Assembly (NCBI GenBank): GCA_028712155.1 | Contig: JAQTQO010000004.1 | Location: 1 to 61,706, forward strand | DNA length: 61,706 bases | Reading direction: 5' to 3' | From: Patescibacteria group bacterium | GTDB lineage: Bacteria > Patescibacteriota > Patescibacteriia > Buchananbacterales > GWA2-38-13 | Shown here: one piece after another, positions 1 to 61,706 of the stretch | Numbering within the stretch: the stretch's first letter is position 1 | How the letters are laid out: each line of letters opens with the position of its first letter | Program-made: the position numbers and the translations under genes | Notes under the pieces: model-generated | Database searches by the model: none | Told to the model about the DNA's origin: nothing | What the model saw: the letters and a program-made list of their open reading frames with translations, nothing else

Positions 1-156
1 TACACCCCGGAAATCAAGCGCAGCCTCTGGATCCAGGACGTACTCTACACTTTTTCCGACCAGTACGTGAAAGCGAACCGCATCTCCGATCTCGACGAGC
101 TGAAATTCCTCAAACTTGAAAAAGAGCCGACCAACGACTACAACATCATCAATTGA
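1..156 (+). CDS. 3' end of an unidentified CDS (start lies upstream of the window)
   Basis: Frame 1 is open from the window edge to TGA 154-156 (...DELKFLKLEKEPTNDYNIIN*). A hairpin terminator follows. Confidence 0.45.
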   Translation, partial: YTPEIKRSLWIQDVLYTFSDQYVKANRISDLDELKFLKLEKEPTNDYNIIN

Positions 157-181
157 ACTCGTAAGAAAACAGAACGTGAAA

Positions 182-204
182 ACCTCCGCTACCGCGGGGG
201 TTTT
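182..204 (+). terminator. intrinsic terminator
   Basis: 8-bp stem ACCTCCGC/GCGGGGGT, 4-nt loop, then TTTT. Confidence 0.5.
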
Positions 205-210
205 CCATTA

Positions 211-239
211 TTGCGGTCTTTACATTCTCTCGGTACACT
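211..239 (+). promoter_or_regulatory. sigma70-like promoter, probably giving a leaderless mRNA
   Basis: TTGCGG-17 nt-TACACT. The -10 ends 9 nt before ATG 249 and there is no SD. Confidence 0.4.
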
Positions 240-248
240 ACCTCATAT

Positions 249-1025
249 ATGAAGAAGCCGCCCAACACTTCGTGGGGGGAATTCGCCGAATGGTACCATA
301 CGCTGCTGGAGTACGACGCGGATTCCTACCAGCGGGCCGTGATTTTGCCCAACCTCTTGCGCCTCCTCGACCTGCAACCGGGCGACACCGTGCTTGATGT
401 CGCCTGCGGACAGGGCTTTTTCACCCGGCAGTTCTGGCAAGCCGGCGCCAACGTGATCGGTACGGATATCGCGCCGGAACTGATTGCACTGGCGAAAAAA
501 AATATCCCGCGCGCAACGGGTAGGCCAGCGATCACCTTCCAGGTCGCACCGGCCAACAACCTCGCGTTCGCCAAAGAAAAAAGTGTAGATAAGGCGACCG
601 TCATCTTAGCCATCCAAAACATCGAGGATATCGACGGAACGCTGCGGGAATGCCGCCGCGTCTTGAAACCCGGCGGAGGTCTGTACCTCGTGCTCAACCA
701 CCCCGCCTTCCGCATCCCCAAGGGCAGCGCCTGGGGCTACGACGAAAACGCAAAGGTTCAATACCGGCGCATGGACCGCTACCTGTCGGAAGCGCGCATT
801 AAAATTCAGATGCACCCGGGGGATGACCCCCAGCAGCACACCGTGACGTTCCATCGGCCGCTGCAACTGTATTTCAAATCGCTCACCCGCCATGGATTCT
901 GCGTCCGGCGGCTCGAGGAATGGATTTCTCATCGCAAAAGCCAGACCGGACCGCGGGCGGCGGCCGAAGACCGTGCGCGCAAAGAAATTCCCCTCTTCCT
1001 CGCCCTGGAAGCTATCGTGCGCTGA
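249..1025 (+). CDS. class I SAM-dependent methyltransferase
   Basis: Motif I VLDVACGQGFF, LKPGG motif, 258 aa. Confidence 0.85.
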   Translation: MKKPPNTSWGEFAEWYHTLLEYDADSYQRAVILPNLLRLLDLQPGDTVLDVACGQGFFTRQFWQAGANVIGTDIAPELIALAKKNIPRATGRPAITFQVAPANNLAFAKEKSVDKATVILAIQNIEDIDGTLRECRRVLKPGGGLYLVLNHPAFRIPKGSAWGYDENAKVQYRRMDRYLSEARIKIQMHPGDDPQQHTVTFHRPLQLYFKSLTRHGFCVRRLEEWISHRKSQTGPRAAAEDRARKEIPLFLALEAIVR

Positions 1026-1085
1026 AACTATCCAAAAAAACCGTTCCGACGATGCGGGTTGAACGCGCATCGTTTTTCTTTCCGG

Positions 1086-1114
1086 TTGACAAAAGTGAAA
1101 TGAGCTGCTAGAAT
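1086..1114 (+). promoter_or_regulatory. sigma70-like promoter
   Basis: TTGACA-17 nt-TAGAAT. Confidence 0.6.
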
Positions 1115-1167
1115 GCATCCTCCGTCAACGCCTGCTCTTTGCGGCAACCAGAAAGGATTGGTACGGG

Positions 1168-1377
1168 ATGTGGAAAAATGTCGTCTGGCTTGGGCTTGGG
1201 TTTTCGCCGGGCATCATCGCGCTCGGCCACTCGTTCTACCAAGAAATCGGCGTGCCGGGCCTCATGCTCTTGGCGCTCATACTCGTGCTCATCGTCATAC
1301 CGGTCGTCGCCCTGCTCACCATGGGCAAACCTCAACCCCTCCCGCTTCCGCCGACGCAAGTCCGCGATCCGCAGTAG
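1168..1377 (+). CDS. small (69 aa) two-helix membrane protein, monocistronic
   Basis: ATG preceded by AAAGGA. Hydrophobic sequence, bracketed by consensus promoter 1086 and terminator 1406. Confidence 0.55.
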   Translation: MWKNVVWLGLGFSPGIIALGHSFYQEIGVPGLMLLALILVLIVIPVVALLTMGKPQPLPLPPTQVRDPQ

Positions 1378-1405
1378 CGGCGGTAACAGCCGCCACTCCT
1401 CTCGG

Positions 1406-1436
1406 GGTCCGTCACACAACTGGCGGACCTTTTTTT
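1406..1436 (+). terminator. intrinsic terminator
   Basis: GGTCCG/CGGACC stem, 12-nt loop, T7 run. Confidence 0.6.
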
Positions 1437-1442
1437 ACTGAC

Positions 1443-1471
1443 TTGAACATTAACATCCTCCGCGCTATCGT
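1443..1471 (+). promoter_or_regulatory. sigma70-like promoter
   Basis: TTGAAC-17 nt-TATCGT. Confidence 0.45.
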
Positions 1472-1540
1472 AAACCTAGGATAAAGATAACGGAATTACC
1501 GCAATTAATTGGCCATGAACCGCCAGGGGAGAACTCGCCT

Positions 1541-2152
1541 ATGCGCGCATTCGATCAGCTCGCTGATGAAGCGACCACACAAAAAACCATCATCGCGCTC
1601 CAGCATAACGGCATAGCCGCGCTCGTGATGGAGGACGGCGCGGCCGCGAAACAAAAGGTGCTGGAATTGATACCAGCGGGCGCCGAAGTTATGAACATGA
1701 CCTCGGTTACGCTTGACGCGATTGGCCTGGCCGCCGAGCTCACCTCCGACCGCTTCCGCTCGGTGCGAAAACAGCTCGAAGGGATGGACCGCAAAATCCA
1801 GGGCGCGCAGATGCAAAAACTCGGCGCGGCACCGGAGTGGGCCGTCGGATCGGTGCACGCGGTCACCGAAGACGGCCAGGTGCTGATCGCTTCCAATACC
1901 GGCAGTCAGTTGCCGGCCTACGCCTATGGCGCTGCGCACGTCATTTGGGTGGTCGGTACGCAGAAGATCGTCGCCGATAATGCGGCCGGCCTGCGGCGCA
2001 TCCACGAATACTGCCTGCCGCTGGAAAGCGAACGGGCAAAAATTGCTTACCATACACAAGGGAGCGCGGTACGCAAAGTGCTCACCATCAGCCAAGAAAT
2101 CCGGCCCGGCCGCATCACCCTGATCCTCGTCGGGGAACGGCTCGGCTTCTGA
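1541..2152 (+). CDS. LUD (lactate utilisation C-like, DUF162) domain protein
   Basis: 203 aa. SD AGGGGAG 9 nt upstream. Overall LutC/YkgG-like sequence pattern. Confidence 0.65.
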   Translation: MRAFDQLADEATTQKTIIALQHNGIAALVMEDGAAAKQKVLELIPAGAEVMNMTSVTLDAIGLAAELTSDRFRSVRKQLEGMDRKIQGAQMQKLGAAPEWAVGSVHAVTEDGQVLIASNTGSQLPAYAYGAAHVIWVVGTQKIVADNAAGLRRIHEYCLPLESERAKIAYHTQGSAVRKVLTISQEIRPGRITLILVGERLGF

Positions 2153-2224
2153 GCGGACCTCCGATTCCCACCGCTTGGTGAACGGGGGTGGTCTTTGGTA
2201 TAATTGTATGGAGACATAAATGAT

Positions 2225-2902
2225 ATGTTGGAAACTATCCCGGGATTGCCGGCGTCTATTCTCCTGAATTGGCTCGCCGCCCTCCTATACATACTTACCG
2301 CCCTGCTGGCGTTCGGCACTTTCCTGATGGAACGCTCCGAACTCAACCGGGGGTTGCTCGTTTTCCTGACGAGCATGGCGTTTGCACTCGGATTTATCGG
2401 AGTGGCCGAATACACGAAAACTCCGCTGCTCATGGGCGCCATGGTGGTGGCGGTTTTTGCCGGCGGTTCATTCCTGCTCCGGCTACCCTGCTCCCTCATC
2501 CCGCAACCCGCGCGCCGGATGGTGTACGCAACCATCCTGGCAATCACCGGAGTCCTGGCGGCCGGCGTTATTCTGGTGCCGACATTGCAGCCATTCCTCC
2601 CCCGGGTCACGACGTGGTATCTCATGATAGTCAACGGCGTCATCAACGGCCTCTACCTCTTCACGATCGGCTTGCGCTCGAAGCTCGCGTCCGTACGCAT
2701 CAAAGCAGCCGGCGGCGGCGTGGGAATCATCTTTGCGAGCCTCGCCGCACCCGTGGCTGCCGCCGCGGGGGCAACCGCGGCTACCAGCACGGCCTTTCAT
2801 TTCCTGGCGCCACTCATTATCATCTTCACCCTCATCGCCGGCCAGTATATCGGGTACCGACCGCCGCAGGGAGCCGCACGATCGCTGACGCCAACCGCCT
2901 AA
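2225..2902 (+). CDS. polytopic membrane protein, unknown function
   Basis: About 6 hydrophobic helices. The track ORF starts at TTG 2204, but that codon overlaps a TGgTATAAT -10 box (2196-2204), so the first in-frame ATG 2225 is preferred. Confidence 0.55.
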   Translation: MLETIPGLPASILLNWLAALLYILTALLAFGTFLMERSELNRGLLVFLTSMAFALGFIGVAEYTKTPLLMGAMVVAVFAGGSFLLRLPCSLIPQPARRMVYATILAITGVLAAGVILVPTLQPFLPRVTTWYLMIVNGVINGLYLFTIGLRSKLASVRIKAAGGGVGIIFASLAAPVAAAAGATAATSTAFHFLAPLIIIFTLIAGQYIGYRPPQGAARSLTPTA

Positions 2903-2906
2903 CCCC

Positions 2907-4031
2907 ATGGCCCCACCCTCCGCCAACGATTCGGCGAAAGCCCGGAAAGTGAAAACCGTTCTCGCCAACGGCCGCAAAGCTCCGGCCGCTCCGGGCATTG
3001 ATTTTGGCGCCGCACTCCTCTACTGTCTCGGCGGCCTCATCGGTTTTCTCACCTCGTTGTTCTTTCTGTTCCCGGGCATCACCAGCCGAGGCGAACAAAT
3101 GTCGCTCGCGGAATGGCTGCGGCAAACGACCCCCGATTCGCTGGTGGCGATCATCGGTTTTGTCACCGCCGGCGTGGCACTGGCAGGCATCATCGTTGCG
3201 CGCGGGCACGCGCGGCAGCAGGCCGAACGGATTGCGACATTGGAAGAAATTATCGGCACCAAAACCGAGCTCATTTCCACCATCACGCACCAGATGCGCA
3301 CGCCCTTGACTTCGGTGAAGTACGCGACCAAGATGTTTCTCAGCGGCGATTTCGGTGAAATCACCGACGAGCAGCGCTCGATCCTGGGGAGCATCTACAG
3401 CAGCGTGGAAAATCTCACCACGCTGACGCAGGATTTTCTGGACGCATCGAAACTGGACAGCGGAACGCTCGAAATCGTCTGCAAGCGCCATCTGCTGGCG
3501 GAAATCGAGCGCGGGATCGTCGGTACGATCGACCGGTTGAAACCGATGGCCGAAGACAAGAAGGTCGCGCTCCGCGATACCGTCAAACTCGACGGCAAGC
3601 GCGCAATGACCGGCGATCTGGCGAAGATCAGCCAAGTGGTGGAGAACATGATTGAGAACGCCATTGTCTACACACCGGCGGGCGGCAAGGTGCACGTCCG
3701 CGCCGGGAGCGACGAACACAATTTCACGGTCGCGGTCACCGACAGCGGCATCGGCATTCCCCCGGGCGAGCAAGCTAAAGTTTTCAGCAAGTATTTCCGC
3801 GCTTCCAACGCACGCGCCACTACCAGTACCGGCAGCGGCATCGGCCTGTACCTCGGCCGGCGCTACATCGAGGCGCAACACGGAAAAATCTGGTTCACCT
3901 CATCGCCGGGCAAAGGGAGCACGTTCACCTTTGCCATCCCGCTCAGTCCGGAAAGCGAAGCGGAAGAATTTCTCACCCGCGTTCAGCCGACGGCCGCCGG
4001 AACGGTTGAATCCCATCGCATCCGCATATGA
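2907..4031 (+). CDS. sensor histidine kinase (orphan, two N-terminal TM helices)
   Basis: H-box ITHQMRTPL, N-box ENAIVYTP, G-boxes DSGIGIP and GSGIGLYL. Confidence 0.9.
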   Translation: MAPPSANDSAKARKVKTVLANGRKAPAAPGIDFGAALLYCLGGLIGFLTSLFFLFPGITSRGEQMSLAEWLRQTTPDSLVAIIGFVTAGVALAGIIVARGHARQQAERIATLEEIIGTKTELISTITHQMRTPLTSVKYATKMFLSGDFGEITDEQRSILGSIYSSVENLTTLTQDFLDASKLDSGTLEIVCKRHLLAEIERGIVGTIDRLKPMAEDKKVALRDTVKLDGKRAMTGDLAKISQVVENMIENAIVYTPAGGKVHVRAGSDEHNFTVAVTDSGIGIPPGEQAKVFSKYFRASNARATTSTGSGIGLYLGRRYIEAQHGKIWFTSSPGKGSTFTFAIPLSPESEAEEFLTRVQPTAAGTVESHRIRI

Positions 4032-4963
4032 TCCAGTTCCTCATCGTCATCCTCGGCCTCTGCCTGTTTGAGGTTATTTCGAGCGTCGACAACGCCATCA
4101 TCAATGCCCATGTCCTCAAGACCATGCCGGAGCGGTTCCGGAAGATCTTTTTGGTTTGGGGGCTGCTGATCGCCGTATTCATCGTCCGCGGAGTGCTGCC
4201 GTTTATTATCGTCTGGATCGCTAACCCCGCGCTCTCGCTGTGGCAGGTCATCACGTTCACGTTCTCGCAAAATTCTGAAATTGAAAAGTACGTCGAGCAC
4301 TCCAAACCGCTGCTGCTGCTCGGCGGCGGCGTGTACCTGGTATTCGTCTGCCTGTCCTGGTTGTTCCTGGAAGAAAAGAAATACGCCTTCTTGGTTGAGG
4401 GCTTTATCCACCGCCAATCCATGTGGTTTTACGCGTTCTCGTCGCTCCTCATCACCGGTGTCATCGCTATCGCACTGAAGATCAACCCCATGCTGGCGCT
4501 CTCTGCCTCGATCGGATCGACGGCGTTCTTCATCTCCGACGGCTTCAAGAAGAACGCCGAGACGCAGGAAAAAAGATTACTTTCGGGCAACATGAGCGCG
4601 TGGAGCAAAATCCTCTACCTCGAGGTGCTCGACGCGTCGTTCTCCATTGACGGCGTCATCGGCGCATTCGCGTTCACCATTTCGGTCCCGCTCATCCTGC
4701 TGGGCAACGGTCTGGGCGCGCTCGTGGTACGGGAGGTCACCATCCGCGGCATTGATGTCATATCAAAATTCGCGTACCTCAAAAACGGCGCCATGTACTC
4801 CATCGGCATGCTGGGCGGTTTGATGATTTTTGAAAGCTTCGGCCATGAGTTTCCATTCTGGATCGCGCCGCTCAACACGTTCCTCTTGCTCGGCGTATTC
4901 CTCTACCTATCCTACCGCGAGATCCGCGCGGCGGAAAAGCGGCCCGCGCCGCGGCGCGCCTAG
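4028..4963 (+). CDS. DUF475 (TerC-related) integral membrane protein
   Basis: SSVDNAIINA and SFSIDGVIGAF motifs. ATGA overlap with the kinase stop. Confidence 0.7.
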   Translation: MIQFLIVILGLCLFEVISSVDNAIINAHVLKTMPERFRKIFLVWGLLIAVFIVRGVLPFIIVWIANPALSLWQVITFTFSQNSEIEKYVEHSKPLLLLGGGVYLVFVCLSWLFLEEKKYAFLVEGFIHRQSMWFYAFSSLLITGVIAIALKINPMLALSASIGSTAFFISDGFKKNAETQEKRLLSGNMSAWSKILYLEVLDASFSIDGVIGAFAFTISVPLILLGNGLGALVVREVTIRGIDVISKFAYLKNGAMYSIGMLGGLMIFESFGHEFPFWIAPLNTFLLLGVFLYLSYREIRAAEKRPAPRRA

Positions 4964-4982
4964 CCCAACCCGCAAACTGGAC

Positions 4983-5015
4983 ATCGGCCCCGCCAAGCCG
5001 GAGCCGATTTTTTTC
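4983..5015 (+). terminator. intrinsic terminator
   Basis: ATCGGC/GCCGAT stem followed by a T7 run. Confidence 0.5.
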
Positions 5016-5042
5016 TGATTCGGTGTTACAATACTAAAAGGT

Positions 5043-5942
5043 ATGGGTACACACGCGGTCAAAAAAATGATCGGCACCGACGGCGCGGGCAAACGCCTGG
5101 ACAAATGGCTCAAAATTATTCTGCCGGCGTTCACCCGCCACGACATCAAAGAATCCATCGCGGTCGGATTGGTACTGGTCAATGGCCGCACGGTTGCGCC
5201 GTTTGCAGTGCTGAAATCCGGCGACGCGGTTTCCGGAGTTGTCCGCACGTTCGGCACACTCACCCTTCGCGGCAATCCCGCGGTCCCCTTCTCCGTTGTT
5301 CACGAAACCAAAGATTTCTTGGTGGTGGACAAACCTGCCGGTGTGGCCGTCACCCCGGATGCGAAAAACCAGCGCACGTCACTCGTGAATGGCTTGCTCT
5401 CTCGCTATCCCCAAATGCGCCGCGAATTTTTGGGCGCCGCGTACCTCGGCGTCGTGCAGCGGCTCGACAAACCGGCGTCGGGATTGATGGTGGTTGCAAA
5501 GACCATGCCGGCATTCCGCACGCTGATGGCTGCCATGCGCGAGGGAAAAATTTTTAAACAGTACCGCGTGCGCGTGGAGGGCAACATTGAACTAGACAAT
5601 GGAACGATTACAGTGCCGCTGGCACGGCAGCGAAAAGGAAAATTGTTGAAAGTGACTCCTCGGCGTGACGGCAAGCCGGCGACCACACACTACCGCGTGG
5701 TCGCGCGGAGCAATGATTTCACCGACGTGGATGTGCGCACCGAGAGCGGCCGCACCCACCAAATTCGCGTGCACTTTGCAGACATCGGTCATCCGGTGGT
5801 CGGCGACCGGCTGTACGGCAAGCAGCGCGACGGCAGTAGTCGGCTGATGCTCCACGCCTCTGAACTGACTTTCCCGTTCGGCGGAAAACTGCACCATTTC
5901 ACACTCCCGCTGCCGGAAGAATTCAAAAAGACTAACGGATAA
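5043..5942 (+). CDS. rluD: RluA-family 23S rRNA pseudouridine synthase (RluD-like, N-terminal S4 domain)
   Basis: VHRLDKPASG-like VQRLDKPASGL and GRTHQIRVH motifs. Confidence 0.85.
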   Translation: MGTHAVKKMIGTDGAGKRLDKWLKIILPAFTRHDIKESIAVGLVLVNGRTVAPFAVLKSGDAVSGVVRTFGTLTLRGNPAVPFSVVHETKDFLVVDKPAGVAVTPDAKNQRTSLVNGLLSRYPQMRREFLGAAYLGVVQRLDKPASGLMVVAKTMPAFRTLMAAMREGKIFKQYRVRVEGNIELDNGTITVPLARQRKGKLLKVTPRRDGKPATTHYRVVARSNDFTDVDVRTESGRTHQIRVHFADIGHPVVGDRLYGKQRDGSSRLMLHASELTFPFGGKLHHFTLPLPEEFKKTNG

Positions 5943-5983
5943 AATAACATATCCGCTTAGGCGGCGATACAAACAGCGTGCCC

Positions 5984-6047
5984 GGGGTGGGGTTGGTAGG
6001 GGAAGGGGGCGGGCTTCGCAACTCTGAGCCCCCTACCCCTACCGAAC
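5984..6047 (+). other. G-tract/C-tract palindromic element (G-quadruplex-capable hairpin)
   Basis: GGGGTGGGGTTGGTAGGGGAAGGGGGCGGG, then CCCCCTACCCCTACC 20 nt later as an imperfect complement. Confidence 0.6.
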
Positions 6048-6088
6048 GTCAATCGACGTGTTCGTAGCAATGTGAGAGGGCAGTGAAT

Positions 6089-6892
6089 ATGAAAACTATC
6101 ATCATCACCAAATCTCGGGTACGCCTACCGCGCAGGCAAAAAGACTCGCGCAAAGGCGACAACGGCCGCGTGCTGGTCATCGGCGGCTCGCCCGAATACA
6201 TCGGCGCGCCGGCATTGGCGGGCATTGCGGCGCTGCGTTCGGGCGCCGACTCGGTCGTAGTCGCGGCACCGGAGAAAGTCGCCTGGGCGATCAATTGTCT
6301 GTCGCCGGATTTGGTGACAAAAAAATTGCCGGGCCGATTCCTCAGCCCGCGCCACTTCTCTGCACTTCAGAAAATGGCGGCTACCGCTGACTGCGTGCTG
6401 ATTGGCGGTGGCGTACACCCCCGGCCGCCGTCGCTTGCCTTGATAAAAAAATTCGCCGGCACATTTGCCGGGTTCAAAATCCTGGATGCCGCGGCAATCA
6501 CCGCGTTTGATCGCGTCAAACTACGGAATGCGATTCTGACACCCAATACTTGCGAATACGAACACCTGCAGCAGTATGCCGACATTCGTCAGCTGGTGGC
6601 ACGCGGAAATATTGTCGTTGCCAAAAGCTGGCGGACAACAATTTATTCAATGCACGGCACCTACGAAAACCGCACGGGCAATCCAGGGTTAACCAAAGCC
6701 GGCACCGGCGACGTACTCGCCGGCCTGATCGCCGGTTTCACTGCGCAGTCTAAAGACCAGCTGCAATCGGCCATCAATGCCGTCTACTATCTCGGATTAC
6801 TTGGGGATGCGTTACTGAAAAAGAAAAAGGGGTATTTCTACCTCGCGTCGGATCTCGCCCAAGAAACACGGCGCATCAAAACCGAAAAATAA
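6089..6892 (+). CDS. nnrD: ADP/ATP-dependent NAD(P)H-hydrate dehydratase
   Basis: GDNGRVLVIGGS and GTGDVLAGLIAG motifs. ATG 6089 has SD GAGAGGG (the track start is GTG 6083). Confidence 0.85.
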   Translation: MKTIIITKSRVRLPRRQKDSRKGDNGRVLVIGGSPEYIGAPALAGIAALRSGADSVVVAAPEKVAWAINCLSPDLVTKKLPGRFLSPRHFSALQKMAATADCVLIGGGVHPRPPSLALIKKFAGTFAGFKILDAAAITAFDRVKLRNAILTPNTCEYEHLQQYADIRQLVARGNIVVAKSWRTTIYSMHGTYENRTGNPGLTKAGTGDVLAGLIAGFTAQSKDQLQSAINAVYYLGLLGDALLKKKKGYFYLASDLAQETRRIKTEK

Positions 6893-6929
6893 AGAAAGGA
6901 GCCTCGAAAAGCAAATGCTCTCGAGGCTC
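6885..6929 (-). terminator. intrinsic terminator of the minus-strand RNA gene
   Basis: GAGCCUCGA/UCGAGGCUC stem followed on the minus strand by CUUUCUUUAUUUUU. It overlaps the nnrD stop. Confidence 0.65.
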
Positions 6930-7260
6930 GATAGGCAAGGTTTTGTATCCTTGAAACTTCCGGCACAGGCAGTAAAGCTGCCTCCCGGAGATCCTCGCGA
7001 CCATGGGGCCGCGGACGATCCAGAAACATCTCGGTGCTGGGGTACTCTCTCCTCGATAACAACCGAGGATAGTGCCTCACGCACAGGGGGAATCTATTTG
7101 TTCCCAACCTTTCCCGATGTTCCCTTTATCCCCGGAACGTTCAGTAAACTCACGTGGACCGATACTCCTGCCTTGCCCAAGCAGGTAGGGGTTACTAGTT
7201 TGCCACCGTGGTGGCAGGTAACCCAGCCCAGAGTTTAAAAGAACAGGGGAATGAATCGTG
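6893..7260 (-). ncRNA. unassigned ~365-nt structured RNA (family not recognised)
   Basis: Own consensus promoter and terminator, many local helices, no credible ORF. Confidence 0.55.
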
Positions 7261-7266
7261 ATAGTA

Positions 7267-7295
7267 ATAATACACCATTATTGAAATTTTGTCAA
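7267..7295 (-). promoter_or_regulatory. sigma70-like promoter of the RNA gene
   Basis: Minus strand TTGACA-17 nt-TATTAT. Confidence 0.65.
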
Positions 7296-7379
7296 GAGAA
7301 ATTCAGAATATTTATCTATTTTTTGCCTTCATTGACAGAAAATATATACATCATCAAATATTGAAAAATTCCATAACAT

Positions 7380-8090
7380 ATGGGAGACACAATCGCGCCA
7401 CCACCAATTGCTCCCCGAAAAGATCAAGTTGCGGGAAATGGCCAACCGGATGCAAACGGGTGGCAAAAATGGGTACGGAATGGCGCTTTTTCCCTCGCCT
7501 TTGGAGTCACGGTAGTACTTTCCAGCGCCAATATCGTGATTTTTAACCCCGCAATTCAGCAGCTGATTTTGACCACCGCGCCGGTCGCCGAGTTCAGTGT
7601 GCAAGAACGGCTGCAGGAGACACAAACGCTCCTACGATATTTCCGCACGCGCAACGATCACTTGCTCTCCGGCTACTCCGAAGATGAGCGTGCGCACCTC
7701 GCGGAAGTCGCCGGCGTATTCAACGTCGGACGATGGCTGCTCATCGTCAGCGCGACCGTGACGGCGCTGCTGGCGGGGTGGACCCTCCGTCGCTACGGCT
7801 GGACGGCGCTGCGCCGGATGATTTGGCACGCGGCCCGCATCTCCGGCTGGGTATTTTTGGTGCTCCTGGCGCTGGGACTCTTGAACTTCGAACAATGGTT
7901 TGTCGGCATCCATCCGCTGCTGTTTCACGCCGCACCCTGGGCCTTTAACCCTGAGGTGAGCAAACTGGTCAACATTTTTCCTGAAGAATATTTCCGCAAC
8001 GCAACCGCGGCGATTCTCATCATGACCGCAGCCGTCAGCTGGGGGCTGCGACTGGCCTCCAAAGAGTCAACAAAACGGCGCCCGGTGTAA
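7380..8090 (+). CDS. TIGR01906/DUF1461-like integral membrane protein
   Basis: Four or five TM helices. Loop with E..H..EV motif (EDERAHLAEVAGVF) typical of the family. Confidence 0.5.
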   Translation: MGDTIAPPPIAPRKDQVAGNGQPDANGWQKWVRNGAFSLAFGVTVVLSSANIVIFNPAIQQLILTTAPVAEFSVQERLQETQTLLRYFRTRNDHLLSGYSEDERAHLAEVAGVFNVGRWLLIVSATVTALLAGWTLRRYGWTALRRMIWHAARISGWVFLVLLALGLLNFEQWFVGIHPLLFHAAPWAFNPEVSKLVNIFPEEYFRNATAAILIMTAAVSWGLRLASKESTKRRPV

Positions 8091-8099
8091 GGGGCGCCG
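8076..8099. terminator. shared hairpin terminator between convergent genes
   Basis: CGGCGCCC/GGGCGCCG stem. TTTTGTTG follows on the minus strand (typA side). Confidence 0.5.
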
Positions 8100-8115
8100 T
8101 AATTCTTGAAGATAA

Positions 8116-9939
8116 TTATTCTTCCTGACTGCGCTTGGCCCGCCGGCGGTCAATGGATGACAGTACGCGCTTACGCAGCCGGATATTCTTCGGGGTGACC
8201 TCCACCAATTCATCCTCGCCGATGTACTCGAGCGCTTCTTCGAGCGTCAGTATACGCGGCGCGTCCAGTTTCTCCGACACGCCCTCGCCGCGCGAACGCA
8301 TGTTGGACAACCGCTTGGTTTTACAGATGTTGACCTCGATGTCTTCATCGCGAGCATTCTGCCCGACAATCTGCCCGGCGTAAATCGGTTCCCCTGGCTT
8401 GATGAACAATTGTCCCCTCCCCTGTGCATTGAGCATGCCGTAGGTATTGGAGGTACCCGATTCCGTCGCCACCAGGGAACCGTGCGGGTTGCTCGTAATC
8501 GCACCCGGCCACGGACGGTAGTCGTCAAACAGCGTATTCATCACGCCGGTACCTTTGGTATCGGTCAGGAGTTCATTGCGATAACCGAACAAACCGTGCG
8601 TCGGGATAAGAAACTCCAAGTTCGCATGGTCGTTCTCGGTGCGCATATCTTTGAGCTCAGCTTTGCGCCGGCCCATTTTTTCCATCACCACACCGACATA
8701 TTTTTCCGGCACGTCGAGAAATAATTGTTCGAACGGCGCCAGGGTCACTCCTTTTTCCTCACGCAAGATCACTTCCGGCCGCGAGACGGCGAACTCGTAG
8801 CCTTCGCGGCGCATTTTTTCGATCAGGATTGCCAAATGGAGCTCACCCCGACCGGCCACCTGAAAAGTATCGGCTGACTTGGTTTCTTCCACGCGCAAGG
8901 CGACATCGGACTCCAGCTCGCGCCACAGCCGTTCCCGCAAATTACGCGAGGTGGAATACTGGCCTTCCTTGCCGGCAAACGGCGAGGTGTTCACGAGAAA
9001 ATTCATTTTTACCGTCGGCAGTTCGATTTGCAGCGGTGGCAGCGGCTGCGGATGCTCGGGATCGGTGATGGTTTCGCCGATGGTAAGGTCCGGCATACCC
9101 GCGATCGCCACGATGTCGCCGGCCTCCGCCGCTTCGGTCGGTATGCGCTCCAACCCGCGGAACGTCATTAGTGCGGTAACTTTTGCCGTGGCTGTGGTGC
9201 CATCGCGCTTGCAGTGCAGCACCGTATCACCGACCGCGATTTTGCCCTGGTACATCCGGCCGGTCGCGACTTTTCCGACATAATTATCGTACATGAGCGC
9301 CACCGCCATCAGCTGCAAGGGTTTGGCCGCATCTGCCGCCGGCGGCGGAATCTTTTCTACAATCGTATCGAACAGCGGCGTGATGTCCTGCATCTGCGCC
9401 AGATCCGGAGCGAGCCCGGCTTTCCCCTGCAGCGCCGAAGCGAACACGAGCGGAAAGTTTTGCTGCTGGTCGGATGCGCCCAGCTCCAAAAACAGCATGG
9501 CAACTTTGTCCATGGCCCAAGTAATTCGCGCGTTCGGTCGATCCACCTTATTGATGACCACGATGATCGTCAGTCCCAGCGCCAGCGCCTTTTTCAGCAC
9601 AAACAAGGTCTGCGGCATCGGACCTTCCTGGGCGTCCACCAGGAGCAACGCCCCGTCGGCCATTTTGAGCACCCGCTCCACTTCGCCGCCGAAATCCGCA
9701 TGACCGGGCGTATCAATGAGATTGATTTTATAATCTTTCCACACGATCGAGGCATTCTTGGAAAAAATGGTAATCCCCCGCTCCCGCTCCAGGTCGTTGG
9801 AATCCAAAATGCGCTCGCGGGAAGCGAGTTCGGTCGGCAGTTTGGTGTGCGACTGCCTAATCAGCGCGTCCACCAGCGTGGTTTTGCCGTGGTCGACGTG
9901 CGCAATAATGGCGATGTTACGGATTTTTTTGGGGTCCAT
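8116..9939 (-). CDS. typA: translational GTPase TypA/BipA
   Basis: AHVDHGKTT and DTPGHADF motifs, full-length 607 aa. Confidence 0.97.
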   Translation of the reverse strand: MDPKKIRNIAIIAHVDHGKTTLVDALIRQSHTKLPTELASRERILDSNDLERERGITIFSKNASIVWKDYKINLIDTPGHADFGGEVERVLKMADGALLLVDAQEGPMPQTLFVLKKALALGLTIIVVINKVDRPNARITWAMDKVAMLFLELGASDQQQNFPLVFASALQGKAGLAPDLAQMQDITPLFDTIVEKIPPPAADAAKPLQLMAVALMYDNYVGKVATGRMYQGKIAVGDTVLHCKRDGTTATAKVTALMTFRGLERIPTEAAEAGDIVAIAGMPDLTIGETITDPEHPQPLPPLQIELPTVKMNFLVNTSPFAGKEGQYSTSRNLRERLWRELESDVALRVEETKSADTFQVAGRGELHLAILIEKMRREGYEFAVSRPEVILREEKGVTLAPFEQLFLDVPEKYVGVVMEKMGRRKAELKDMRTENDHANLEFLIPTHGLFGYRNELLTDTKGTGVMNTLFDDYRPWPGAITSNPHGSLVATESGTSNTYGMLNAQGRGQLFIKPGEPIYAGQIVGQNARDEDIEVNICKTKRLSNMRSRGEGVSEKLDAPRILTLEEALEYIGEDELVEVTPKNIRLRKRVLSSIDRRRAKRSQEE

Positions 9940-10028
9940 GGAATAATCGTAGGCGCGGGTAAATAAAAAATCCCGCAGGAATACGCAAAACTATACCATA
10001 ACCGCCAGAAATTATCAACCGAGCTGCT

Positions 10029-10057
10029 TTGACAGGCCGTTACCCGGCCCCTAGGAT
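10029..10057 (+). promoter_or_regulatory. sigma70-like promoter of queA
   Basis: TTGACA-17 nt-TAGGAT (overlapping GATAAT). Very short leader, no SD. Confidence 0.55.
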
Positions 10058-10072
10058 AATATTCAACGAACT

Positions 10073-11107
10073 ATGCAGGCTATCCACCCCGGCAAATTTG
10101 ACTACGCGCTGCCGCCCGATTGCATTGCCCAGCAGCCGATCACTAATCGGGCCGCGTGCCGCCTGATGGTGGTGGATCGAATCCAACGTACCATCCGCCA
10201 CTGCCGATTTTCTGACTTGCCGGATTTACTTACCCCCGGCGACCTACTGGTTGCCAACGATACCAAAGTCATTCCGGCGCGGCTGTTCGGCAAACGGCAA
10301 ACGGGCGGAAAAATTGAAGCGCTGCTGGTCCGGCCGCTCGGCGGCCGCCGGTGGGAGGCGCTGCTAAAACCCTGGGCAAAAATTCACCCCGGCGAAACCC
10401 TGGCATTCGCGCCGGGTTTTTCGGTAAAAATTTTGGATAAAACAGTCTCAGGACTGGTGACGATAAAATTCCTCGGCATGCGATCAGTCGAGCGCGCGCT
10501 TTCGCGCTTCGGCCACGTGCCATTGCCGCCCTACATCCGCCGGCCCGATCGCGCTGCCGACAGAAAAAACTACCAGACCGTATTCGCCAAAAATCCCGGC
10601 GCAGTCGCGGCACCCACCGCGGGGCTGCACTTCACCCCGCGGCTGCTGGCAGAACTGCGGCGCCGCGGCGTCACCCGCACCGCCGTTACCCTCCATGTCG
10701 GCCTCGGCACTTTCCAGCCGCTCCGCGCAGAGCAGTTGGCAAGCGGCAGACTGCACGCCGAGCATTACCGCATTCCAGCAGACGCGGCGCAGGCGATCAA
10801 AAAAACACAACAACACGGCGGCCGTATTGTGGCGGTCGGTACCACGGTGGTCCGGACCCTGGAGCACGCGGCGCGACGGGCCGGTCGGGTGCGAACCGGC
10901 GCGGGAGAAACCACGCTCTTCATCACGCCGGGATTCAGATTCCGCGCCGTCGACGCCCTGGTGACGAATTTTCATCTTCCGCAATCAAGCCTTTTGATGC
11001 TGGTGTGCGCGTTCGGTGGAACCGATCTGATACTACGCGCCTACCGCGAGGCGATTTCCAAAAAATACCGCTTCTACTCCTACGGCGACGCGATGCTGGT
11101 CGTATAG
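10073..11107 (+). CDS. queA: S-adenosylmethionine:tRNA ribosyltransferase-isomerase
   Basis: FDYALP, VPLPPYI, TAGLHFT and FYSYGDAML motifs. Confidence 0.97.
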   Translation: MQAIHPGKFDYALPPDCIAQQPITNRAACRLMVVDRIQRTIRHCRFSDLPDLLTPGDLLVANDTKVIPARLFGKRQTGGKIEALLVRPLGGRRWEALLKPWAKIHPGETLAFAPGFSVKILDKTVSGLVTIKFLGMRSVERALSRFGHVPLPPYIRRPDRAADRKNYQTVFAKNPGAVAAPTAGLHFTPRLLAELRRRGVTRTAVTLHVGLGTFQPLRAEQLASGRLHAEHYRIPADAAQAIKKTQQHGGRIVAVGTTVVRTLEHAARRAGRVRTGAGETTLFITPGFRFRAVDALVTNFHLPQSSLLMLVCAFGGTDLILRAYREAISKKYRFYSYGDAMLVV

Positions 11108-11181
11108 GCGGTACAAGGTACTAACCCGCCTTCAGCCCGCGAGCAAGAACAATGGCACACCACGGTGTGACGGCGCGGTCT

Positions 11182-11287
11182 ACCCCGTTAGACAATGGGC
11201 GAGCGGGTCACTAGCGGTTTGAGTTGCTCACCCTACTGGAATGGAGCAATACATAAAAAACGGGGTTTGACTATTGTCTAACGGGGT
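11182..11287. repeat. 15-bp perfect inverted repeat flanking 76 bp
   Basis: ACCCCGTTAGACAAT (11182-11196) and ATTGTCTAACGGGGT (11273-11287). Confidence 0.7.
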
Positions 11288-11398
11288 CTACCGCCTACGG
11301 CTCACCTTGCCGATAAGCATGATTTTATTTTCGGCTTACGGCGGGTTATTTCCCGCTCACCTCGCTGGCGGTCGCAAGCTCCCTTGCTACGGTGGCGG

Positions 11399-11435
11399 AA
11401 AATAAAAAACACTCGGCTCCACGGGAGAGCCGAGT
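11399..11435 (-). terminator. intrinsic terminator
   Basis: ACTCGGCTC/GAGCCGAGT stem. A T-rich run follows on the minus strand. Confidence 0.65.
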
Positions 11436-11469
11436 TGGGAAAGAACACGGGTAGGTCGAAGATCGAGGT

Positions 11470-12393
11470 TCAGCCGGCCAGCGCGAGTTCGCCGGTTCCC
11501 TTGGTGCTGAGCACCGTGTGCACGGCGTAGCAGCCCGCCAAACCGAGATCGCCGAGAGTGCGCTCGACCGAGCCCCGCAAGTGCCGGAGCACGCTGTGGT
11601 ACTGCTCGCGCCGAGCAGGCTTTTGGGGATCCTGGGCGATCGAAACGGCCACGTACGGGTCGGCCACCTGGCGTCTGCCGATGACGCTCGTCGCGATGCC
11701 GAGAGCTTCCGGCAAATGCTCCATGCGGTTGGAGATGGAGAAATGCGTGGCCGCGCCCGGCACGCCCGAACCGACGACGATGCCGTCTTCGATGTGGCGG
11801 TCGAACCGCTCCGGCCCGCGCAAGTAGGCCAGGTTCCCCTGCAGGAACAGGGACAGATCATGGACGATATCCGTGTTCTGGAACCCGGCGTTCCGCAGGA
11901 GACTCTCGCAGTACGCGTCGCCGATCGGGACGTCGGCCGAACCGTCGAGCGTGGTGATGTCACGCTCTCCCATGATGGTGATCGCGCCGGTCGTGACGTT
12001 CAGAGAAACCCACACGGGGTACGTGTTCAGGAGCCGCGCGCAGTTCCGGCGGAAGCTCTTCCAGACGTCCTCCTCTTTGAGTCCGCGCAGCTCGCGGTAG
12101 GCGCAGTCGGTGTGCGTCAGGCACACCGCCAGCTGGCGCATGCCCAGCCGGGTGGCGCGCGCCGCGTCATGGCCGAACCGATACTGGAACGCCTGCGCGT
12201 TGCGGTTGTCAACGAGAGCCGCGAGGATGCGGTGCCATTTGTAGGGACTCGGCCCGCACACCCACTCGCCGCACCGTCCGTCCATGCACGACACAACGTG
12301 CCCGAACATTCGGAACCTCGGCATGGCCGCCGTCTGGGTGGCGGCCGTACGCGTCAGCTGCTGGAGCTGAGCAAACCACGAACTCTGGGTCAT
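11470..12393 (-). CDS. hypothetical protein with a beta-carbonic-anhydrase-like Cys-x-Asp-x-Arg ... His-x-x-Cys signature
   Basis: ATG 12393 has SD GGAGGTG 7 nt upstream. The track start at 12528 is an unsupported extension. Motifs: SCMDGRC and THTDC, 58 residues apart. Confidence 0.6.
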   Translation of the reverse strand: MTQSSWFAQLQQLTRTAATQTAAMPRFRMFGHVVSCMDGRCGEWVCGPSPYKWHRILAALVDNRNAQAFQYRFGHDAARATRLGMRQLAVCLTHTDCAYRELRGLKEEDVWKSFRRNCARLLNTYPVWVSLNVTTGAITIMGERDITTLDGSADVPIGDAYCESLLRNAGFQNTDIVHDLSLFLQGNLAYLRGPERFDRHIEDGIVVGSGVPGAATHFSISNRMEHLPEALGIATSVIGRRQVADPYVAVSIAQDPQKPARREQYHSVLRHLRGSVERTLGDLGLAGCYAVHTVLSTKGTGELALAG

Positions 12394-12583
12394 GGTGGTC
12401 CACCTCCAAAAACCCTGGGTCAAAGGACATGCAGAAAACCAATAAGCGGCCAGTATACCAAAAAAAATGGAAATGTCAATACCCAAAAACCTCAGGCAAC
12501 AACAGCCGCGTTTGCGCCGGCGGTGCAAGAACCCCGCGTTTCTGCTATACTAAAAAACAGCTACTCCACTCACCTCACCCCCC

Positions 12584-13645
12584 ATGCGCATGCCCGGCCT
12601 GCAAACCACCTTTTTCTTCGGCCTGTTGATCATCACGTTCGCTTTGGTGGTACGGCTGGCGCAGCCGTATCTACCCGCACTCGTACTGGCGGGAACCCTG
12701 GCGATAATTTTTTGGCCCATCCACCGGCGCATTCGGGCGATCATCAGCCACCGGGTCCTGGCGGCATTTGTCTCAATGGTTCTCGTGCTCGCTGGCGTGC
12801 TGCTGCCATTCATTGCTTTGACCGCGGTGGCGGTAATTGAAGCGCAGCAGCTGATTGAGATCCTTTCGCACGGTGAACTATTCAATCATTCTCTCAGCCA
12901 AATCTCCGGCGCCATTCAATCGGTGCTGGGGGAGCTCAGCCCTTCATTTCGGTTCGAATCGCTCAATGTTGATGAATCGCTCCGGCAGATTCTTAACTTT
13001 TTCATCGCGCATGCCGGCACGGTTCTGTCGGGCATTGCCGGGACGCTCTTACAGCTGATTGTCTTTCTCTATGCGCTCTACTATTTCTTCAAGGAAGGAG
13101 AGCATCTACCTAATCTGTACCTGCGCTTGAGTCCCCTGCCGGATCTCTACGACAAAAAAATCGTCGAACGGGTGCACACCATGGTGACCTCGGTGATCCA
13201 GGGTTCGGTGCTGCTGGCAACCATCCAGGGCGTGCTCACCGGACTCGGCTTTGCGATGTTTGGAATTCCCGCCCCGGTCCTCTGGGGCATGGTGACGATT
13301 CCAATTTCATTCGTCCCTTGGTTTGGCACAGCCATCACCATTGTGCCGGCCATCTTCTACTTACTGATTTCCGGCCACATGGGCGCCGCTATCGGATTGA
13401 CGCTGTGGGGCGGGATCGTGGTGGGCTTCATCGATAATCTTCTCAACCCCACCGTGATCGGTTCGCGCGCCAAAGTCAACCCGCTCCTGGTGCTCATCTC
13501 CGTACTCGGCGGCCTGCAAGTATTCGGACCGATGGGTTTTCTGACCGGCCCGATCGTGCTGAGCATTTTTTTGGCGCTGCTCGAAATCTACCAGCAGGCG
13601 TTCCGGGGCACCTATCTGAAAATGCCGCCGGCGGGAGATCGATGA
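12584..13645 (+). CDS. AI-2E family transporter (PerM/UPF0118)
   Basis: 353 aa, about 8 TM helices, characteristic C-terminal GP.G...GP pattern. Confidence 0.8.
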   Translation: MRMPGLQTTFFFGLLIITFALVVRLAQPYLPALVLAGTLAIIFWPIHRRIRAIISHRVLAAFVSMVLVLAGVLLPFIALTAVAVIEAQQLIEILSHGELFNHSLSQISGAIQSVLGELSPSFRFESLNVDESLRQILNFFIAHAGTVLSGIAGTLLQLIVFLYALYYFFKEGEHLPNLYLRLSPLPDLYDKKIVERVHTMVTSVIQGSVLLATIQGVLTGLGFAMFGIPAPVLWGMVTIPISFVPWFGTAITIVPAIFYLLISGHMGAAIGLTLWGGIVVGFIDNLLNPTVIGSRAKVNPLLVLISVLGGLQVFGPMGFLTGPIVLSIFLALLEIYQQAFRGTYLKMPPAGDR

Positions 13646-13691
13646 GTTCCAGAGTCGCGGCGGACCGACCTGCGGGTGCGGTTTTTCCCTT

Positions 13692-14555
13692 ATGCGCAGT
13701 TTCCGGATAAAAAAAGCGACGCACTGGCATGAGCTGTTTCAGCCTGAAAAAATCTTTCGCTCACTCGAACGCGCCGGCGCCGGCAAAGAATTAGCGACGG
13801 CCGTCCTCGGCCGTTTGGAAAATAAGCTCACCCGTGGAACCAGCACCGCGGATATCGCCACGCGGGTTTCTTTGGAACTTGACCGGCTCGATCGCCGGGT
13901 GGCTGCGCGCTACCGCCTGCGACGGGCAATTATGGAATTGGGGCCGGAGGGTTATCCGTTTGAAAAGTACGTCGGGAAAATTTTTTCGCATTACGGCTAT
14001 GCCGTCAAAATCAGCCAGCACATTCCCGGCCGCTGCATCAGCCATGAAGTGGACGTCGACGCACAGAAAGACGGCCGGCGGCTGATGATCGAATGCAAAT
14101 ACCATAACCGCCGCGGCGTGCAATCGGACGCAAAAGTCGCCCTGTACACGTGGGCGCGGTTTGAAGATATTCGCGACCGCGGCGCGGTCGTGCACGGCGG
14201 TGGCACCACATTCGACGAAGGATGGCTGGTGACCAACACAAAAGTCACCAGTGACGCACTGGCGTTCTCCCGCTGCGTCGGACTCAAAGTACTCGGCTGG
14301 GACGAACCGCAGCAACGGGGATTGCAGTGGATCATCGAATCGGCCAACCTGTATCCAATCACCTGCCTGCCGGGGCTGAACGCTTGGCAACGGCGATCGC
14401 TGCTGCAGCACGACCTCCTGCTTTGCCATGAAGTCATTGCGCAATCGGCCCGACTTTCTCAGATTGGATTTTCCACGGCGGCGGCCGCACAGCTCGTAAT
14501 TGCCGCCCGGCAGGTGGTCGGCGCTGAAGCGCCTGCGAATCTGCCGACGCTCTGA
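13692..14555 (+). CDS. ATP-cone domain fused to a Mrr-like (PD-(D/E)xK) restriction endonuclease domain
   Basis: The N-terminus resembles the NrdR/RNR ATP-cone. HEVDVDA...IECKYH is the nuclease core. Confidence 0.75.
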
Positions 14556-14557
14556 AC

Positions 14558-15370
14558 ATGAAGTCCCCTCCGCGCGTTCCGAACCGATACATTTTTCCGC
14601 TACTATTCTTTACCGCCGGCCTGGTCGTCGGCGTTTTGCTTGCGCGGACTCCGAAAAATCAACCGCGAAACGCGGATACGCCGCTGCCGTCCCCTGCTCC
14701 GACGACAACTGCCGCCACGACCACCGTGAACGAAAATTCTGACAATCCAGACACCGCGGATGCGGTCATTACGGTCGCGCGCGTAATTGACGGCGACACC
14801 ATTGAACTTTCCGACGGCAGCCGCGTCCGCTATATCGGGATTAATACTCCTGAGCTCAAGCACGGCGGAACCGCCGAAGAATGCTTCGCGATTGAAGCAA
14901 AAGCGGCGAACGAAAAACTGGTACTCAACAAATCCGTGCGGCTGGAACGCGATGTTTCCGAAACCGACCGCTACGGGCGGCTATTGCGGTACATCTACGT
15001 CGGCAATACCTTTGTGAACCTCGCGCTGGTTGCCGATGGTTTTGCTTATGCCTCGCCGTACCCGCCCGATGTCGCCCACAACGACGACTTGCGCGCGGCC
15101 ATGGTTACGGCGCGCGAACAGGGCAAAGGATTATGGAGTGGTTGCCCCACCTCCGGTACCACTGCCTCCACTCCTTCCGCTCCAGCACCGGCACCGGAAG
15201 GTTGCGCGATTAAGGGCAACATCAACGCGAAAGGAGAAAAAATCTACCACCTGCCCGGCTGCGGTTCGTATTCTAAAACCTTTATTGATGAAACCCAGGG
15301 CGAGCAATGGTTTTGCACCGAAGCCGAAGCAACCGCCGCAGGTTTTCGGAAAGCAGGAAATTGCCCCTAA
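14558..15370 (+). CDS. membrane-anchored thermonuclease (SNase) with C-terminal sunset domain
   Basis: VIDGDTIEL...[17 protein letters not shown]-terminal KIYHLPGC...FC. Confidence 0.85.
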
Positions 15371-15445
15371 GAGCTTTGCCACCCTTGACGGCAAAGGTGG
15401 GAGAGAATATTTGTAATCTGATGTGACGAATAGTACTGTATAGGC

Positions 15446-16012
15446 ATGACCCCGAAACGAAAACATCGTTTTCAAGAAGTTGCGGCCAGCCGTCAACTTG
15501 ATTTGACGGTCGTTTTGGAAAACATTTGGGATCCGCACAATGTGGCCGCCATCTTGCGTTCCTGCGATGCCGTCGGCATCCAAGAAATCAACTTGGTTTA
15601 CAACATTGATAAATTCCCCGGCATCGGAACCAAGGCTGCGGCCGGCGTAAAAAAATGGCTGACGTTCAAACGCTATAAATCCATTGCCGCGTGCTACCGC
15701 GCGCTGCGCCGCCGTAAATTTTCCATTTACGCCAGCACCCTGCAGTCCGGTTCGCGCGACTTGTACCGGCTGAATTTCAAAAAACCAACCGCCCTGGTGT
15801 TTGGCAACGAGCATCGCGGCGCCAGCGCCGACGCCGTTCGGCTGGCCGACGCAGCGTTCCGCATCCCGCAGGTCGGCTTTGCCCAAAGTCTGAACGTCTC
15901 AGTCGCCGCTGCCGTCAGTTTGTACGAAGCCTTCCGCCAACGACGGAAGCTGAATAAAAAAATCAGCAAGCAGAATCGAGAAAAACTGCTGAGGAATTGG
16001 AACAGAAAATAA
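15446..16012 (+). CDS. SpoU/TrmH-family RNA 2'-O-methyltransferase
   Basis: HNVAAILRSCDAVG, VFGNEHRGAS and SLNVSVAAAV motifs. Confidence 0.8.
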   Translation: MTPKRKHRFQEVAASRQLDLTVVLENIWDPHNVAAILRSCDAVGIQEINLVYNIDKFPGIGTKAAAGVKKWLTFKRYKSIAACYRALRRRKFSIYASTLQSGSRDLYRLNFKKPTALVFGNEHRGASADAVRLADAAFRIPQVGFAQSLNVSVAAAVSLYEAFRQRRKLNKKISKQNREKLLRNWNRK

Positions 16013-16090
16013 AAAAATTTTTGGCAGCCGCAGAGATGGGCCGCATTTTTTGTCCATAAAACATACTACTATTTTTGCGATACTATCATA

Positions 16091-16119
16091 TTTTGCATTC
16101 AACGCGCCGGTGGTATAAT
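16091..16119 (+). promoter_or_regulatory. extended -10 promoter, leaderless-type
   Basis: TGgTATAAT ends 8 nt before ATG 16128. No SD. Confidence 0.5.
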
Positions 16120-16127
16120 ACTTTCTC

Positions 16128-17342
16128 ATGCGCAAACCAGTCCTCACCATTACCCTACTCATTCTTGCTGCGGCAGGCGTGTCTGCAGCGGTGTTGTTCA
16201 TGCGCAAACCGCCTACCGCTGGCAATCGAGCCGTTCCCGCAGTTTCGCCCACCCCGATCCCCGACATCATTCATGCCTATACTATCCAAGCCGGCGACAC
16301 CTTTGGTATTTTAGCCGAACAAGCTGGTCTGCCGGCAACCACGACGCAAGCGATTCTCGCGGCCGCCGAAGACATCCATACACTGACCAGTATTACCGCG
16401 GGCAAGCCAATCCGCTTCATCTTTGACCCATCAGGCAGCCAACTGAAGTCCGTTGAATACGAAATTTCCACGGAGAATTTTTTGCGGGTGACGCGCGACC
16501 AGGCGGCATGGCATGCGGAAAAGCTGCCCATCGACTACACCGTCAAACAAGCCACCGCCGACGGAAACATTTCCTCGTCATTGTACGAAACCATGGTGGA
16601 GAAGGGATACGACGACCGGCTGGCAATTGCCCTGGCCGAAGTCTTCGCCTGGCAGGTCGATTTTGCCGTCGACGTTCGGACCGGTGACACCTTTTCCGTC
16701 CTCTACGAACAACGCTACCGCGATGGCAAATACGTAATGCCGGCCAACATCCTGAAAGCCACGTTCACCAATGCCGGCCAAACCTATACGGCCTACTACT
16801 TTGCGAGCGGCACGACGACCGACGGCTACTTCGACGCCCAGGGCAATTCCGTCCTGCGGATGTTCCTCAAATCGCCCCTCGCCTATCGCTACATCAGTTC
16901 GGGGTACACCGGCGCGCGGCGCGATCCGATTTCAAAAGTAATGACCGCGCACTACGCCATTGACTACGCGGCCAGTTCCGGGACGCCGGTGGTGACCGTC
17001 GGCGACGGCACCGTCACGCAAGCCGGTTGGAACGACGGCTACGGTATTTCGGTCACGGTCCGCCACAATGAAACCTACACCACGCGGTACGGCCACTTCT
17101 CGCGACTTGCCAAAGGCATCCGCGCCGGCGCCAAAGTGCAGCAAAACCAGGTTATCGGCTACGTGGGCTCTACCGGGCACTCCACCGGCCCGCACCTTCA
17201 CTACGAAATGTTTAAGCGCGGAGCCAAGGTCAACCCCTTCACGGTGGATATTCCGGCCGGGAAAGCCGTTCCGGAAAATCTGCGGGAAGTATTTCAGACC
17301 GAAGTTTCCCGTTTAGATGCACTCTTTACCGCTGCGCAGTAA
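16128..17342 (+). CDS. M23 family metallopeptidase with LysM domain
   Basis: LysM YTIQAGDTFGILA; HxxxD and HLHYEM motifs. Confidence 0.9.
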   Translation: MRKPVLTITLLILAAAGVSAAVLFMRKPPTAGNRAVPAVSPTPIPDIIHAYTIQAGDTFGILAEQAGLPATTTQAILAAAEDIHTLTSITAGKPIRFIFDPSGSQLKSVEYEISTENFLRVTRDQAAWHAEKLPIDYTVKQATADGNISSSLYETMVEKGYDDRLAIALAEVFAWQVDFAVDVRTGDTFSVLYEQRYRDGKYVMPANILKATFTNAGQTYTAYYFASGTTTDGYFDAQGNSVLRMFLKSPLAYRYISSGYTGARRDPISKVMTAHYAIDYAASSGTPVVTVGDGTVTQAGWNDGYGISVTVRHNETYTTRYGHFSRLAKGIRAGAKVQQNQVIGYVGSTGHSTGPHLHYEMFKRGAKVNPFTVDIPAGKAVPENLREVFQTEVSRLDALFTAAQ

Positions 17343-17343
17343 T

Positions 17344-18570
17344 ATGAAAAAAATTCTTGCCGCCATTGCCGTCTTGGGATGCGCGTTGCCAACTATAGCG
17401 ACTGCCGCCGAGGTTCCCCTGTCGAAAAGACTGACCAGCCGTTTTTTGCTGCAATCCGACGCGCACGATGCGGCCTGGTACGTACACCCGGCCACCAACG
17501 AACGGTATTCCTTGCGCGACTCGGATATTTGCTTTTCCACCGCCGCAAGTTTGGCGCTTGGCATCAGCGATGCCGATCTTGCCAAGCTGGCCACTCCCGC
17601 CGCCCGGAAACGCAATGCGAAACTCGCTTCGCGCCTCCGCGGCCGCTTTCTTCTGGCGGTCCAGCAGCACGGCGCCTTACTGTATTTCAGCCCCGTTGAC
17701 TCCGCCCGCTCTCCCATCCCCGACGGAGACACGTGCCTGACCCTGGCCAAACGCCTCGGACAAAAAGTGAAAACCAAGGAGCTCGCCAGCATCCCGATGA
17801 ACACGGAACAGTTGATCTTTGATCCCGCGTTCAGCCAGGTGGCGTCCGCAAAAATTGTGAACGGCAAACCGGTGGCCGGACGCTATCCCAATCAAATCCT
17901 GCCGATCGCATCGCTCACGAAACTGATGACGGCACTGGTCATCTCGGATCTCAAGCCGGACTGGGAACGAGAAATCACCCTGACCGCCGAAGACCTGGCC
18001 TACCCGCAAACGCAGGTGGATCCGGGCGACATTACCAGCGAGGTGGCGTTTGCCGTCGGCGACACGGTCACCGTCCGTGAACTCTGGGTGGCGATGCTGG
18101 TGTCCTCCTCCAACCAAGCGGCAATTACGCTCGCCGATCACAGCGGCCTGCCGATTCCCGCATTCGTCTCCGCGATGAACTCGAAAAGCCGTGCGCTGGG
18201 CCTGAACCGGACCGTGTTCATTGAACCAACCGGTCTTGACCCCGACAACATCAGCACCGCGGCGGAGATGGCGAAAATCGCCGCAGCGGCTTTTGCTAAT
18301 CCGACGATCGCCGACACGACCGTACTCAAAGAATTTACCATTGCCGCCCGCCAGACGGACGGGGCCATTCGCGCCGTGCCGGTTACCAATCGTAACTATT
18401 CACTCCTGCAATTTAGCGTCGACGGCGCCAAAACCGGTTTCCTCTACGAAGCGCAGCGCACCGTCGCCGTCCGCAAGGGAAACACCATCGCCGTAGTCCT
18501 GCACGCCCGCAGCATGTCGGAACGGAATCAGTTGCTCACCACGTTCCTCGGAGAACCGAAAAAACCTTGA
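17344..18570 (+). CDS. D-alanyl-D-alanine carboxypeptidase (peptidase S11) with N-terminal extension
   Basis: SLTK, SSN and KTG motifs. Signal peptide starts from ATG 17344. Confidence 0.85.
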   Translation: MKKILAAIAVLGCALPTIATAAEVPLSKRLTSRFLLQSDAHDAAWYVHPATNERYSLRDSDICFSTAASLALGISDADLAKLATPAARKRNAKLASRLRGRFLLAVQQHGALLYFSPVDSARSPIPDGDTCLTLAKRLGQKVKTKELASIPMNTEQLIFDPAFSQVASAKIVNGKPVAGRYPNQILPIASLTKLMTALVISDLKPDWEREITLTAEDLAYPQTQVDPGDITSEVAFAVGDTVTVRELWVAMLVSSSNQAAITLADHSGLPIPAFVSAMNSKSRALGLNRTVFIEPTGLDPDNISTAAEMAKIAAAAFANPTIADTTVLKEFTIAARQTDGAIRAVPVTNRNYSLLQFSVDGAKTGFLYEAQRTVAVRKGNTIAVVLHARSMSERNQLLTTFLGEPKKP

Positions 18571-18595
18571 CAACATTTCTCGATCTCCGTATAAT
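18567..18595 (+). promoter_or_regulatory. perfect consensus sigma70 promoter
   Basis: TTGACA-17 nt-TATAAT. It overlaps the stop of the upstream gene. Confidence 0.7.
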
Positions 18596-18601
18596 TCTTC
18601 T

Positions 18602-18750
18602 TAGAAGTGGGTCTTTATCCGACCGACGGTCCCCGTTCACTGGTGACGCCATTCCCTCTCCTGGAGGGGCATCTCCTCTCCCCTTCAGAAATGAAGCAAG
18701 TATAAGGCAACACCTTTACCAGTCCCTGAACGGGGACTTTCTTATTACTC
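18602..18750 (+). promoter_or_regulatory. structured ~150-nt leader or small RNA, unassigned
   Basis: An 11-bp long-range helix GTCCCCGTTCA/TGAACGGGGAC encloses about 85 nt with two hairpins, followed by TTTCTTATT. Confidence 0.45.
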
Positions 18751-18810
18751 AAAGATATTTCCAGGAACAAATTCATTCTCCTGTTTTCAATATCTAATTT
18801 TACTCACTCT

Positions 18811-19413
18811 ATGACTCGAAACCCCCTGCTAATCGCCGGTTACGTATTGGCCGGCCTGTGCCTGGTCGGAATTATCGTGCTGGGCACCATCATGCTGCGC
18901 TGTTCAGCGGTGCAGTGTTACTTTGGGACTACACCGCCGCCCCTGCCTTCGCCGACGCCGTCCCCCCTGGCGGTCAACAATTTTTTAGACTGCGCCAACG
19001 CCGGCTATCCGATCATGGAATCCTACCCGCGCCAGTGCAAAACCCCGGACGGCCGCTCCTTTACCGAAGATGTCGGGAACGCCCCGGAGCTGAACGAATT
19101 GATTTACGTAGACAGCCCCAAGCCGAACGCCATAGTGCAAAGCCCGCTGATGGTCACCGGCGCCGCGCGTGGCAATTGGTACTTCGAGGCGTCGTTTCCC
19201 GTCAAGCTGCTGGATGCGAACGGCAACGTGCTCGTGCAAACGCCGGCCCAGGCGCAAAGCGATTGGATGACCACGGAATTCGTACCCTTCTCGGTCAAGC
19301 TCACATTTGAAGCGCCCACCACCACGACCGGTACCCTCGTACTGCAAAAGGATAACCCATCGGGACTGCCGCAATATGACAACGCCCTGCGCGTGCCGAT
19401 ACGATTCCACTAG
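18811..19413 (+). CDS. Gmad2 immunoglobulin-like domain protein with N-terminal TM anchor
   Basis: The C-terminal 110 aa match the Gmad2 pattern (SPL.VTG.ARG.WYFEASFPV.L.D.NG). Confidence 0.7.
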   Translation: MTRNPLLIAGYVLAGLCLVGIIVLGTIMLRCSAVQCYFGTTPPPLPSPTPSPLAVNNFLDCANAGYPIMESYPRQCKTPDGRSFTEDVGNAPELNELIYVDSPKPNAIVQSPLMVTGAARGNWYFEASFPVKLLDANGNVLVQTPAQAQSDWMTTEFVPFSVKLTFEAPTTTTGTLVLQKDNPSGLPQYDNALRVPIRFH

Positions 19414-19432
19414 TCACCAAACCACTTGATAC

Positions 19433-19464
19433 AAAAAATCCGCAGCTGGCTGGCTGCGGATTTT
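19433..19464. terminator. bidirectional intrinsic terminator
   Basis: ATCCGCAGC/GCTGCGGAT stem. T4 on plus, T6 on minus. Confidence 0.7.
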
Positions 19465-19466
19465 GA

Positions 19467-19604
19467 TTATGGATTGAGCCCTCCGGACGAACCCGGCGAC
19501 GGAGTGTGGTGCGGCGGGTGCCGGCGGCGGGCGACCCGTAACCGCGCAAGGTGTTTGGAAAGTTGAGCAGCGGTATCGGCGAACTGCTGGTCGTCTTTGG
19601 CTTC
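19467..19604 (-). pseudogene. orphan duplicate of the atpC 3' end
   Basis: In the epsilon frame it reads EAKDDQQFADTAAQLSKHLARLRVARRRHPPHHTPSPGSSGGLNP*. No start codon is in frame. Confidence 0.75.
19504..19604. repeat. direct repeat copy B
   Basis: 19504-19556 is identical to 20370-20422 (53 bp). The next 48 bp are roughly 70 percent identical by eye. Confidence 0.9.
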
Positions 19605-20369
19605 CCCATTAGCGTCTCCGGTTGAAATCAATTGTATTGAGCATAACGTTTCCGGCAGAGACTTTGATAATCCCCGAACAGTTGAAAATCACAGTAATCA
19701 ACTTCTTTGCACTTCTCCCGGTATTTCACGAACACGGGATTCTCTTCAATCAGCCTTCTCACGAGAGACACTTCCGGATCGGATAAGGGCGAACAAACGG
19801 AGGCCAAATGGACCGCGTAATACTGAGAAGATACCGCGATGTCGGGGGGGAAGAACAAATTTTTAAAGATAATCTCTCCACCGGGGTAGATATATTTCCC
19901 GTTGGCCGTCCCTCCGCGCCCAGTAATTTGCATGGGAACGAGCATATGGCCGATGAACCATTGGGGGAGGTGGAGGATATTTTTGTACGAAGCAGGTAAA
20001 TCGTTGGCCACCACGAATTGCCAATGATAACTTGACGCAAAGTGGCGAAGTATGTGTTCTCTCTCAATAAAAAAATCCGTATGGATAGACCCTTGCCAAA
20101 TGCAAAAATCCAGGAGTCTATGAAATACGGTGGGTTCATCCGACAAAAATATCCTTAACAGTTCACGGTAGTCAATTTTTTCCCCATCACGAGCACGTAA
20201 CAATTTTTCAAAAATCGCACGCTCCTCTTTATCCGAAACTGGACAACGACAACTCAAAAGTATCCGGAAAAGAAGGTCAAGTGCATCTTGTGAAATTTGA
20301 ATGGCCATATTTATCCTTTCCAGACTACCGTCATGGCTTCGGACTCAATCCTCGGGTACCGGCCCCGGC
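19557..20369. mobile_element. putative integrated single-gene cassette between the two repeat cores
   Basis: Visibly AT-richer than its flanks and bounded by duplicated atpC 3' sequence. No recombinase gene present. Confidence 0.4.
19628..20308 (-). CDS. hypothetical protein (226 aa) on the low-GC insert
   Basis: ATG with SD GGAAAGGA. No motif recognised. Confidence 0.65.
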   Translation of the reverse strand: MAIQISQDALDLLFRILLSCRCPVSDKEERAIFEKLLRARDGEKIDYRELLRIFLSDEPTVFHRLLDFCIWQGSIHTDFFIEREHILRHFASSYHWQFVVANDLPASYKNILHLPQWFIGHMLVPMQITGRGGTANGKYIYPGGEIIFKNLFFPPDIAVSSQYYAVHLASVCSPLSDPEVSLVRRLIEENPVFVKYREKCKEVDYCDFQLFGDYQSLCRKRYAQYN

Positions 20370-20788
20370 GTGTGGTGCGGCGGGTGCCGGCGGCGGGCGA
20401 CCCGTAACCGCGCAAGGTGTTTAGCGAGCTGCGCGGCAGTATCCGCAAATTTCCGGTCGTCTTTGGCTTCAAGCTGGAGCACGGCTGCGCGCTCGCGCGC
20501 CGCTTCGGCCCGCGCGACGTCGATTTCTTCCGCGCGCTCGGCCGAGTCGGCCAGAATCATCACCTGGCTGCCGGGGTTGACCTGCGCCACGCCACCGGAA
20601 ACCGCGAGGTACTCTTCGCGGCCGTTGCGGCGTATGATCAGCTCCCCCGGTTCGAGGTTGGCAACCAGCGGCAGATGGTTGGGCAGCACCGTAATCTGGC
20701 CCATCTGGGTCGGGATGGAAACGGAATCAATCTCGGCCTCAAGCACCAGGCGTTCCGGGGTGGCGAGTTTGAATTTCAACATTGCCAT
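20345..20788 (-). CDS. atpC: F1 ATP synthase epsilon subunit
   Basis: N-terminal beta-sandwich pattern LVANLEPGEL. Basic and Pro-rich C-terminal tail. Confidence 0.9.
   Translation of the reverse strand: MAMLKFKLATPERLVLEAEIDSVSIPTQMGQITVLPNHLPLVANLEPGELIIRRNGREEYLAVSGGVAQVNPGSQVMILADSAERAEEIDVARAEAARERAAVLQLEAKDDRKFADTAAQLAKHLARLRVARRRHPPHHTPGPVPED
20370..20470. repeat. direct repeat copy A (inside the intact atpC)
   Basis: See copy B. Confidence 0.9.
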
Positions 20789-20789
20789 G

Positions 20790-22241
<1,452 letters not shown>

Positions 22242-23141
22242 CTACTTCTCAAGTGCCAGCCTCCCGGCTGAAATTTCCGTGAGCTCTCGGGTAATACCCG
22301 CCTGCCGCAGCTGGTTGTACGAGAGCGTCAGGTCGGAAATTAAGTCGTTGGCCGCATCCGTGGCGTTCTTCATCGCCACCATGCGCGCCGAGTGCTCCGA
22401 AGCCGACGATTCAAGTGTGGCCTGGTACACCTGCATCTCAATGCAGCGCGGCAGTAGTGCGTCGAGCACCAGCTGCGGCGTAGGCTCAAAAATGTGCTCG
22501 GGCTCCTGACCCGTGCCGAGGGCACCGACCGTGCGCTCCATGGCCGCTTTCAGCGCGCTGACCTTGGTCGGCAGCAGCGTGACGGTGAGCGGTTCCTGCT
22601 TGAGGGTATTGTAAAACTCCGTGTACGCCAAGGTAACTTGGTCGTAGCGCTTTTCAAGGAAATCTTTTATCGCCTGGCGCGCGATCGGCAGCGTCTGCGC
22701 CATATCCGTGTAAGAATCGAGCCGCTCGTATTCGGCAACCACGGAAAAACCATAACGCGTCACGAGCGCGCGGCCGCGTTTGCCGAGCAGTATGATGTCG
22801 CAGGCGACACCGGCCGCGACCCGACCGCGCAGGTATGCGGCGACGTGTTCAATGAGCGCCGCGTTGAAGCTCCCGGCCAGTCCGCGATTTGCCGTAATGA
22901 CGACGACCGCCTCTTTTGCCACCTTGGTCCGGTTCGTAAGCAGCGGGTGCAGATGCTCCGGAGTAACCTGAGCAAGCTGCTGCAGAAGTGCCCAGCTCAA
23001 CTTGGCATACGTTCGGCTGGCGAGCGCCGTTCTTTGCGCGGACCGCATCTTCACCGCGGAAACGAGCTGCATCGCCTTGGTAATCTGCCGCGTCGAACGG
23101 ACCGACTTGATGCGCCGACGAATTTCCTTGGAAGTCGCCAT
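22242..23141 (-). CDS. atpG: F1 ATP synthase gamma subunit
   Basis: N-terminal IRRRIKSVRSTRQITKAMQ and C-terminal ITRELTEI. Confidence 0.95.
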   Translation of the reverse strand: MATSKEIRRRIKSVRSTRQITKAMQLVSAVKMRSAQRTALASRTYAKLSWALLQQLAQVTPEHLHPLLTNRTKVAKEAVVVITANRGLAGSFNAALIEHVAAYLRGRVAAGVACDIILLGKRGRALVTRYGFSVVAEYERLDSYTDMAQTLPIARQAIKDFLEKRYDQVTLAYTEFYNTLKQEPLTVTLLPTKVSALKAAMERTVGALGTGQEPEHIFEPTPQLVLDALLPRCIEMQVYQATLESSASEHSARMVAMKNATDAANDLISDLTLSYNQLRQAGITRELTEISAGRLALEK

Positions 23142-23150
23142 ACCGAGTCA

Positions 23151-24665
<1,515 letters not shown>

Positions 24666-24679
24666 AGAAGAAATGAAAA

Positions 24680-25033
24680 TTACTCGCTCGCCAGCACCTG
24701 CCGAAGTTTTTGCAGCTGACCGGCAATACTGGAATCAATGAGGTAATCGCCGTTCCGAATCAGGGCGCCGCCGAGGAGTGCCGATTTCACGGCCACGGTC
24801 ATTTCCGGCAGCGCGTCGCCAATCACCGACTGCTCCTGTGCGCGCGCCACGGCTGCGGTCCGCTCAACGGACTGTTCGGCGATCGCTTGTTCAATCTGCG
24901 GCCAGAGGGTGAGCGCTTTATCAGCGGCAAGTATCTGGACGAAACCGTCCATCAACCGCGGCTGATCGGCCGCGGCCGTCGAACGAACCACTTCGATGAA
25001 CGCCTGCGCGTACTGTGCGGCGGTCGGTTTCAT
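24680..25033 (-). CDS. atpH: F1 ATP synthase delta (OSCP) subunit, unusually short (117 aa)
   Basis: Position in the operon. Typical N-terminus (AAQYAQAF) and C-terminus ([11 protein letters not shown]). Confidence 0.8.
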
Positions 25034-25539
25034 TTGGTTTGCCCGGTTATCGCCCCTGCCGCCTGCTCGACGAGCCGGCGGTGCTGTTCCGAAGAAAGAT
25101 TCCCCGGGATGACCTTCGCGGCCGCGGCCACGACCACATCGGAGAGTTCACCCTGCAGATCCCGCAGCATCTGCTCCTTTTCCGCCGCAATTGCAACCTT
25201 GGCCTGCTGGACGATTTTAGCCGCCTGTTCGGTCGCGCGCGCCGCCGCCTCTTTCTTGGTCGCATCGGAGAGCCGGGACGCTTCGGCCAAAATCGCATCG
25301 GCCTGCCGTTTGAAGGCGGTCAGCTGCTCTTGTTTGAACCCCTCGAACTCCTTCAGCTGCTGGGCGGCTTTTTCGGCATCGCTCAACCCGCGCTCGATCT
25401 TTCCACGCCGCTCAGCCATGACCTTCAGCAGCGGTTTGTACACCGCCCAGGTCAGCACGGCGACCAGGATGCCGAAATTGACGACCTGCGCGAGGAGCAG
25501 CCGCCAATCGAGACCGAGTTTGGTCACGAGTTCACCCAT
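25030..25539 (-). CDS. atpF: Fo ATP synthase b subunit
   Basis: One N-terminal TM helix plus a long charged helix. ATGA overlap with atpH. Confidence 0.9.
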   Translation of the reverse strand: MGELVTKLGLDWRLLLAQVVNFGILVAVLTWAVYKPLLKVMAERRGKIERGLSDAEKAAQQLKEFEGFKQEQLTAFKRQADAILAEASRLSDATKKEAAARATEQAAKIVQQAKVAIAAEKEQMLRDLQGELSDVVVAAAAKVIPGNLSSEQHRRLVEQAAGAITGQTK

Positions 25540-25619
25540 AGTGGACCGGGAACCCGTCGCCGCATGCCGCCGGCCAGCCGGCCGGTACCTTCAGCATCCG
25601 ACGCGGGATTCCCCGTTGA

Positions 25620-25853
25620 TTACACGAATTTGATGATCAGCGCCATCACCAAGGCGTAAATGGCAATTGCCTCGGCGAACGCGATCGCCAGAATCATCGG
25701 CGTCTGCAGTTTACCGGCGGATTCCGGGTTCCGGCCGATCGATTCCATCGCTTTGGCCGCAAGTTTGCCGATCGCAAACGCCGGCATGATCGAGCCAACG
25801 CCGATCGCGGCGGCGGCGGCGAAATTCTTCGCGGCTTCTGGGTCTAACGCCAT
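25620..25853 (-). CDS. atpE: Fo ATP synthase c subunit
   Basis: 77-aa hairpin with GRNPE loop and conserved carboxylate helix (FAEAIAIY). Confidence 0.95.
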
Positions 25854-25914
25854 ATCGTAGTGGGGTTAAAGTGATTAATTTTGGGCAAATACCCAAATAA
25901 TGTGGCAGTTGATT

Positions 25915-25942
25915 AGTGTAAGGAAAATCGGCTCCTTGTCAA
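25915..25942 (-). promoter_or_regulatory. possible internal promoter upstream of atpE
   Basis: Minus strand TTGACA-16 nt-TACACT. Confidence 0.35.
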
Positions 25943-25962
25943 TGGTGGTCAATTTCCATCCC

Positions 25963-26745
25963 CTAGTGCGCTTCGGCCGTCGCCATCTTGAGGAACACGA
26001 GCGTCAAAATGGAAAACACCAGGGCCTGGATAAAACCGACGAACAGCTCGAGGCCGTAGAACGGCAGCGGCGCCAGGTACGCCACCAACGACCCGACCAC
26101 CATGAGCAGCACCTCACCGGCGAACACATTGCCGAACAACCGGAACGAAAACGAGATCATCTTGGCCACCTCACCGATCAGTTCGAGGATGCCAACGAAA
26201 AATAAAATCGGGCTGTGGAAATTGAAAAACTTGCCCGCGTATTTGAAAAAGCCGATGGTCGCGATGCCGAACACCTGCAGGCTGACCACGGCGATGATGG
26301 CCAGGGCGAGCGTCGTGTTGAGATCGGCATTCGCCGAGCGGAGCAGCGGGATAACCACCGGATGACCCGCGTGTACTGTTTCCACTTCCAGCGGCCCCAC
26401 CAGCGGCAGCAACCCGAACCAGTTGGCCGTGACGATGAAAATGAAAATGGTCGCCACCAGCGGGAAGAACCGTTCCGTCTGCTTGCGGTCGCCGGTCACC
26501 TGGTCGCCGAGGTTCAGCAGGAATTCCAAAATGGATTCGGCCACGTTCTGGATGCCGCGCGGCACCAGCGCCACCTTGCGCCGGATCAAAAGCCCGAGCA
26601 CCACAAGCAGCAGGACCACCAGCCAGCTCGTCAGGAGTGAGTTGGTGATGGGAAATCCGAACACCGACGCCACTTTTTCCGCGGCGAGCGAAATCTCAGG
26701 GCCTTTGGATGCGACCTCCGCTACCGCGTCAACAGGAGGAACCAT
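25963..26745 (-). CDS. atpB: Fo ATP synthase a subunit
   Basis: FRLFGNVFAGE motif. Confidence 0.95.
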   Translation of the reverse strand: MVPPVDAVAEVASKGPEISLAAEKVASVFGFPITNSLLTSWLVVLLLVVLGLLIRRKVALVPRGIQNVAESILEFLLNLGDQVTGDRKQTERFFPLVATIFIFIVTANWFGLLPLVGPLEVETVHAGHPVVIPLLRSANADLNTTLALAIIAVVSLQVFGIATIGFFKYAGKFFNFHSPILFFVGILELIGEVAKMISFSFRLFGNVFAGEVLLMVVGSLVAYLAPLPFYGLELFVGFIQALVFSILTLVFLKMATAEAH

Positions 26746-26783
26746 AGAAAGTAAAGCAATTCAATAATTTCCATCACGGCACT

Positions 26784-27059
26784 TTATTTGGAGTCCGGTT
26801 TTTTTGATTTTGGTGCTGGCGCGTCTTCTTGTTCGGCCTGCCGCATCACGCGAAACGCCTCGCGGAACATCAGAATATTGGTGATGACAAACGATATCCC
26901 CAGACCGACGAGTAAAAACCATGGCGAGGTGCCGAATTTCTTGTCCAGCAGGCGGCCGGCGAGCAACAGGATGACCAGCGGTACGGCGATGCTGTAACCC
27001 AGGCGCCAGGCGAACCCGATCGCCACCCACAGCCCATTATTTCGGTCGCTGCTGGGCAT
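26784..27059 (-). CDS. AtpZ/AtpI-family small membrane protein
   Basis: First gene of the atp operon. Two TM helices, 91 aa. Confidence 0.7.
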   Translation of the reverse strand: MPSSDRNNGLWVAIGFAWRLGYSIAVPLVILLLAGRLLDKKFGTSPWFLLVGLGISFVITNILMFREAFRVMRQAEQEDAPAPKSKKPDSK

Positions 27060-27331
27060 AGCTTTACGCTTGGAAAATAAAAACGCGCCTCACCCGGTGG
27101 CCGGTTACCATCGCACGGGAGCGCACCAATGGCTGTTCATGGGGAAAATCGCCAATTCAAAGCTAGCATGATTTCCATTTCCGTTCAAGGGTAAAAAGAA
27201 TCGGATACCACGGGCGGGAAGGTGCATTCCGACCGGCATTTTTTGGCTCAACCGGCTGCGTATTGAAAAAAATTCTCTGTGCGCCATCCCCATTTTTGAG
27301 AAACAACGGGGAAAAACAGCATGCCGGGGGG

Positions 27332-27360
27332 TTGACAATCATAGAAAAATGATGTATCGT
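27332..27360 (+). promoter_or_regulatory. sigma70-like promoter
   Basis: TTGACA-17 nt-TATCGT. Confidence 0.45.
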
Positions 27361-27467
27361 GATATCCATTATCGGCGTAGGTGGAGATGCTGGCTCAACC
27401 AGCACGAGGTCGTTCACCTAGTCAGCGATAAGATTAACAATTCAATGCGACAAGGTGAACAACCAAC

Positions 27468-27689
27468 ATGCAAGACTTTGGTTCTCGCCCACCGCGGCAG
27501 ATGTACGACGTGTCTGCACTCAACATCAAGTGTGCTGAGTGTGGTACCGACGTCAAAGAATTGCCGTTCCAGCCCTCGACGAAAGAGGACGGGACCTACG
27601 GCAAGATCTACTGCCGTGACTGCAACCGCAAACGCCGGGGTTCCTTCCGGGATTCCGGATTCGGCGGGCAGGGTGGTGGACGCTTCTAA
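27468..27689 (+). CDS. CxxC-x17-CxxC domain small protein
   Basis: CAECG...(17)...CRDCN with a Gly/Arg-rich tail. SD AAGGTGA. Confidence 0.8.
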   Translation: MQDFGSRPPRQMYDVSALNIKCAECGTDVKELPFQPSTKEDGTYGKIYCRDCNRKRRGSFRDSGFGGQGGGRF

Positions 27690-27715
27690 CCTACGCTATC
27701 GTAGTTAGCAATAAA

Positions 27716-27741
27716 ATCCCCCCTCACGGGGGGATTTTTTG
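27716..27741 (+). terminator. intrinsic terminator
   Basis: ATCCCCCC/GGGGGGAT stem, 4-nt loop, T5 (27736-27740). Confidence 0.8.
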
Positions 27742-27745
27742 TTGG

Positions 27746-27964
27746 ATAAAAAAAGGACCGGGAGCGTTAGCGCGCTTCCCGGCCGGTTTCGATGGCGTAA
27801 ACGCCGTTCACTCCGGAGAGTTTTCCGGCCTGCTCCACGCTAGCGTAGCTTGCCGGGGTCCCCAGTGTGGACACAGCGTTGAGTCGCCGTCAACCTGGCT
27901 TTCGCGACGATAAATTGCTTCAAAAGGGTGGGGTTATGTTTGGTGGGCGAATCGCGCGAAAGTT
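27746..27964 (-). ncRNA. candidate ~220-nt small RNA, unassigned
   Basis: Lies between its own minus-strand promoter and a hairpin plus U7 terminator. No ATG-initiated ORF. Confidence 0.4.
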
Positions 27965-27970
27965 GTGCCT

Positions 27971-27999
27971 ATCGTAAGCGATGGATCAGAAAACGTCAA
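27971..27999 (-). promoter_or_regulatory. sigma70-like promoter
   Basis: Minus strand TTGACG-17 nt-TACGAT. Confidence 0.45.
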
Positions 28000-28000
28000 G

Positions 28001-28042
28001 ATAAAAAGAGGCCAACGAAGAATGCGGACATTCCCGTTGGCC
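28001..28042 (-). terminator. intrinsic terminator of the 28053-28889 gene
   Basis: GGCCAACG/CGTTGGCC stem. UCUUUUUAU follows on the minus strand. Confidence 0.65.
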
Positions 28043-28052
28043 GAACGAATGG

Positions 28053-28889
28053 CTACGAAGTTATAGCCGCGGTGGCTCTTGCCTGCTCTGGAATCCCAGA
28101 GCAATCATCTTTAAGCAGTCTACCCCGCTCAGCTTCCAGCCACTTCCTGAGGTTTTTTCCTTCAATACTGCACTTCAGGCGATGGGTCCCCGCGATCTGG
28201 GCGATGGCACCATCAATAACGGCGAAAGCCTTTTCACGGCGCAATGCGGCTGCCGCATCGTGCACAAGCAGGAATTGTACATCGCTGCGAAGGGCAGTGC
28301 TGCAAGCAGGTACGCGCGCCGCCAACAACTGCAGCGCCACGTCGACCGGCAGACTGAGCTGGTCGCCGCCAGTCCGAAGCGTCACCATAATCGGGCCTTC
28401 TTCACCGAACGAATGTAACCGCACCTGGTACGTATGAATCCCATAACCGCCGCCGATGCGACCCCACGCAGACCGCCACCCTCCAAGCCGAAGAACGAAT
28501 CTAAAGTGCGGATCGGATAGGCAGATGCCGCACATCCCGTTTAGCTTGGTATGGCGATAGCCAAGGCGCAGATCAAGCCGACCACCTTCGCACCGGTGCA
28601 CAACGACCGAGTACCCGACGACATTGCACTTCCAGTAACGCTCGATCCACTTACCGAGGCTAACCTTCCCATCAACGCGCATGAAGGTGATGATGCCGCT
28701 GAGGGTGCAGAGAACGTCGGACAGAACCGAGAGTATCTCCACGGGCAAACGCGGAGTCTCCGGCGTCGCCGCCGACATCAGCACGGACTTCGTGAGTCCA
28801 TAGAAGAAGGGCGGCAGCACTGCGATCGCCACTAGAATCACACCGCCGCCACGGATGGGGCGGTATTGCTCCAACTCCTGAACCGTCAT
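28053..28889 (-). CDS. hypothetical protein with two N-terminal TM helices
   Basis: ATG with SD GGAAAGGAG. No recognised domain. Confidence 0.6.
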   Translation of the reverse strand: MTVQELEQYRPIRGGGVILVAIAVLPPFFYGLTKSVLMSAATPETPRLPVEILSVLSDVLCTLSGIITFMRVDGKVSLGKWIERYWKCNVVGYSVVVHRCEGGRLDLRLGYRHTKLNGMCGICLSDPHFRFVLRLGGWRSAWGRIGGGYGIHTYQVRLHSFGEEGPIMVTLRTGGDQLSLPVDVALQLLAARVPACSTALRSDVQFLLVHDAAAALRREKAFAVIDGAIAQIAGTHRLKCSIEGKNLRKWLEAERGRLLKDDCSGIPEQARATAAITS

Positions 28890-29056
28890 AACGCACGCTC
28901 CTTTCCGACTTACCCCGATTCTTCGGGGATGGGTGGGTGGCGAACGGAAACGGCTCTGCGCCGCTCGGCCCGCCAGGGGAGAATCCGCCCAAGGCGGATA
29001 AGAACATTTTGGTTGTCAACGTGCAACCAACGCCGAGACCACCTCAGCGATTTGAA

Positions 29057-29085
29057 ACGCTACGCCGATTATCCAAAAAAGTCAA
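29057..29085 (-). promoter_or_regulatory. sigma70-like promoter giving a ~160-nt structured leader
   Basis: Minus strand TTGACT-17 nt-TAGCGT. Confidence 0.4.
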
Positions 29086-29104
29086 CTCGAGCTCTTACTA
29101 CATT

Positions 29105-29182
29105 CCCTCTCCCCGCGGTGGGAAAGGGCGAGGGTGAGGGGGAAAAACACCACCCTCTCCCTACCCTCCCCCATCGAGGGGG
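29105..29182. other. G-tract/C-tract palindromic element (G4-capable on both strands)
   Basis: GGGAAAGGGCGAGGGTGAGGGGG, then CCCTCTCCCTACCCTCCCCC, then CCCCC-ATCGA-GGGGG hairpin. Confidence 0.6.
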
Positions 29183-29288
29183 AGGAAATCAAGGAAATAT
29201 TCCATATATATCCTGAGTCCTATCAAAGGACTTCTATGGGGAAGCCCTTCGACTCCGCCCCGCGGCGAGGCTGCGCTCAGGGAATATT

Positions 29289-29648
29289 TTATTTTCCCAG
29301 TGCTTTTTGCAGCGCCTCGTACCCCAGCAGGGCGCACTTGTGCCGCGCCGGACCGATCGGCGTACCGAGCAGCCGCAAAGCCTGGGCTTCGGTCAACCGG
29401 CGCACCTGCGAGAGGCGTTGACCGGAGACCGCCTCGGTTAGCAGCGACGTAGCCGCCATGGAAATGGCGCAGCCGGTGCCGGTGAATTTCACCTGGCGCA
29501 CCACGCCGCGCGTGATTTTCAAAGCAATTTCCACTTCATCCCCGCACAACGGGTTGCCGCGCTGCGCCTTGTGCGTCGCGCCCTTGAGTTTTCCGAAATT
29601 GCGCGGGGCGCGGTAATGGTCCAGAATTTTCTGTCGGTAGAGATCCAT
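29289..29648 (-). CDS. sufU: SufU-type Fe-S cluster sulfurtransferase/scaffold
   Basis: NPLCGDE, GTGCAISMA and HKCALL motifs. Confidence 0.9.
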   Translation of the reverse strand: MDLYRQKILDHYRAPRNFGKLKGATHKAQRGNPLCGDEVEIALKITRGVVRQVKFTGTGCAISMAATSLLTEAVSGQRLSQVRRLTEAQALRLLGTPIGPARHKCALLGYEALQKALGK

Positions 29649-29660
29649 GGACTTCAGATT

Positions 29661-30884
29661 TTAAACCTCGAAAATTTTTTGTACCTTTTTGATGCCACGC
29701 ACCAATTGGTCGATATCCTCTTTTGTATTGTATATTCCAATACTCGCGCGGACCGTGGCCAGTACGCCGAGTTTGGTGTGCAGCGGCATCGCGCAGTGAT
29801 GACCGGCACGCACCGCGATACCAAGAGTATCAAAAACGGACGCCACATCGTGCGCGTGCACGCCGTCGATATTAAAGCTGATGACCGCACCATGATCAAC
29901 CGCGGTATGCGGCCCGTAGACGGTCACGCCGGACAACATCGTCAACTTTTTCATCGCGTATCGCACTAGCGCGCGTTCATGCCGCCGGATAGCCGGCCAT
30001 CCGATGGCGCGCAGCATGGCAATTGCCGCGCCCAAGCCGACGATTCCCGCGGCGTTTTGCGTACCGGCTTCAAACCGGGCGGGCGGGTCGGCAAACGTGG
30101 TTTTCCCCCAGCGCACCTCGGCCACCATCTCGCCGCCGTACTGATACGGCGGGGCATCCTCGAGCAACGCGCGGCGCCCCCACAGCACGCCGATGCCGGT
30201 CGGGCCGTACATTTTGTGTCCGGAAAATGAAATCCAGTCGCACCCGAGCCGGGAAACATTGATCGGCTCATGGGCGACCGCCTGCGCCGCATCCACCAAC
30301 ACGCGTGCTCCAACCCGATGCGCCAGCCGGATAATCGTCGGCAGCGGAGGGCGCACGCCTAGAACATTTGACGTATGCGTTACGGAAACCAGCTTCACGC
30401 GCCGGGTCAAATGCCTTCGCAACCATTGGAGATCAAGATTGCCGTTCGCCGTGATCGGAATAAACGAGAGTTTCCATCGGCGGCGCGCGGCCAGCTGCTG
30501 CCACGGCACGAGATTGGAATGATGCTCAAGCTCCGATACGATTACTTCGTCACCCGGACGCAGATGCGCAAGCGCCCACGTGTACGCAACCAAGTTGATC
30601 GCGCCCGTGGTCCCGGACGTAAACACCACTTCCGACGCGTCGTCTGCGCCGATAAAGGCGGCCACATCGCTGCGCACCTGCTCGACCATTTCGGTCGCCT
30701 CCACGCCCAGCTGGTACAGTCCCCGCCGCGGGTTGGCGTTGTGCCGGCGGTAAAATGCGTCCATCGCCGCGAGCACCGCCGTCGGTTTCTGCGCCGTGGC
30801 CGCGCTGTCGAGGTAGGTCAACGGATGCCCGTGGATGCGGCGGGAAAAAATTGGATAACTTTTTTTGATATTTCTGATGCTCAT
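29661..30884 (-). CDS. sufS: cysteine desulfurase SufS
   Basis: Class V aminotransferase. SFSGHKMYGPTG PLP-lysine motif, RAGHHCA. ATG 30884 is preferred over the track's TTG 30893. Confidence 0.95.
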   Translation of the reverse strand: MSIRNIKKSYPIFSRRIHGHPLTYLDSAATAQKPTAVLAAMDAFYRRHNANPRRGLYQLGVEATEMVEQVRSDVAAFIGADDASEVVFTSGTTGAINLVAYTWALAHLRPGDEVIVSELEHHSNLVPWQQLAARRRWKLSFIPITANGNLDLQWLRRHLTRRVKLVSVTHTSNVLGVRPPLPTIIRLAHRVGARVLVDAAQAVAHEPINVSRLGCDWISFSGHKMYGPTGIGVLWGRRALLEDAPPYQYGGEMVAEVRWGKTTFADPPARFEAGTQNAAGIVGLGAAIAMLRAIGWPAIRRHERALVRYAMKKLTMLSGVTVYGPHTAVDHGAVISFNIDGVHAHDVASVFDTLGIAVRAGHHCAMPLHTKLGVLATVRASIGIYNTKEDIDQLVRGIKKVQKIFEV

Positions 30885-30889
30885 ATAAA

Positions 30890-31516
30890 TCAAACTTTCA
30901 TCTCCGCGCCACGACCCACCAGTTTTATATCGTCATCCCGCACGAGCACCGCCTGCTCGTCGGTAAGAATTTTTACCGGATATTTTGCCAAAGGAACTTC
31001 TTTTTTAAGAACGGATAGATATTCTGGTTGATAATGTACCGATAAAATGAACGGTACCAAGCTCAGGCCGGTTAAATCGGTTAATCCCACCATATTTCGG
31101 TCCTGATGTTTCCAGTTTGCCATTTCGATGGTGGGACAAGTAATGTAGCTTCCGGCGCTCACGCCAATATATACAACACCCCGTTCGATTAGCTCTTTTA
31201 CTACTTTGTCAAAGCCACTTTCTTTGACGTATTTTAATAGATAAAAAGTGTTACCACCTTGTACGTAAATGACGTCTTTGCCGGCCAACAATGAACGCAG
31301 CTGATTTTCGGATTTTCCCCTCACATCAATATTCTCCACTTGAAATCCGCACGCCAGCAAGTCCTGCGTATCTTGGACAACATAAGAAGTGTCATTTTCT
31401 GCCAAGGACGCGGTGATAATATGCGCCAGTTTTAATTGCGACGCTGGTTGAGGTAATATTTTTAGAATTTCACCTTTAACGCGCATGCCCGCCGAGGTCA
31501 AAAGTATGGTCTTCAT
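30890..31516 (-). CDS. peptidase S51 (PepE-like) family protein, low-GC
   Basis: GGNTFYLL and GVSAGS motifs. ATGA overlap with the sufD stop. Confidence 0.8.
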   Translation of the reverse strand: MKTILLTSAGMRVKGEILKILPQPASQLKLAHIITASLAENDTSYVVQDTQDLLACGFQVENIDVRGKSENQLRSLLAGKDVIYVQGGNTFYLLKYVKESGFDKVVKELIERGVVYIGVSAGSYITCPTIEMANWKHQDRNMVGLTDLTGLSLVPFILSVHYQPEYLSVLKKEVPLAKYPVKILTDEQAVLVRDDDIKLVGRGAEMKV

Positions 31517-32163
31517 AGTAATGCTATTTTTTTCTGAAATGCTACTATAACTTCCTCTCTTAATTTAATGTTCTCCAAGTTTATTAAGGCTGCTCCAAAA
31601 AATGATTGTACCAGCAAACGCCGCGCGGAGGTTATCGAAATCCCGCGCGACCGGCAGTAAAAAAGCTGCGTCTCGTCGAGAGGACTGGCTGCCGACGCGT
31701 GGTGGATGTCCACATCATCGGCTTCAATCTGCAGCTGCGGGAGCAGACGGATTTCCGGATTCGGTGCAAGCAGCAACGCCCGCTGTTCCAACCGCGACAC
31801 ACTCCCCTGCCCGGCGAGCGGGACAAAAATCATGCCCTGTACCGTGGCCGATGCCGCGCCATCAAACACCCCCAGGACGCGGTTGAACGCGGTTGCCTGA
31901 CGACCGGCGTGTTCCACCAAGTGGTTAACAGAAATCCGCGCGTCCCGGCCGACGATGACGGTTTCCGCTTCAAGCCGTGCGTTGCGACCAAGCCGAAAAT
32001 GCACGCGTTTCCTGCGCTGGCCGATCCCCAGGGCGGAAAAATACCGCAGGTGCGTACCCGGAGCCAGCTCGATCATCAGTTCCGGCGCCAAATCAAAATC
32101 AATCAGGCTACGGCTGCCGGTTACCCGGATTCGTTTTGCCTTGCTCCGTACTGCAGTCTTCAT
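31513..32163 (-). CDS. sufD: short SufD-like Fe-S assembly protein (C-terminal beta-helix only)
   Basis: Position between sufB and sufS. SufB/D-type C-terminal pattern (QLFYCRSRGI). Confidence 0.75.
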   Translation of the reverse strand: MKTAVRSKAKRIRVTGSRSLIDFDLAPELMIELAPGTHLRYFSALGIGQRRKRVHFRLGRNARLEAETVIVGRDARISVNHLVEHAGRQATAFNRVLGVFDGAASATVQGMIFVPLAGQGSVSRLEQRALLLAPNPEIRLLPQLQIEADDVDIHHASAASPLDETQLFYCRSRGISITSARRLLVQSFFGAALINLENIKLREEVIVAFQKKIALL

Positions 32164-32172
32164 AATAATAGA

Positions 32173-33585
32173 CTACCCGACGGCGCCGACCATCTCCATT
32201 TCGATCAAACGGTTCATTTCCACGGCGTACTCCATCGGCAGCTCTTTGATCAGCGGTTCAAAAAACCCGTTCACCACCAATGCGGCCGCCTGCTTGGACG
32301 GAATCCCGCGCGTTCCCGCGTAAAACATTTGCGCATCGGAAATTTTTGCGACGGACGCTTCATGCGCGACCACCGCGGATGCGTTGTCCACCTCAAGCGT
32401 CGGAAAAGTATCGGACGCCGAATGCCGGTCGAGGATGAGCGCCTGGCAGGAGATCTGCGACCGGCAGTCGGCCGCGTTGGGGGCAACCCTCAACCGTCCG
32501 CGAAACGTGGTACGACCGCCGCCGTAGCTAACCGACTTCGACGTGATGACCGACGAGGTTTCGGGCGCCAAATGCAGCACGCGTGCACCGGCATCCTGGT
32601 GCTGATGCTTTCCGGCGTACGCCATCGACAGGATGTCGGCCCGCGCCCCGCGGCCGGTAAGCAGCACCGCCGGGTATTTCATCGTCACCCCGCTACCCAA
32701 GTTGAAGTCCACCCATTCAACGGTCGCGTTGGCCGCCGCCCGGGCGCGCTTGGTCACCAGGTTGTACACGTTTTTCGACCAGTTCTGCAGCGTGGTGTAG
32801 CGCACATGCGCGCTGCGTTCCGCGTAGACTTCCACCACGGCGCTGTGCAGCGCACTCGCCTGGTACGTCGGCGCCGAGCACCCTTCGACGTAGTGCACAA
32901 AGCTTCCCTCATCGGCGATGATCAGGGTCCGTTCAAACTGTCCCATGCGCGAGGCGTTGATGCGAAAGTACGCCTGCAGCGGCAGCTCCACGTGCACATG
33001 CGGCGGCACGTAAATGAAACTGCCGCCGGACCAGACGGCGGTGTTGAGCGCCGCAAACTTGTTGTCGCTGGAGGGAACCAGCTTGCCGAAATATTTCTTC
33101 ACGAGATCCGGCCGCTCCCGCACTGCAGTTTCCACGTCGGAAAAAATTACCCCTTGTTTGCGCAGCTGCGGCAAAACGTGGTGGTAAATGTTCTCCGAAT
33201 CATACTGCGCGCCGACTCCGGCCAAAAATTCCTGCTCATACTTCGGCAGCTGCAAGCGGTTAAACGTCCGCTGGATTTCCGGAGGCACATCATCCCAGGT
33301 TTGCGCTTTCCGTTCGGACGGCTTCAGATAAAAATATAATTCATCGAATTTGAGGCGCGACAGATCCGGCCCAAACGGAGGCAGCGGCAAACGCAAAAAA
33401 TGGCGCAAGCCCTCATGACGAATCCGGCGCATCCACGCCGGCTCGTCTTTCTGCTCGGAAATCAAATCGACGACCACTTTGGACAACCCCTTGGGCGAAC
33501 GCAGCACCGGCCGTTCAGGGTCGCGGAAGCTGTAACGGGAAGCCGGTTTCGATGTGACGATTTGACGGAGGCGGTCAGGAGTCAT
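32173..33585 (-). CDS. sufB: Fe-S cluster assembly protein SufB
   Basis: 470 aa, full-length SufB pattern (FYAGTRGI, VEGCSAP). Confidence 0.95.
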   Translation of the reverse strand: MTPDRLRQIVTSKPASRYSFRDPERPVLRSPKGLSKVVVDLISEQKDEPAWMRRIRHEGLRHFLRLPLPPFGPDLSRLKFDELYFYLKPSERKAQTWDDVPPEIQRTFNRLQLPKYEQEFLAGVGAQYDSENIYHHVLPQLRKQGVIFSDVETAVRERPDLVKKYFGKLVPSSDNKFAALNTAVWSGGSFIYVPPHVHVELPLQAYFRINASRMGQFERTLIIADEGSFVHYVEGCSAPTYQASALHSAVVEVYAERSAHVRYTTLQNWSKNVYNLVTKRARAAANATVEWVDFNLGSGVTMKYPAVLLTGRGARADILSMAYAGKHQHQDAGARVLHLAPETSSVITSKSVSYGGGRTTFRGRLRVAPNAADCRSQISCQALILDRHSASDTFPTLEVDNASAVVAHEASVAKISDAQMFYAGTRGIPSKQAAALVVNGFFEPLIKELPMEYAVEMNRLIEMEMVGAVG

Positions 33586-34319
33586 ACCGGCGGCAGTAAC
33601 GGTTCATATCCTCGCTGCTCGATTTCTTCGGCCAGGTGAGGTCCGCCGCTTTTCACGAGTTTGCCGCCGACCATCACATGCACCGCGTCCGGCCGCAGGT
33701 ATTTCAACAACCGGGAGTAATGGGTGATCAACAGCATCGCCATCCCCTGCCGGTGAAAACGATCAATGACTTTGGCCAATGCCTGAAGCGCGTCCACGTC
33801 CAAACCGGAATCGGGTTCGTCAAGAACGGCGAGTTTCGGAAGCAGCACGCCCAGCTGCGCGATTTCCGACCGCTTCTTTTCACCGCCGGATAATCCTTCG
33901 TTGACATCGCGGGAAAACACGTCGGACGGAAGCTGTAAAAAATTCAGCATCGGCGGCAGCTCCCGGGCCACCGCGGACTCGTCCCATTTCCGTTCACGGA
34001 CGGCCGCGGTGAGAAAATGGGAAAGGCTCAATCCCGGCATGCCCACCGGGTACTGGAACGACAAAAACAACCCGGCCCGCGCCCGCACGTCGGCTGCCTG
34101 CGTGAGCAAACTCTTGCCGGCAAACCGAGCTGACCCGCCGGTCACGTGCACCGCCGGATCGCCGGCCAACGCTTTCGCCAGCGTTGATTTGCCCGAACCG
34201 TTCGGTCCCATCAGTACGTGCAATTCCCCGGGGATGATTTTCAACGACACGCCGAAAAGTATTGCTTTCCCCCCGACGGAAACTTTCAGATTGCGTACGT
34301 TGAGAAGCGAAGTGCTCAT
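33582..34319 (-). CDS. sufC: Fe-S cluster assembly ATPase SufC
   Basis: GPNGSGKST Walker A, LSGGEKKR signature, LDEPDSGLD Walker B. Confidence 0.95.
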   Translation of the reverse strand: MSTSLLNVRNLKVSVGGKAILFGVSLKIIPGELHVLMGPNGSGKSTLAKALAGDPAVHVTGGSARFAGKSLLTQAADVRARAGLFLSFQYPVGMPGLSLSHFLTAAVRERKWDESAVARELPPMLNFLQLPSDVFSRDVNEGLSGGEKKRSEIAQLGVLLPKLAVLDEPDSGLDVDALQALAKVIDRFHRQGMAMLLITHYSRLLKYLRPDAVHVMVGGKLVKSGGPHLAEEIEQRGYEPLLPPV

Positions 34320-34720
34320 GGGAGGTCAGCCAGAGTTATCTCGTCGAATTGGCGCACCATCCGCGCCTCCAGCATCTGCCACCAGGAACGCACGCCGCAG
34401 TGGCTGCGGTTTGGACACCCCACATGCCCCTGCCGCAGACAGCGCACGAGCCGGCGCCGCGGTTCAAGCGCCGCGACAACAGCGCCGAGCGTAATCTTTT
34501 TCGGCGGACGGGAAAGCCGGTAGCCGCCGCCGCTACCTTCAAAACTCGTGAGCAAACCTGCCTGGCGCAGCTGCCGCGCAATTTGCGCCAGGTACCGGTA
34601 CGGCAGGCGCAGCTGCCGCGCGAGCGCTTGCAGCGGCATCGGCCCCCCGCGCTGGTCTCGCTGGGCCAAATACCGCAGCATCTGCACCCCGTAGTCAATT
34701 TTGGTCGAAATCGTCAGCAT
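34316..34720 (-). CDS. Rrf2-family transcriptional regulator (IscR/SufR-like, three Cys)
   Basis: N-terminal wHTH MLTISTKIDYGVQMLRYLA. Cys cluster CLRQGHVGCPNRSHC. ATG 34720 is preferred over GTG 34735. Confidence 0.85.
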   Translation of the reverse strand: MLTISTKIDYGVQMLRYLAQRDQRGGPMPLQALARQLRLPYRYLAQIARQLRQAGLLTSFEGSGGGYRLSRPPKKITLGAVVAALEPRRRLVRCLRQGHVGCPNRSHCGVRSWWQMLEARMVRQFDEITLADLP

Positions 34721-34727
34721 GAGATAA

Positions 34728-34833
34728 ATCCCCACACCTTCCTGCAGGGTAAAATTGAATCACAGGAAAGATATTTATGGCGCCCATTTATCCCCACTGT
34801 AAGCCGCGAAATATTCTGGAAAGGTGTGGGGAT
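34728..34833 (-). promoter_or_regulatory. leader inverted repeat that can sequester the Rrf2 ribosome-binding region
   Basis: ATCCCCACACCTTCC (34728-34742) against GGAAAGGTGTGGGGAT (34818-34833). Confidence 0.45.
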
Positions 34834-34855
34834 GAACTCCTACTAATTTAGTGCT

Positions 34856-34884
34856 AGTTTATCGCGAGTCAAAAATCTTGTCAA
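34856..34884 (-). promoter_or_regulatory. sigma70-like promoter of the suf operon
   Basis: Minus strand TTGACA-17 nt-TAAACT. Confidence 0.6.
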
Positions 34885-34944
34885 CTACAAAAATGACCGC
34901 GCGGGAGAGCACGGTCACAACGGCATCGGAAACGCAAGGGACAG

Positions 34945-35349
34945 TCACCTATTCGCACCCACCAGCGTGGCGCAGAAGAATTCCGTCGGAGAGATCACCC
35001 GGGATCGGCGCAGAATGTACAACACTCGGATAAGCTGCCATACCGGCACGTCCCGCAATAACGTAAAACCTCCGTGGATCACCCAATCCGGGTGCGATGG
35101 CGTCTGCCAGTCCCAAAACGAAAAATTCGACCACCACCGTGCCGGGCGAAACCAACCCCAGAAAAAGAGTCCGTTACCGCGAACGTACTTGGGTTGTCCC
35201 TCATCCAACAGGGTGATGGAGCAATAGCACGTCCGGTGCACCAGGTAGACCACGCACCGGCCCAAAGAGTCGGTCTGACCATACCGCCGAAGCTTGCGCA
35301 AACCGGATCGCACCAGTTGGGCTAAATATTGCTGAAAAGAACGATGCAT
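34945..35349 (-). CDS. hypothetical Trp/Arg-rich protein (134 aa)
   Basis: ATG with SD GGAGG 5 nt upstream. No recognised domain. Confidence 0.5.
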   Translation of the reverse strand: MHRSFQQYLAQLVRSGLRKLRRYGQTDSLGRCVVYLVHRTCYCSITLLDEGQPKYVRGNGLFFWGWFRPARWWSNFSFWDWQTPSHPDWVIHGGFTLLRDVPVWQLIRVLYILRRSRVISPTEFFCATLVGANR

Positions 35350-35496
35350 GTTTCGCCTCCAAGGTACAAACTAAAAAATTCTGTCCGCACCGCCTTTGAT
35401 ATCTTACACCACACCAATATAAAAAAATACGGCTCGGCCCTCTCTCTTTGAACTAGATAAATTTATTTAATTTAAGATAAAAAATGGATATTATTA

Positions 35497-35525
35497 TTGA
35501 CAAGTATTGCATTATATGCTAATGT
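35497..35525 (+). promoter_or_regulatory. extended -10 sigma70 promoter
   Basis: TTGACA-17 nt-TAATGT, preceded by TGc. Confidence 0.6.
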
Positions 35526-35531
35526 CACAAA

Positions 35532-35700
35532 TTAAAATAAAAAATCGGCCTTTGCTGGACAGGCATGGTATATCCAGCACGCAACCGAAAGGGAGGCAAG
35601 GAGTGCTCCTTCTTCCAGGATTCCGTTAAGGCCTTCGGGCCAAACCCCCGCCCTGACGACGCATAAGCAAACGTCGTGAATCAGGGCGGGGGTTTTCATT
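35532..35700 (+). ncRNA. candidate ~170-nt small RNA convergent with glnA, unassigned
   Basis: Consensus promoter, internal helices (GGCCUU/AAGGCC, CUGG/CCAG, UUCG-capped GGCC/GGCC) and a strong terminator. Confidence 0.5.
35645..35700. terminator. strong hairpin terminator (sRNA on plus, probably also glnA on minus)
   Basis: CCCCCGCCCTGA...TCAGGGCGGGGG, followed by TTTTCATTTT. Confidence 0.75.
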
Positions 35701-35724
35701 TTCCCGGGATTATTTTTTTTGGAC

Positions 35725-37134
35725 CTAGCAATCGTGGTATAGCGCGAACTCGTACGGATGCGGCCGCAGGTTGACCTCGGCGACGTCCTCACGTTTGAGC
35801 ACAATCCACTGGCGGATGAATTCTTTTGGGAACACTCCACCAACCGTGAGAAATTCGTGGTCGCGGGCAAGCGCCGCGAGCGATTCGGTCAATGCCCCCG
35901 GCACCGACCGGATTTTTGCGGCTTGTTCAACCGGAAGGGGGTAGGTGTTCTCGTCCAACGGTTTGCCCGGATCCAGGCGCTTGGCGATGCCGTCCAGACC
36001 CGCGAGCAGAATGGCGGCAAATGTCAGATACGGATTGCAGGACGGATCCGGCGGCCGGAACTCGAGGCGTTTTGCCGCCGGCGCTTCCGAGTACGCCGGA
36101 ATACGGATGGCCGCGGAACGATTGCGTTTCGAGTAGACGAGGTTTACCGGCGCTTCGTAGCCCGGGACCAAACGCTTGTAGGAATTGGTTCCCGGCGCGG
36201 CAAAGGCAAGAATAGACGGCGCGTGGTGGAGCAACCCGGCGGCAAAATGGAGCGCTATCTCCGACAGTCCGGCGTAGCCGCTGCCGGCAAACAGCGGTTT
36301 GCCGTCTTTCCACAGCGACACATGCGTGTGCATACCCGAACCGTTGTCGCCGAAAATGGGTTTAGGCATGAACGTCGCCACTTTACCGTGTTTGCGCGCG
36401 GTGCTCTTCACGATGTATTTGTACACCATGATGGCGTCCGCCATTTTTTTTAACGGCCCGAAGCGCAAATCAATTTCCGCCTGACCGGCCGTGGCCACCT
36501 CGTGGTGATGTTTTTCTACCTCCAGCCCGCAGGACATCATGTGGGAGATCATTTCGCTGCGAATATCCTGCTGGGTATCGTGCGGCGGCACCGGAAAGTA
36601 TCCTTCCTTGTGGCGGATTTTGTACGCCAGGTTGCTTTCCGCGTCGCCGGTGTTCCACTCCCCTTCCTCGGCGTCGATGTGGTAGTAGCCTTCCTGTGCG
36701 CCCTGATGGTAGCGCAAGGTATCGAAGATGAAGAATTCCGCCTCCGGACCGAAACACGCCGTGTCGGCCACGTTGCTTTTTCGCAAATACTCCTCGGCGC
36801 GCTGTGCGATCGAGCGCGGGTCGAAACTGAACGGCGTAATTTTTTCGCCGGGCTCAAAGATATCGCACGTCAGACACAACGTTTTTTCGGCAAAGAACGG
36901 ATCAATGAACGCGGTGGTCGGATCGGGCACCAGCAGCATGTCACTCTCCTCAATCGGCTTGAAGCCCTTGATAGATGACCCGTCGAAACCAGAACCAGCC
37001 GAAAATGTATCCTCGGTCAGTTCGGCAACCGGCACCGTGAAATGCTGCCAGCGGCCGTTGAGGTCGCAAAACCGCAGATCCACCATCGTAACATGCTCGC
37101 GCTCGATGAGCTCGAAGACTTTTTTTCTCTCCAT
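35725..37134 (-). CDS. glnA: glutamine synthetase type I
   Basis: 469 aa. GSGMHTH, NPYL and full-length GSI pattern. Confidence 0.97.
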   Translation of the reverse strand: MERKKVFELIEREHVTMVDLRFCDLNGRWQHFTVPVAELTEDTFSAGSGFDGSSIKGFKPIEESDMLLVPDPTTAFIDPFFAEKTLCLTCDIFEPGEKITPFSFDPRSIAQRAEEYLRKSNVADTACFGPEAEFFIFDTLRYHQGAQEGYYHIDAEEGEWNTGDAESNLAYKIRHKEGYFPVPPHDTQQDIRSEMISHMMSCGLEVEKHHHEVATAGQAEIDLRFGPLKKMADAIMVYKYIVKSTARKHGKVATFMPKPIFGDNGSGMHTHVSLWKDGKPLFAGSGYAGLSEIALHFAAGLLHHAPSILAFAAPGTNSYKRLVPGYEAPVNLVYSKRNRSAAIRIPAYSEAPAAKRLEFRPPDPSCNPYLTFAAILLAGLDGIAKRLDPGKPLDENTYPLPVEQAAKIRSVPGALTESLAALARDHEFLTVGGVFPKEFIRQWIVLKREDVAEVNLRPHPYEFALYHDC

Positions 37135-37144
37135 AATACATTCA

Positions 37145-37181
37145 CCAAAAATAAAACATCTCCCGGATCAAAATCCGGAAG
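37145..37181 (-). terminator. intrinsic terminator in the glnA leader
   Basis: CUUCCGGA/UCCGGGAG 8-bp stem, then AUGUUUUAUUUUU, about 25 nt before the glnA ATG. Confidence 0.6.
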
Positions 37182-37218
37182 ACTTCATTGTCTCTCTGCC
37201 GTCACGTCATTGTGCCGA
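37179..37218 (-). promoter_or_regulatory. ANTAR-type dual hexaloop hairpin (antiterminator element)
   Basis: UCGGCAC[AAUGAC]GUGACGG-CAGA-GAGAC[AAUGAA]GUCUU. Both loops have A1 and G4. The 3' arm of hairpin 2 overlaps the terminator 5' arm. Confidence 0.55.
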
Positions 37219-37262
37219 CAGAACTAGTCTACCGCTGTTCTGGGCGGTGTGCAAGTGGATAA

Positions 37263-37961
37263 TTAAAATTCAGCTGCCAAAATCACCGCTTCGGCTACCT
37301 CTTTGAGCGACTTGCGCTTATCCATGCTCTTTTTCAGTAAGAGCTGATGTGCGGCAGCTTCATCCAAACCGTGCTGCTTCATAAGGATCGCTTTGGCTCG
37401 GGAGATCAATTTCCGCGTCTCGAGCGCCTCTTGCAGCGCCTGGGTTTCCGACACCAGCTGCACGATCTGCAGCAACCCCCCGATCTGCTTGCCCACGGTT
37501 TCGAGGAGTTTGACTTCCGCCTTGGCGTGGCGGTGCGGCCGGCGATGCTGAACATTGATAACGCCGATAACTTTTCCCTGGTACCAAATCGGCACGGATA
37601 AGAACGCCTCATAGCGATCCTCGGGCAAGGCGTTGAACTGCTTGAAACGCGGATCGTCGTACGCGCGCCGGGCAATCGCCACGGTGCGTTTCTCCTCGGC
37701 CACCCAGCCGGTAATCCCCTCCCCGAACTTCATCCGGATCTGGTTGAGGCGCGGATGCGGATTGAGCGATGCCTGCAGCACGACCTCGCGGTCCGAGATG
37801 AGGTAGAGCAGGCATGAATCCGCTTTCGTCACGCGGCCGATGATTTCAACGACCTTGCGGAGAATATCCTTGAGCTCCAGCGTCCGGCTGATGGTTTCTA
37901 AAACCTCCTCGAGGATCGCGAGGTGATGCTGGGCCGGGGCGCGCACCGTACGTTTCGGCAT
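37263..37961 (-). CDS. GAF-ANTAR RNA-binding antitermination regulator
   Basis: GAF domain (GEGITGWVA) plus ANTAR (RKLISRAKAILMKQHGLDEAAAHQLL). ATG 37961. The track's longer ORF overlaps the upstream gene. Confidence 0.85.
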   Translation of the reverse strand: MPKRTVRAPAQHHLAILEEVLETISRTLELKDILRKVVEIIGRVTKADSCLLYLISDREVVLQASLNPHPRLNQIRMKFGEGITGWVAEEKRTVAIARRAYDDPRFKQFNALPEDRYEAFLSVPIWYQGKVIGVINVQHRRPHRHAKAEVKLLETVGKQIGGLLQIVQLVSETQALQEALETRKLISRAKAILMKQHGLDEAAAHQLLLKKSMDKRKSLKEVAEAVILAAEF

Positions 37962-37977
37962 AGAATTACTCGGCAGT

Positions 37978-39423
37978 CTACAACGAAGCGGCACCCCGGT
38001 CAACGTCTGGCAGTCGCCGCCGGTACACCTGCACGCCGTTGATCGTGGTGACGTATCCGTAGGACTGCCGGATGAAATCGGTGACCGGGTTGCCGACCAT
38101 AAAATCCTTGAACCCTTCGGGTGTCGTGTAATAGTTGAGAAGCACGATCGGCGGAGGATTGGTTTCAAGTGACCGGCGGGCATCCTGGAAAAATGACAGC
38201 GGATGCTGGCCGTAGCGCAGGGCGCGGTAGCGCGTGGGATTCTGCCGCTGAGCTTCAAAATAGAGATTGGGCAGGTACGGGGCAACAAAAATGGGCTGGT
38301 CCGGTTTCACATTCGTTTGGATGTAGGAAACGAGCTGCTCCAGTTGGGGATCCCGGAGCTGAAAGAATGCTACCCATCCCACGCCCGCGACCCGGTGGGC
38401 GAAAAATCCGAGCGACACGAAAGCCAAAATGGCAATCGCCGAGGTTATCCCGAACGCTGCCAGCCGCCGGAATGCCGGTACACCGGCCCGTACGACTTCG
38501 CGATACCATACCGCGCACAGTACGGCCATCGGAAAGAGCACCGGCAGGAGATGAAAGTGGTCAGCCTGACTGAAGTTGCTTGCCGCCAGCAGCACGCCGG
38601 AGAGCCACACGAATTTTTCTTCGCGCGTCAATGTGCGGAAACGAGCCAGCGCGCCGTACAGCAGCAGATAGCCGGCAAGTACCGCAGCAAGCCACCACGG
38701 ACCGGTACGGTTGAACGGCAAATAGTATTGGAAGGAAAAATTGAAGAGATTTTCCCACAGCAACGGCAGCGGCCAGGCAAGCATTGGGAGCATCCCGATA
38801 ACGAGTCCGACCGCAAACGGCAGGATGGCGCGGCGGGAAACCGTTGCCAGATACCACGCGACGGCGACGACCACCGCCAGGCCGCGCGCCTGGTGCATCC
38901 ATACCGTCGCCGCACATGCGAGACCGGCAACCGCCGGGGATATCATCCCGTGACGACCGGCGGAACGGCCAACCGACGCGGCGCGTTCGATGGCCCAAAT
39001 GGCAAAGACCAGCGCGAATGTGTTGTGATTGATCAGCACGTAGTGATCGGACAACAGCAGCCAGACGACCGGCACCGCATACCGCGCCCGCCCGAGGTTC
39101 AAATAACCGCCAACCCGGAGCAATCCGCCGCAGCCAAACACCAGCAGTGCAATGGAAAATATTTTTGCCGCCGCGTAGCTTGGGCCAAACAGCCACAACA
39201 CGGGAGCAAGCAAATAGAGCGACCCCGGCGTAATATTTTCAAAAAAATCCCGGTACGGCGATAAACCCTGGACGACCTGCCACGCGCCAAAAAGCGTATA
39301 GCCCTCATCCTGATTGACCAGGTGCCCCCATTTTAGGGCAACCGCTACCGCGATGAGCGCGATCCAGTATCCGAACCATAGTATGGTACGGGAGGTACGG
39401 CGGTGGGAAAAAAATGCGCGCAT
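37978..39423 (-). CDS. GT-C fold (ArnT/PMT-like) polytopic membrane glycosyltransferase-like protein, paralog 1 of 5
   Basis: About 11 TM helices. First-loop motif DEGYTLFGAWQVVQGLSPYRDFFENITPGSLY. C-terminal soluble domain. Confidence 0.6.
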   Translation of the reverse strand: MRAFFSHRRTSRTILWFGYWIALIAVAVALKWGHLVNQDEGYTLFGAWQVVQGLSPYRDFFENITPGSLYLLAPVLWLFGPSYAAAKIFSIALLVFGCGGLLRVGGYLNLGRARYAVPVVWLLLSDHYVLINHNTFALVFAIWAIERAASVGRSAGRHGMISPAVAGLACAATVWMHQARGLAVVVAVAWYLATVSRRAILPFAVGLVIGMLPMLAWPLPLLWENLFNFSFQYYLPFNRTGPWWLAAVLAGYLLLYGALARFRTLTREEKFVWLSGVLLAASNFSQADHFHLLPVLFPMAVLCAVWYREVVRAGVPAFRRLAAFGITSAIAILAFVSLGFFAHRVAGVGWVAFFQLRDPQLEQLVSYIQTNVKPDQPIFVAPYLPNLYFEAQRQNPTRYRALRYGQHPLSFFQDARRSLETNPPPIVLLNYYTTPEGFKDFMVGNPVTDFIRQSYGYVTTINGVQVYRRRLPDVDRGAASL

Positions 39424-39432
39424 AACACACAA

Positions 39433-40896
39433 TTATTCCGCCGGCGTTCCTCCGTCCGCCCGCTCCAATATTTGTATCGTTGAACCCCCGACGCCGGACA
39501 ATTGCTTAACCACCCGGTAGTACCGATCAAGGTAATGATCAACCTTTGTCCCGTCGCGATGGAAACCGTACTGAACCGCCAGGCTGTTGAGATCGCGTAC
39601 GACAATCCGCGGCCTGGTCCGCTCCAGATCGGCCACGGCGATGAGAAAGTAATCTTCGGAAAACTGGCTGCTGAATAATGAATTGAACCGCGTGGCCGCA
39701 GGCCGCTGGGAAAAAAAATATAAACTCGGCAAAGTCGGCGTGGCGAAAATCGGCTCGCCAGGGGCGGTTCGCTGCTGCACTTCCGCGGCCATGCTCTCCC
39801 AGTACGGCACGCGCAGGCCGAAAGGATCGGCGGACCGATCCAGCCACAGCATGGTGCAGAATACGGCGGAAGAAATAACCAGCAGGCTGCTCACGGCAAT
39901 TCCCAACCCGGCCTGCAAACCATACCAGCACGCAAGCACAATTTTTGGAAACTGGTGCGGCACGGGCTGCTGTTTTTTGGCCGCCGCAATGGCTGAAACT
40001 ATTACGGGCAAAGGCCAGAGAACCATGGGCAGGTACACCAAATCCGCCCGCGCCCACGTCGTCAGCAGGAGGGCGATAGACAGCCACCACAACGGCCAAA
40101 AGCCGGTTTTCTGCAGCCGGAAAATCAATGCCATTGCCGCACACGCCAGTTCAGCTCCCAGACTCAACAGCAGCCATTTCGGATGAACCACATTTGCTTC
40201 CGGATAATAGGCCAGCGGGTACGCTACGAGATGCTGCCACAATACCGGCACCGGCCATGCCAACAGCGGCAGTAAACCGACGCACAGAGCTCCGAGATTC
40301 GCCGCGAGTAAACGCCGCTGACGAACCGCCAGCACGACACCGAGGTCCACGAGTAGCACCGCAAAACCGCGGGTTTGCAGCAGCCACGTCACCGCCGCCA
40401 CGGCCAATCCGCCCGCCACAAACCAGGGCACGGTTCGCTGCCGCCACGCCTGAACTATCGCATAGGCCGCCCAAATGCTCGCGAGATGCGAGTAATTATT
40501 ATAACTGATCAGCGGGAATTGCATTTGCAACGTGATCCAAACCGCCTGTACGGCGATGCGATGCCACCCCGAGCGCGTGAAGAGTTGGCAGAGCCGATCC
40601 AAAATGACGGCGGTCGCAAGCGTCAGTAGTACGGATACCAGTTTGGCCGCCACATAGCTGGGGCCGAACAGCCAGAACACTCCGGCGAGCAGATAGAACG
40701 CGCCCGGCGTATGAAATTCGAAAAAATCGCGGTACGGCACCAGGCCTTGCGTGATCTGCCAGCCGGCAGTCAGATTCAGCCCCGTGTCGGGATCCGGCTG
40801 TGGAAACCAGCTCACGACCAATAGCACCACCGCCACGGAGGTAGCGATGATCACCGTTGCGAGCTGCGAGCGGAATGGATGTGCCGGCGTTGGCAT
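39433..40896 (-). CDS. GT-C-like membrane protein, paralog 2 of 5
   Basis: Same architecture. DTGLNLTAGWQITQGLVPYRDFFEFHTPGAFY. Confidence 0.6.
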   Translation of the reverse strand: MPTPAHPFRSQLATVIIATSVAVVLLVVSWFPQPDPDTGLNLTAGWQITQGLVPYRDFFEFHTPGAFYLLAGVFWLFGPSYVAAKLVSVLLTLATAVILDRLCQLFTRSGWHRIAVQAVWITLQMQFPLISYNNYSHLASIWAAYAIVQAWRQRTVPWFVAGGLAVAAVTWLLQTRGFAVLLVDLGVVLAVRQRRLLAANLGALCVGLLPLLAWPVPVLWQHLVAYPLAYYPEANVVHPKWLLLSLGAELACAAMALIFRLQKTGFWPLWWLSIALLLTTWARADLVYLPMVLWPLPVIVSAIAAAKKQQPVPHQFPKIVLACWYGLQAGLGIAVSSLLVISSAVFCTMLWLDRSADPFGLRVPYWESMAAEVQQRTAPGEPIFATPTLPSLYFFSQRPAATRFNSLFSSQFSEDYFLIAVADLERTRPRIVVRDLNSLAVQYGFHRDGTKVDHYLDRYYRVVKQLSGVGGSTIQILERADGGTPAE

Positions 40897-40901
40897 ACGA
40901 A

Positions 40902-42377
40902 TTACTGGCGCTCGGAGGCGGGCGCGATGCGTTCAAGAAACTCAACCACGGGCCGATCCAGATACGCATACCGCTCCGCTACCCGATAATGCTGATCCAG
41001 ATAAATATCTACTACCGTGCCATCACGATGAAAACCCAGGGCCACCACGGCATCATTGAGCTGACGCACCACCAACCGCGGTTTCGCCGATTCCAGTTCA
41101 TCGATGACTTCGGAAAAATATTCCGGCGGATCAAGCCGGCTCATGAGCCAGTTGTGCCGCGTCGCATTCGGACGCTGGGAGAAAAAATACAGCTGCGGGA
41201 GGTACGGCGTGGCAAAAATCGGTTCATCGGGAGCGGTGCGCTGCTGCACCAGTACCGCCAGCTCCTCCCAGAACGGAACGTGTAGCCGGAACGGATCAGC
41301 GGCAAGACTGGCCCATTGGCTTCGGACAAAAACGGACCCGGCGGAAATTCCGAATACGTATACGAGGGCAACCTGCCAGCGGAATGCCCTGCGACATTGC
41401 TCCTGTCTCCGGCCGGAGCCGCCCGCGAACCCGGCGGCGCAGGAAAACCACAGCACGGGAACCGCCCAGAATGCCAGCGCCAGGTGGGACCAGTCGGCCC
41501 GCGACCAGGTAGTAGCCAAACTCGCCGCAGCAATCCACCACAACGGCCAAAATCCGGTTCTGTTTCGGCCGGCATGCATCGCAACAATCGCCAGAACCGA
41601 CAATACGGCTGCCCCGGCCATCACCCACCCAAGCGACCGGTACGCTGCGCCCGGGTATTGCATCAGCGGATAGACCACCAGCTGCGCCCACAGCAATTGC
41701 GGCGGCCAAACCAAGAACGGCAAAAGGGCAATACTCAAACCGGCCGCGAACGCAAAAAATATTTTCCACCGGCGCACGGCCAGTGCCATGCCCAACCCCA
41801 CGAGGATGAACGCCAGCCCGCGCTGCTGGAGCATCCACGTCACCCCGGCAGCCGCCGCGCCAAGACCGGCAAACCACGCCGGCGTCCGTTTCCGCCACGC
41901 CTGCACCGCGACATACCCGGCCCAGATCGAAGCGAGGTGTGCGTAGGTATTGAAACTGATCAGGGGGAACTGCAACAGCAGCCCCATCCACGCGATCTGG
42001 ACGGCCACCCGCGCCCACCCCGATCCGGTAAACAGCCGGCACAACCGGTCAAGCCCGAAAGCGGTCAGCAGCACCAGCAGGGTGCCAAAAATTTTTGCGG
42101 CCAGGTACGTCGCGCCAAACCATTGAAACACGCCCGCCAATACATAGAAGGATCCCGGCGTCCGAAATTCAAAAAAATCGCGGTACGGCACCAGGCCTTG
42201 CGTGATTTGCCAGGCGGAGGTCAGCGTCTGCCCGACATCCGGATTCGGTTGCGGATACCAGCAAATGACCGCGTACAGCGCCGCCAAAGTACCCACGATC
42301 ATGACGGGAAAAGCGCTCCGCAAGGTCCCTGGCCACGTCGGCCCCGGCTGATTGGATACGGCTGACGATTCCTGCAT
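40902..42377 (-). CDS. GT-C-like membrane protein, paralog 3 of 5
   Basis: Same architecture. DVGQTLTSAWQITQGLVPYRDFFEFRTPGSFY. Confidence 0.6.
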   Translation of the reverse strand: MQESSAVSNQPGPTWPGTLRSAFPVMIVGTLAALYAVICWYPQPNPDVGQTLTSAWQITQGLVPYRDFFEFRTPGSFYVLAGVFQWFGATYLAAKIFGTLLVLLTAFGLDRLCRLFTGSGWARVAVQIAWMGLLLQFPLISFNTYAHLASIWAGYVAVQAWRKRTPAWFAGLGAAAAGVTWMLQQRGLAFILVGLGMALAVRRWKIFFAFAAGLSIALLPFLVWPPQLLWAQLVVYPLMQYPGAAYRSLGWVMAGAAVLSVLAIVAMHAGRNRTGFWPLWWIAAASLATTWSRADWSHLALAFWAVPVLWFSCAAGFAGGSGRRQEQCRRAFRWQVALVYVFGISAGSVFVRSQWASLAADPFRLHVPFWEELAVLVQQRTAPDEPIFATPYLPQLYFFSQRPNATRHNWLMSRLDPPEYFSEVIDELESAKPRLVVRQLNDAVVALGFHRDGTVVDIYLDQHYRVAERYAYLDRPVVEFLERIAPASERQ

Positions 42378-42383
42378 ACATGA

Positions 42384-43820
42384 TCATTCGGGCGTTTCGG
42401 GATTGCGTTCGAGAATTTGTACCGCATAGTCTCCAATCTGCGATTGAGCAACGCGATAATGTGCATCGAGGTACTGGTCAACCGGCGACCCGTCGCGGTG
42501 AAAGCCCCGGCGCACGACGAAGCTGTTCGGTACCCGCACCACGATACGCGGCCGGGTCCGTTCAAGATCCGCAATGGCTTCGGCAAAAAACGGTGCGCCG
42601 GGATCGGTGCCGAACAGGGCATTGAACCGCGTCGCATTCGGCCGATCTGAGAAAAAATACACGCCCGGAGAATTCGGAGTGACAAAAATTGCCTCACCGG
42701 GCTGGGTTCGGCTCTTGACCTCGGCGACCACGGCAGCGAGGAACGGCCCGCGCTGCACGAGCTCACGTTGCAATGCCAAGCCGGCACTGGCATTTATGGT
42801 CGCCCATCCGATCCACTGCGCGGCCAATAGGCAACCGACGTAAACCAGCACGATTTTTGTCACTCGTTGCCCGCGCGGCCGCAAGGTAATTTTCCAGGGC
42901 GATACCATGCAAGTAATAAAGAGCACCGGAATCGGCCACATCACCATCGCCAGGTAGACGACATCCGCCCGCACCCAGATGCTTGCCGCCAGCAAAAACG
43001 CGCTGAGCCAGAACGGCCAGAATCCGGGCGCCTGCAACCGGACCAGCCACGCCAGCAATCCGATACCGGCAATGACCCCGATGGTTTGTATCAGCAGGTA
43101 GGGAGGAGAATAGAACTGCTGCGGGTACTGGGAGAGCGGGGAAAAAACAACGTTGCGCACCAGCTCAACCGGCGACCACACCAAAAACGGAAGCGCCGCG
43201 ACCAGCAAACCGGCCGCGTACGCCCGAAGAATCTGCCACCGCCGGGAAGCGACGATCACGAATAGACCGGCAGCCATCACGGCCGCACCGCGTGTCTGCA
43301 CCATCCACACCGTCACGCCGGCGGCTAACCCGGCGCTAAAGTACCACCCTGCCCGCCGCTGCCGCCACGCGGCAACCAGCAGGTACGTCGCCCAAATACT
43401 CGCGAGATTCGCATAGTGGTTTGGCGTCAAGAGCGGATACATGCACAAAAATGCCCACCACAGCGCGAGAACAGAAATCCGGTGCCAGATGTTTTGAGTG
43501 AATATTTTTGTGAGCCGATCCAAAACGACGGTGGTTGCCAGGGTCAGAAGCACTGTCAACAGCCGTGCCGCCAGGTAGCTGGGACCAAGTATTTTGAACA
43601 CGGCCGCCAAGAGGTAAAACGCTCCCGGGGTATGAAAATCGGAAAAGTCGCGGTACGGCACCAGGCCTTGGCTGATCTGCCACGCCTGCGTGAGCATCCA
43701 TCCCTCATCGGCATCCAGCTGGTCGAGTGACGGATACCAGCGCAGCATCAGCGCGACGCCTCCCGCCACCATGGCTGCGGCAATGACGGCGATGGTAAGA
43801 ATTCTTTTCCGCATAATCAT
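42384..43820 (-). CDS. GT-C-like membrane protein, paralog 4 of 5
   Basis: Same architecture. DEGWMLTQAWQISQGLVPYRDFSDFHTPGAFY. Start trimmed to ATG 43820 because the track ORF to 44111 overlaps paralog 5. Confidence 0.6.
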   Translation of the reverse strand: MIMRKRILTIAVIAAAMVAGGVALMLRWYPSLDQLDADEGWMLTQAWQISQGLVPYRDFSDFHTPGAFYLLAAVFKILGPSYLAARLLTVLLTLATTVVLDRLTKIFTQNIWHRISVLALWWAFLCMYPLLTPNHYANLASIWATYLLVAAWRQRRAGWYFSAGLAAGVTVWMVQTRGAAVMAAGLFVIVASRRWQILRAYAAGLLVAALPFLVWSPVELVRNVVFSPLSQYPQQFYSPPYLLIQTIGVIAGIGLLAWLVRLQAPGFWPFWLSAFLLAASIWVRADVVYLAMVMWPIPVLFITCMVSPWKITLRPRGQRVTKIVLVYVGCLLAAQWIGWATINASAGLALQRELVQRGPFLAAVVAEVKSRTQPGEAIFVTPNSPGVYFFSDRPNATRFNALFGTDPGAPFFAEAIADLERTRPRIVVRVPNSFVVRRGFHRDGSPVDQYLDAHYRVAQSQIGDYAVQILERNPETPE

Positions 43821-43824
43821 TACA

Positions 43825-45258
43825 TCACGGAATCGGTTCCATAAAAATAATCGGCCCGCGGCGTTCAAACTCGCGATAGTGCGCCTGGATATACTCATCC
43901 ACGGGGTTGTCCTGCCGGTGGCCATACTTTTCCACCGGCTGATAGTTAAGGATGGCCAGCGCCGGCGGATTGGCCTCAAGCTGCCGGCGCGCCGCGGTGA
44001 AAAATTCCGGCGGATGGAGCGTGGTGATGAGCTGGTCAAAACTGGTCGCATTGCGCCGCTGCATTTCAAAATAGGCGTTCGGCAAAAACGGGCCGGCGTA
44101 AATAGGGGCATTGGCCGGAACGCGCGCCTGCACCAGAGAAACCAATTGCCGCAGCTCGGGATTTTCCAGCCGTAACCACTGGGAGAAAGAACGCCCGGAC
44201 CACCACGGCAAATAACTCGGAAAGCTCCACAGCAAAACCGCCGCCACGGTAGCCAGGTATACCGCCGGCAACGACCACAAGATCAAATCAAACGGAATGG
44301 GTTTCCACCCCGATCCAAGTTTACCCGGATACGACAGCCACAGCACCAGCGGCATGATGGGGAATGAATTGAGAATGATATGATACGAATCCGGACGGAT
44401 GATGCTGCTTGCCATCAGCGCCAAGCTCAACCACCACCAGGCCATCACCGCCGGCCCAGCCTGTTTCCGCCAAAGCAGCCACCCCACCAGCATCACCAGC
44501 CCCAGGGCCAGGAAAAAAAATACGTAGTTGGTCCCGACCAGCGGAAGACGGTTATACCGGAACGGCAAAACGAACAAGTCCTGCCAGAGCGTCGAAGCCG
44601 GCCAAAAAATGAGCGCCGGTATGAGCGCTAAAATAAATCCGGCGGCATACCACGCGACCGATCGCCAGGATTGGCGGTAGACCTGCCAGAGGACGACGAC
44701 GCCGGCCGAAAAAACCGCCAGCCCTTTCGTGTGCAACATCCAGACGACCGCGCCGCACAGCACACCGGCAAAAAGATACCCGACGGTGCGCTTTCGCCGC
44801 AGCGCCCATTGGAGCACAACCCACGCCCATACCGCCACGCACAAGCTCCACGGGTTATGGTTGATGGACGGATAGAATGCGAACGCAACGAGGAAAAAGA
44901 CGGGTGCCACGTAACTCCGCCAGCGCGGTAAAAAGTTTCGAACGGCGATCCACAGACCAAAGCCGGAGAACAGGATCAATCCGACGCCGACGCCGCGGGC
45001 CACCGCGTAGCTCACCCCAAACAATTTAAAAAAAGCCGCCAGCAGGTAAAACGTCCCGGGCGGATAAAATTGGACAAAATCGCGGTACAACACCTGCCCC
45101 TCGCTGATCTGCCACGCGCCGGTCAATACCACGCCCGAATCCGAAGAAACGTCATGCTGCCAGAAAATGATGAATCCAACCACGGCGTACGCCAGCCAGA
45201 AAACCGCGGCACGAAACCGCGGCCCCTGTTCACGCACTGCCGGAATCATAAATTCCAT
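43825..45258 (-). CDS. GT-C-like membrane protein, paralog 5 of 5
   Basis: Same architecture. DSGVVLTGAWQISEGQVLYRDFVQFYPPGTFY. ATG 45258 is preferred (the track start is TTG 45273). Confidence 0.6.
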   Translation of the reverse strand: MEFMIPAVREQGPRFRAAVFWLAYAVVGFIIFWQHDVSSDSGVVLTGAWQISEGQVLYRDFVQFYPPGTFYLLAAFFKLFGVSYAVARGVGVGLILFSGFGLWIAVRNFLPRWRSYVAPVFFLVAFAFYPSINHNPWSLCVAVWAWVVLQWALRRKRTVGYLFAGVLCGAVVWMLHTKGLAVFSAGVVVLWQVYRQSWRSVAWYAAGFILALIPALIFWPASTLWQDLFVLPFRYNRLPLVGTNYVFFFLALGLVMLVGWLLWRKQAGPAVMAWWWLSLALMASSIIRPDSYHIILNSFPIMPLVLWLSYPGKLGSGWKPIPFDLILWSLPAVYLATVAAVLLWSFPSYLPWWSGRSFSQWLRLENPELRQLVSLVQARVPANAPIYAGPFLPNAYFEMQRRNATSFDQLITTLHPPEFFTAARRQLEANPPALAILNYQPVEKYGHRQDNPVDEYIQAHYREFERRGPIIFMEPIP

Positions 45259-45291
45259 GAAAAATGCGGACAAACGGAAAAATCCAATAGG

Positions 45292-46479
45292 CTATCCCCG
45301 TTTGACGCACACGAAGAAACGTTTGCCTTTCTGGATCGTCGCGTGGTTGGGAACTTCGTACTGTTCGTCTTTAACCACCGCGCCGTTCACTTTGACGCCG
45401 CCCTGCGCGATCAACCGCCGCGCTTCAGACTTGGATTCCGCCAGCTTGCAGTCGACTAACGCGTCAAGCAACGTCTTAGCCAGGGTGGTAACTTCCGGAA
45501 TCTCGGCCGGCATTTCCTTGCGTTCAAAAACTTTTTTGAAATGTTCTTCGGCGGAAATCGCCGCGGCCTTGCCGTGATAGAGCTCGACGAGTTTGTACGC
45601 TAAAAGCATCTTGGCAATTTTCGGATTTTTGCCGGCGACCAGTTCGTTTTTAATCTGCACCACTTCCGGCAGCGGCATAACGGTAATCAATTCGAATGCC
45701 AGCGGGATGAGCGTATCGGGCCACGACATCACTTTGCCGTACATTTCATCCGGCGCGTCCTCGAGCGCAACAAAATTGCCTTCGGTCTTACCCATTTTCT
45801 TGCCCGTCGGGTCAACGAGCAGCTTGCAGGTGAGCACATACTTTTCCTTGTTGCGGTTTTTCATCATCTCGCGGCCGACCAGCATGTTGACGGTCTGGTC
45901 ATTGCCGCCGATTTCCACATCCACATCCATCGCAACGGAATCGTAACCCTGCAGCAGTGGGTATAAGAGTTCGTGCAGCCGGACTTCTTTACCCTGCTTG
46001 AGACGCTCCTGGAACATATCGCGCTCCCAGATGCGCGCGGCGGAAAGTTCTGACGCGAGTTCCAAGAATTTATCCGCTTTGATCTTCCCCCACCATTCTG
46101 AGTTATATCGAAATTCAGTTTTCTTGGGATCGAGAATCTTCCCAATCAATTGCTGATAACCTTTGGCGTTGGCAAGCACCTGCGCCTTCGTCAACGGCTT
46201 GCGCGTAGCCAGCTTGTCGGTCGGATCGCCGATCATGCCGGTGAAATCACCAATCAGCAGAATTATTTTATGCCCAAGCTGCTGCAGCTGCCGCAATTTC
46301 AAAAGTATGACGCCGTGGCCGAGATGTAGTTGGCCCGTGGGGTCAATGCCGTTGTAAATGGTCAGCTGCTTGCCCGACTTGAGCGCCTGGGCAAACGCGT
46401 CTTTACTCGGGTAGACATTCTCAACCCCGCGTTCCAATACTTCGGCGATCAACCGCGGATCGGTAAAAATTTTTGGCAT
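45292..46479 (-). CDS. tyrS: tyrosyl-tRNA synthetase
   Basis: HLGH and KMGKT motifs. C-terminal S4 domain. Confidence 0.97.
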   Translation of the reverse strand: MPKIFTDPRLIAEVLERGVENVYPSKDAFAQALKSGKQLTIYNGIDPTGQLHLGHGVILLKLRQLQQLGHKIILLIGDFTGMIGDPTDKLATRKPLTKAQVLANAKGYQQLIGKILDPKKTEFRYNSEWWGKIKADKFLELASELSAARIWERDMFQERLKQGKEVRLHELLYPLLQGYDSVAMDVDVEIGGNDQTVNMLVGREMMKNRNKEKYVLTCKLLVDPTGKKMGKTEGNFVALEDAPDEMYGKVMSWPDTLIPLAFELITVMPLPEVVQIKNELVAGKNPKIAKMLLAYKLVELYHGKAAAISAEEHFKKVFERKEMPAEIPEVTTLAKTLLDALVDCKLAESKSEARRLIAQGGVKVNGAVVKDEQYEVPNHATIQKGKRFFVCVKRG

Positions 46480-46512
46480 AAGAAGAAATTGAATGATCTT
46501 TAAAAAAATGTA

Positions 46513-49500
46513 TTATCCGAGCGTCAATAGCTGTTCTTTTAATTTTTCCACCTTGTGCTGCTGCGCAGTTAACTTTTCGCGTTCGGCAGATACCACCGCC
46601 TCGGGCGCGCGTTCGACAAAATTTTTGTTGGAAAGTTTTGCTTCCAGCTGCTTCAGATAATTTTTGGCTTCCTGGAGCTCGCGGGTAATGCGTTCGCGCT
46701 CTTTAGAAACGTCCAGCAACCCGGCAAGCGGCAAATGAATAGTCACTCCGGAAACTACGGCCGATGCCGCCTGCGATGGTTTGGCAAGTTTGGCCTCGAC
46801 GGTCAATTCACTGCAACGGGCAAGCGCGGTAATTACGGGTACTTGCGATTTGAGTAGCCGAGTGTGTTTGCCGGCGGCGATCTGGACGGGAACGCGCTTG
46901 GCCGGCTCAACTTTGGCCTCCGAACGCAGGTTGCGAATCGCCGTAACCACTGATTGTACGAGTGCAAAATCTTTTACTACTTTCGCGCGGCCGGCTTTTG
47001 GCCAGGACTGAATTATCAGGAGTTTTCCTGTACCAAACCGTTCCCACAGATGTTCGGTTACAAACGGCGTGAACGGATGCCACAATTTCAGCACCTGCTG
47101 CAATATATAGGAGAGGATTTTTTCCTTGCCGCCTTCGACCTTGGCGATTTCCAAATACCAGTCGGCGAATTTACTCCACGTGAATTCGTACACGGCTTCA
47201 CCCACAGCGGAAAATTCGTAGTGGTCAAGGCCGGTAGTGGCGCGCTTGATAAGGGCATCAAGCTCCGCCAGAATCCAGCGGTCGGCTAATGTCTTTGGCG
47301 TCGGCGCGGCTTTCACTGGCTTCAACTCCCCCACCGTCATGGAGACAAACCGCGCGATGTTCCAGAGTTTGTTGACGAAATTCCGGTACGACGAAATTTT
47401 TTCCTCCCACAGCTGTGTGTCGTTGCCGGCGGTGGTGCCAATCACCAAGCTGAGTCGCATCGCATCGGCGCCGTACTTTTGAATCATGTCCACCGGGTCG
47501 ATCGCGGTTTCCGGCCGCGACTTGGACATCTTGCGGCCGAGCTTGTCGCGCACCATGCCATGGAAATACACCTGGCGGAACGGCACCTCGCCGACCAAAT
47601 ACGTGCTCATCAAAATCATGCGCGCCACCCAGAAAAACAACAGGTCATAGCCGGTCTCCATTAGATTGGTCGGATGAAACGATTTCAAATCTTTCGTCTT
47701 CTCTGGCCAGCCGAGGGTCGAGAACGTCCACAGCCCGGACGAAAACCACGTATCCAAAGTATCCGGGTCCTGCTGCCACCTGTCCTCCGAAGCTTTAGCG
47801 GAGGAGAGCTCCCCTGCCGGTGCTTGCAGCCCAACGTAAGTTAATTCTCGCAGGGTGTACTTCCAGCCCGGCTGCCAGGATTTCGTTTTTCGCCAATCGG
47901 AAGCTATCGCTTCCTGCCAGGTCTTTCCGTTCAGCAAAACTTCAAGCGCAAACTGCGGCGTTTTGTGGGCAACAATGGCAACGCGCTTGCCGGCGTATTT
48001 TGCGCCAATCTCTTGCAGGAAATTCCGCACGCGGTTTTCAACATCGGTCAAACTTTCGCCTTTCGGATACGATGTATCGATTACGTCGGATTGCATCGCG
48101 TTCACCTTCTTTTCATTTGCGCGCGTGAGTGTCCCGTAGTCGCACTCCCGCAGCCGTTTATCTTGAACAATTTTATACCGATCGCCGAACGCGGTTTCAG
48201 CGGTCGCAACGGCGCGGGATAAATCAGAGCAGAACACGACATCAAAGGTTTGCCCTTTAACCTGGTCTTTCAGCTCCCGGACTTGCCGTACACCAAGTTC
48301 AGACAGTTTGGCGTCGGCCTGACCCGAGGCTTTCTCCGCTTCATTATCCACGGTAGCGCCGTGCACGAAATACGTGATGTCGACCGCCTTTGCCGGACGC
48401 GCATACCACACTGGAATGCGGTGACCAAACCAAATCTGCCGCGAGATGCACCAATCGCGCAGATGATTCATCCAATGAAAATATGTTTTGGTAAAACGGT
48501 CCGGGATTATTTCAACGTCGCCAGCGCGCACGACTTCAGCGGCGCGCTGTTTCAAGGTTTTACCCTTCAATACTTTTGATGGTTTGTTAACGGCCACAAA
48601 CCACTGCTTGGACGGCAGCGGTTCGACCGGCGTACCGCAGCGGTAGCACACCGACAGATTGTGCACGTAATTTTCGTCGATGCGGTCAACCAGACCTTTG
48701 GCCTGGAGTTTGGCGACAATTTCTTCACGACTTCCTCGCGCGTCTTTACCCGCAAACGTTCCGGCCGCTTGCGTCAGTTTTCCGTCTTCGTCAATGATCG
48801 GCACAACCGGCAGCTTGTACTTTTGCGCCAATTCAAAGTCTTCAAAGCTGTGCGCCGGGGTGATGGTCATCGCACCGGTACCAAAATCCTTGTCGGCCAC
48901 TTTGTCGGCGATGACGTGGGCTTTGACTTTGCCCTCGATCCACTCGATCTCCATTTCTTTCCCATGGAGATGTTTGTAGCGTGCGTCGTCGGGATGCACG
49001 ATGATGGTTTTGTCCTGGAATTTCGTTTCCGGCCGCGCCGTACCGATGACCACCGGGCCGTACTTGAAGTAGTAGAATTTCGTTTTCTGCTCCTTGTACT
49101 CCACCTCATCGTCCGAAAGCGTTGAGTGGCAGCGCGGACACCAGTTCACGATGCGGTAACCGCGATAGATCAAACCATCGCGGTGCATCCGCACGAATGC
49201 CTCCGACACCGCGGCTGACAACCCGGCATCCAATGTGTAGCGTTCGCGCGACCAGTCGCACGACGAGCCCATCTTGCGGGTCTGCCGGCGGATGGTGCCT
49301 TGCGAATCAGAAACGAATTTCCTGACCCGCTCCAAAAACGCTTCGCGGCCGAGTTGATTTTTCGTCTGGCCTTCTTTCGCAATTAATTTTTCCACCACCG
49401 CTTGTGTCGCAATCGCCGCATGGTCGGTGCCCGGCAGCCACAAAACTTTACGGCCGCGCATCCGCTGGAACCGCGCCACGATATTCTGCAAGGCAAGCAT

Positions 49501-49692
49501 CACCGCGTGGCCGGCATGCAAAACACCGGTCGCGTTAGGCGGCGGCATGGAAATCGTAAATGGCCTACCTTTAGACACTAAACGATCCGGCGCGAAGTAG
49601 CCGGATTTTTCCCATGTCGCGTAAATGCGGTCCTCAACACCCTGCGGATTGTATGCCGAAGGAATGGAAGATTTTTCCTTGTTTTTTGTCAT
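46513..49692 (-). CDS. valS: valyl-tRNA synthetase carrying an inserted histidine-phosphatase-like domain
   Basis: PPPNATGVLHAGH and KMSKS motifs, CP1 editing domain, C-terminal coiled coil. Insert encoded at 47839-48393. ATG 49692 (the track start is GTG 49698). Confidence 0.95.
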   Translation of the reverse strand: MTKNKEKSSIPSAYNPQGVEDRIYATWEKSGYFAPDRLVSKGRPFTISMPPPNATGVLHAGHAVMLALQNIVARFQRMRGRKVLWLPGTDHAAIATQAVVEKLIAKEGQTKNQLGREAFLERVRKFVSDSQGTIRRQTRKMGSSCDWSRERYTLDAGLSAAVSEAFVRMHRDGLIYRGYRIVNWCPRCHSTLSDDEVEYKEQKTKFYYFKYGPVVIGTARPETKFQDKTIIVHPDDARYKHLHGKEMEIEWIEGKVKAHVIADKVADKDFGTGAMTITPAHSFEDFELAQKYKLPVVPIIDEDGKLTQAAGTFAGKDARGSREEIVAKLQAKGLVDRIDENYVHNLSVCYRCGTPVEPLPSKQWFVAVNKPSKVLKGKTLKQRAAEVVRAGDVEIIPDRFTKTYFHWMNHLRDWCISRQIWFGHRIPVWYARPAKAVDITYFVHGATVDNEAEKASGQADAKLSELGVRQVRELKDQVKGQTFDVVFCSDLSRAVATAETAFGDRYKIVQDKRLRECDYGTLTRANEKKVNAMQSDVIDTSYPKGESLTDVENRVRNFLQEIGAKYAGKRVAIVAHKTPQFALEVLLNGKTWQEAIASDWRKTKSWQPGWKYTLRELTYVGLQAPAGELSSAKASEDRWQQDPDTLDTWFSSGLWTFSTLGWPEKTKDLKSFHPTNLMETGYDLLFFWVARMILMSTYLVGEVPFRQVYFHGMVRDKLGRKMSKSRPETAIDPVDMIQKYGADAMRLSLVIGTTAGNDTQLWEEKISSYRNFVNKLWNIARFVSMTVGELKPVKAAPTPKTLADRWILAELDALIKRATTGLDHYEFSAVGEAVYEFTWSKFADWYLEIAKVEGGKEKILSYILQQVLKLWHPFTPFVTEHLWERFGTGKLLIIQSWPKAGRAKVVKDFALVQSVVTAIRNLRSEAKVEPAKRVPVQIAAGKHTRLLKSQVPVITALARCSELTVEAKLAKPSQAASAVVSGVTIHLPLAGLLDVSKERERITRELQEAKNYLKQLEAKLSNKNFVERAPEAVVSAEREKLTAQQHKVEKLKEQLLTLG

Positions 49693-49716
49693 AACCACGT
49701 GTGCGGTACGGGTTTC

Positions 49717-49745
49717 ACTATGCCACGAAAAACGTTCTCCGGCAA
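49717..49745 (-). promoter_or_regulatory. possible valS promoter
   Basis: Minus strand TTGCCG-17 nt-CATAGT. Confidence 0.35.
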
Positions 49746-49794
49746 GCTCGTTTTGGATGTTCCATACATTTTTTACGATCCAGGGCCATCACCC

Positions 49795-49823
49795 TTGACA
49801 ACAATTTCCCTTCCCGATACGAT
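49795..49823 (+). promoter_or_regulatory. sigma70-like promoter
   Basis: TTGACA-17 nt-TACGAT. Confidence 0.55.
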
Positions 49824-49880
49824 GGTTGACTTACTTGACCATCGGGACAACGGAGGGGCCCGAGTGAATCCCCCGATTTC

Positions 49881-51035
49881 ATGGCATTGACGTTACCCGA
49901 ACAGGTCGCCGCTGCGGTGCAACGCAGCCAGCATCTCCTCATTACCTTCCCCAAGGACCTGCGCCTCGACGCGCTGGCTTCGGCGTTAGCGTTGGGCGCG
50001 GTGCTGCGCCAGCAAGGCAAAGTCCTTGACCTGGTCGCGGACGGTTTTGCGGCGGTTCCTTACGATTTCCTGCCGAAGCTCCACATCACGCCGAAGGTCG
50101 AAGGCTTGCAGCAATTTGTCATCAAGGTCAAACTCAACGATGCGAAGCTCGAACAGTTCAGCTACGACCTCAAGGGCAAAGAGCTCAACATCTACTGCAC
50201 GACGCGCGGCGGTGCGCTCAAACCGCAAGACGTCTCCGCCGAAAGCGGCGGGTTCCGCTACGACCTCATCATTGCCGTCGGCGCTCCCGACCTCGCGTCG
50301 CTGGGAAAAATCTACACCGACCATCGTGAATTTTTCGAACGCACAACGATTGTCAACATCGACCACCAGGCCGGGAACGAACACTACGGGCAAATCAATG
50401 CCGTTGACTTGAATGCGGCTGCGACCGCCGAGGTTGTGTACGATCTCCTGCCGGCACTCCGCCCGGCGGCGACGCCGGAACCGCCGCTGGACCGCGCCGT
50501 GGCGACCGCCCTGCTGGCCGGAATGATTTCCGCCACGCACAGCTTCCGCAGCAGCAAAGTGACGGCGAAAACTCTGCGCATCGCCAGCGCCCTGGTGGCT
50601 GCCGGCGCCGACCGCGACACGATTATCCGGACGCTCTACCAGAGCCATTCCGTTTCCACCCTCAAACTCTGGGGGCGCACGCTCGCCCGGCTGCGCAGCG
50701 ACGTGAACGGCAAGCTGGTGTGGGCGCCGGTGCCGGAATCGGATTTTCTCGAGTCCAGCGCCAGCGCCGACGACCTGCCCGGCGTGACCGACGCGTTGAT
50801 TACGACGCTGCCGGCCGCCGTGGTGGTGGTCCTCCTCATCCAGGAAGGGCCGGACGTCATGGTACGGCTCTCGAGCCTGCGGCACTTCCACGCGCTGCAG
50901 CTCGCCCGCCAATTCCCCGCGCATGGCGACCAAAGCTCCGCCACATGGAAAATGCCGCAGCGCACCCTGCCCGACGCCGAGCGCGAGGTGATCGCCGCGA
51001 TCAAAGAAAATCTCGAAGAGCTCGAGCAGATATAA
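49881..51035 (+). CDS. NrnA-like DHH/DHHA1 family protein with degenerate catalytic motifs
   Basis: NIDHQAGNEHYG in place of DHH. Overall NrnA-like layout. Confidence 0.5.
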   Translation: MALTLPEQVAAAVQRSQHLLITFPKDLRLDALASALALGAVLRQQGKVLDLVADGFAAVPYDFLPKLHITPKVEGLQQFVIKVKLNDAKLEQFSYDLKGKELNIYCTTRGGALKPQDVSAESGGFRYDLIIAVGAPDLASLGKIYTDHREFFERTTIVNIDHQAGNEHYGQINAVDLNAAATAEVVYDLLPALRPAATPEPPLDRAVATALLAGMISATHSFRSSKVTAKTLRIASALVAAGADRDTIIRTLYQSHSVSTLKLWGRTLARLRSDVNGKLVWAPVPESDFLESSASADDLPGVTDALITTLPAAVVVVLLIQEGPDVMVRLSSLRHFHALQLARQFPAHGDQSSATWKMPQRTLPDAEREVIAAIKENLEELEQI

Positions 51036-51100
51036 AATCAGTCACCCTCCCCTCCTCCCCCGCGTAACGGGAGGAATAATTCGTCGTGCGCGATTAACAA

Positions 51101-51128
51101 TTGTTCAATCCAATATATAAGGTATAGT
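51101..51128 (+). promoter_or_regulatory. promoter of tRNA-Ile
   Basis: TTGTTC-16 nt-TATAGT. The -10 ends 8 nt before the mature tRNA 5' end. Confidence 0.5.
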
Positions 51129-51136
51129 ATAGGTGT

Positions 51137-51209
51137 GGGCCCGTAGCTCAATGGTTAGAGCATCCGGCTTATATCCGGCAGGTTGGGGGTTCGAGTCCCT
51201 CCGGGCCCA
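51137..51209 (+). tRNA. tRNA-Ile, anticodon UAU (no encoded CCA)
   Basis: Hand-folded cloverleaf. 7-bp acceptor GGGCCCG/CGGGCCC, D arm GCTC/GAGC, anticodon loop CTTATAT, T arm GGGGG-TTCGAGT-CCCTC. Confidence 0.85.
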
Positions 51210-51232
51210 ATTTCAATAATTGTCCTAACGAA

Positions 51233-51874
51233 ATGAATAAACGAAAAGTCATTCAACACATAGCTAGAACGGTTCGGCTACGCCTCCGAAACGAAGGAAC
51301 CGGGCACGACTGGTGGCATGTGTATCGGGTATGGAAGATGACGCAACGCATTGGAAAGAAAGAAGGTGTCGACCTGTTTGTGGTTGAGCTGGCCGCGTTG
51401 CTCCACGACCTGGCGGATTGGAAATTCCATAGTGCGGCTGCCGGGCCCAGACTGGCCCGGCAAATTTTGTCGAAACGAAAGGTACCTCCCGATGTTACCC
51501 GTCATGTTTGTGAAATCATTTCGACCATCTCATTTAAAGGAGTACGAGCAGAGAAAAAAATACGAACACTGGAGGGTAAGGTCGTGCAAGACGCCGATCG
51601 ATTGGACGCACTGGGTGCGATTGGCATCGCCCGCGCCTTCGCGGTCGGCGGGTATCTCCATCGATCGATTTACATTCCCACACAAAAACCCTCATTGCGT
51701 CTAACGAAAAAAGCGACCCTCAACGGCACCACCATCAATCATTTCTACGAGAAATTGTTACTGCTCAAGGATCGCATGCACACGAGAACTGCGAAAAACT
51801 TGGCCGGGAAGCGCCATGCGTACATGGAAACGTACGTAAAAAGATTTTTTCAGGAATGGGACGGCAAGATATAA
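51233..51874 (+). CDS. HD domain phosphohydrolase
   Basis: HDWWH, LLHDLADWK and QDADRLDALGAIGIARAF motifs. Confidence 0.85.
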   Translation: MNKRKVIQHIARTVRLRLRNEGTGHDWWHVYRVWKMTQRIGKKEGVDLFVVELAALLHDLADWKFHSAAAGPRLARQILSKRKVPPDVTRHVCEIISTISFKGVRAEKKIRTLEGKVVQDADRLDALGAIGIARAFAVGGYLHRSIYIPTQKPSLRLTKKATLNGTTINHFYEKLLLLKDRMHTRTAKNLAGKRHAYMETYVKRFFQEWDGKI

Positions 51875-51918
51875 ATCTCGAATAATTCCGCTGTGATCTC
51901 TGGCTGGCGAAGTAACCT

Positions 51919-52359
51919 ATGGAAACCAAGCAATTTATCGCCACCAAGGCGTTCGTCGAATACCGCGGGAAAATTTTAATCGTCCATGAGTCGCCGGGTT
52001 ATCAAGAAGGAACGGCAAAAGGAAAATTCGATGTCGTGGGCGGACGGATAAAACCCGGCGAGCATTATCAAGACGGTCTCAAGCGCGAGGTGAAAGAGGA
52101 AACCGGCCTCGACATCACCATCGGCGAACCGTTCTACGTCGATGAGTGGAACCCCGTGGTCAACGGAGAGCGCTGGCAGATTATTGGCATCTATTTCAAA
52201 TGTCAGGCGGCAATCGATGTTGTTCGATTAAGCGCCGACCACGATGCCTACCGCTGGATCAACCCGGCCACGTACCGCGAGCACAATGTGATGGACGACC
52301 TGCATCCGGTTTTTGAAACCTATCTCCAAACGCAACCGGAACCAGGTTACCCCGTATGA
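51919..52359 (+). CDS. NUDIX hydrolase
   Basis: Nudix box GGRIKPGEHYQDGLKREVKEETGL. Confidence 0.9.
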   Translation: METKQFIATKAFVEYRGKILIVHESPGYQEGTAKGKFDVVGGRIKPGEHYQDGLKREVKEETGLDITIGEPFYVDEWNPVVNGERWQIIGIYFKCQAAIDVVRLSADHDAYRWINPATYREHNVMDDLHPVFETYLQTQPEPGYPV

Positions 52360-52616
52360 ACTACGTACTCTACTTTTTCACCGGCATCCTGCAGGATTTC
52401 CTGCTGACGCTCAACTGGCGGTATGTCGCGCTCAACAAACCGATGCCAGCGGCCATCTATTCATTTCTGACCACGGTGGTAACGATGCTGGTGCTCTATA
52501 ATATCCTGACGCGGCTGGATGCGCAGCGCAGCATTTTTGCGGTCATCATCTACGCACTTGGCGTCGGCACCGGCACGCTGGTGGGGATGAAATTTAAAGT
52601 CGGCGGGAAAAAGTAA
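52356..52616 (+). CDS. DUF5698-like small membrane protein (UPF0316 N-terminal half only)
   Basis: Three TM helices, YALGVGTGTLVG motif, ATGA overlap. Confidence 0.5.
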   Translation: MNYVLYFFTGILQDFLLTLNWRYVALNKPMPAAIYSFLTTVVTMLVLYNILTRLDAQRSIFAVIIYALGVGTGTLVGMKFKVGGKK

Positions 52617-52623
52617 CCGGCAT

Positions 52624-53181
52624 ATGAAAAACCGCGTCATCATCGTTCACGGCTGGAGCGGCTACCCGGAAGAAGGGTGGTTCCCCTGGCTCAAGCGGGA
52701 ACTCCAGCAGCGCGGATTCACTGTCGATGTGCCGCAGCTGCCGAAAGCGGCCACACCCAACCGCAAAGAGTGGATCGCGGCGCTGACGAAAGTCATTGGC
52801 AAACCGAATCGCCACACGTTCTTGGTCGGTCACAGCCTCGGCTGCTACACCATTCTCAAATACATCGAACGCCTGCGGTGGTTTCAGCGGACGGGCGGCG
52901 CCGTGCTGGTCGCGGGGTTTGCCAGTCTCAACATCCTCCCGCTCAACAATTTCTATTCCGCGCCGCTCGACTGGAAAAGAATCAAACGGCACGCCGGCCG
53001 CATCACCGCCATCAATTCGACGAAAGATCCGTACGTGCCGTTGGCCAAAGGCGAGGAGCTCCGCGACCAGCTCGGCGCAAAGCACGTCGTCCTCGACGGG
53101 TACCGGCACTTCAGCGGCCACGAAGGTGTCAAAGAGCTTCCGGCGGCGCTCGATGCCGTGCTGGAGATAACCGAACCGTAA
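52624..53181 (+). CDS. RBBP9/YdeN-family alpha/beta serine hydrolase
   Basis: VIIVHGW, GHSLGC nucleophile elbow, C-terminal GHF. Confidence 0.85.
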   Translation: MKNRVIIVHGWSGYPEEGWFPWLKRELQQRGFTVDVPQLPKAATPNRKEWIAALTKVIGKPNRHTFLVGHSLGCYTILKYIERLRWFQRTGGAVLVAGFASLNILPLNNFYSAPLDWKRIKRHAGRITAINSTKDPYVPLAKGEELRDQLGAKHVVLDGYRHFSGHEGVKELPAALDAVLEITEP

Positions 53182-53202
53182 GGTGCCGCTATCCTCCAGC
53201 GT

Positions 53203-55128
53203 ATGTCCGTACTTCCAACCCTTGGCATTTTCGTCCTCTGGTCGCTTACGGGGTTTTGGATCTGCCGCAGGGTTCTCCGCGAGCGTCGCCTCATTCTACT
53301 GGTGCCGCTCGCACCGCTGCTTGGCATGGGCGCATTTCTCCTGGCGGTGAGCATACTTGGGCTCATCGTGCCTTGGGCGTGGGCGAACATCACCGCACTC
53401 GCGCTGCCGCTCGCCGGCGCGGCGTTCCTGCCACAGCAAAAAAATATTCCCATTGAACTTGGCGTGCCGCGGTGGGCGGCGTTCACCGCCGCTGTGGCGA
53501 CGCTCGTGTTGGCAGGTTACTTCACCGTACTGTTTTCCCTCCAGCATGAGCTGCATTTTGACAGCTACTTCCATTTCCCGGTGATCGCCTCGATTGCCGC
53601 CGGGAATTTCCCGCCGCAGTTTCCTTTCCAGACAAACACCCCATTGCAGTACCACGCGGGCACGGATATGCTCGCCGCCAGCCTGCAAACGGCCACGGGC
53701 ATCGGTCCCTGGTGGGCGCTACACCTGGTCACCGTCGTCGGGCTCGCGTGCGCGTTGCTGCTTGCTTTCGGATTAGTGGCGACCATCACCGGCAGTGCGG
53801 CCGCCGGTTTCGGCGGGGCAGCCCTGCTGTTTTGCGGCCACAGCGTTGCGTACCTGCGCCAGCTTGGCACGCACGGTGCGGATGCGTTCTCGTTTCTCGC
53901 ACAAACGGCCCACGGCTACGGCATCGGGCTGCTGCATCCCGGTACGGCGCTCGCCGTTCCCATGGCGCTGGCCGCGGCGTACGTGTCCGGCCATCAGCCA
54001 TCCGGCTTCTCAAAACGAACGCGCACAGCTTTCATCGGTCTCATGCTCGGCCAATTATTTCTTTTCGCCGAAGAGTACGGCGTAATACTCGCGCTGGCAT
54101 GCCTGATAATCTCTGGATGGAACATCATGCGACAAAAATCCTCTGTACCCGCAGCACTAGGACAAATTGCACTCGTGTTCGTCATCGCGATTGCCGTGGT
54201 GCTGGTCCAGGGCGGAAGCTTGGGTGTCGGCGTTGGCGGTTCCAACCAACGCGCACTCTCCCAACTGGAATTCCGATTTCCGCCGGCGTTCCCCCGCTGG
54301 GATACCACGCAACCGGCGGCGGCGTTACCGCTTACTGACCCGCGGGCGTTCCGTTTTACGTTGGAAGAATTCGGACTCCTGCTGGTTTTACTGCCCATCA
54401 CGCTGAATTTTCTCTGGCAACGCCCGCAGCCGGTCCTGCGCCTGCTGGCGGTGACGGCAGGATTGAGCGCGGTACTCCCGTTGTTCATCACCCATCCGAC
54501 GCTTGATTTTAACCTTGCGCGGGGATTCGGTCCGCTGCGGCAGTTCGGCAACTTGATTACTGGCGCCGCGCTCGGCGCGACCGCAGTTTCCTGGTGGAAA
54601 AACCGACGCCACATCTGGCCATGGATCCCGGCGGTTGCCGTTACCTCGTTGGTTGCCGTCTACTCGTTTGGCACGATCGCCTTCACTCTCCCCCGCCTTG
54701 CACTGCTGTCCAATCCCGGGCCAAGTCTCGCACCCCGCTGGGTCACGCCGGAGGAGCAGCAGGTTGCAACGTTCGCGCGGAGGAAAATTCCTCGCAATGC
54801 GCGTGTGCTGACCCAAAATCCGGTTGCAGTCGCAACGCTGTGGGGGCGGGTCGCCCCGTTCGCCGACTGGAATACGTTCCACCTTTTCGACTGGAAAAAT
54901 TCCGATCCCCGCTACCGCCAGCTGCTTTCGGCCCCCACGGTTGCCGGCCTTGAGCAACTCGGCATCACGCACATCTATGTTGCGCCCGAACCGCTGTACT
55001 TCGCGCTCGACGTCCGGCTGCGCGATGAACTCTATCGCACCGATCCGCGTTTCTCGCTGCTCTATCGGCTGGATAGCCCGAAAGGCAGCTACCGGATTTA
55101 CGCATTCGCCCCGAAACAAGCGCCGTAA
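53203..55128 (+). CDS. large polytopic membrane protein (641 aa), possibly another GT-C-like enzyme
   Basis: At least 12 hydrophobic helices plus a C-terminal soluble domain. No clear motif. Confidence 0.5.
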   Translation: MSVLPTLGIFVLWSLTGFWICRRVLRERRLILLVPLAPLLGMGAFLLAVSILGLIVPWAWANITALALPLAGAAFLPQQKNIPIELGVPRWAAFTAAVATLVLAGYFTVLFSLQHELHFDSYFHFPVIASIAAGNFPPQFPFQTNTPLQYHAGTDMLAASLQTATGIGPWWALHLVTVVGLACALLLAFGLVATITGSAAAGFGGAALLFCGHSVAYLRQLGTHGADAFSFLAQTAHGYGIGLLHPGTALAVPMALAAAYVSGHQPSGFSKRTRTAFIGLMLGQLFLFAEEYGVILALACLIISGWNIMRQKSSVPAALGQIALVFVIAIAVVLVQGGSLGVGVGGSNQRALSQLEFRFPPAFPRWDTTQPAAALPLTDPRAFRFTLEEFGLLLVLLPITLNFLWQRPQPVLRLLAVTAGLSAVLPLFITHPTLDFNLARGFGPLRQFGNLITGAALGATAVSWWKNRRHIWPWIPAVAVTSLVAVYSFGTIAFTLPRLALLSNPGPSLAPRWVTPEEQQVATFARRKIPRNARVLTQNPVAVATLWGRVAPFADWNTFHLFDWKNSDPRYRQLLSAPTVAGLEQLGITHIYVAPEPLYFALDVRLRDELYRTDPRFSLLYRLDSPKGSYRIYAFAPKQAP

Positions 55129-55139
55129 ATTACCCACTC

Positions 55140-55168
55140 TTGCCAAGCACAAAATTTTTCCCTACAGT
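55140..55168 (+). promoter_or_regulatory. promoter of tRNA-Val
   Basis: TTGCCA-17 nt-TACAGT. The -10 ends 9 nt before the mature tRNA 5' end. Confidence 0.5.
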
Positions 55169-55177
55169 ATCAGGTAC

Positions 55178-55254
55178 GGGCGGTTAGCTCAGTTGGTTAG
55201 AGCGCGTCGTTGACGTCGACGATGTCGGGGGTTCGAGTCCCTCACCGCCCACCA
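55178..55254 (+). tRNA. tRNA-Val, anticodon GAC (CCA encoded)
   Basis: Acceptor GGGCGGT/ACCGCCC, anticodon stem CGTCG/CGACG, loop TTGACGT, T arm GGGGG-TTCGAGT-CCCTC, ACCA end. Confidence 0.9.
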
Positions 55255-55257
55255 AAA

Positions 55258-55287
55258 AATGTCTACCTTCAGGGATAGACATTTTTT
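55258..55287 (+). terminator. intrinsic terminator
   Basis: AATGTCTA/TAGACATT stem, then T6. Confidence 0.75.
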
Positions 55288-55364
55288 GTATGTTGTCTTG
55301 CCGCTTCAACTATCAAACCAACAAATACGGATGGATAGCTCACTGCAGCGCATCCAACCGAATT

Positions 55365-58300
55365 TTAACTGCATGACCGCGTAAGCTGCGGCGAGCCGCC
55401 CCAGCAATCCGGCGGGTAGGTCGCATGGTCAATGGTTCTGGTCTGCTGGCCACCACTACAGGTGCTCCACGCGGAGAATATCCATGAATCACACGGCGGA
55501 CAGGTGCGGGTGTAGACCGGCTGCGCCCCGCCATAACAATCCGCGGGAAACGTCGGCGACACGGTGGGATCCGTTTCCAGGGTGCGATGCTGGATGCCGC
55601 TGGCATCGCACTTGCTCCAGGCCGAATAGTTATACGACTCGCACAGATCGCAGTCTTTTTCCAGCCAGGGATTTTCCGGAACGCACACCGCCGGCACGGT
55701 GGATTCCACCTGGCGCGTCCGTTTGCCTGTGCTTTTATCGCACTTGCTCCACGCGGTGTAGTAGACGAAATCGCAAAATTCCTTACCGCACTCCCGGCTT
55801 AAGAGCGGTTCGGCGCCGCCGTGGCAATCCGCCGGGAAAGGTATTTCAACCGTCCGCGTTTGCTGGTTGTTCACGCACGCACTCCACATCGAGTAGATGT
55901 ACGATTCGCACGCATTGCACTCTTTGGAGAGTAACGGGCTTTGGGGGACGCAGACCGCCGGAACCGTTGATTCGATCTGGCGCGTGCGCATACCGGTGCT
56001 TTGGTCGCACGCGCTCCAGGCGGTGTAGTAGACGTAATCACAGGCATCTTTGCCGCACTCCCGGCTCAACACCGGCGGCACGCCGCCGCTGCAATCCTCG
56101 GGGAAGGTAGATTCCACGGTTCGGGTCTGGCGGTTGTTCACGCACGCGCTCCACATCGAATAGATATACGATTCGCACGCGTTGCAATCCTTCTCTAACT
56201 CCGGATTATCTACCACACAGATTTTTGGAACCGTTGACTCGACCTGGCGCGTGCGCTTGCCCGTGGTTTTATTGCACGCGCTCCAGGCCGTGTAGTAGAC
56301 AAAGTCGCACGTACCCTTGCCACACTCCCGCGTCAATTCCGGCTGCACGCCGCCGCTGCAATCGGCCGGCAAGGTGGACGTGACCGTTCGCGTCTGCTTG
56401 TTGTTGACGCAGGTGCTCCAAGCCGAATAATTATATGACTCGCAGGCGTTGCAATCTTTTTCCAGCTCGGGATTTTCCACGGTGCAGATTTTTGGCACGG
56501 TGGATTCAACCTGGCGCGTGCGCTTGCCCGTGGTTTTGTTGCACGCGCTCCAGGCCGTGTAGTACACGAAGTCGCACGCCTTTTTGCCGCACTCCTGGCT
56601 GACTACCGGCTGAACTCCCCCATGGCAATCCGCCGGTAGCGTCGATTCGACGGTTCGGGTCTGATGATAATCGACGCAGGCGCTCCAGGCCGAATAGTTG
56701 TACGATTCGCAACCGTTACAATCCATACTCAACACGGGATTTTGAACGACGCAAACCTCCGGAGAGGTTGACTCGATTTGGCGAGTTTTTTTGCCCGTCG
56801 CCGCATCGCAGCTGCTCCAGGTCGTGTAATTCACAAAATCGCAGAACTCCTTGCCGCATTCTCCGCTGAGCTCCGGCCCGACTCCGCCCCGGCAGTCAGC
56901 CGGGAAAGCCGACTCAACGGCCCGGATTTTTTTATTGTTCAGGCACTTCCCCCACGCGGAATAAATGTACGATTCGCACAGCGGCTTGTTTTTCTCCGCC
57001 TTGCAATCCCGCGACACCACGGGTTCGCCGCCGGCGCATTTCCGCGGCGAAGCCGAGAAAATTCTTCGCGTTTGCTGGTTGTCATCGCACTTTCCCCACC
57101 CGCCATACGTCCACGAAGTGCAGACCGGTTTTTGCAGCGTCACAATCAAGGTAACCTTTTCGCTGTTGGTATCGGCGGCATCCTCGGTGAAGATGACAAA
57201 TTTATTCTCCCCGATATTCAACTTCACTTTGTACTTCCAACTCGTATCGGCATTGTGTTTCACGATCTGCTTATTCCCCCACCACACCGACGTCCCGGCC
57301 TCTTTGGTGCCGGTGATCGTGTACGACGGGTCGGTAATGTTATCTCCCGGCTGGTCCATCACGGGCGGTGTTGGCGGCAGGGTGTCAATGGTGAATTTTG
57401 AAATTTTTAAAACTTTGCTCATGTTGCCGGCGATATCCACCACCTGAATGGTGCAATCGTCATACGTGCCGTCCGTCAACGTCAACAGTTCAATTACATT
57501 GTTGCCCTGCTTGGCAGAAGTGCCATGCCCCTGGCACGCGCCGCCATAGATGATGTCGCCATAACGGTTATACACCGGGCTGACGGCATTGATGGCCGTT
57601 GAGCTGAACGTCACGGTCGGGTTGGGGTCGCTCCCGATGCTCGGAATTTTTTTCACTTCCTTGAGCACCGGGGCGGTGGTGTCCCACACCAGCGCAAAAT
57701 CATCGGAGCTGCTGATTTTCTTGGGGTTGACGACTTTCAACCGGATTTTGTAGACCCCGTCTTTGGTCGCGGAAATGGTGGTTTTACAGTAGGCGGCGAA
57801 ACTCGGCACCAGGCATTTTGCATTACTGAAGGTAACCTTGCCGCCCCGGGGGCCGGAAACCTGCAACCAGCGCATGTCGAGAGGCTCCGACAATCCCGTG
57901 CTCAGATCGCTCGCTTCGCCGGTCACTTCAAAGGCGGAATTTTTGTAATACACTTCAACGCCGGCATAGACCGTGAACGTTTGTTTGGCCTTCGGTTCTA
58001 CCGGGCAATCCTCACCTTCGCATTCGATGCTGGGCTGCTCTTCCAAACAGGCTCCGTCAGCGCAACCGTTAGGACAGTTATAAAACTCATTTTGGATCCG
58101 AAAGCCGTTGCAGCTTCGCTCCATCAGGAGATGCCCCTGGGGATTGGCCACGCTCACCGGCATACACACATCGGTGTATTCGGTGAATTGCTCCGCACCT
58201 TCTTTCACCGTGCCTTTGACGGCATAGTCCTTTCCGCCGTCGGTATCCGTGCAGGAGGTGGAAGACATCGAGATGAGCGCCTGCTGGCATTGCTCAAAAT

Positions 58301-58532
58301 TGTAACAAACCCCATCCGAAGCTTCGGTTGACGTCATAATCCGGTATCCGTTGCACGCGTCTTTTTTGAACGCCGGAGATTTCACGCACGCCGGATAACT
58401 GGCGGCCGGTTCATCGTCAGTTTTTGCCGCCGCAAAAATCAGCGGCAGACAAAAAAATAAAAAGACCGCAGCGAATGGTATGAAGGTAACGGCGTAATAT
58501 TTTTTCGGGAACGGCATATTTACTATGACCAT
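55365..58532 (-). CDS. secreted or anchored giant surface protein: Cys-rich N-domains, Ig-like domains, about 14 TSP1-like 4-Cys repeats
   Basis: N-terminal hydrophobic anchor. DTTAP/IDTLPP Ig-type linkers. Repeat consensus C-x8-W-S-x-C-x4-QTRTV-x7-C-x-GG-x8-EC. Confidence 0.85.
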   Translation of the reverse strand: MVIVNMPFPKKYYAVTFIPFAAVFLFFCLPLIFAAAKTDDEPAASYPACVKSPAFKKDACNGYRIMTSTEASDGVCYNFEQCQQALISMSSTSCTDTDGGKDYAVKGTVKEGAEQFTEYTDVCMPVSVANPQGHLLMERSCNGFRIQNEFYNCPNGCADGACLEEQPSIECEGEDCPVEPKAKQTFTVYAGVEVYYKNSAFEVTGEASDLSTGLSEPLDMRWLQVSGPRGGKVTFSNAKCLVPSFAAYCKTTISATKDGVYKIRLKVVNPKKISSSDDFALVWDTTAPVLKEVKKIPSIGSDPNPTVTFSSTAINAVSPVYNRYGDIIYGGACQGHGTSAKQGNNVIELLTLTDGTYDDCTIQVVDIAGNMSKVLKISKFTIDTLPPTPPVMDQPGDNITDPSYTITGTKEAGTSVWWGNKQIVKHNADTSWKYKVKLNIGENKFVIFTEDAADTNSEKVTLIVTLQKPVCTSWTYGGWGKCDDNQQTRRIFSASPRKCAGGEPVVSRDCKAEKNKPLCESYIYSAWGKCLNNKKIRAVESAFPADCRGGVGPELSGECGKEFCDFVNYTTWSSCDAATGKKTRQIESTSPEVCVVQNPVLSMDCNGCESYNYSAWSACVDYHQTRTVESTLPADCHGGVQPVVSQECGKKACDFVYYTAWSACNKTTGKRTRQVESTVPKICTVENPELEKDCNACESYNYSAWSTCVNNKQTRTVTSTLPADCSGGVQPELTRECGKGTCDFVYYTAWSACNKTTGKRTRQVESTVPKICVVDNPELEKDCNACESYIYSMWSACVNNRQTRTVESTFPEDCSGGVPPVLSRECGKDACDYVYYTAWSACDQSTGMRTRQIESTVPAVCVPQSPLLSKECNACESYIYSMWSACVNNQQTRTVEIPFPADCHGGAEPLLSRECGKEFCDFVYYTAWSKCDKSTGKRTRQVESTVPAVCVPENPWLEKDCDLCESYNYSAWSKCDASGIQHRTLETDPTVSPTFPADCYGGAQPVYTRTCPPCDSWIFSAWSTCSGGQQTRTIDHATYPPDCWGGSPQLTRSCS
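55494..56978. repeat. coding tandem repeat, period 267 bp (89 aa), about 5.5 units
   Basis: For example, 56226-56310 and 56493-56577 are near-identical at offset 267. Confidence 0.9.
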
Positions 58533-58548
58533 TAAGTGAGTAAATAAA

Positions 58549-60831
58549 TTAAAACATCACTTCCAATTTCCCCAGCATGGGATTTTGGATGGAAAAAGTC
58601 AGGTGCAGGGTCAGGCCAACCTTGGAAACCCATAAACTCCCTCCTTCAGATTCGTCAATTTTATAACCCAGCTCTTCATATTTTTTTTGTACCGCTTCCA
58701 CATCCGCGCGCGTAGCCAGGCGCGAAAAAACATAGGTGAGCCACATGCCGCTCATGCTGTCCTTCAGCTTCACCTGGTTATTATACACCTGGTTGAGTAT
58801 GGGCAGGAGCTCGGCATGCACGGTTTTATTCTTCTCCCCCTCCGCCGCGACTTCTTTGGTATTGTCGTAATTGATCTGTACCCAGGACTTGGCAACGGGC
58901 GGCGTTGCGGCCTGCCCCGGCGCGGATGGAACAACCGGGCTTGCCGTATCGGCGGTCAGGTATGCGCAGTTTGGCGCCACGGCGACTTTTTTATACGTGC
59001 AAATATTGCGCGCCCTATTCTTTATCGTGGGAACTTTTTCCTTAACTTTTTTATTGATGTTCAATTTCAAATCCGCTGCCGCACCAACGCTCATGTCCTG
59101 CATCACCAGATAACTGCTCTGGTCTTCAACGGTTGCCTGGGGGTGATCGGAAACCTTGGCGCAACCGCTCACATTGCCGTTGGCATCCACCTTGATCAAA
59201 GCGGCTTCTTTGTAAGGTTCCAGGCTCATCATCACCATGTGCTGTTCGGTGGTCAGAAGACTGGCGGCGATCACCACCCCTTTATCCGCAGTCGGCGCGA
59301 TGCCGTAGCCCGACAGATCTCTTTCAATATCGTATTTTTTCACCCAGCGGGGGTTGAAGTCTGCGTCGGTTTTTATCAGGCCAATATTGCTGGCCTGGGC
59401 GTCAGCCAAAACCTGCATCGCCGCGGTATCCGCGTCGCCGAACGTTTTTATTTCGGGAATAACGTTGACGGCATCAAAACAATCCGCGCCCAGTTCCTCG
59501 CATTTTTCATTGAATGCTTTCCTTTTTTGGGCGGCGTCGGTACTTTTGGCTTCAATACCGTCGCTGTCGCGCATCACATCTTGCATGAAAATAAATTGCC
59601 CGTCCGCAGTTTTTACCACCTGAAAATCATTGGCACCGGGAGCGGATAACAGACTGGCGGTTAATTTTTTCGCCCATACATATCCGCCCGCGCCGTCCAC
59701 TTTCACCGCCACCAAAGGGCGCGGTGAAAAAATAGTGACGTTGGATACATTCAATCCGCCGGTTAAGCCCTGGGTGAGCGCAAAATTGTCAAACCCGAAA
59801 GCGATGAAACCGCCGTCGGGCGTTGCCTCAACCGCGCGGAAATCACCTCCCGCCATGCGAATTTTTGTCACGCCCAGCGTGACCCCGCCGCCGGAGTAAC
59901 TCGTTGGCGCAGTAATTTCCGACGGGATCATCTCCATGCTCTTCGACCAGGACACATTGAAATTACCGTCGAGTTTGATCATGGTGGGCAAAGCGTGCAT
60001 CACCACTTCCGGCCCCAGAACATTTTCCGGCTGCTCCGCCTTGGGAACGGTGAGGTTGGCTAAGGCGATGAAACTGCCGTCGGATAAGCGCTCCATGTCC
60101 TCGGCCTCCCAATCCATTTTTTTGGCGAGTACCACCTTGCCGTTTTTATCGATCTTGATGAAGGCGCTGTATCTTGGCACGGTATCGAGGTCGGCGATAT
60201 CATCGCCATAACCGGTTTTGGTGAAACGGCCGAGAACCATCACGGCGCCGTTCGGCAGTGCCCATAATTTTTGCGGCCGGTCCAGACTGTAATCGCCAAG
60301 CATCAACGACCACACCAGGGTGCCCCGAGAGTTCAATTTGGTAATGAGAATGTCGCCGTAGACTTCTTTGACATTTTCATCCACAAAATCCAGCACATCA
60401 TTGGCCATGATGATATTGCCGTCGGTGGTCTCCACGGTGAGACGCCCGATGCGCCGGGATGACATGAGCCCCAAGGCTAAGCTCTGGCTGGAAAACCAAC
60501 GAGTCCACGATGGATTTCCTTTGGCGTCCGTTTTGATGATAAACGGCTTGGGAGCAGCCATGCCCGAGGCCGGGAGCGTATCGCCGGTCAATAAAAACCC
60601 GCCATTTTTTAGTGGCGAGACACCGAAACCGTCCGTCAAATCAAGCAAACGAAAAGTTTTGATGAGCGTGGCGGAATTCACGGATTTCGTGGCACAGGTA
60701 CTTGCGGTTTGCGCTTGTCCGACTAGTGTCCCACCGACCACGATACCGGCAATAACCAAAATTGCTAAAGAGGAAATTATGGTTGGCCAAAAAAGAGGGG
60801 GGCCTGTTCTGCGTCTGCCCGCATCACGCAT
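58549..60831 (-). CDS. secreted beta-propeller-like repeat protein (760 aa)
   Basis: TM/signal anchor. At least seven repeats of hydrophobic-K-x-D-x2-G-x3-W-x-K type (IIKTDAKGNPSWTRWF, LIKTDADFNPRWVKKY, ...). Confidence 0.75.
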   Translation of the reverse strand: MRDAGRRRTGPPLFWPTIISSLAILVIAGIVVGGTLVGQAQTASTCATKSVNSATLIKTFRLLDLTDGFGVSPLKNGGFLLTGDTLPASGMAAPKPFIIKTDAKGNPSWTRWFSSQSLALGLMSSRRIGRLTVETTDGNIIMANDVLDFVDENVKEVYGDILITKLNSRGTLVWSLMLGDYSLDRPQKLWALPNGAVMVLGRFTKTGYGDDIADLDTVPRYSAFIKIDKNGKVVLAKKMDWEAEDMERLSDGSFIALANLTVPKAEQPENVLGPEVVMHALPTMIKLDGNFNVSWSKSMEMIPSEITAPTSYSGGGVTLGVTKIRMAGGDFRAVEATPDGGFIAFGFDNFALTQGLTGGLNVSNVTIFSPRPLVAVKVDGAGGYVWAKKLTASLLSAPGANDFQVVKTADGQFIFMQDVMRDSDGIEAKSTDAAQKRKAFNEKCEELGADCFDAVNVIPEIKTFGDADTAAMQVLADAQASNIGLIKTDADFNPRWVKKYDIERDLSGYGIAPTADKGVVIAASLLTTEQHMVMMSLEPYKEAALIKVDANGNVSGCAKVSDHPQATVEDQSSYLVMQDMSVGAAADLKLNINKKVKEKVPTIKNRARNICTYKKVAVAPNCAYLTADTASPVVPSAPGQAATPPVAKSWVQINYDNTKEVAAEGEKNKTVHAELLPILNQVYNNQVKLKDSMSGMWLTYVFSRLATRADVEAVQKKYEELGYKIDESEGGSLWVSKVGLTLHLTFSIQNPMLGKLEVMF

Positions 60832-60976
60832 ATACTACATGCTATCATAAAATACACTCTGGCGCCCGCCTCCGGAAAAAGTGAACGCAAACGGAGGAAA
60901 AATCCGCAAGTGGTTTTTCCCCTGTGAAAACTGTCAGGATCTTTCCGCGTGATATTAGCCGAAGGTATTCACTCGG

Positions 60977-60985
60977 TGATATAAT
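60977..60985 (+). promoter_or_regulatory. extended -10 element
   Basis: TGaTATAAT about 100 nt upstream of ATG 61087. Confidence 0.35.
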
Positions 60986-61086
60986 GATTGCGGATCAAAA
61001 TCCACGTTCCAGTGCCAAAAATTTGAATCGTTGAGCCAAAATTCATAATCACCGTCTAAAAAATTTTACTATTAACGTATTTAAGA

Positions 61087-61706
61087 TATGAGAAAAAAAA
61101 TATTGCTGTTTTCTTTCTTGTCAATAATCACGGTACTTTCCTTCTCGCTGGTTGCCATTGCCCAGAGTAATGGCAATACTGCCAGGGTAACAATATTATC
61201 CGAAACAAATTCCGACACGACCGAACAGGCGTTCAAGGGCATTGTGCACACGCACCGGATAGCCAGCCTGCCGCGCGTGAACAATATGCATATCCTCAAT
61301 GTCGACTTGAGCGACGCGGATATTTCTTTCCTCGCTACCCCGTACAACCCGACCGATGGTTACCCGGGTTCGGAAACGAAACTCCAGACGACGTACGATT
61401 TCGCCGCTCAGCACAATGTCCAAGTGGCCATCAACGCCACCCCTTTCTACGATCTCAACGGTGGAGTCTACACGTCCGGGGATCCTGCTGACGTGCGAGG
61501 GCTAGCGGCGTCGCAGGGAACGGTCTATTCGGACTACATGGTTGATTACCCAGCGCTCATCACGGATACGGCCGATCTCGCCTACATCGTAAACGCTTAC
61601 GATCCGCAACCAAGCATCAACAACGCCGTCGGCGGATTTTCCCGCATCCTTACCAACGGCGTCAAGACGCCCTGCACCGACATCCGCTGCACGGCGGTGC
61701 ATCCCA
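61087..61706 (+). CDS. phosphodiester glycosidase (DUF2233/NAGPA-like) family protein, 5' part (runs off the window)
   Basis: ATG plus signal peptide MRKKILLFSFLSIITVLSFSLVAIAQS. Open to the window end. AINATPFYD...GLAASQG pattern. Not in the ORF track because no stop lies in the window. Confidence 0.6.

What the first reader, a model, noticed from the sequence alone, without database searches (positions are those of the whole stretch)
6885..7295. Orphan ~365-nt structured RNA gene with consensus promoter and terminator; family not recognisable
The 487-bp gap between nnrD (stop 6892) and the CDS at 7380 is the largest non-coding stretch in this tightly packed window. The minus strand carries TTGACA (7295-7290), a 17-nt spacer and TATTAT (7272-7267). 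About 365 nt downstream lies a hairpin GAGCCUCGA...UCGAGGCUC (6929-6899) followed by CUUUCUUUAUUUUU, which overlaps the nnrD stop codon. Between them are many local helices: GCCACC/GGUGGC nested in GGGUUAC/GUAACCC, CCUGC/GCAGG, CCUCG/CGAGG and GGCAG/CUGCC. A plausible long-range helix pairs UCUUUUAAACU (5' region) with AGUUUCAAGGA (3' region). The track ORFs here have no SD and run through the terminator into nnrD. The size fits RNase P RNA or tmRNA. I see only weak look-alikes of the RNase P P4 strands (GGGAAAGGUUGGG and ACAAAACCUUGCCUAUCG), and they sit in the wrong topology. There is no tRNA-like T-arm or ACCA end and no SRP GGAAGCAGC motif. It is therefore either a very divergent housekeeping RNA or a new large structured RNA.
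Basis: seen in the sequence. Interest (0 to 1): 0.7.

Follow-up and report, generated by a model that had tools for sequence, protein, structure and literature searches.

The report
New structured RNA gene in Parcubacteria
The 487-bp gap next to nnrD holds a real, independently transcribed ~370-nt non-coding RNA whose fold, including a pseudoknot, is conserved in two related uncultured Parcubacteria but matches no known RNA family, so it is a candidate new RNA class of unknown function.

Summary
On the minus strand, a TTGACA-17-TATTAT promoter (7295-7267) and a hairpin plus U-tract terminator (6929-6885) bracket a ~370-nt non-coding stretch. It folds far better than shuffles (z = -5.0).

The organism is a CPR/Parcubacteria bacterium. 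I found two diverged homologues (L114 ~435 nt, L112 ~300 nt). Both lie convergent with nnrD and share the conserved promoter and a +1 ACGAU start.

The three RNAs are 45-59% identical in my alignment but share one architecture:
- P1 pairs the 5' end with an internal GRAUCGU.
- A long stem (H2-H5) ends in a three-way junction.
- Hairpin Hb carries an invariant GGCAAG loop.
- A hairpin (HT) with a loop resembling a tRNA T-loop is followed by an invariant CUUGCC, which can pair with the Hb loop as an H-type pseudoknot.

13 of 30 core pairs show compensatory changes.

No Rfam 15 family matches any of the three RNAs at E <= 10. That includes RNase P, tmRNA, SRP and 6S.

The RNA is absent from the same locus in seven other relatives, so it looks accessory. 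The verdict is a new structured ncRNA family of unknown function, based on only three distinct sequences.

The parts
7290..7295 (-). -35 box TTGACA
   Evidence: TTGACA also precedes the L114 homologue.
7267..7272 (-). -10 box TATTAT, within the conserved GGTGTATWRT motif
   Evidence: L114 and L112 carry GGTGTATAGT at the same distance from ACGAU.
7253..7259 (-). P1 5' strand ACGAUUC, at the inferred transcription start (about 7259)
   Evidence: ACGAU lies 6-7 nt after the -10 box in all three RNAs. The pairing is shown.
7129..7250 (-). Domain I. H2 is 7250-7246/7133-7129. H3 is 7244-7241/7142-7139. H4 is 7237-7231/7151-7145. H5 is 7230-7225/7160-7155. These close a three-way junction.
   Evidence: The same helices appear in the independent MFE folds of the window RNA, L114 and L112. 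Compensatory changes are shown.
7189..7224 (-). Hairpin Ha (GGGUUAC...GUAACCC with an inner UGCCAC/GUGGCA). Its length varies among the homologues.
7167..7185 (-). Hairpin Hb, CCUGC[UUGGGCAAG]GCAGG. The loop GGCAAG at 7177-7172 is the pseudoknot 5' strand.
   Evidence: 4 of 5 stem pairs are compensatory among the three RNAs. GGCAAG is invariant and occurs once per RNA.
7022..7128 (-). Domain II, a variable multi-hairpin insert.
   Evidence: Its length and sequence differ in L112 (about 40 nt) and L114 (about 95 nt).
7015..7021 (-). P1 3' strand GGAUCGU
   Evidence: It forms 7 bp with nt 1-7. It lies within an 11-nt match between the window RNA and L114; read from the sequences, this is CUGGAUCGUCC. 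The fold with P1 enforced is within 0.8 kcal/mol of the MFE.
6956..7014 (-). Two variable 3' hairpins, including GGCAG/CUGCC
6936..6953 (-). Hairpin HT, CAAGG-AUACAAAA-CCUUG, with a T-loop-like loop.
   Evidence: L112 has GUUGG-UGAAAAU-CCAAC and L114 has AAGG-GUGAAAG-CCUU. Two to three stem pairs are compensatory.
6934..6939 (-). Pseudoknot 3' strand CUUGCC. In the window it overlaps the HT 3' strand by 4 nt.
   Evidence: It is invariant, occurs once per RNA and always lies directly 3' of HT. The duplex energy is -7.7 to -11.0 kcal/mol.
6885..6929 (-). Intrinsic terminator: a 12-bp hairpin at 6929-6899 followed by a U-tract that overlaps the nnrD stop codon
   Evidence: The homologues end in their own long GC hairpins followed by U-runs.

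Best explanation
This is a stand-alone gene for a ~370-nt trans-acting structured non-coding RNA. It founds a small, previously undescribed family in one Parcubacteria (CPR) lineage.

Shown:
- It has a sigma-70-type promoter, and an intrinsic terminator ends it.
- It is non-coding.
- Its architecture is shared with two diverged homologues. P1 closes a core made of a long irregular stem (H2-H5). That stem ends in a three-way junction with hairpins Ha and Hb. A variable domain II follows.
- After P1 comes a T-loop-like hairpin (HT), followed directly by CUUGCC.
- CUUGCC is complementary to the invariant GGCAAG in the Hb loop.

Inferred:
- Transcription starts at the ACGAU motif.
- GGCAAG and CUUGCC pair to form an H-type pseudoknot. 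Hb, the pseudoknot helix and HT could then stack coaxially into a rigid rod.
- Such a compact fold points to a protein-binding scaffold or a catalytic RNA. It does not point to a base-pairing sRNA or a cis-regulator.
- The RNA sits in a hypervariable gene island and is missing there in most close relatives. It is therefore probably an accessory function and not one of the universal housekeeping RNAs.

The biochemical function itself is not known.
For: - Promoter and terminator. L114 has an 11/12 promoter match. The GGTGTATWRT motif and a +1 ACGAU are conserved.
- Non-coding: codon score <= 0 and flat GC1/2/3. No ORF is conserved among the three RNAs, and L112 has at most 53 stop-free codons.
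- Structure: z = -4.99, -5.72 and -6.93 for the three RNAs. Their independent MFE folds give the same H2/H3/H4 stems and the same three-way junction with Ha and Hb.
- Covariation: the Hb stem changes completely in sequence but stays paired, with 4 of 5 pairs compensatory. HT has 2-3 of 5, H2 has 3 of 5 and P1 has 1 of 7.
- In my manual alignment, 30 core pairs are 96% canonical and 13 show double changes. With the 3' partners slid by 1-3 columns, 30-44% are canonical and 0-2 show double changes. RNAalifold recovers the helices.
- Pseudoknot: GGCAAG and CUUGCC each occur exactly once per RNA, in the Hb loop and directly after HT. The fold with P1 and the pseudoknot is energetically level with the MFE.
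- No known family: Rfam 15 gives nothing at gathering scores or at E <= 10 for any of the three RNAs. ARAGORN finds no tmRNA.
- Accessory: the RNA is absent from the nnrD-Lit interval in L001, L002, L113, L115, L116, L122 and L128, which carry other genes there.
Against: - There are only three distinct sequences, plus one identical copy (L081), and all come from close relatives.
- The alignment was made by hand to fit the structure, so the covariation counts lean towards it.
- MAFFT, nhmmer and a single-sequence covariance model do not align or find the members well. nhmmer fails between members. Model R1 finds L114 only at E = 0.16 and misses the window RNA.
- The pseudoknot strands are invariant, so the pairing is inferred from complementarity and not from covariation.
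- In the window RNA the HT 3' strand and the pseudoknot strand overlap by 4 nt, so both cannot form as drawn. An alternative 4-bp hairpin, GUUU/AAAC, would be needed.
- There are no expression data.
- Absence at one locus does not prove absence from those genomes.
- One metagenome scan and two viral-collection scans with motif patterns found no further members.
Confidence: 0.72

Rival explanations
1. It is a highly derived RNase P RNA. CPR bacteria are known to carry forms that Rfam cut-offs miss.
For: - Lui et al. 2021 (PMC8172020) found that 10 of 35 circular CPR genomes needed RF00010 thresholds lowered to about 5 bits, and that many helices were missing.
- The window RNA has GGAAAG-GUUGGG and ACAAAACCUUGCCUAUCG. 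From my memory of the E. coli M1 RNA sequence, these resemble CR-I (GGAAAGUCCGGG) and CR-V (ACAGAACCCGGCUUAUCG).
- The size and the stand-alone promoter and terminator fit.
Against: - No RNase P model of any class reaches E <= 10 on a 371-nt query, nor on either homologue.
- On reading the L112 and L114 sequences I could not find the CR-I look-alike.
- The CR-V look-alike is the loop and 3' strand of a local hairpin that covaries, plus the pseudoknot strand.
- The pseudoknot's 5' strand sits in a 9-10-nt hairpin loop, not in a P2-closed multiloop between P3 and P5.
- There are no S-domain motifs.
- The 5' end pairs with an internal segment, not with the 3' end.
- The RNA is absent at this locus in seven relatives.
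Confidence: 0.05
2. It is a tRNA-like or tmRNA-like RNA. HT plus the pseudoknot helix would mimic a T-arm stacked on an acceptor stem. RNase P and RNase Z would then process the transcript, and the RNA would act in translation or ribosome rescue.
For: - HT is a 5-bp stem with a 7-8-nt loop (UGAAAAU, GUGAAAG, AUACAAAA). This resembles the U-N-N-R-A form of the T-loop motif as I recall it from the literature.
- HT is followed with 0-1 nt spacing by the 6-nt strand of a helix. That is the same strand order as the 3' half of a tRNA.
- The size is close to that of tmRNA.
Against: - ARAGORN and the Rfam tmRNA and tRNA models find nothing.
- On reading the three sequences I found no G-U at the third pair, no GGUUCGA T-loop, no encoded CCA and no conserved tag reading frame. 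tblastx finds no shared ORF.
- The acceptor-like 5' strand is internal, in a hairpin loop.
- The patchy distribution does not fit an essential tmRNA.
Confidence: 0.05
3. It is a cis-acting or antisense element and not a trans-acting RNA. It could be an orphaned leader or riboswitch, or a convergent transcript whose main role is to terminate or modulate nnrD.
For: - The terminator overlaps or abuts the nnrD stop in the window and in L112.
- The RNA is always convergent with nnrD.
Against: - No ORF follows the RNA on its own strand in any of the three loci.
- In L114 a GIY-YIG gene separates it from nnrD.
- Only the terminator tail overlaps nnrD.
- About 300 nt of conserved architecture is far more than a terminator needs.
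- There is no riboswitch or T-box match in Rfam.
Confidence: 0.06
4. It is non-functional intergenic DNA, or the remnant of a decayed gene or mobile element, with a chance promoter and terminator.
For: - It lies in a hypervariable island next to selfish GIY-YIG and repeat elements.
- Very few homologues were found.
- Sequence identity among the members is low.
Against: - The promoter, +1 motif, helices with compensatory changes and two invariant complementary 6-mers are all kept while the surrounding sequence diverges to 45-59% identity.
- z-scores are -5 to -7 in all three members.
- There is no similarity to the proteins that occupy the interval in relatives.
Confidence: 0.06
5. It encodes a small protein. 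The candidates are the 107-aa plus-strand ORF at 6915-7238 and the 89-90-aa minus-strand ORFs.
For: - The ORFs exist.
- The plus-strand ORF has an AAGGAG about 13 nt upstream of its ATG (read).
Against: - Codon scores are -0.22 to -0.01 against 0.41 +/- 0.15 for real genes, and GC is flat by codon position.
- The ATG lies in the terminator loop.
- The minus-strand ORFs run through the terminator.
- No ORF or tblastx similarity is shared with the L112 or L114 RNAs.
- No gene was called there in the identical Logan contig.
Confidence: 0.02

Closest known systems
Bacterial RNase P RNA (Rfam RF00010/RF00011), including the diverged CPR forms of Lui et al. 2021
   Same: The size is about 300-440 nt. 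It is a stand-alone gene with a strong promoter and terminator. It has a long-range pseudoknot-type helix near the 3' part. In the window RNA only, it has short look-alikes of CR-I and CR-V.
   Different: No covariance-model match appears even at E <= 10. The look-alikes are not conserved in the homologues. The pseudoknot's 5' strand is a hairpin loop and not a strand between P3 and P5. The 5' end pairs internally and not with the 3' end. There is no S-domain. The distribution is patchy.
tmRNA (SsrA) and pseudoknotted tRNA-like structures (for example the TYMV TLS and bacterial YrlA Y RNAs)
   Same: A 5-bp hairpin with a 7-nt loop resembling a tRNA T-loop is followed immediately by one strand of a roughly 6-bp helix. 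That helix is formed through a pseudoknot, which gives a possible acceptor/T-arm-like stack.
   Different: On reading the sequences I found no 3' CCA, no G-U identity pair, no canonical GGUUCGA loop, no tag ORF and no Ro-binding stem. ARAGORN and Rfam are negative. The helix partner is internal and not the 5' end.
Orphan large structured bacterial ncRNAs (raiA, OLE, ROOL, GOLLD, HEARO)
   Same: It is large, elaborately folded and independently transcribed. It is conserved in structure more than in sequence, patchy in distribution and of unknown function.
   Different: It has no sequence or structure match to any of them (Rfam 15 is negative). It is smaller than OLE, ROOL and GOLLD. It is known so far only from three sequences of one Parcubacteria lineage. 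It has no associated protein gene such as IscB.

Membership tests
RNase P RNA (bacterial type A/B, archaeal, type T) | Match to the family covariance model, even a weak one. CPR forms were recovered at >= 5 bits with RF00010. | tested here: not met
   cmscan lists no RNase P family at E <= 10 on 371 nt of the window, on 801 nt, or on the L114 and L112 RNAs. Scores below the E = 10 line are not shown, so a hit of about 5-10 bits cannot be excluded.
RNase P RNA (bacterial type A/B, archaeal, type T) | P4 helix formed by the conserved CR-I (GGAAAGUCC...) and CR-V (ACAGAA...GGCUUA) strands, kept in relatives | tested here: not met
   I found the look-alikes only in the window RNA, by reading the sequences. 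ACAAAACCUUGCC is the HT loop, the HT stem and the pseudoknot strand. HT covaries (CAAGG/CCUUG against GUUGG/CCAAC).
RNase P RNA (bacterial type A/B, archaeal, type T) | P1 joins the 5' and 3' ends, with the order P2-P3-P4-P5/S-domain-P15-P2'-P4'-P1' | tested here: not met
   The 5' end pairs with an internal GRAUCGU that lies 110-200 nt before the 3' end. Domain I is a single long stem with a three-way junction.
RNase P RNA (bacterial type A/B, archaeal, type T) | One copy in essentially every genome of the lineage | not testable with these tools
   Only loci around nnrD could be fetched. The RNA is absent there in seven relatives, but it could lie elsewhere in those genomes.
tmRNA | tRNA-like domain (acceptor stem with G-U, GGUUCGA T-arm, 3' CCA) detected by ARAGORN or Rfam | tested here: not met
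   ARAGORN finds two tRNAs only. No tmRNA model reaches E <= 10.
tmRNA | Conserved tag reading frame with a resume codon and a stop | tested here: not met
   No ORF or tblastx similarity is shared among the three RNAs. A systematic tag-frame scan was not run.
SRP RNA / 6S RNA | Match to the family covariance model (domain IV motif for SRP RNA; rod with a central bubble for 6S RNA) | tested here: not met
   There are no hits at E <= 10. The fold is branched, not a rod.
Riboswitch / T-box / other 5' leader | Regulated ORF downstream on the same strand | tested here: not met
   After the terminator comes the convergent nnrD in the window and L112, and a plus-strand GIY-YIG gene in L114. Rfam has no match.
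Known orphan large ncRNAs in Rfam (OLE, ROOL, GOLLD, raiA, HEARO and others) | Match to the family covariance model | tested here: not met
   All 4227 Rfam 15 models were searched at E <= 10 against the three RNAs. Only chance miRNA and lncRNA hits appeared.
Proposed new family (nnrD-adjacent RNA) | +1 ACGAU pairing with an internal GRAUCGU; the H2-H5 stem with a three-way junction; an Hb loop GGCAAG complementary to a CUUGCC that follows a T-loop-like hairpin; its own promoter and terminator | tested here: met
   All of these features are present in the window RNA, L114 and L112. Caveat: there are three sequences and the alignment is manual.

The most novel reading that the evidence does not exclude
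The RNA is the first glimpse of a new class of catalytic or RNP-forming RNA in CPR bacteria. Its core would be a coaxial Hb-pseudoknot-T-loop rod that mimics the acceptor/T-arm of tRNA. It could therefore engage tRNA-handling machinery (RNase P, RNase Z, the CCA-adding enzyme or the ribosome). Alternatively, it could recognise the tRNA elbow, as the T-loop modules of RNase P and T-boxes do.
Probability: 0.12. Interest if true: 0.85.

Novelty: categorically new. Interest (0 to 1): 0.62.

Why it matters
CPR/Patescibacteria have tiny genomes, and almost nothing is known about their non-coding RNAs beyond rRNA, tRNA and diverged RNase P. A 300-440-nt RNA with a strong promoter, a conserved multi-domain fold and a pseudoknot is a large investment for such a genome. 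RNAs of this size and complexity have repeatedly turned out to be ribozymes or the cores of RNP machines.

If the family proves wider than three sequences, it would be a new large structured RNA class in an uncultured phylum and a concrete target for structure and function work.

This case also shows that motif look-alikes of RNase P in a single sequence can mislead. Homologues reassigned those bases to other helices.

Tried and rejected
- **RNase P.** I dropped this after the Rfam negatives and after the homologues showed those bases in H4, HT and the pseudoknot.
- **Synteny in GTDB genomes.** The search through nnrD gave 80 loci, mostly DPANN archaea. The three closest CPR loci lack the RNA.
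- **Lit protein search.** It found only the window's own protein and one 50%-identical hit. That hit's 1.1-kb contig stops at a homologous-looking promoter.
- **Metagenome scan.** It used GGAAAGGTTGG...ACARAACCTTG, a pattern designed on the RNase P idea. It gave 9 hits with no extended similarity to the RNA. The one I inspected lies inside a 1269-aa ORF that I read as a YD-repeat protein.
- **Viral-collection scans.** One gave 20 hits, with no extended similarity by nhmmer and about the number expected by chance. The other gave 3 hits, and the one I inspected was a chance match.
- **Phage and plasmid collections.** blastn found no match.
- **nhmmer and blastn.** The window RNA, and a 3-sequence profile, were searched against all held loci. 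No further members appeared, and nhmmer does not even link L112 with L114.
- **Covariance models and MAFFT.** The single-sequence model R1 built from L112 finds L114 at E = 0.16 and does not find the window RNA. MAFFT alignments (A2, A3, A6) misregister Hb and H4, so they could not feed a better model. I aligned by hand instead.
- **More nnrD contexts.** L113, L115-L124 and L128 have no RNA.
- **Repeats.** The RNA has no copy or repeat elsewhere in the window.
- **Literature.** Searches for a described CPR ncRNA of this kind found nothing relevant beyond Lui et al..
Full report
**1. The observation**

- The minus strand of 6885-7295 carries TTGACA (7295-7290), a 17-nt spacer and TATTAT (7272-7267). 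This matches 11 of 12 consensus positions. A 12-bp hairpin at 6929-6899 is followed by CTTTCTTTATTTTT. The U-tract overlaps the stop codon of the plus-strand nnrD gene (6083-6892, Pfam Carb_kinase).
- The divergent neighbour at 7380-8090 is a Lit-family membrane protein. TypA and QueA follow it.
- The 378-nt stretch folds to -153.7 kcal/mol, against -122.8 +/- 6.2 for shuffles (z = -4.99). Against 820 tiles of the same window, corrected for GC, it lies 1.8-2.4 SD below expectation and ranks about 7th.
- All ORFs in the gap look non-coding. They score <= 0 per codon, against 0.41 +/- 0.15 for 30 real genes, and GC is flat by codon position at 0.56/0.56/0.54 against 0.62/0.45/0.70.
- The gap is the largest credible non-coding stretch. 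A nominal 989-bp gap at 34736-35724 holds a 134-aa ORF with a GGAGG ribosome-binding site. A 765-bp gap is an artefact of my filter.

**2. Known families**

- Rfam 15 at gathering scores finds only two tRNAs in the window.
- With permissive filters and E <= 10, on 801 nt and then on 371 nt, no RNase P, tmRNA, SRP, 6S, riboswitch or large-ncRNA family appears. ARAGORN finds no tmRNA.
- This matters because CPR RNase P RNAs are known to be missed at normal cut-offs (Lui et al. 2021, PMC8172020). Here, however, nothing is listed even far below the cut-offs.

**3. Organism and relatives**

- nnrD places the window in the Parcubacteria/Paceibacterota. The best GTDB loci are 78% (L001) and 69% identical (L002, Parcubacteria bacterium Gr01-1014_31). 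L002 is syntenic for TerC, nnrD, Lit and TypA.
- In L001 and L002 the nnrD-Lit interval holds protein genes and not the RNA.
- An identical copy of the locus exists in a Logan assembly (L081).
- A protein search with nnrD gave a cluster of 75-80%-identical relatives, and I fetched their contigs. Two carry an unannotated stretch in the same place and orientation as the window RNA, convergent with nnrD:
  - L114:2498-2955(-), about 435 nt, with a GIY-YIG gene inserted between it and nnrD.
  - L112:3505-3823(-), about 300 nt, directly abutting nnrD.
- L114 has TTGACA-16-TATAGT, an 11/12 match. L112's contig ends inside the same GGTGTATAGT -10 motif. In all three, ACGAU lies 6-7 nt after the -10 box.
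- Both homologues end in long GC hairpins plus U-runs. They fold with z = -5.72 and -6.93 and have no Rfam match.
- L082 is a 1.1-kb contig with a 50%-identical Lit gene. It ends in what looks, by eye, like a related promoter pointing off the contig, so it may hold a fourth member.

**4. Shared architecture**

Coordinates below use n for the position in the window RNA, with n = 1 at 7259. Window coordinate = 7260 - n. The independent MFE folds of the three RNAs, together with my manual pairing of conserved strands, give these elements:

- **P1:** ACGAUUC (n1-7) pairs with GGAUCGU (n239-245), 7 bp in each RNA. Column 6 reads U-G, C-G and U-A. The MFE predicts P1 only for L112. I assigned it by hand in the window RNA and L114, where the MFE draws other pairings. 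Forcing P1 in the window RNA costs only 0.8 kcal/mol.
- **H2:** UCCCC/GGGGA. The homologues have GCCUG/CAGGU and ACCU/AGGU.
- **H3:** GUUC/GAAC. The homologues have GUUCAUU/GAUGGAC.
- **H4:** UAAACUC/GAGUUUA. The homologues have CUUCGAUUG/CAGUCGAAG and GCUAGACGG/CGGUCGAGC.
- **H5:** closes a three-way junction with the variable hairpin Ha.
- **Hb:** its stem is CCUGC/GCAGG, CUCCA/UGGAG or CGCUA/UAGCG, so 4 of 5 pairs are compensatory. Its loop always contains GGCAAGG.
- **Domain II:** a variable insert that follows domain I and is closed by P1.
- **HT:** a hairpin after P1. It is CAAGG-AUACAAAA-CCUUG in the window RNA, GUUGG-UGAAAAU-CCAAC in L112 and AAGG-GUGAAAG-CCUU in L114. The loop resembles a T-loop.
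- **CUUGCC:** follows HT directly.
- **Pseudoknot:** GGCAAG and CUUGCC each occur exactly once in each RNA and are perfectly complementary. Only 0-1 nt separates GGCAAG from the Hb 3' strand. This is the geometry of an H-type pseudoknot whose stems stack. HT would stack on the far end.

Supporting numbers:

- The pseudoknot duplex is worth -7.7 to -11 kcal/mol. A fold with P1 and the pseudoknot is level with the MFE.
- In my alignment (pairwise identity 45-59%), RNAalifold recovers H2-H5, Ha and Hb.
- The 30 core pairs are 96% canonical and 13 show double changes. With the 3' partners slid by 1-3 columns, 30-44% are canonical and 0-2 show double changes.
- The alignment was fitted by hand to the helices. 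These numbers therefore lean towards the structure and rest on three sequences.

**5.

Two are Ha and Hb, and the other two lie in variable parts.
- The long-range helix UCUUUUAAACU/AGUUUCAAGGA is complementary in the window RNA. Its halves, however, belong to H4 and HT, which recur in the homologues with other sequences.
- The 'P4 3' strand' ACAAAACCUUGCC is the HT loop and stem plus the pseudoknot strand.
- GGGAAAGGUUGGG lies in the variable domain II. On reading L112 and L114 I found no counterpart.
- RNase P membership therefore fails on the model match, on P4 and on topology.
- tmRNA fails on ARAGORN and Rfam and on the absence of a shared ORF. On reading the sequences I also saw no CCA end or G-U identity pair.
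- A leader or riboswitch fails because no ORF follows on the same strand in any of the three loci.

**6. Distribution**

Among the relatives examined, the nnrD-Lit interval holds different cargo:

- the RNA: window, L112, L114
- GIY-YIG genes flanked by roughly 30-nt hairpin repeats: L001, L114, L115
- DUF2905 plus a ferric-reductase-like protein: L113, L128
- a Na+/H+ exchanger: L116-L120
- a 321-aa membrane protein: L002, L122

The RNA is thus one cargo of a variable island. That argues for an accessory role, although I could not search the rest of those genomes.

**7. Further homologue searches**

All further searches failed:

- blastn and nhmmer against all held loci
- one metagenome scan and two viral-collection scans with motif patterns, which gave no hits with extended similarity to the RNA
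- the phage and plasmid collections

**8. Conclusion**

The finding is a real, independently transcribed, structured non-coding RNA. It founds a small family that is not in Rfam 15, and I could not find it in the searchable literature.

The most likely mode of action is a compact pseudoknotted scaffold that acts in trans with proteins or as a catalyst. This is inference from size, fold complexity and the lack of any cis target. The T-arm-like hairpin stacked on a pseudoknot helix hints at tRNA mimicry or tRNA recognition, but that is speculation.

Confidence that it is a genuine new structured RNA gene is about 0.7. Confidence in any specific function is low.

Noticed in passing
window 51136-51210 (+): A tRNA-Ile gene with anticodon UAU (TAT) reads AUA directly, instead of using a lysidine-modified CAU tRNA. 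This is an uncommon arrangement in bacteria. A tRNA-Val(GAC) lies at 55178-55254.
   Followed up: no
window 28890-29288; L001 6430-6480 and 6900-7010: A 399-bp intergenic region between an IscU/NifU-like gene and the next gene holds GC-rich CCUCCCC...GGGGAGG hairpin repeats resembling REP (repetitive extragenic palindrome) elements. It is the strongest GC-adjusted folding outlier of the window, at -3.9 SD. Similar repeats occur in the relative L001. Its only Rfam hits are spurious miRNA-like matches.
   Followed up: partly
nnrD-Lit interval: window 6893-7379; L001 4810-7072; L002 4801-5700; L113, L115, L116, L122, L128: The interval between nnrD and Lit is a hypervariable island in this Parcubacteria lineage. 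Different relatives carry the RNA, GIY-YIG genes, DUF2905 plus a ferric-reductase-like protein, a Na+/H+ exchanger, a response regulator or a 321-aa membrane protein.
   Followed up: partly
L115 1060-1100 and 1395-1430; L114 2405-2450; L001 5130-5180: Small GIY-YIG genes next to nnrD are flanked by copies of a roughly 30-nt hairpin repeat (GTCATTGCGAGCGCCGCGCGAAGCAATCT and variants). This suggests a mobile cassette. The same repeat seems to supply the C-terminal 'RGAERRSNL' tail of one nnrD homologue, P0042.
   Followed up: no
L004-L080 and P0031-P0122: Outside its own CPR clade, the closest relatives of this bacterial nnrD are overwhelmingly DPANN archaea (Woesearchaeota/Nanoarchaeota) at 40-50% identity. 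This hints at gene exchange between the two groups of ultra-small organisms.
   Followed up: no
L112 3823, L114 2992, L082 1 (contig ends): Three independent Logan assemblies all break at or within about 30 nt of the RNA's promoter. This may reflect an AT-rich low-coverage stretch or a repeated promoter sequence.
   Followed up: no
window 34736-35724: This is a 989-bp stretch without a codon-typical gene, between glnA and an Rrf2-family regulator. It holds a glnA terminator hairpin, a very AT-rich segment (about 42% GC in the 345-nt tile starting at 35401) and a 134-aa Trp-rich ORF (34945-35349, minus strand). The ORF has a GGAGG ribosome-binding site and its own terminator. It is probably an atypical or recently acquired gene.
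   Followed up: partly

Follow-up and report, generated by a model that had tools for sequence, protein, structure and literature searches.

How does a foreign gene come to lie between the last subunit gene of an ATP synthase operon and that operon's terminator, with a second copy of the subunit gene's 3' end on its far side? The question arises at one locus of a 61,706-nt contig (the whole stretch analysed, called the window here) from a Parcubacterium, a member of the CPR. The genomes of CPR bacteria, or Patescibacteria, are small, and there is little documentation of gene gain in them. A preliminary description of the locus had reported a single-gene insertion of 866 nt at the 3' end of atpC and had explained it by site-specific integration. 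The features of the locus, followed in the direction of atp transcription, are these:

20345..20788, minus strand: atpC, encoding the epsilon subunit (147 aa; Pfam ATP-synt_DE_N, 1e-23), a hybrid in its present form
20455..20470, minus strand: GAAGCCAAAGACGACC, the 16-nt block that opens the repeat on its 5' side, upstream copy; the same sequence stands in the downstream copy and in L169, the nearest relative
20423..20454, minus strand: upstream arm a1, 32 nt (GGAAATTTGCGGATACTGCCGCGCAGCTCGCT); differs from the downstream arm at 12 positions and is an outlier in comparison with each of the four relatives
20370..20422, minus strand: 53-nt perfect core, upstream copy
20359..20369, minus strand: GCCGGGGCCGG, final 11 nt of homology in the upstream copy; differs from L169 (GCCGGGGCCAG) at position 10 only and from the downstream copy at 3 positions
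20309..20358, minus strand: inserted DNA unrelated to atpC, made up of the new atpC end (V P E D, stop) and a 36-nt spacer
19628..20308, minus strand: ORF226, the cargo gene, 226 aa (GC 44.6%, GC3 0.47), of a rare unannotated family
19605..19627, minus strand: TTTCAACCGGAGACGCTAATGGG, 23-nt spacer (trailer), ending at the abrupt join, without homology, to the downstream fragment of atpC
19467..19604, minus strand: putative displaced native atpC 3' end (16-nt block, arm a2, core, native tail and stop)
19557-19588, minus strand: arm a2; 4 differences from L169, against 11 for a1
19504-19556, minus strand: core, downstream copy
19467-19503, minus strand: native tail and stop of the displaced atpC end; homologous to the tails of L170 and L169
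19434..19466, both strands: native bidirectional intrinsic terminator, common to the atp operon and the convergent Gmad2 gene
18811..19413, plus strand: Gmad2-domain gene, convergent, a synteny anchor
17317-18570: Peptidase_S11 gene, after the Gmad2 gene

What the preliminary description had stated about the sequence was reproduced throughout, and the direct repeat was found to extend over 112 nt (20359-20470 against 19493-19604), with 87% identity and a spacing of 866 nt. Its identity is bimodal, with perfect blocks of 16 and 53 nt on either side of a 32-nt arm at 62%; the 48 nt adjoining the core, earlier described as a diverged arm of about 70% identity by eye, consist of the 16-nt identical block and of this arm with its 12 differences. 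Those differences fall mostly at third codon positions and amount to 7 synonymous codon differences and 3 amino-acid changes. On the other side of the core the homology continues for 11 nt, with 3 differences, and then ends. The window has exactly two copies of the 53-nt core, and 0 of 100 shuffles had any such repeat.

The two copies occupy different positions with respect to the reading frame of the epsilon subunit. The upstream copy closes the present atpC in frame, as had been described: about 42 of the last codons lie inside it, and the final 4 or so, with the stop, are encoded by inserted DNA and are not atpC-like. The downstream copy still keeps the epsilon frame open (EAKDDQQ...SPGSSGGLNP, then stop) and abuts the hairpin at 19434-19466, which has U-runs on both strands and a folding energy of -18.6 kcal/mol (z = -6.2). 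A frame of 54 codons extends over this displaced fragment. On the right the insert meets the downstream fragment at an abrupt, non-homologous junction (...CTAATGGG/GAAGCC..., the slash marking the join), and on the left no break is visible in atpC. A terminator scan found no terminator-like site between atpC and ORF226, and an AGGA motif lies 8 nt ahead of the ORF226 ATG, within the 36-nt spacer that follows the atpC stop; the gene's own ribosome-binding site and its lack of separation from atpC were thereby confirmed. By this layout ORF226 is the last cistron of the atp operon, and it is predicted to be expressed with it.

Because the arrangement turns on a repeat, the soundness of the assembly has to be considered. 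The window is a metagenome-assembled contig, and a join at the repeat could in principle have produced an artefact or a chimera of two strains. An independent assembly, the Logan contig SRR22315508_826821 (L182), matches window positions 15512-19533 at 99.975% identity (4021 of 4022 nt) and thus agrees with the window as far as the core, ending exactly 30 nt into it. We take the Logan graph to have been built with k = 31, in which case an end 30 nt into a repeated core would fit a break in a 31-mer graph. Such a break points to two contexts of the core in the sample, but does not place both on one molecule. The usual artefact of assembly at repeats is collapse, not expansion. The junction between the trailer and the downstream fragment has no sequence in common with the body of atpC, and therefore a k-mer misjoin cannot have produced it. 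On these grounds we consider an artefact or chimera a very remote prospect.

The inserted gene is compositionally foreign. Windowed GC and tetranucleotide analyses, run on the gene that had been described as AT-richer, gave a GC content of 44.6% against 57.2% for the window, within the lowest 0.5% of windows of the same size, and a tetranucleotide distance at the 99.9th percentile. GC3 is 0.47, as compared to 0.71-0.78 in the neighbouring genes, and only 2 of the 59 called genes, ORF226 included, fall below 0.5.

Comparison with relatives indicates which parts of the locus are native. Close atpC relatives were taken from a protein search and from members of its 90% clusters; the metagenome and genome scans gave atpC relatives of at most 57% identity among the matches listed. 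The nearest relatives of the atpC protein are P0240 (at least 90% identity, 151 aa) and P0007 (88%). Four relatives were available with DNA (L008, L170, L169 and L007), the nearest of them 13% diverged. All four lack both ORF226 and the repeat, and none carries any inserted element at the 3' end of atpC. In L008 and L170 the order of atpC, terminator, convergent Gmad2 gene and Peptidase_S11 gene is that of the window. The site is thus empty in every relative compared, which bears out a recent single-gene insertion and does not agree with the alternative that all relatives carry the gene.

We interpret the downstream copy as the native atpC end, because its tail and the adjoining terminator match those of the relatives; this agrees with the earlier view that it marks the original end of the operon. 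The downstream tail shows clear homology with the tails of L170 and L169 (p <= 0.0005), and the native protein rebuilt with it has 151 aa, the same length as P0240. In contrast, the upstream tail, past its 11 nt of homology, has no significant similarity to atpC tails (p = 0.09-0.5), and an initial reading of it as the native tail out of frame was abandoned.

The arms point in the same direction. Over a 38-nt arm segment the upstream copy lies 9-12 nt from each relative, whereas the downstream copy lies 4 nt from L169 and its arm a2 has that relative's Ser codon. Against L169, 10 of 12 codons of the upstream arm are recoded. For the upstream arm together with the 5' half of the core (62 nt), the minimum distance to the relatives is 14, as compared to a maximum of 13 for 62-nt windows of the gene body; the distance to L169 itself is 18, against a gene-body maximum of 14. 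The body of atpC differs from that of L169 at 27% of third positions, and divergence among these genomes is mosaic in pattern. The upstream arm and the 5' half of the core thus appear to form one contiguous outlier block, and the downstream arm and tail look native. As only four relatives were available and the nearest is 13% diverged, a few dozen sites and sliding windows that overlap are the basis of this assignment of the arms as native or foreign. The reading favoured at first, a crossover in the core by an element that carried the L169-like a2, became somewhat less probable in the sliding-window outlier test, which put more weight on the upstream block as the import.

These observations bear directly on the site-specific integration that had been proposed, with the 53-nt core as the crossover site. 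Identical blocks of 16 and 53 nt within a 112-nt direct repeat are what att sites can look like. No recombinase, no terminal inverted repeats and no flanking repeats at other loci of the ORF226 family were found to support it, however, and the core as a simple att core is disfavoured because the upstream arm and core 5' half form the outlier block while the downstream arm and tail look native. A better fit is offered by an imported substitute 3' segment placed ahead of the native one, in the register of e14 at icd, with the 16-nt block at its 5' boundary. Integrase-mediated elements that replace the 3' end of their target gene include e14 and phage 21 at icd, the tRNA and tmRNA islands, and ICESt1/3 at fda.

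In E. coli MG1655, as checked here, e14 at icd has a 165-nt duplication with an 11-nt identical block at its 5' boundary and a displaced native icdC, and its substitute end differs mostly at third positions and runs to the natural stop at about 92% identity (comparison source, PMC13626634). In e14 and phage 21, as at the present locus, an identical block (11 nt in e14, 16 nt here) marks the 5' boundary, an in-frame substitute 3' segment is supplied, the host gene remains functional, and the native fragment lies at the far end (PMC13626634). The e14 element, however, is 15.2 kb long and carries intE and xisE, whereas the present insert has 866 nt, one gene and no recombinase; and the e14 substitute reaches the natural stop, whereas the homology at atpC gives out 26 nt short of the native stop and a new tail follows.

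The shared geometry, with its two perfect blocks, leaves room for an integrative element that has decayed or was mobilised in trans. In that case a recombinase of the tyrosine or serine type, with its att site in the 3' end of atpC, would have brought the substitute segment, and a later internal deletion, or a recombinase encoded elsewhere, would account for the CIME-like remnant in which ORF226 lies between attL and attR. We consider this possible but rather unlikely. One homologue of ORF226 (P0004) is indeed carried as cargo by an island in which TraG, a serine recombinase and a Phage_integrase gene are also found. The absence of an integrase from the insert was confirmed: its 866 nt hold a single ORF with no credible match. 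The window contains no tyrosine-recombinase box II motif and no phmmer match to two recombinase queries, both of them weak tests, and the insert ends have no terminal inverted repeats. The four relatives are empty at the site, IMG/VR viral contigs include none with a AKHLARLRVARRRH-coding atpC segment, and no relative of ORF226 was found by tblastn in INPHARED or PLSDB, or in IMG/VR. The substitute segment closes the frame, but its atpC homology ends 11 nt past the core, 26 nt from the native stop, and regeneration of the native end may be incomplete.

Among small elements, CIMEs (for example at the fda 3' end in Streptococcus thermophilus) likewise lack an integrase and lie between direct repeats where a housekeeping gene ends. 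They are defined by the att sites of a known co-resident ICE family that is able to mobilise them. We know of no ICE or att specificity for atpC in CPR bacteria, and no such partner was found in this analysis. Two other kinds of insertion were set aside. An integron gene cassette was rejected on finding no GTTRRRY motif in 19401-20520 and a single RYYYAAC, inside arm a2; a transposon or insertion sequence was rejected on finding no inverted repeats at the ends and no transposase, with a repeat that is 112 nt long and diverged.

Could ORF226 itself be the agent of its insertion? The earlier finding of no recognisable domain was upheld. The single Pfam match, to DUF997, scored 15.9 bits against a cut-off of 26.3, and PADLOC, PHROGs and NCBIfam gave at most sub-threshold matches at chance level. 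An AF2 model of the protein has a pLDDT of 95.9 and suggests a helical N-terminal part followed by an OB-like beta-barrel. A PDB profile search, two Foldseek runs against the PDB and one against BFVD gave nothing below E = 0.03, the recurrent weak structural matches being OB folds. The residues conserved across the family are Cys20, His95, His121, His167 and Arg221.

A homing-type mobile ORF is the form in which such agency would be most readily imagined. ORF226 would then be a new site-specific nuclease that cuts ORF-less atpC alleles, and repair of the double-strand break would copy the ORF and, along with it, a substitute 3' segment that is recoded and resists cleavage. The precedent is a group of fungal mitochondrial mobile ORFs with carboxy-terminal duplications, at atp6 of Allomyces macrogynus and at atp6, atp9, cox2 and nad3 of Glomus (PMC3630166). 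The architecture is identical: a foreign in-frame C-terminal segment, one ORF and then the native C-terminal copy, the last being nearer to the relatives, with ORF-less alleles in close relatives (PMC3630166). The fungal units are co-transcribed with the host gene (PMC3630166), as gene layout suggests here. At the present locus the inserted C-terminal segment likewise diverges more from the relatives than the displaced copy does, and the dense recoding of the upstream arm, at the cost of only 3 amino-acid changes between the arms, is what resistance to cleavage would call for. The scattered occurrence of the family, and a DUF559/MTES_1575 endonuclease-like gene in the atpD-atpC spacer of a related species, also suit such a reading.

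The fungal ORFs, in contrast, are mitochondrial and encode LAGLIDADG or GIY-YIG endonucleases for which homing has been demonstrated or inferred, whereas ORF226 lies on a bacterial chromosome and showed no nuclease family or fold in Pfam, NCBIfam, PHROGs, the PDB profile search or Foldseek, its best weak structural matches being to OB folds. Only one occupied atpC site is known. We therefore hold homing to be a long shot, and the chance that ORF226 is the mobility protein (a nuclease or nickase of novel fold, possibly OB-containing) of a new bacterial class of homing element at CPR atpC genes to be just as slim.

The distribution of the family adds to this picture. It comprises about 115 representative clusters, rare and phyletically scattered, with proteins of about 225-235 aa. 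The homologues elsewhere have the native base composition of their surroundings (GC 26-71%), and at seven other family loci we found no partial duplication of a neighbouring gene and no flanking repeats beyond chance and a REP-like element in L004, all of which argues against homing. The contexts include a defence or mobile island, a position beside a GH38 mannosidase gene, one beside hydrogenase genes and one between PFK and PBP genes. None of the 5 loci with called flanking genes has atp genes nearby. The suggestion that the cargo acts on or with the ATP synthase thus found no backing; nothing in these contexts would point to an ATP-synthase-related role of ORF226.

The repeat might instead have arisen in place. 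An insertion with a perfect target duplication of about 112 nt would have brought ORF226, and a divergent atpC patch from another strain would later have entered one copy. The clustering of the differences (12 in 32 nt and 3 in 11 nt, beside perfect blocks of 16 and 53 nt) and the mosaic divergence of these genomes are in keeping with this. It requires at least two events, however, and target duplications of 112 nt have no known mechanism. Since both copies are outlier-like in the 5' half of the core, the native gene would already have had that block. In situ duplication is in our view improbable.

The best explanation that we can offer, and one to which we give about an even chance, is a one-off, homology-assisted acquisition from a related bacterium in which the native 3' end was displaced, the 53-nt identity being a tract of conversion or crossover. 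It is based on the insertion relative to four relatives, the native downstream end, the foreign ORF226 and the lack of any mobility gene. Some 0.87 kb would have recombined into the 3' end of atpC in the Parcubacterium. The incoming DNA would have consisted of an atpC-like segment of about 112 nt, about 50 nt unrelated to atpC, ORF226 and the 23-nt trailer, and its donor was probably a related CPR bacterium in which ORF226 already lay behind that organism's own atpC. The imported segment would be the copy now in frame, and for that reason atpC would be a hybrid with about 4 new final codons. The native arm, tail, stop and terminator would have moved 866 nt downstream, where they persist as a fragment. 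Entry on the left may have been by homologous exchange, hidden within atpC, and on the right by an illegitimate join at the abrupt junction; one hidden and one abrupt junction are in fact what the locus displays. Natural transformation is a plausible route, natural competence having been demonstrated in Patescibacteria (PMC10633639).

For T6SS and Rhs loci, one-sided, homology-facilitated recombination that displaces 3' ends has been put forward (PMC5361080). At T6SS effector-immunity, Rhs and CDI loci, as here, incoming DNA is anchored in the conserved upstream part of a gene and brings a new 3' end and a downstream gene without an integrase, and the old 3' end is left downstream as an orphan fragment with a piece of the conserved region (PMC5361080). 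Those loci differ from the present one in that they encode polymorphic toxins, the new tip and the downstream gene being a toxin-immunity pair under diversifying selection, whereas at atpC a housekeeping gene was hit and about 4 arbitrary codons make up the new tip.

Several points weigh against the acquisition. Homology-facilitated illegitimate recombination is usually reported with deletions, not duplications, of recipient DNA. The perfect 53-nt block, flanked by diverged sequence, also resembles an att core, although under the acquisition it would be a gene-conversion or crossover tract between the copies. Such a conversion is needed as an extra step because the downstream copy has the same outlier-like 5' half of the core. 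A Campbell-type event may be considered as a variant, with a crossover within the core by an 866-bp circle whose arm was the L169-like a2. This variant better fits the L169-like sequence (GCCGGGGCC) with which the upstream tail begins. With homology-assisted acquisition as the preferred account, the present-day unit is not autonomously mobile, and it is not clearly a new kind of mobile element.

Other small inserts are seen near atpC in the same clade. In one relative it is the DUF559 endonuclease-like gene in the atpD-atpC spacer, in another an ORF of 58 aa beyond the terminator, and the window itself holds a second low-GC gene wedged into the suf operon. Given these small inserts around atpC and the gene in the suf operon, genes arriving in these genomes may settle preferentially in housekeeping operons.

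For the biology of these bacteria, the scar at atpC records a gain of a gene: a foreign gene entered a core energy operon of a reduced genome and rides on its transcription, and atpC was not inactivated because the insert brought a substitute end for it. The ORF226 family, confidently modelled and without any known relative, lends itself well to characterisation. If the unit were an integrase-less mobile unit or a homing element after all, a mechanism of prophages and fungal mitochondria would be extended to bacterial chromosomes.

A direct repeat of 112 nt with 87% identity and a spacing of 866 nt lies at the 3' end of atpC; no second repeat of such kind was found elsewhere in the window. Read in the direction of atpC, that is, on the minus strand, each copy divides into four parts.

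Features at the atpC 3' end
20359-20470, minus strand: upstream copy, which closes the present atpC in frame
19628-20308, minus strand: ORF226, the 226-aa cargo gene
19493-19604, minus strand: downstream copy, a displaced atpC fragment
18811-19413, plus strand: Gmad2 gene, convergent neighbour
Repeat part 1, minus strand: 16-nt block GAAGCCAAAGACGACC, identical in both copies
Repeat part 2, minus strand: 32-nt arm, 12 differences between copies
Repeat part 3, minus strand: 53-nt core, perfect identity
Repeat part 4, minus strand: 11 nt after the core, 3 differences between copies

The duplicated atpC end and its identical core, reported in the preliminary description, were confirmed, the core occurring exactly twice in the window and not at all in shuffled sequence. 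Both arm versions are shaped as coding sequence, since their codons differ by 7 synonymous and 3 residue changes. Past the 11-nt part the copies are unrelated. The upstream copy runs on as TACCCGAGGATTGA into a tail ending in V P E D and a stop, followed by a 36-nt spacer with AGGA and then ORF226; the downstream copy is closed by its own tail and stop, after which comes a strong hairpin (-18.6 kcal/mol, z = -6.2) that has a U-run on each strand. As previously described, no terminator was found between atpC and ORF226. A 54-codon ORF (19467-19631, minus strand) holds the displaced fragment, and its TTG start overlaps the ORF226 TGA stop (AATTGATT); a free putative epsilon C-terminal helix fragment could in principle be expressed there by translational coupling.

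It is scarcely credible that this structure is an assembly artefact. Over window 15512-19533, a Logan contig (L182, SRR22315508) is identical at 4021 of 4022 positions, and it breaks off exactly 30 nt inside the core; this would be consistent with branching of a 31-mer graph at the repeated core (we take the Logan k to be 31). Where the ORF226 trailer meets the downstream fragment, no sequence is shared with the atpC body, and therefore a graph misjoin cannot have made this junction.

In a protein search, the closest relatives of the epsilon protein were Parcubacteria/Patescibacteria, and the DNA of four was compared.

Relatives compared at atpC
L169: source of epsilon protein P0240, at least 90% amino-acid identity, third-position divergence 27%
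L007: 88% amino-acid identity
L170: the species of protein P0242
L008: 80% amino-acid identity

Empty sites, proposed earlier as a check, were found in these genomes. L008 and L170 have the window's gene order in common (atpC, terminator, convergent Gmad2 gene, Peptidase_S11, Peptidase_M23) and contain neither ORF226 nor the repeat, and atpC of L169 and L007 closes with a natural tail and hairpin. Homology to the L170 and L169 tails is significant for the downstream tail (p <= 0.0005) but not for the upstream one, and atpC rebuilt with the downstream copy encodes 151 aa, the length of P0240. Because of this synteny, tail homology and rebuilt length, the downstream copy is, judged by sequence, the original operon end, as first proposed, and 866 nt were added.

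The atpC 3' flank varies within the clade: in L007 an additional 58-aa ORF, which has a terminator to itself, separates the atpC terminator from Gmad2 (620-1090), L170 has a 218-nt spacer carrying two hairpins (4496-4712), and L169 has an HD-domain gene in place of Gmad2 (625-1285). Between atpD and atpC, the P0242 species carries a 123-aa DUF559/MTES_1575 gene with a Vsr-like endonuclease fold (L170 3633-4004; also L177 64-435), flanked by CCCCTC...GAGGGG-type repeats. It has the appearance of a selfish, endonuclease-like gene, and its presence accounts for a spurious atpC N-terminal extension (MTPSNSPPHEGEGEK) from gene callers in that species.

Which copy arrived with the gene was examined by dividing the repeat into segments and comparing each with the four relatives. 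The 16-nt block is the same in both copies and L169. Over a 38-nt arm segment, the upstream copy lies 9-12 nt from each relative and the downstream copy 4 nt from L169, whose Ser codon it shares. At core nt 1-24, L169 differs from both copies by 7 nt, every one of them a third position, and L007 by 4 nt; over the 29 nt after these, the upstream copy has the L169 sequence, from which the downstream one departs at 3 nt. In sliding windows, the upstream arm plus core 5' half (62 nt) was the most divergent stretch of the entire atpC (its minimum distance to a relative is 14, where no body window exceeds 13, and its distance to L169 is 18, where none exceeds 14), and thus the in-frame upstream copy holds one unbroken outlier block. 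The downstream copy is patchy, with a native-like arm, the outlier-like core half also seen upstream, and a native tail. The reading that we favour, at roughly even chances, is that the imported DNA opened with its own atpC-like segment, set before the native one, and that the core was homogenised later. Incoming DNA starting with such a segment would land ahead of the native segment, in a register of the e14-at-icd type whose boundary is marked by the 16-nt block, and a later conversion or crossover tract would make the core identical. Alternatively, an 866-bp circle with an L169-like arm and L169-like tail start may have crossed over inside the core; this neatly explains the L169-like portions, but the outlier block must then already sit in the native gene.

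The acquisition of ORF226 is recent. Its GC is 44.6% versus 57.2% for the window and its GC3 0.47 versus 0.71-0.78 for its neighbours; windowed GC (lowest 0.5% of same-size windows) upholds its description as AT-richer, and its tetranucleotide distance is at the 99.9th percentile. Besides ORF226, just one other of the 59 called genes, which encodes a Peptidase_S51 and lies in the suf operon, has a GC3 below 0.5. This gene (30890-31516, minus strand, 208 aa, GC3 0.45) lies between a sufD-like gene (31513-32163) and sufS (29661-30893), overlaps both by 4 nt, and contains the contig's lowest-GC 681-nt window (41%, start near 30960). This makes two single genes of foreign composition in housekeeping operons; around the second, no flanking repeat was detected. 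Two more patches, 6741-7491 and 60441-61471, reach 47% GC or less in 681-nt windows, the former being mostly non-coding by gene calls, with no Rfam match at the gathering threshold. Other features of the window are five paralogous genes in tandem, each ~1.45-1.47 kb long (37978-45273, minus strand; 482-491 aa), overlapped by nucleotide repeat families, whose multi-pass membrane products look like glycosyltransferases; a 267-nt tandem repeat present 4-6 times (55693-57099) inside the gene for a 1055-aa Cys-rich secreted protein (55365-58532, minus strand); and a secreted protein (14558-15370, plus strand) in whose translation a candidate staphylococcal-nuclease-like segment and a Cys-rich C-terminal part were seen by eye. 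The putative nuclease-like segment would fit DNA scavenging or uptake.

Consistent with the earlier remark that ORF226 has no recognisable domain, Pfam, PADLOC, PHROGs, NCBIfam and PDB sequences gave sub-threshold matches only, none credible. A search of 5.8 billion proteins found only 4 relatives, and a profile search of 1.84 billion representatives gave 115 matches, nearly all single-domain and of ~225-235 aa. AlphaFold2 pLDDT rose from 83.6 to 95.9 when the input grew from 5 to 38 sequences; Foldseek found no match to the model in PDB or BFVD at E <= 0.001, the sole recurring weak matches being OB-fold domains over the beta-rich middle. Among 38 family members His95 and Pro125 are invariant and Ile5, Cys20, His121, His167 and Arg221 nearly so, residues that could form a putative metal or catalytic site. 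The neighbours of homologues are different at each locus.

Contexts of ORF226 homologues
Defence/mobile island: AbiEii, SMODS-SLATT, PD-(D/E)XK
GH38 mannosidase
LytR_C and HypC with NiFe hydrogenase
PFK and PBP genes

These neighbours reveal no tie to ATP synthase, and the suggestion that the cargo acts on or with that enzyme was not sustained. The homologues have GC native to their genomes, no flanking duplications were found at seven other loci of the family, and the family bears no mark of a dedicated mobile gene; that ORF226 is a new homing nuclease is quite improbable. At L004, the locus of homologue P0005, there are four copies of a 51-nt REP-like element (GAGATTGCTTCGTCGCAAGCTCCTCGCAATGACA; 30-80, 443-493, 1215-1265, 2143-2193), two of which bracket the homologue.

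Site-specific integration, the mechanism first suggested, found no support in the insert, which is one ORF with no recombinase, inverted repeats or integron-type sites. Two weak tests of the window, for a tyrosine-recombinase box II motif and against two recombinase queries, were negative, and the AKHLARLRVARRRH-coding segment is in no IMG/VR contig. A decayed integrase-borne element is, though unlikely, a serious rival: the layout is that of e14 at icd in MG1655, and one homologue of ORF226 travels as cargo of an island that also encodes integrase, serine recombinase and TraG. Of the insert junctions, one is hidden in homology and the other abrupt, which is the signature of one-sided, homology-facilitated recombination, the mechanism proposed for 3' ends displaced at T6SS and Rhs loci (PMC5361080). 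Such recombination is plausible because natural competence has been demonstrated in this phylum (PMC10633639).

The layout of in-frame substitute 3' segment, cargo and displaced native 3' end is already known. Prophage e14 and phage 21 have it at icd; for e14 in MG1655 we verified a 165-nt duplication whose copies are identical over an 11-nt block at the boundary and otherwise differ mostly at third positions, and we found icdC displaced (PMC13626634). Fungal mitochondrial mobile ORFs have the same order at atp6, atp9, cox2 and nad3 (PMC3630166), and polymorphic toxin loci offer an analogue in their displaced tips. The atpC case is unusual in lacking any recombinase or nuclease, in its incompletely regenerated tail, its bimodal repeat identity and its size (866 nt and one gene), and in having a CPR host and atpC as the target.

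Follow-up and report, generated by a model that had tools for sequence, protein, structure and literature searches.

A histidine-phosphatase domain nested in the CP3 hairpin of a patescibacterial valyl-tRNA synthetase

Aminoacyl-tRNA synthetases (aaRS) are among the most conserved enzymes, and accessory domains discovered in them have usually revealed new biology, be it editing, signalling or complex assembly. A valyl-tRNA synthetase (ValRS) gene of a Patescibacteria group bacterium (GWA2-38-13; assembly GCA_028712155.1, contig JAQTQO010000004.1) raises the question of what an apparent histidine phosphatase is doing inside a synthetase. A model that had seen only the letters and their open reading frames (the sequence-only reading) had placed such a domain at positions 47839-48393 (residues 436-620) and had proposed a Pfam search, a structure prediction and a survey of related ValRS. 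The features of the window, i.e., the whole stretch of 61,706 nt that was analysed, are collected in Table 1.

Table 1. Features of the valS locus; positions are those of the window, residues those of the 1061-aa protein.
Feature	Position	Strand	Basis
valS (valyl-tRNA synthetase, 1061 aa), host of the phosphatase	46513..49698	-	ORF, NCBIfam, Pfam, AF2
HIGH-type motif HAGH, residues 61-64	49507..49518	-	motif; homolog conservation
Upstream arm of the CP3/Zn hairpin, WFGHRIPVWYARPAK, residues 423-437	48388..48432	-	anchor motif, AF2
Embedded histidine-phosphatase domain (VHG-type, branch 1), residues 438-616	47851..48387	-	Pfam, tblastn, AF2, Foldseek
V445-H446-G447, nucleophile-His motif, Val replacing the RHG arginine	48358..48366	-	motif; family alignment
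SDLSRA, residues 491-496, with R495 as second phosphate-pocket arginine	48211..48228	-	R in 36/36
RLRE, residues 515-518, with E518 as putative general acid/base; R515 and R517 invariant	48145..48156	-	E in 36/36
VAHKTPQ, residues 576-582, with H578 as second catalytic histidine	47953..47973	-	H in 36/36
DWRK, start of the family-specific C-terminal tail DWRKxKxWQPGWxY	47887..47898	-	homolog alignment
Downstream hairpin arm and Rossmann return, RELTYVGLQAPAG...RWQQ and DPDTLDTWFSS, residues 617-654	47737..47850	-	junction alignment
Lineage-specific 10 aa ELSSAKASED, residues 630-639, outside the interval of the sequence-only reading	47782-47811	-	junction alignment
KMSKS motif, residues 723-727	47518..47532	-	motif; homolog conservation
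DHH-family phosphoesterase gene, divergent from valS	49881..51035	+	Pfam DHH E=4e-7
HD-domain phosphohydrolase gene	51233..51874	+	Pfam HD E=4.9e-12
PF06821 serine hydrolase, free-standing	52624..53181	+	Pfam E=5.9e-25

The host gene forms an ORF of 1061 aa when counted from a GTG, while gene callers place its start at an ATG two codons downstream, resulting in 1059 aa. Its product exceeds the cutoffs of two ValRS equivalogs in NCBIfam (NF004349, 1002 bits vs. 704; TIGR00422, 936 vs. 612), and Pfam detected tRNA-synt_1 (split), Anticodon_1 and Val_tRNA-synt_C (E=2e-15) in the ValRS body. The AF2 model of the whole protein (pLDDT 91.6, pTM 0.85) matches the ValRS of T. thermophilus (1GAX) with a TM of 0.83. 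The residues H61, G63 and H64 of HAGH are invariant in 89 homologs, as is the editing-site Asp (D287, which aligns to T. thermophilus D279). The protein carries the ValRS signature, consisting of HIGH and KMSKS motifs, a CP1 editing domain with its Asp and a C-terminal coiled-coil arm. Outside the insert, the ValRS body is canonical and intact, as had been supposed from its motifs. In the 61.7 kb of genome covered, valS occupies the same DHH-valS-tyrS locus as an insert-free ortholog, which suggests that it is the predicted housekeeping ValRS copy.

When the entire ValRS protein was searched, the profile PF00300 (His_Phos_1) was detected with 105 bits (E=4.2e-30; cutoff 21.7), and the insert by itself reached up to 110 bits (E=1.2e-31); all motifs quoted in the sequence-only reading are present. 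Alignments with insert-free orthologs and with free-standing homologs, together with tblastn mapping, refined the limits of the domain to residues 438-616. It corresponds to an entire free-standing protein of ~180 aa that lacks its initiator Met and roughly one residue at the C-terminus. AF2 predicts the domain with a pLDDT of 96.8, and Foldseek aligned it to CobC (6E4B), PspA (4IJ5) and PhoE (1H2E) with a probability of 1.00 and TM values of 0.79-0.83. The embedded domain is thus shown, at the level of the structure model, to fold by itself as a canonical histidine-phosphatase alpha/beta domain of the PGAM type. Both the PF00300 profile and the dPGM/PhoE/CobC-type fold are those of a branch-1 histidine phosphatase, with V445 in place of the RHG arginine that characterizes this branch. 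More specific identities were rejected. For a dPGM, TIGR01258 gave 39.7 bits (cutoff 81.7), other dPGM models remained far under their cutoffs, and the domain has 179 aa compared to ~230-250; for CobC or PspA, the scores were 83.5 bits for TIGR03162 (cutoff 162.9) and 61.8 for NF045917 (cutoff 350). A role as a defence-system protein was discarded as well, as PADLOC gave no match for the phosphatase domain, the Ser_hydrolase or the ASCH-like module discussed below. No other copy of the phosphatase domain was found in the 61,706-nt window.

The phosphatase is positioned at the protein surface, where it caps the variable CP3/Zn-ribbon hairpin. Between WFGHRIPVW and DPDTLDTWFSS, the linker comprises 212 aa compared to 19-70 aa in canonical relatives. 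The upstream arm of the hairpin aligns to residues ~405-425 of T. thermophilus ValRS, which hold a CxxC, and the CxxC...CxxC flanking the insert is kept in relatives. The junctions read PAK/AVDI and YTL/RELT. In the AF2 model, a connector of 5 residues joins strand E430-433 to the first phosphatase strand, and only 2 residues separate the last phosphatase strand from strand E619-622; the block 630-640 has a pLDDT of 59. CP3 is known to vary in topology and Zn content in IleRS, a homolog of ValRS (PMC7191050). Among the ValRS homologs, the length of the site ranges from 19 to 712 aa, and other fillers comprise an ASCH-like module, a Ser_hydrolase and a second phosphatase of the RHG type. The latter (in P0068) derives from a different free family, and at least two phosphatase subfamilies therefore appear to have been captured independently at one ValRS hairpin; this comparison is a firmer basis for multiple captures than tree topology, as the neighbor-joining (NJ) trees carry no support values.

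The RHG arginine has been counted among the invariant residues that make up the catalytic cluster of histidine phosphatases (PMC5501728). Its replacement by Val next to a preserved catalytic His had been read correctly from the sequence, but it is not peculiar to the fusion: no Arg precedes the nucleophile His in any of 237 family members, domain position 8 being V, A, T, S, P or I. Therefore, Val-for-Arg is a trait of the family rather than a sign of decay. The embedded domain retains His446, Asn452, Arg495, Glu518 and His578. H446 is kept in 36/36 ValRS copies and in 169/171 free copies, and the domain residues H9, N15, R58, R78, E81 and H141 are found in every one of the 36 embedded copies. 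Likewise, ~98-100% of the free copies possess the two His together with the second Arg, Glu and Asn. A tail arginine, R603 (domain R166), is a candidate stand-in for the absent RHG arginine; it is present in 32 of the 36 ValRS copies and 149 of 171 free copies.

The reading frame is continuous across the insert, whose GC3 of 0.61 lies within the range of the ValRS body blocks (0.55-0.78). The composition is thus native, as stated by the sequence-only reading, and recent foreign DNA was rejected for want of any compositional signal. In a comparison of P0001 with P0002, the dN/dS of the insert (0.077) matched that of the body (0.076), and in deep comparisons the identity of the insert equals or exceeds that of the body. 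These alignments show purifying selection on the insert to be as strong as on the synthetase itself. Equal dN/dS in both parts therefore indicates a functional fusion rather than junk and, together with the well-folded AF2 model, bears out what had been proposed at the outset.

The architecture is not a one-off. Among the 120 best-scoring ValRS homologs, 45 contain PF00300, and those with a name are all Patescibacteria; these 45 clusters were drawn from NCBI, JGI, ENA and Logan assemblies. The nearest ValRS bodies, P0003 (85%) and P0004 (80%), lack the insert; the locus of P0004 is syntenic with the window and that of P0003 keeps the DHH-valS arrangement. Since the insert is missing from the nearest orthologs at the same locus, aminoacylation does not need the phosphatase domain. 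No free-standing histidine-phosphatase gene was found near valS of insert-free orthologs in the flanks examined of loci L006 and L011.

Nor is the domain specific to ValRS. The best 120 of 6094 matches to the insert are all ~180-aa PF00300 proteins from Patescibacteria and Aenigmatarchaeota, with 54-61% identity at ~100% coverage. These free homologs have the same VHG motif and DWRK...WQPGW tail and overhang the insert by one residue at each end. As judged by these alignments, the insert is a whole copy of an abundant free-standing CPR/DPANN subfamily of PF00300, for which we coined the name 'VHG-type'. ValRS copies are interleaved with free copies in an NJ domain tree without support values. 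The module is also embedded in IleRS, at a different site, and in FtsY-like SRP GTPases, where it occupies the N-terminal region between long low-complexity linkers. Further fusion partners are HD/YfbR-like (P0241, P0252), dCTP-deaminase-like (DCD-like), Hydrolase_4 (alpha/beta-hydrolase), NUDIX, GNAT and nucleotidyltransferase domains. A combination with PF06821 occurs inside ValRS (P0039, P0057), IleRS (P0258) and an FtsY-like protein (P0249), and the phosphatase, Ser_hydrolase and ASCH-like module travel together in these types of host. A protein joining GroEL to the phosphatase (P0309) was set aside as a likely chimera, since its junction is located midway through the phosphatase domain. 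Free copies lie one or two genes away from class II aaRS genes in three of five bacterial loci (L004, L007, L008), adjoining NYN and TruB genes in L008, and other neighbors encode two thymidylate kinases, NUDIX and DHH proteins.

At the window locus, the DHH, HD and PF06821 genes all lie within 3.5 kb of valS, and the position of the DHH gene is conserved in all orthologous loci (L006, L010, L011). Homologs of the PF06821 gene directly abut a free phosphatase gene in L001 and L004, and at the valS locus phosphatase and Ser_hydrolase are either both present or both absent. Because this family recurs adjoining or fused with VHG-type phosphatases elsewhere, we regard the PF06821 serine hydrolase as a probable functional partner of the phosphatase.

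We favor, at somewhat better than even odds (roughly 0.55), an autonomous phosphatase, probably of small-molecule or nucleotide-salvage function, which is carried in a permissive loop of ValRS and brings no new mechanism of tRNA charging. The context points to such an enzyme rather than to the tRNA 3'-phosphate or regulatory roles suggested in the sequence-only reading. A complete free-standing VHG-type phosphatase would have entered the tip of the CP3 hairpin in frame and would work there as its free form does, namely as an autonomous phosphomonoesterase that acts on a small phosphorylated metabolite via phospho-His446 as an intermediate. The substrate would most likely belong to nucleotide or RNA-breakdown salvage, and the enzyme would probably act with the products of the genes beside valS (PF06821 serine hydrolase, HD and DHH phosphoesterases). 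The salvage assignment is the most likely one by guilt of association, drawn from a handful of loci and fusions. ValRS would serve as a permissive, essential and constitutively expressed carrier, and the benefit of the fusion would consist of co-expression and genome compaction, with aminoacylation neither dependent on the domain nor altered by it. Some observations speak against such a carrier. As the RHG arginine is absent, the chemistry may differ or the activity may be low. The internal hosts and the aaRS neighbors could mean that the domain is truly linked to translation and not parked at random, two phosphatase subfamilies in one hairpin could reflect selection for a phosphatase at this place, and the short connectors in the model appear to hold the domain rigidly, unlike a loose passenger.

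Several alternatives have to be weighed against this. A phosphatase with a functional link to the synthetase or to translation, mounted rigidly on CP3 and acting on tRNA or another translation-linked substrate, is unlikely in our estimate, with an appreciable residual chance. It might remove 3'- or 2',3'-cyclic phosphates from damaged tRNA ends for repair and recharging, hydrolyse nucleotide by-products or undo a phosphorylation by which toxin kinases inhibit the synthetase, and the serine hydrolase and ASCH-like modules would supply ester hydrolysis and RNA binding. All internal hosts found do belong to translation or targeting, the three modules co-travel in them, free copies lie near aaRS genes, the same hairpin was apparently captured at least twice and the connectors are short; moreover, without the RHG arginine the pocket would be less charged and might accommodate mono-anionic phosphates, be they diesters or cyclic. 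However, the closest orthologs manage without the domain, the great majority of the family is free-standing, other members are fused to unrelated metabolic enzymes (HD, DCD-like, NUDIX, GNAT), and in FtsY-like proteins the domain is flanked by low-complexity linkers instead of occupying a defined functional site. Further, we know of no histidine-phosphatase member that acts on RNA ends. More doubtful is a broader version, in which a CPR/DPANN set of small, self-contained modules (VHG phosphatase, PF06821 and ASCH-like) would have been built into ValRS CP3, IleRS and FtsY repeatedly and independently as on-board repair or housekeeping devices, e.g., freeing tRNA ends of 3'- or cyclic phosphates and of aberrant acyl groups or reversing toxin-kinase phosphorylation, with the arginine-less site adapted to non-canonical phosphates.

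Slightly more doubtful again is a pseudo-phosphatase, i.e., a non-catalytic ligand-binding or regulatory module which senses a phosphorylated metabolite and acts allosterically on ValRS, or is a mere stabiliser. The family-wide absence of an arginine counted as invariant fits this, rigid mounting on the catalytic domain would permit allosteric transmission, and there are documented cases of proteins with a histidine-phosphatase fold that turned into ligand binders with the loss of catalytic residues (PMC10728186). Yet those binders lost their histidines, while the VHG-type copies, embedded or free, keep the remaining catalytic set, and a family that is mostly free-standing or fused to hydrolases fits an enzyme better than a ValRS-specific sensor. 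We consider it improbable that the insert arose by chance and persists as a neutral ratchet, where removal needs a precise deletion, selection acts on folding alone, which spares ValRS from being poisoned, and activity is irrelevant. The patchy distribution, the surface location and the hypervariable site with its unrelated fillers would be expected from such a ratchet, but dN/dS matches that of the essential body, foldability alone would not require catalytic residues in all 36 embedded copies, and insert-free close relatives show that the site is viable without the domain. Finally, a patchy insert in a conserved region of an essential gene resembles an intein, and the chimeric appearance of P0309 recalls that database proteins can be misjoined. 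Nevertheless, an artefact (mis-assembly or a merged gene call) as well as an intein or mobile element that the mature protein would no longer contain are highly improbable and were rejected: ValRS halves flank the insert in one frame, 45 clusters from separate sources share the architecture, and AF2 yields one continuous, confident protein. His_Phos_1 is the sole significant Pfam match in the insert, with neither Hint nor endonuclease; the 179-aa phosphatase makes up essentially all extra residues and therefore leaves no room for such domains. The junctions, too, lack the intein pattern, which has Cys/Ser on the N-terminal side and His-Asn plus Cys/Ser/Thr on the C-terminal side.

Under the preferred reading of a carried, autonomous enzyme, dozens of CPR lineages have a complete second enzyme grafted into the CP3 hairpin of ValRS. 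This points to a mode of genome evolution in which small enzymes nest inside essential proteins (ValRS, IleRS, FtsY) whose loops tolerate them, and are repeatedly gained or lost among close relatives. The locus also draws attention to a very abundant and highly conserved CPR/DPANN histidine-phosphatase subfamily without the 'invariant' RHG arginine, whose partner genes (PF06821, HD, DHH, NUDIX, dCTP-deaminase-like) offer a testable entry into nucleotide salvage of host-dependent organisms. In addition, an annotation problem becomes visible: several insert-bearing ValRS are labelled only 'class I tRNA ligase family protein' at NCBI, and free VHG-type proteins are automatically annotated as PhoE, dPGM, CobC or 'histidine phosphatase family protein', although they score below the thresholds of those families. 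A literature search for a ValRS-phosphatase fusion and for the VHG family yielded no description, in agreement with the initial statement that no aaRS with an internal PGAM-type domain was known; a paper on archaeal fusions mentions histidine phosphatase only as a Sat-histidine phosphatase fusion.

Among characterized enzymes, PhoE, the alpha-ribazole phosphatase CobC and the phosphoserine phosphatase PspA/iPSP share with the insert not only the fold but also the size class (~180-210 aa) and the nucleophile His, second Arg, Glu and second His. Models of this type are the best NCBIfam matches of the insert, yet no equivalog cutoff is reached. Identity is just 23-25%, Val and never Arg stands ahead of the nucleophile His, and, unlike these enzymes, the insert is embedded within another enzyme and has a conserved tail (DWRK...WQPGWxY) that returns the C-terminus beside the N-terminus. 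The free VHG-type phosphatases, e.g., of a Parcubacteria MAG (P0153) and an Aenigmarchaeota MAG (P0196), agree with the insert in motifs and ends and represent its source family; they differ in being separate genes, and no experimental characterisation of them was found.

On the side of the host, the class Ia CP3/Zn hairpin (T. thermophilus ValRS 1GAX, CP3 of IleRS) occupies the same position, from the GHxIPxW strand to DxLDTWFSS, and usually has 20-70 residues, whereas CP3 of the window ValRS carries a whole 179-aa enzyme. Synthetases with unrelated domains are known from NF040702 ('IleRS, N-acetyltransferase domain-containing'), to which the window ValRS does not belong (193 bits vs. 1999), and from the B2-domain-TyrRS fusions of CPR bacteria, which follow the same concept (PMC5370408). 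For CPR bacteria, Mukai et al. put forward the idea that domains are fused and swapped in aaRS genes (PMC5370408). Compared to both cases, partner domain and site differ here, the insertion being internal and in a connective peptide of the catalytic domain. The Rv2228c-type bifunctional RNase H/acid phosphatase (NF005567) also combines a CobC-like histidine phosphatase with a nucleic-acid enzyme, and the insert matches its model partially (71 bits, cutoff 326). In that protein, however, a phosphatase with canonical RHG is fused end to end, while the window ValRS harbors a VHG-type phosphatase as an internal insertion.

The valS gene encodes a valyl-tRNA synthetase (ValRS) in which the Pfam match to tRNA-synt_1 (E = 1e-130) is split and accompanied by Anticodon_1 and the ValRS C-terminal arm. 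His_Phos_1 (PF00300) falls between the two catalytic-domain halves with an E-value of 4.2e-30; the interval 47839-48393, which the sequence-only reading had assigned to a histidine phosphatase inside ValRS, matched PF00300 with an E-value of 1.2e-31 when used alone as query. The protein scored 1002 bits against the NCBIfam valS equivalogs (cutoff 704), and the insert matched the NCBIfam models of CobC, PspA, GpmB and dPGM only below their cutoffs. The synthetase keeps its HAGH (residues 61-64) and KMSKS (723-727) motifs as well as the Asp of the editing domain (D287, which aligns with Thermus thermophilus D279), all phosphatase motifs quoted by the sequence-only reading were found, and in both GC content and GC3 the insert lies inside the range of the other parts of valS. 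Based on these matches, motifs and composition, we conclude that a phosphatase domain of native composition was correctly recognized within an intact synthetase. Readings of the insert as an artefact or an intein were excluded.

Features of the window in and around valS
Feature	Position	Strand	Remark
valS	46513..49698	-	ORF of 1061 aa
Lineage-specific ELSSAKASED	47782-47811	-	residues 630-639
Embedded phosphatase domain	47851-48387	-	residues 438-616
Divergent ValRS segment	48424-48636	-	residues 355-425, just upstream of the insert
Gene cluster beside valS	49881-53181	+	DHH, tRNA-Ile, HD, Ser_hydrolase
DHH phosphoesterase	49881-51035	+	beside valS, within 3.5 kb
GC-rich stretch	50450-50900		inside the DHH gene
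tRNA-Ile, anticodon TAT (UAU)	51136-51210	+	between DHH and HD genes; ARAGORN
HD protein (phosphohydrolase)	51233-51874	+	within 3.5 kb of valS
Ser_hydrolase (PF06821 serine hydrolase)	52624-53181	+	E = 6e-25; within 3.5 kb of valS
tRNA-Val(GAC)	55178-55254	+	~5.5 kb from valS

The segment WFGHRIPVW-DPDTLDTWFSS comprises 212 aa in this ValRS versus 19-70 aa in canonical relatives, and the same two aligned blocks are ~17 residues apart in T. thermophilus ValRS. Alignment with insert-free ValRS defined the domain boundaries, and the junctions with the nearest insert-free proteins are clean (...IPVWYARPAK / AVDITYF...GWKYTL / RELTYVGLQAPAG...). Since CxxC...CxxC brackets the domain in several ValRS relatives, it occupies the tip of the Zn-ribbon hairpin; the homologous IleRS segment is named CP3 and varies in topology and Zn content (PMC7191050). 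AlphaFold2 modeled the domain alone with a pLDDT of 96.8 and the whole ValRS with a pLDDT of 91.6 and a pTM of 0.85. The ValRS body superimposes on 1GAX with a TM-score of 0.83, and the domain has the fold of CobC, PspA and PhoE (TM 0.79-0.83) but low identity to them (23-25%). In the model, the hairpin strands (430-433 and 619-622) are joined to the first and last strands of the domain (439-445 and 612-616) by connectors of only 5 and 2 residues, which indicates that the phosphatase would be a rigid graft on the hairpin.

Two further segments of the host deviate from its relatives. The 10 aa ELSSAKASED in the hairpin's returning arm, after the domain, are missing even in P0002, a ValRS having both insert and synteny in common with the window, and are modeled with a pLDDT of ~59; the same sub-site holds a Ser_hydrolase insertion in two other ValRS (P0039, P0057). 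Residues 355-425 are only 55-70% identical to P0002 and the insert-free P0003 (otherwise 93-97%), show a dN/dS of 0.31 versus 0.06 elsewhere and partly resemble more distant Buchananbacteria-type ValRS (P0016); they may represent a recombination tract or a relaxed segment.

Searching with the insert only gave 6094 matches, the best 120 of which are all free-standing proteins of ~180 aa from Patescibacteria and DPANN archaea, with 54-61% identity over ~100% of the insert. They have in common the motifs ITYFVHGTTxDNE, FCSDLKRA, DKRLRECNYG, PNGESY, AIVAHKAPQ and a C-terminal DWRKxKxWQPGWEY, and typically extend past the insert by one residue per end. Thus, given this full-length identity and the one-residue overhangs, the insert is a whole gene of this family, which we term VHG-type, minus the initiator Met. 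The family is compact and highly conserved (mean column identity 66%); a profile search of 1.84 billion representatives yielded 190 clusters (50% identity) at E<=1e-30.

A glutamate completes the catalytic cluster of the superfamily, which otherwise consists of two histidines and two arginines (PMC5501728). That the insert has Val at the position of the RHG arginine while keeping the catalytic His had already been read from the sequence, and holds; the replacement is, however, common to the VHG-type family rather than peculiar to the insert. Among 237 members examined, none has Arg at position 8, where V, A, T, S, P or I occurs; the substitution is thus an ancient trait of the family that has been selected, rather than the result of decay after fusion. 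H9, N15, R58, R78, E81 and H141 are essentially invariant in the family, including 36 of 36 ValRS-embedded copies. Candidates to compensate for the lost arginine are two invariant, family-specific ones, R119 and, in the DWRK tail, R166.

PF00300 is present in 45 of the best 120 ValRS homologs (clusters at 90% identity; NCBI, JGI, ENA, Logan). Where named, these 45 belong to Patescibacteria; several are labeled by NCBI only as 'class I tRNA ligase family protein'. The ValRS bodies nearest to that of the window are found without the insert, i.e., P0003 (85%; linker of 25 aa), P0004 (80%) and P0005-7 (~71%). The P0004 locus is syntenic with the window (DHH gene, valS, tyrS, 482-aa membrane protein), and the DHH-valS arrangement is preserved at the P0003 locus. 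Evidently, the domain is not required for aminoacylation, and the insert has been either gained or lost at the hairpin site between close relatives. In a neighbor-joining tree of the bodies, calculated without support values, the ValRS with the insert fall into a single large group, apart from several isolated ones that are nested among insert-free clades.

Locus L010, which encodes P0002 (8001-11330), has a DUF559/MTES_1575 gene (Vsr-like endonuclease fold; 11381-11752) between valS and tyrS that is absent in the window and the P0004 locus. P0002 itself reads DWCIAGHIGFGQRIRVWY versus DWCISRQIWFGHRIPVWY in all other ValRS, and the N-terminal part of its CP2 region is odd; these oddities may be sequencing or assembly errors or mark a degenerating copy.

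The VHG-type domain also occurs in other hosts. It lies between KMSKS in the catalytic domain and the anticodon-binding domain of an IleRS (P0258), which has a Ser_hydrolase elsewhere, and, within seven FtsY-like SRP GTPases (P0245, P0247, P0249, P0255, P0260, P0263, P0268), in their low-complexity N-terminal region; one of them (P0249) also carries a PF06821 Ser_hydrolase. Further fusions involve HD/YfbR-like phosphohydrolases, a dCTP-deaminase-like domain and Hydrolase_4 and, in more distant branches, NUDIX, GNAT and a Pol-beta-type nucleotidyltransferase. P0309, in which GroEL residues 1-300 are joined mid-phosphatase domain (from SDLERA), was discarded as a probable assembly chimera.

The ValRS hairpin is a hotspot of insertion. 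Its composite inserts, 340-712 aa long, contain a VHG phosphatase and a ~125-aa module together with a second phosphatase of canonical RHG type and a Ser_hydrolase, arranged in series. Linkers of 142-160 aa hold either the ~125-aa module (P0054, P0051, P0058, P0059, P0066, P0074, P0076, P0097) or a second, unassigned module. The ~125-aa module (KxWDLKIYG...TIETRAG...YGIW), also present within P0022, P0027, P0039, P0042, P0057 and P0107, has no Pfam match; its marginal profile match (E = 3e-4) is to Pyrococcus PH0355, PF0455 and PF0469, which we take to be ASCH/PUA-like, making the module presumably ASCH-like. P0046 and P0037 hold a different small module at the hairpin, flanked by CxxC in P0046, and the 108-aa hairpin insert of P0110 matched no Pfam family. 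The RHG-type insert of P0068 resembles another free-standing CPR family (P0389; 44% identity, 115 bits) more closely than it does the VHG family (<=36%, <=77 bits); therefore, the same hairpin has captured phosphatases of at least two subfamilies. ValRS-embedded copies are interleaved with free and FtsY-linked ones in a domain tree lacking support values. P0090 combines an RHG-type phosphatase in CP3 with a Pfam ASCH domain (residues 647-732) that occupies another insertion site, located downstream of DTWFSS and ahead of KMSKS.

Comparison of the window gene with P0002, using the DNA of L010, gave Nei-Gojobori dN/dS values of 0.077 in the insert and 0.076 in the ValRS body; they are rough in absolute terms at a dS of ~1 but fair as a comparison between regions. 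All six key residues are kept. At deep divergences the insert is at least as conserved as the body, e.g., 65% versus 51% between the window ValRS and P0012. Selection thus maintains the embedded domain.

Free-standing phosphatase genes adjoin Ser_hydrolase and Hydrolase_4 genes, at times with ASCH upstream and NUDIX downstream (L001, L004, L007); the neighbors are two thymidylate-kinase genes at an archaeal locus and DHH/DHHA1, NYN and TruB at others. In three of five bacterial loci, a class II aaRS gene is found at a distance of one to two genes, which is only suggestive as two of these loci may share synteny. The Ser_hydrolase of the P0002 locus corresponds to that of the window (74% identity), and neither phosphatase nor Ser_hydrolase was found in the fetched flanks of insert-free orthologous loci. 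The recurring partners are phosphoesterases, nucleotide-metabolism enzymes and one particular serine hydrolase, from which we infer a small-molecule phosphomonoesterase in nucleotide/RNA-turnover salvage as a fitting role; CPR/DPANN organisms presumably rely on such salvage.

In the cluster beside valS, the HD and PF06821 families are ones found fused to VHG-type phosphatases elsewhere. AUA is decoded in most bacteria by a lysidine-modified CAU tRNA; against this general background, the genomic UAU tRNA-Ile of the cluster is unusual and relevant to IleRS recognition. GC reaches 0.68-0.69 inside the DHH gene versus 0.57 in the window overall. The tRNA-Val gene encodes the cognate tRNA of the modified ValRS.

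With a probability of about 0.55, we consider the insert an autonomous VHG-type phosphatase in a permissive, variable surface hairpin of ValRS. The embedded enzyme would carry out the function of its free-standing relatives, and ValRS would serve as an essential, constitutively expressed carrier. The main rival, a genuine coupling of the phosphatase to translation or tRNA, is supported by the fact that all internal hosts are ValRS, IleRS or FtsY, the hydrolase and ASCH-like modules traveling along, the repeated capture at one ValRS site and the rigid mounting; we nevertheless regard it as rather unlikely. A non-catalytic sensor is less probable still, as catalytic residues are retained and dN/dS is low, and the same two observations make a purely neutral, trapped passenger the most improbable of these readings.

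A full-text literature search returned no description of a ValRS-phosphatase fusion or of the VHG family. Apparently undescribed are, therefore, the nesting of a whole phosphatase in CP3 of ValRS in many CPR lineages, the VHG subfamily without the arginine from which this phosphatase derives and the more general occurrence of such small modules within ValRS, IleRS and FtsY. The histidine-phosphatase fold itself is well known, and synthetases with extra domains are already represented by the IleRS-with-GNAT model NF040702 and the CPR TyrRS fusions (PMC5370408).
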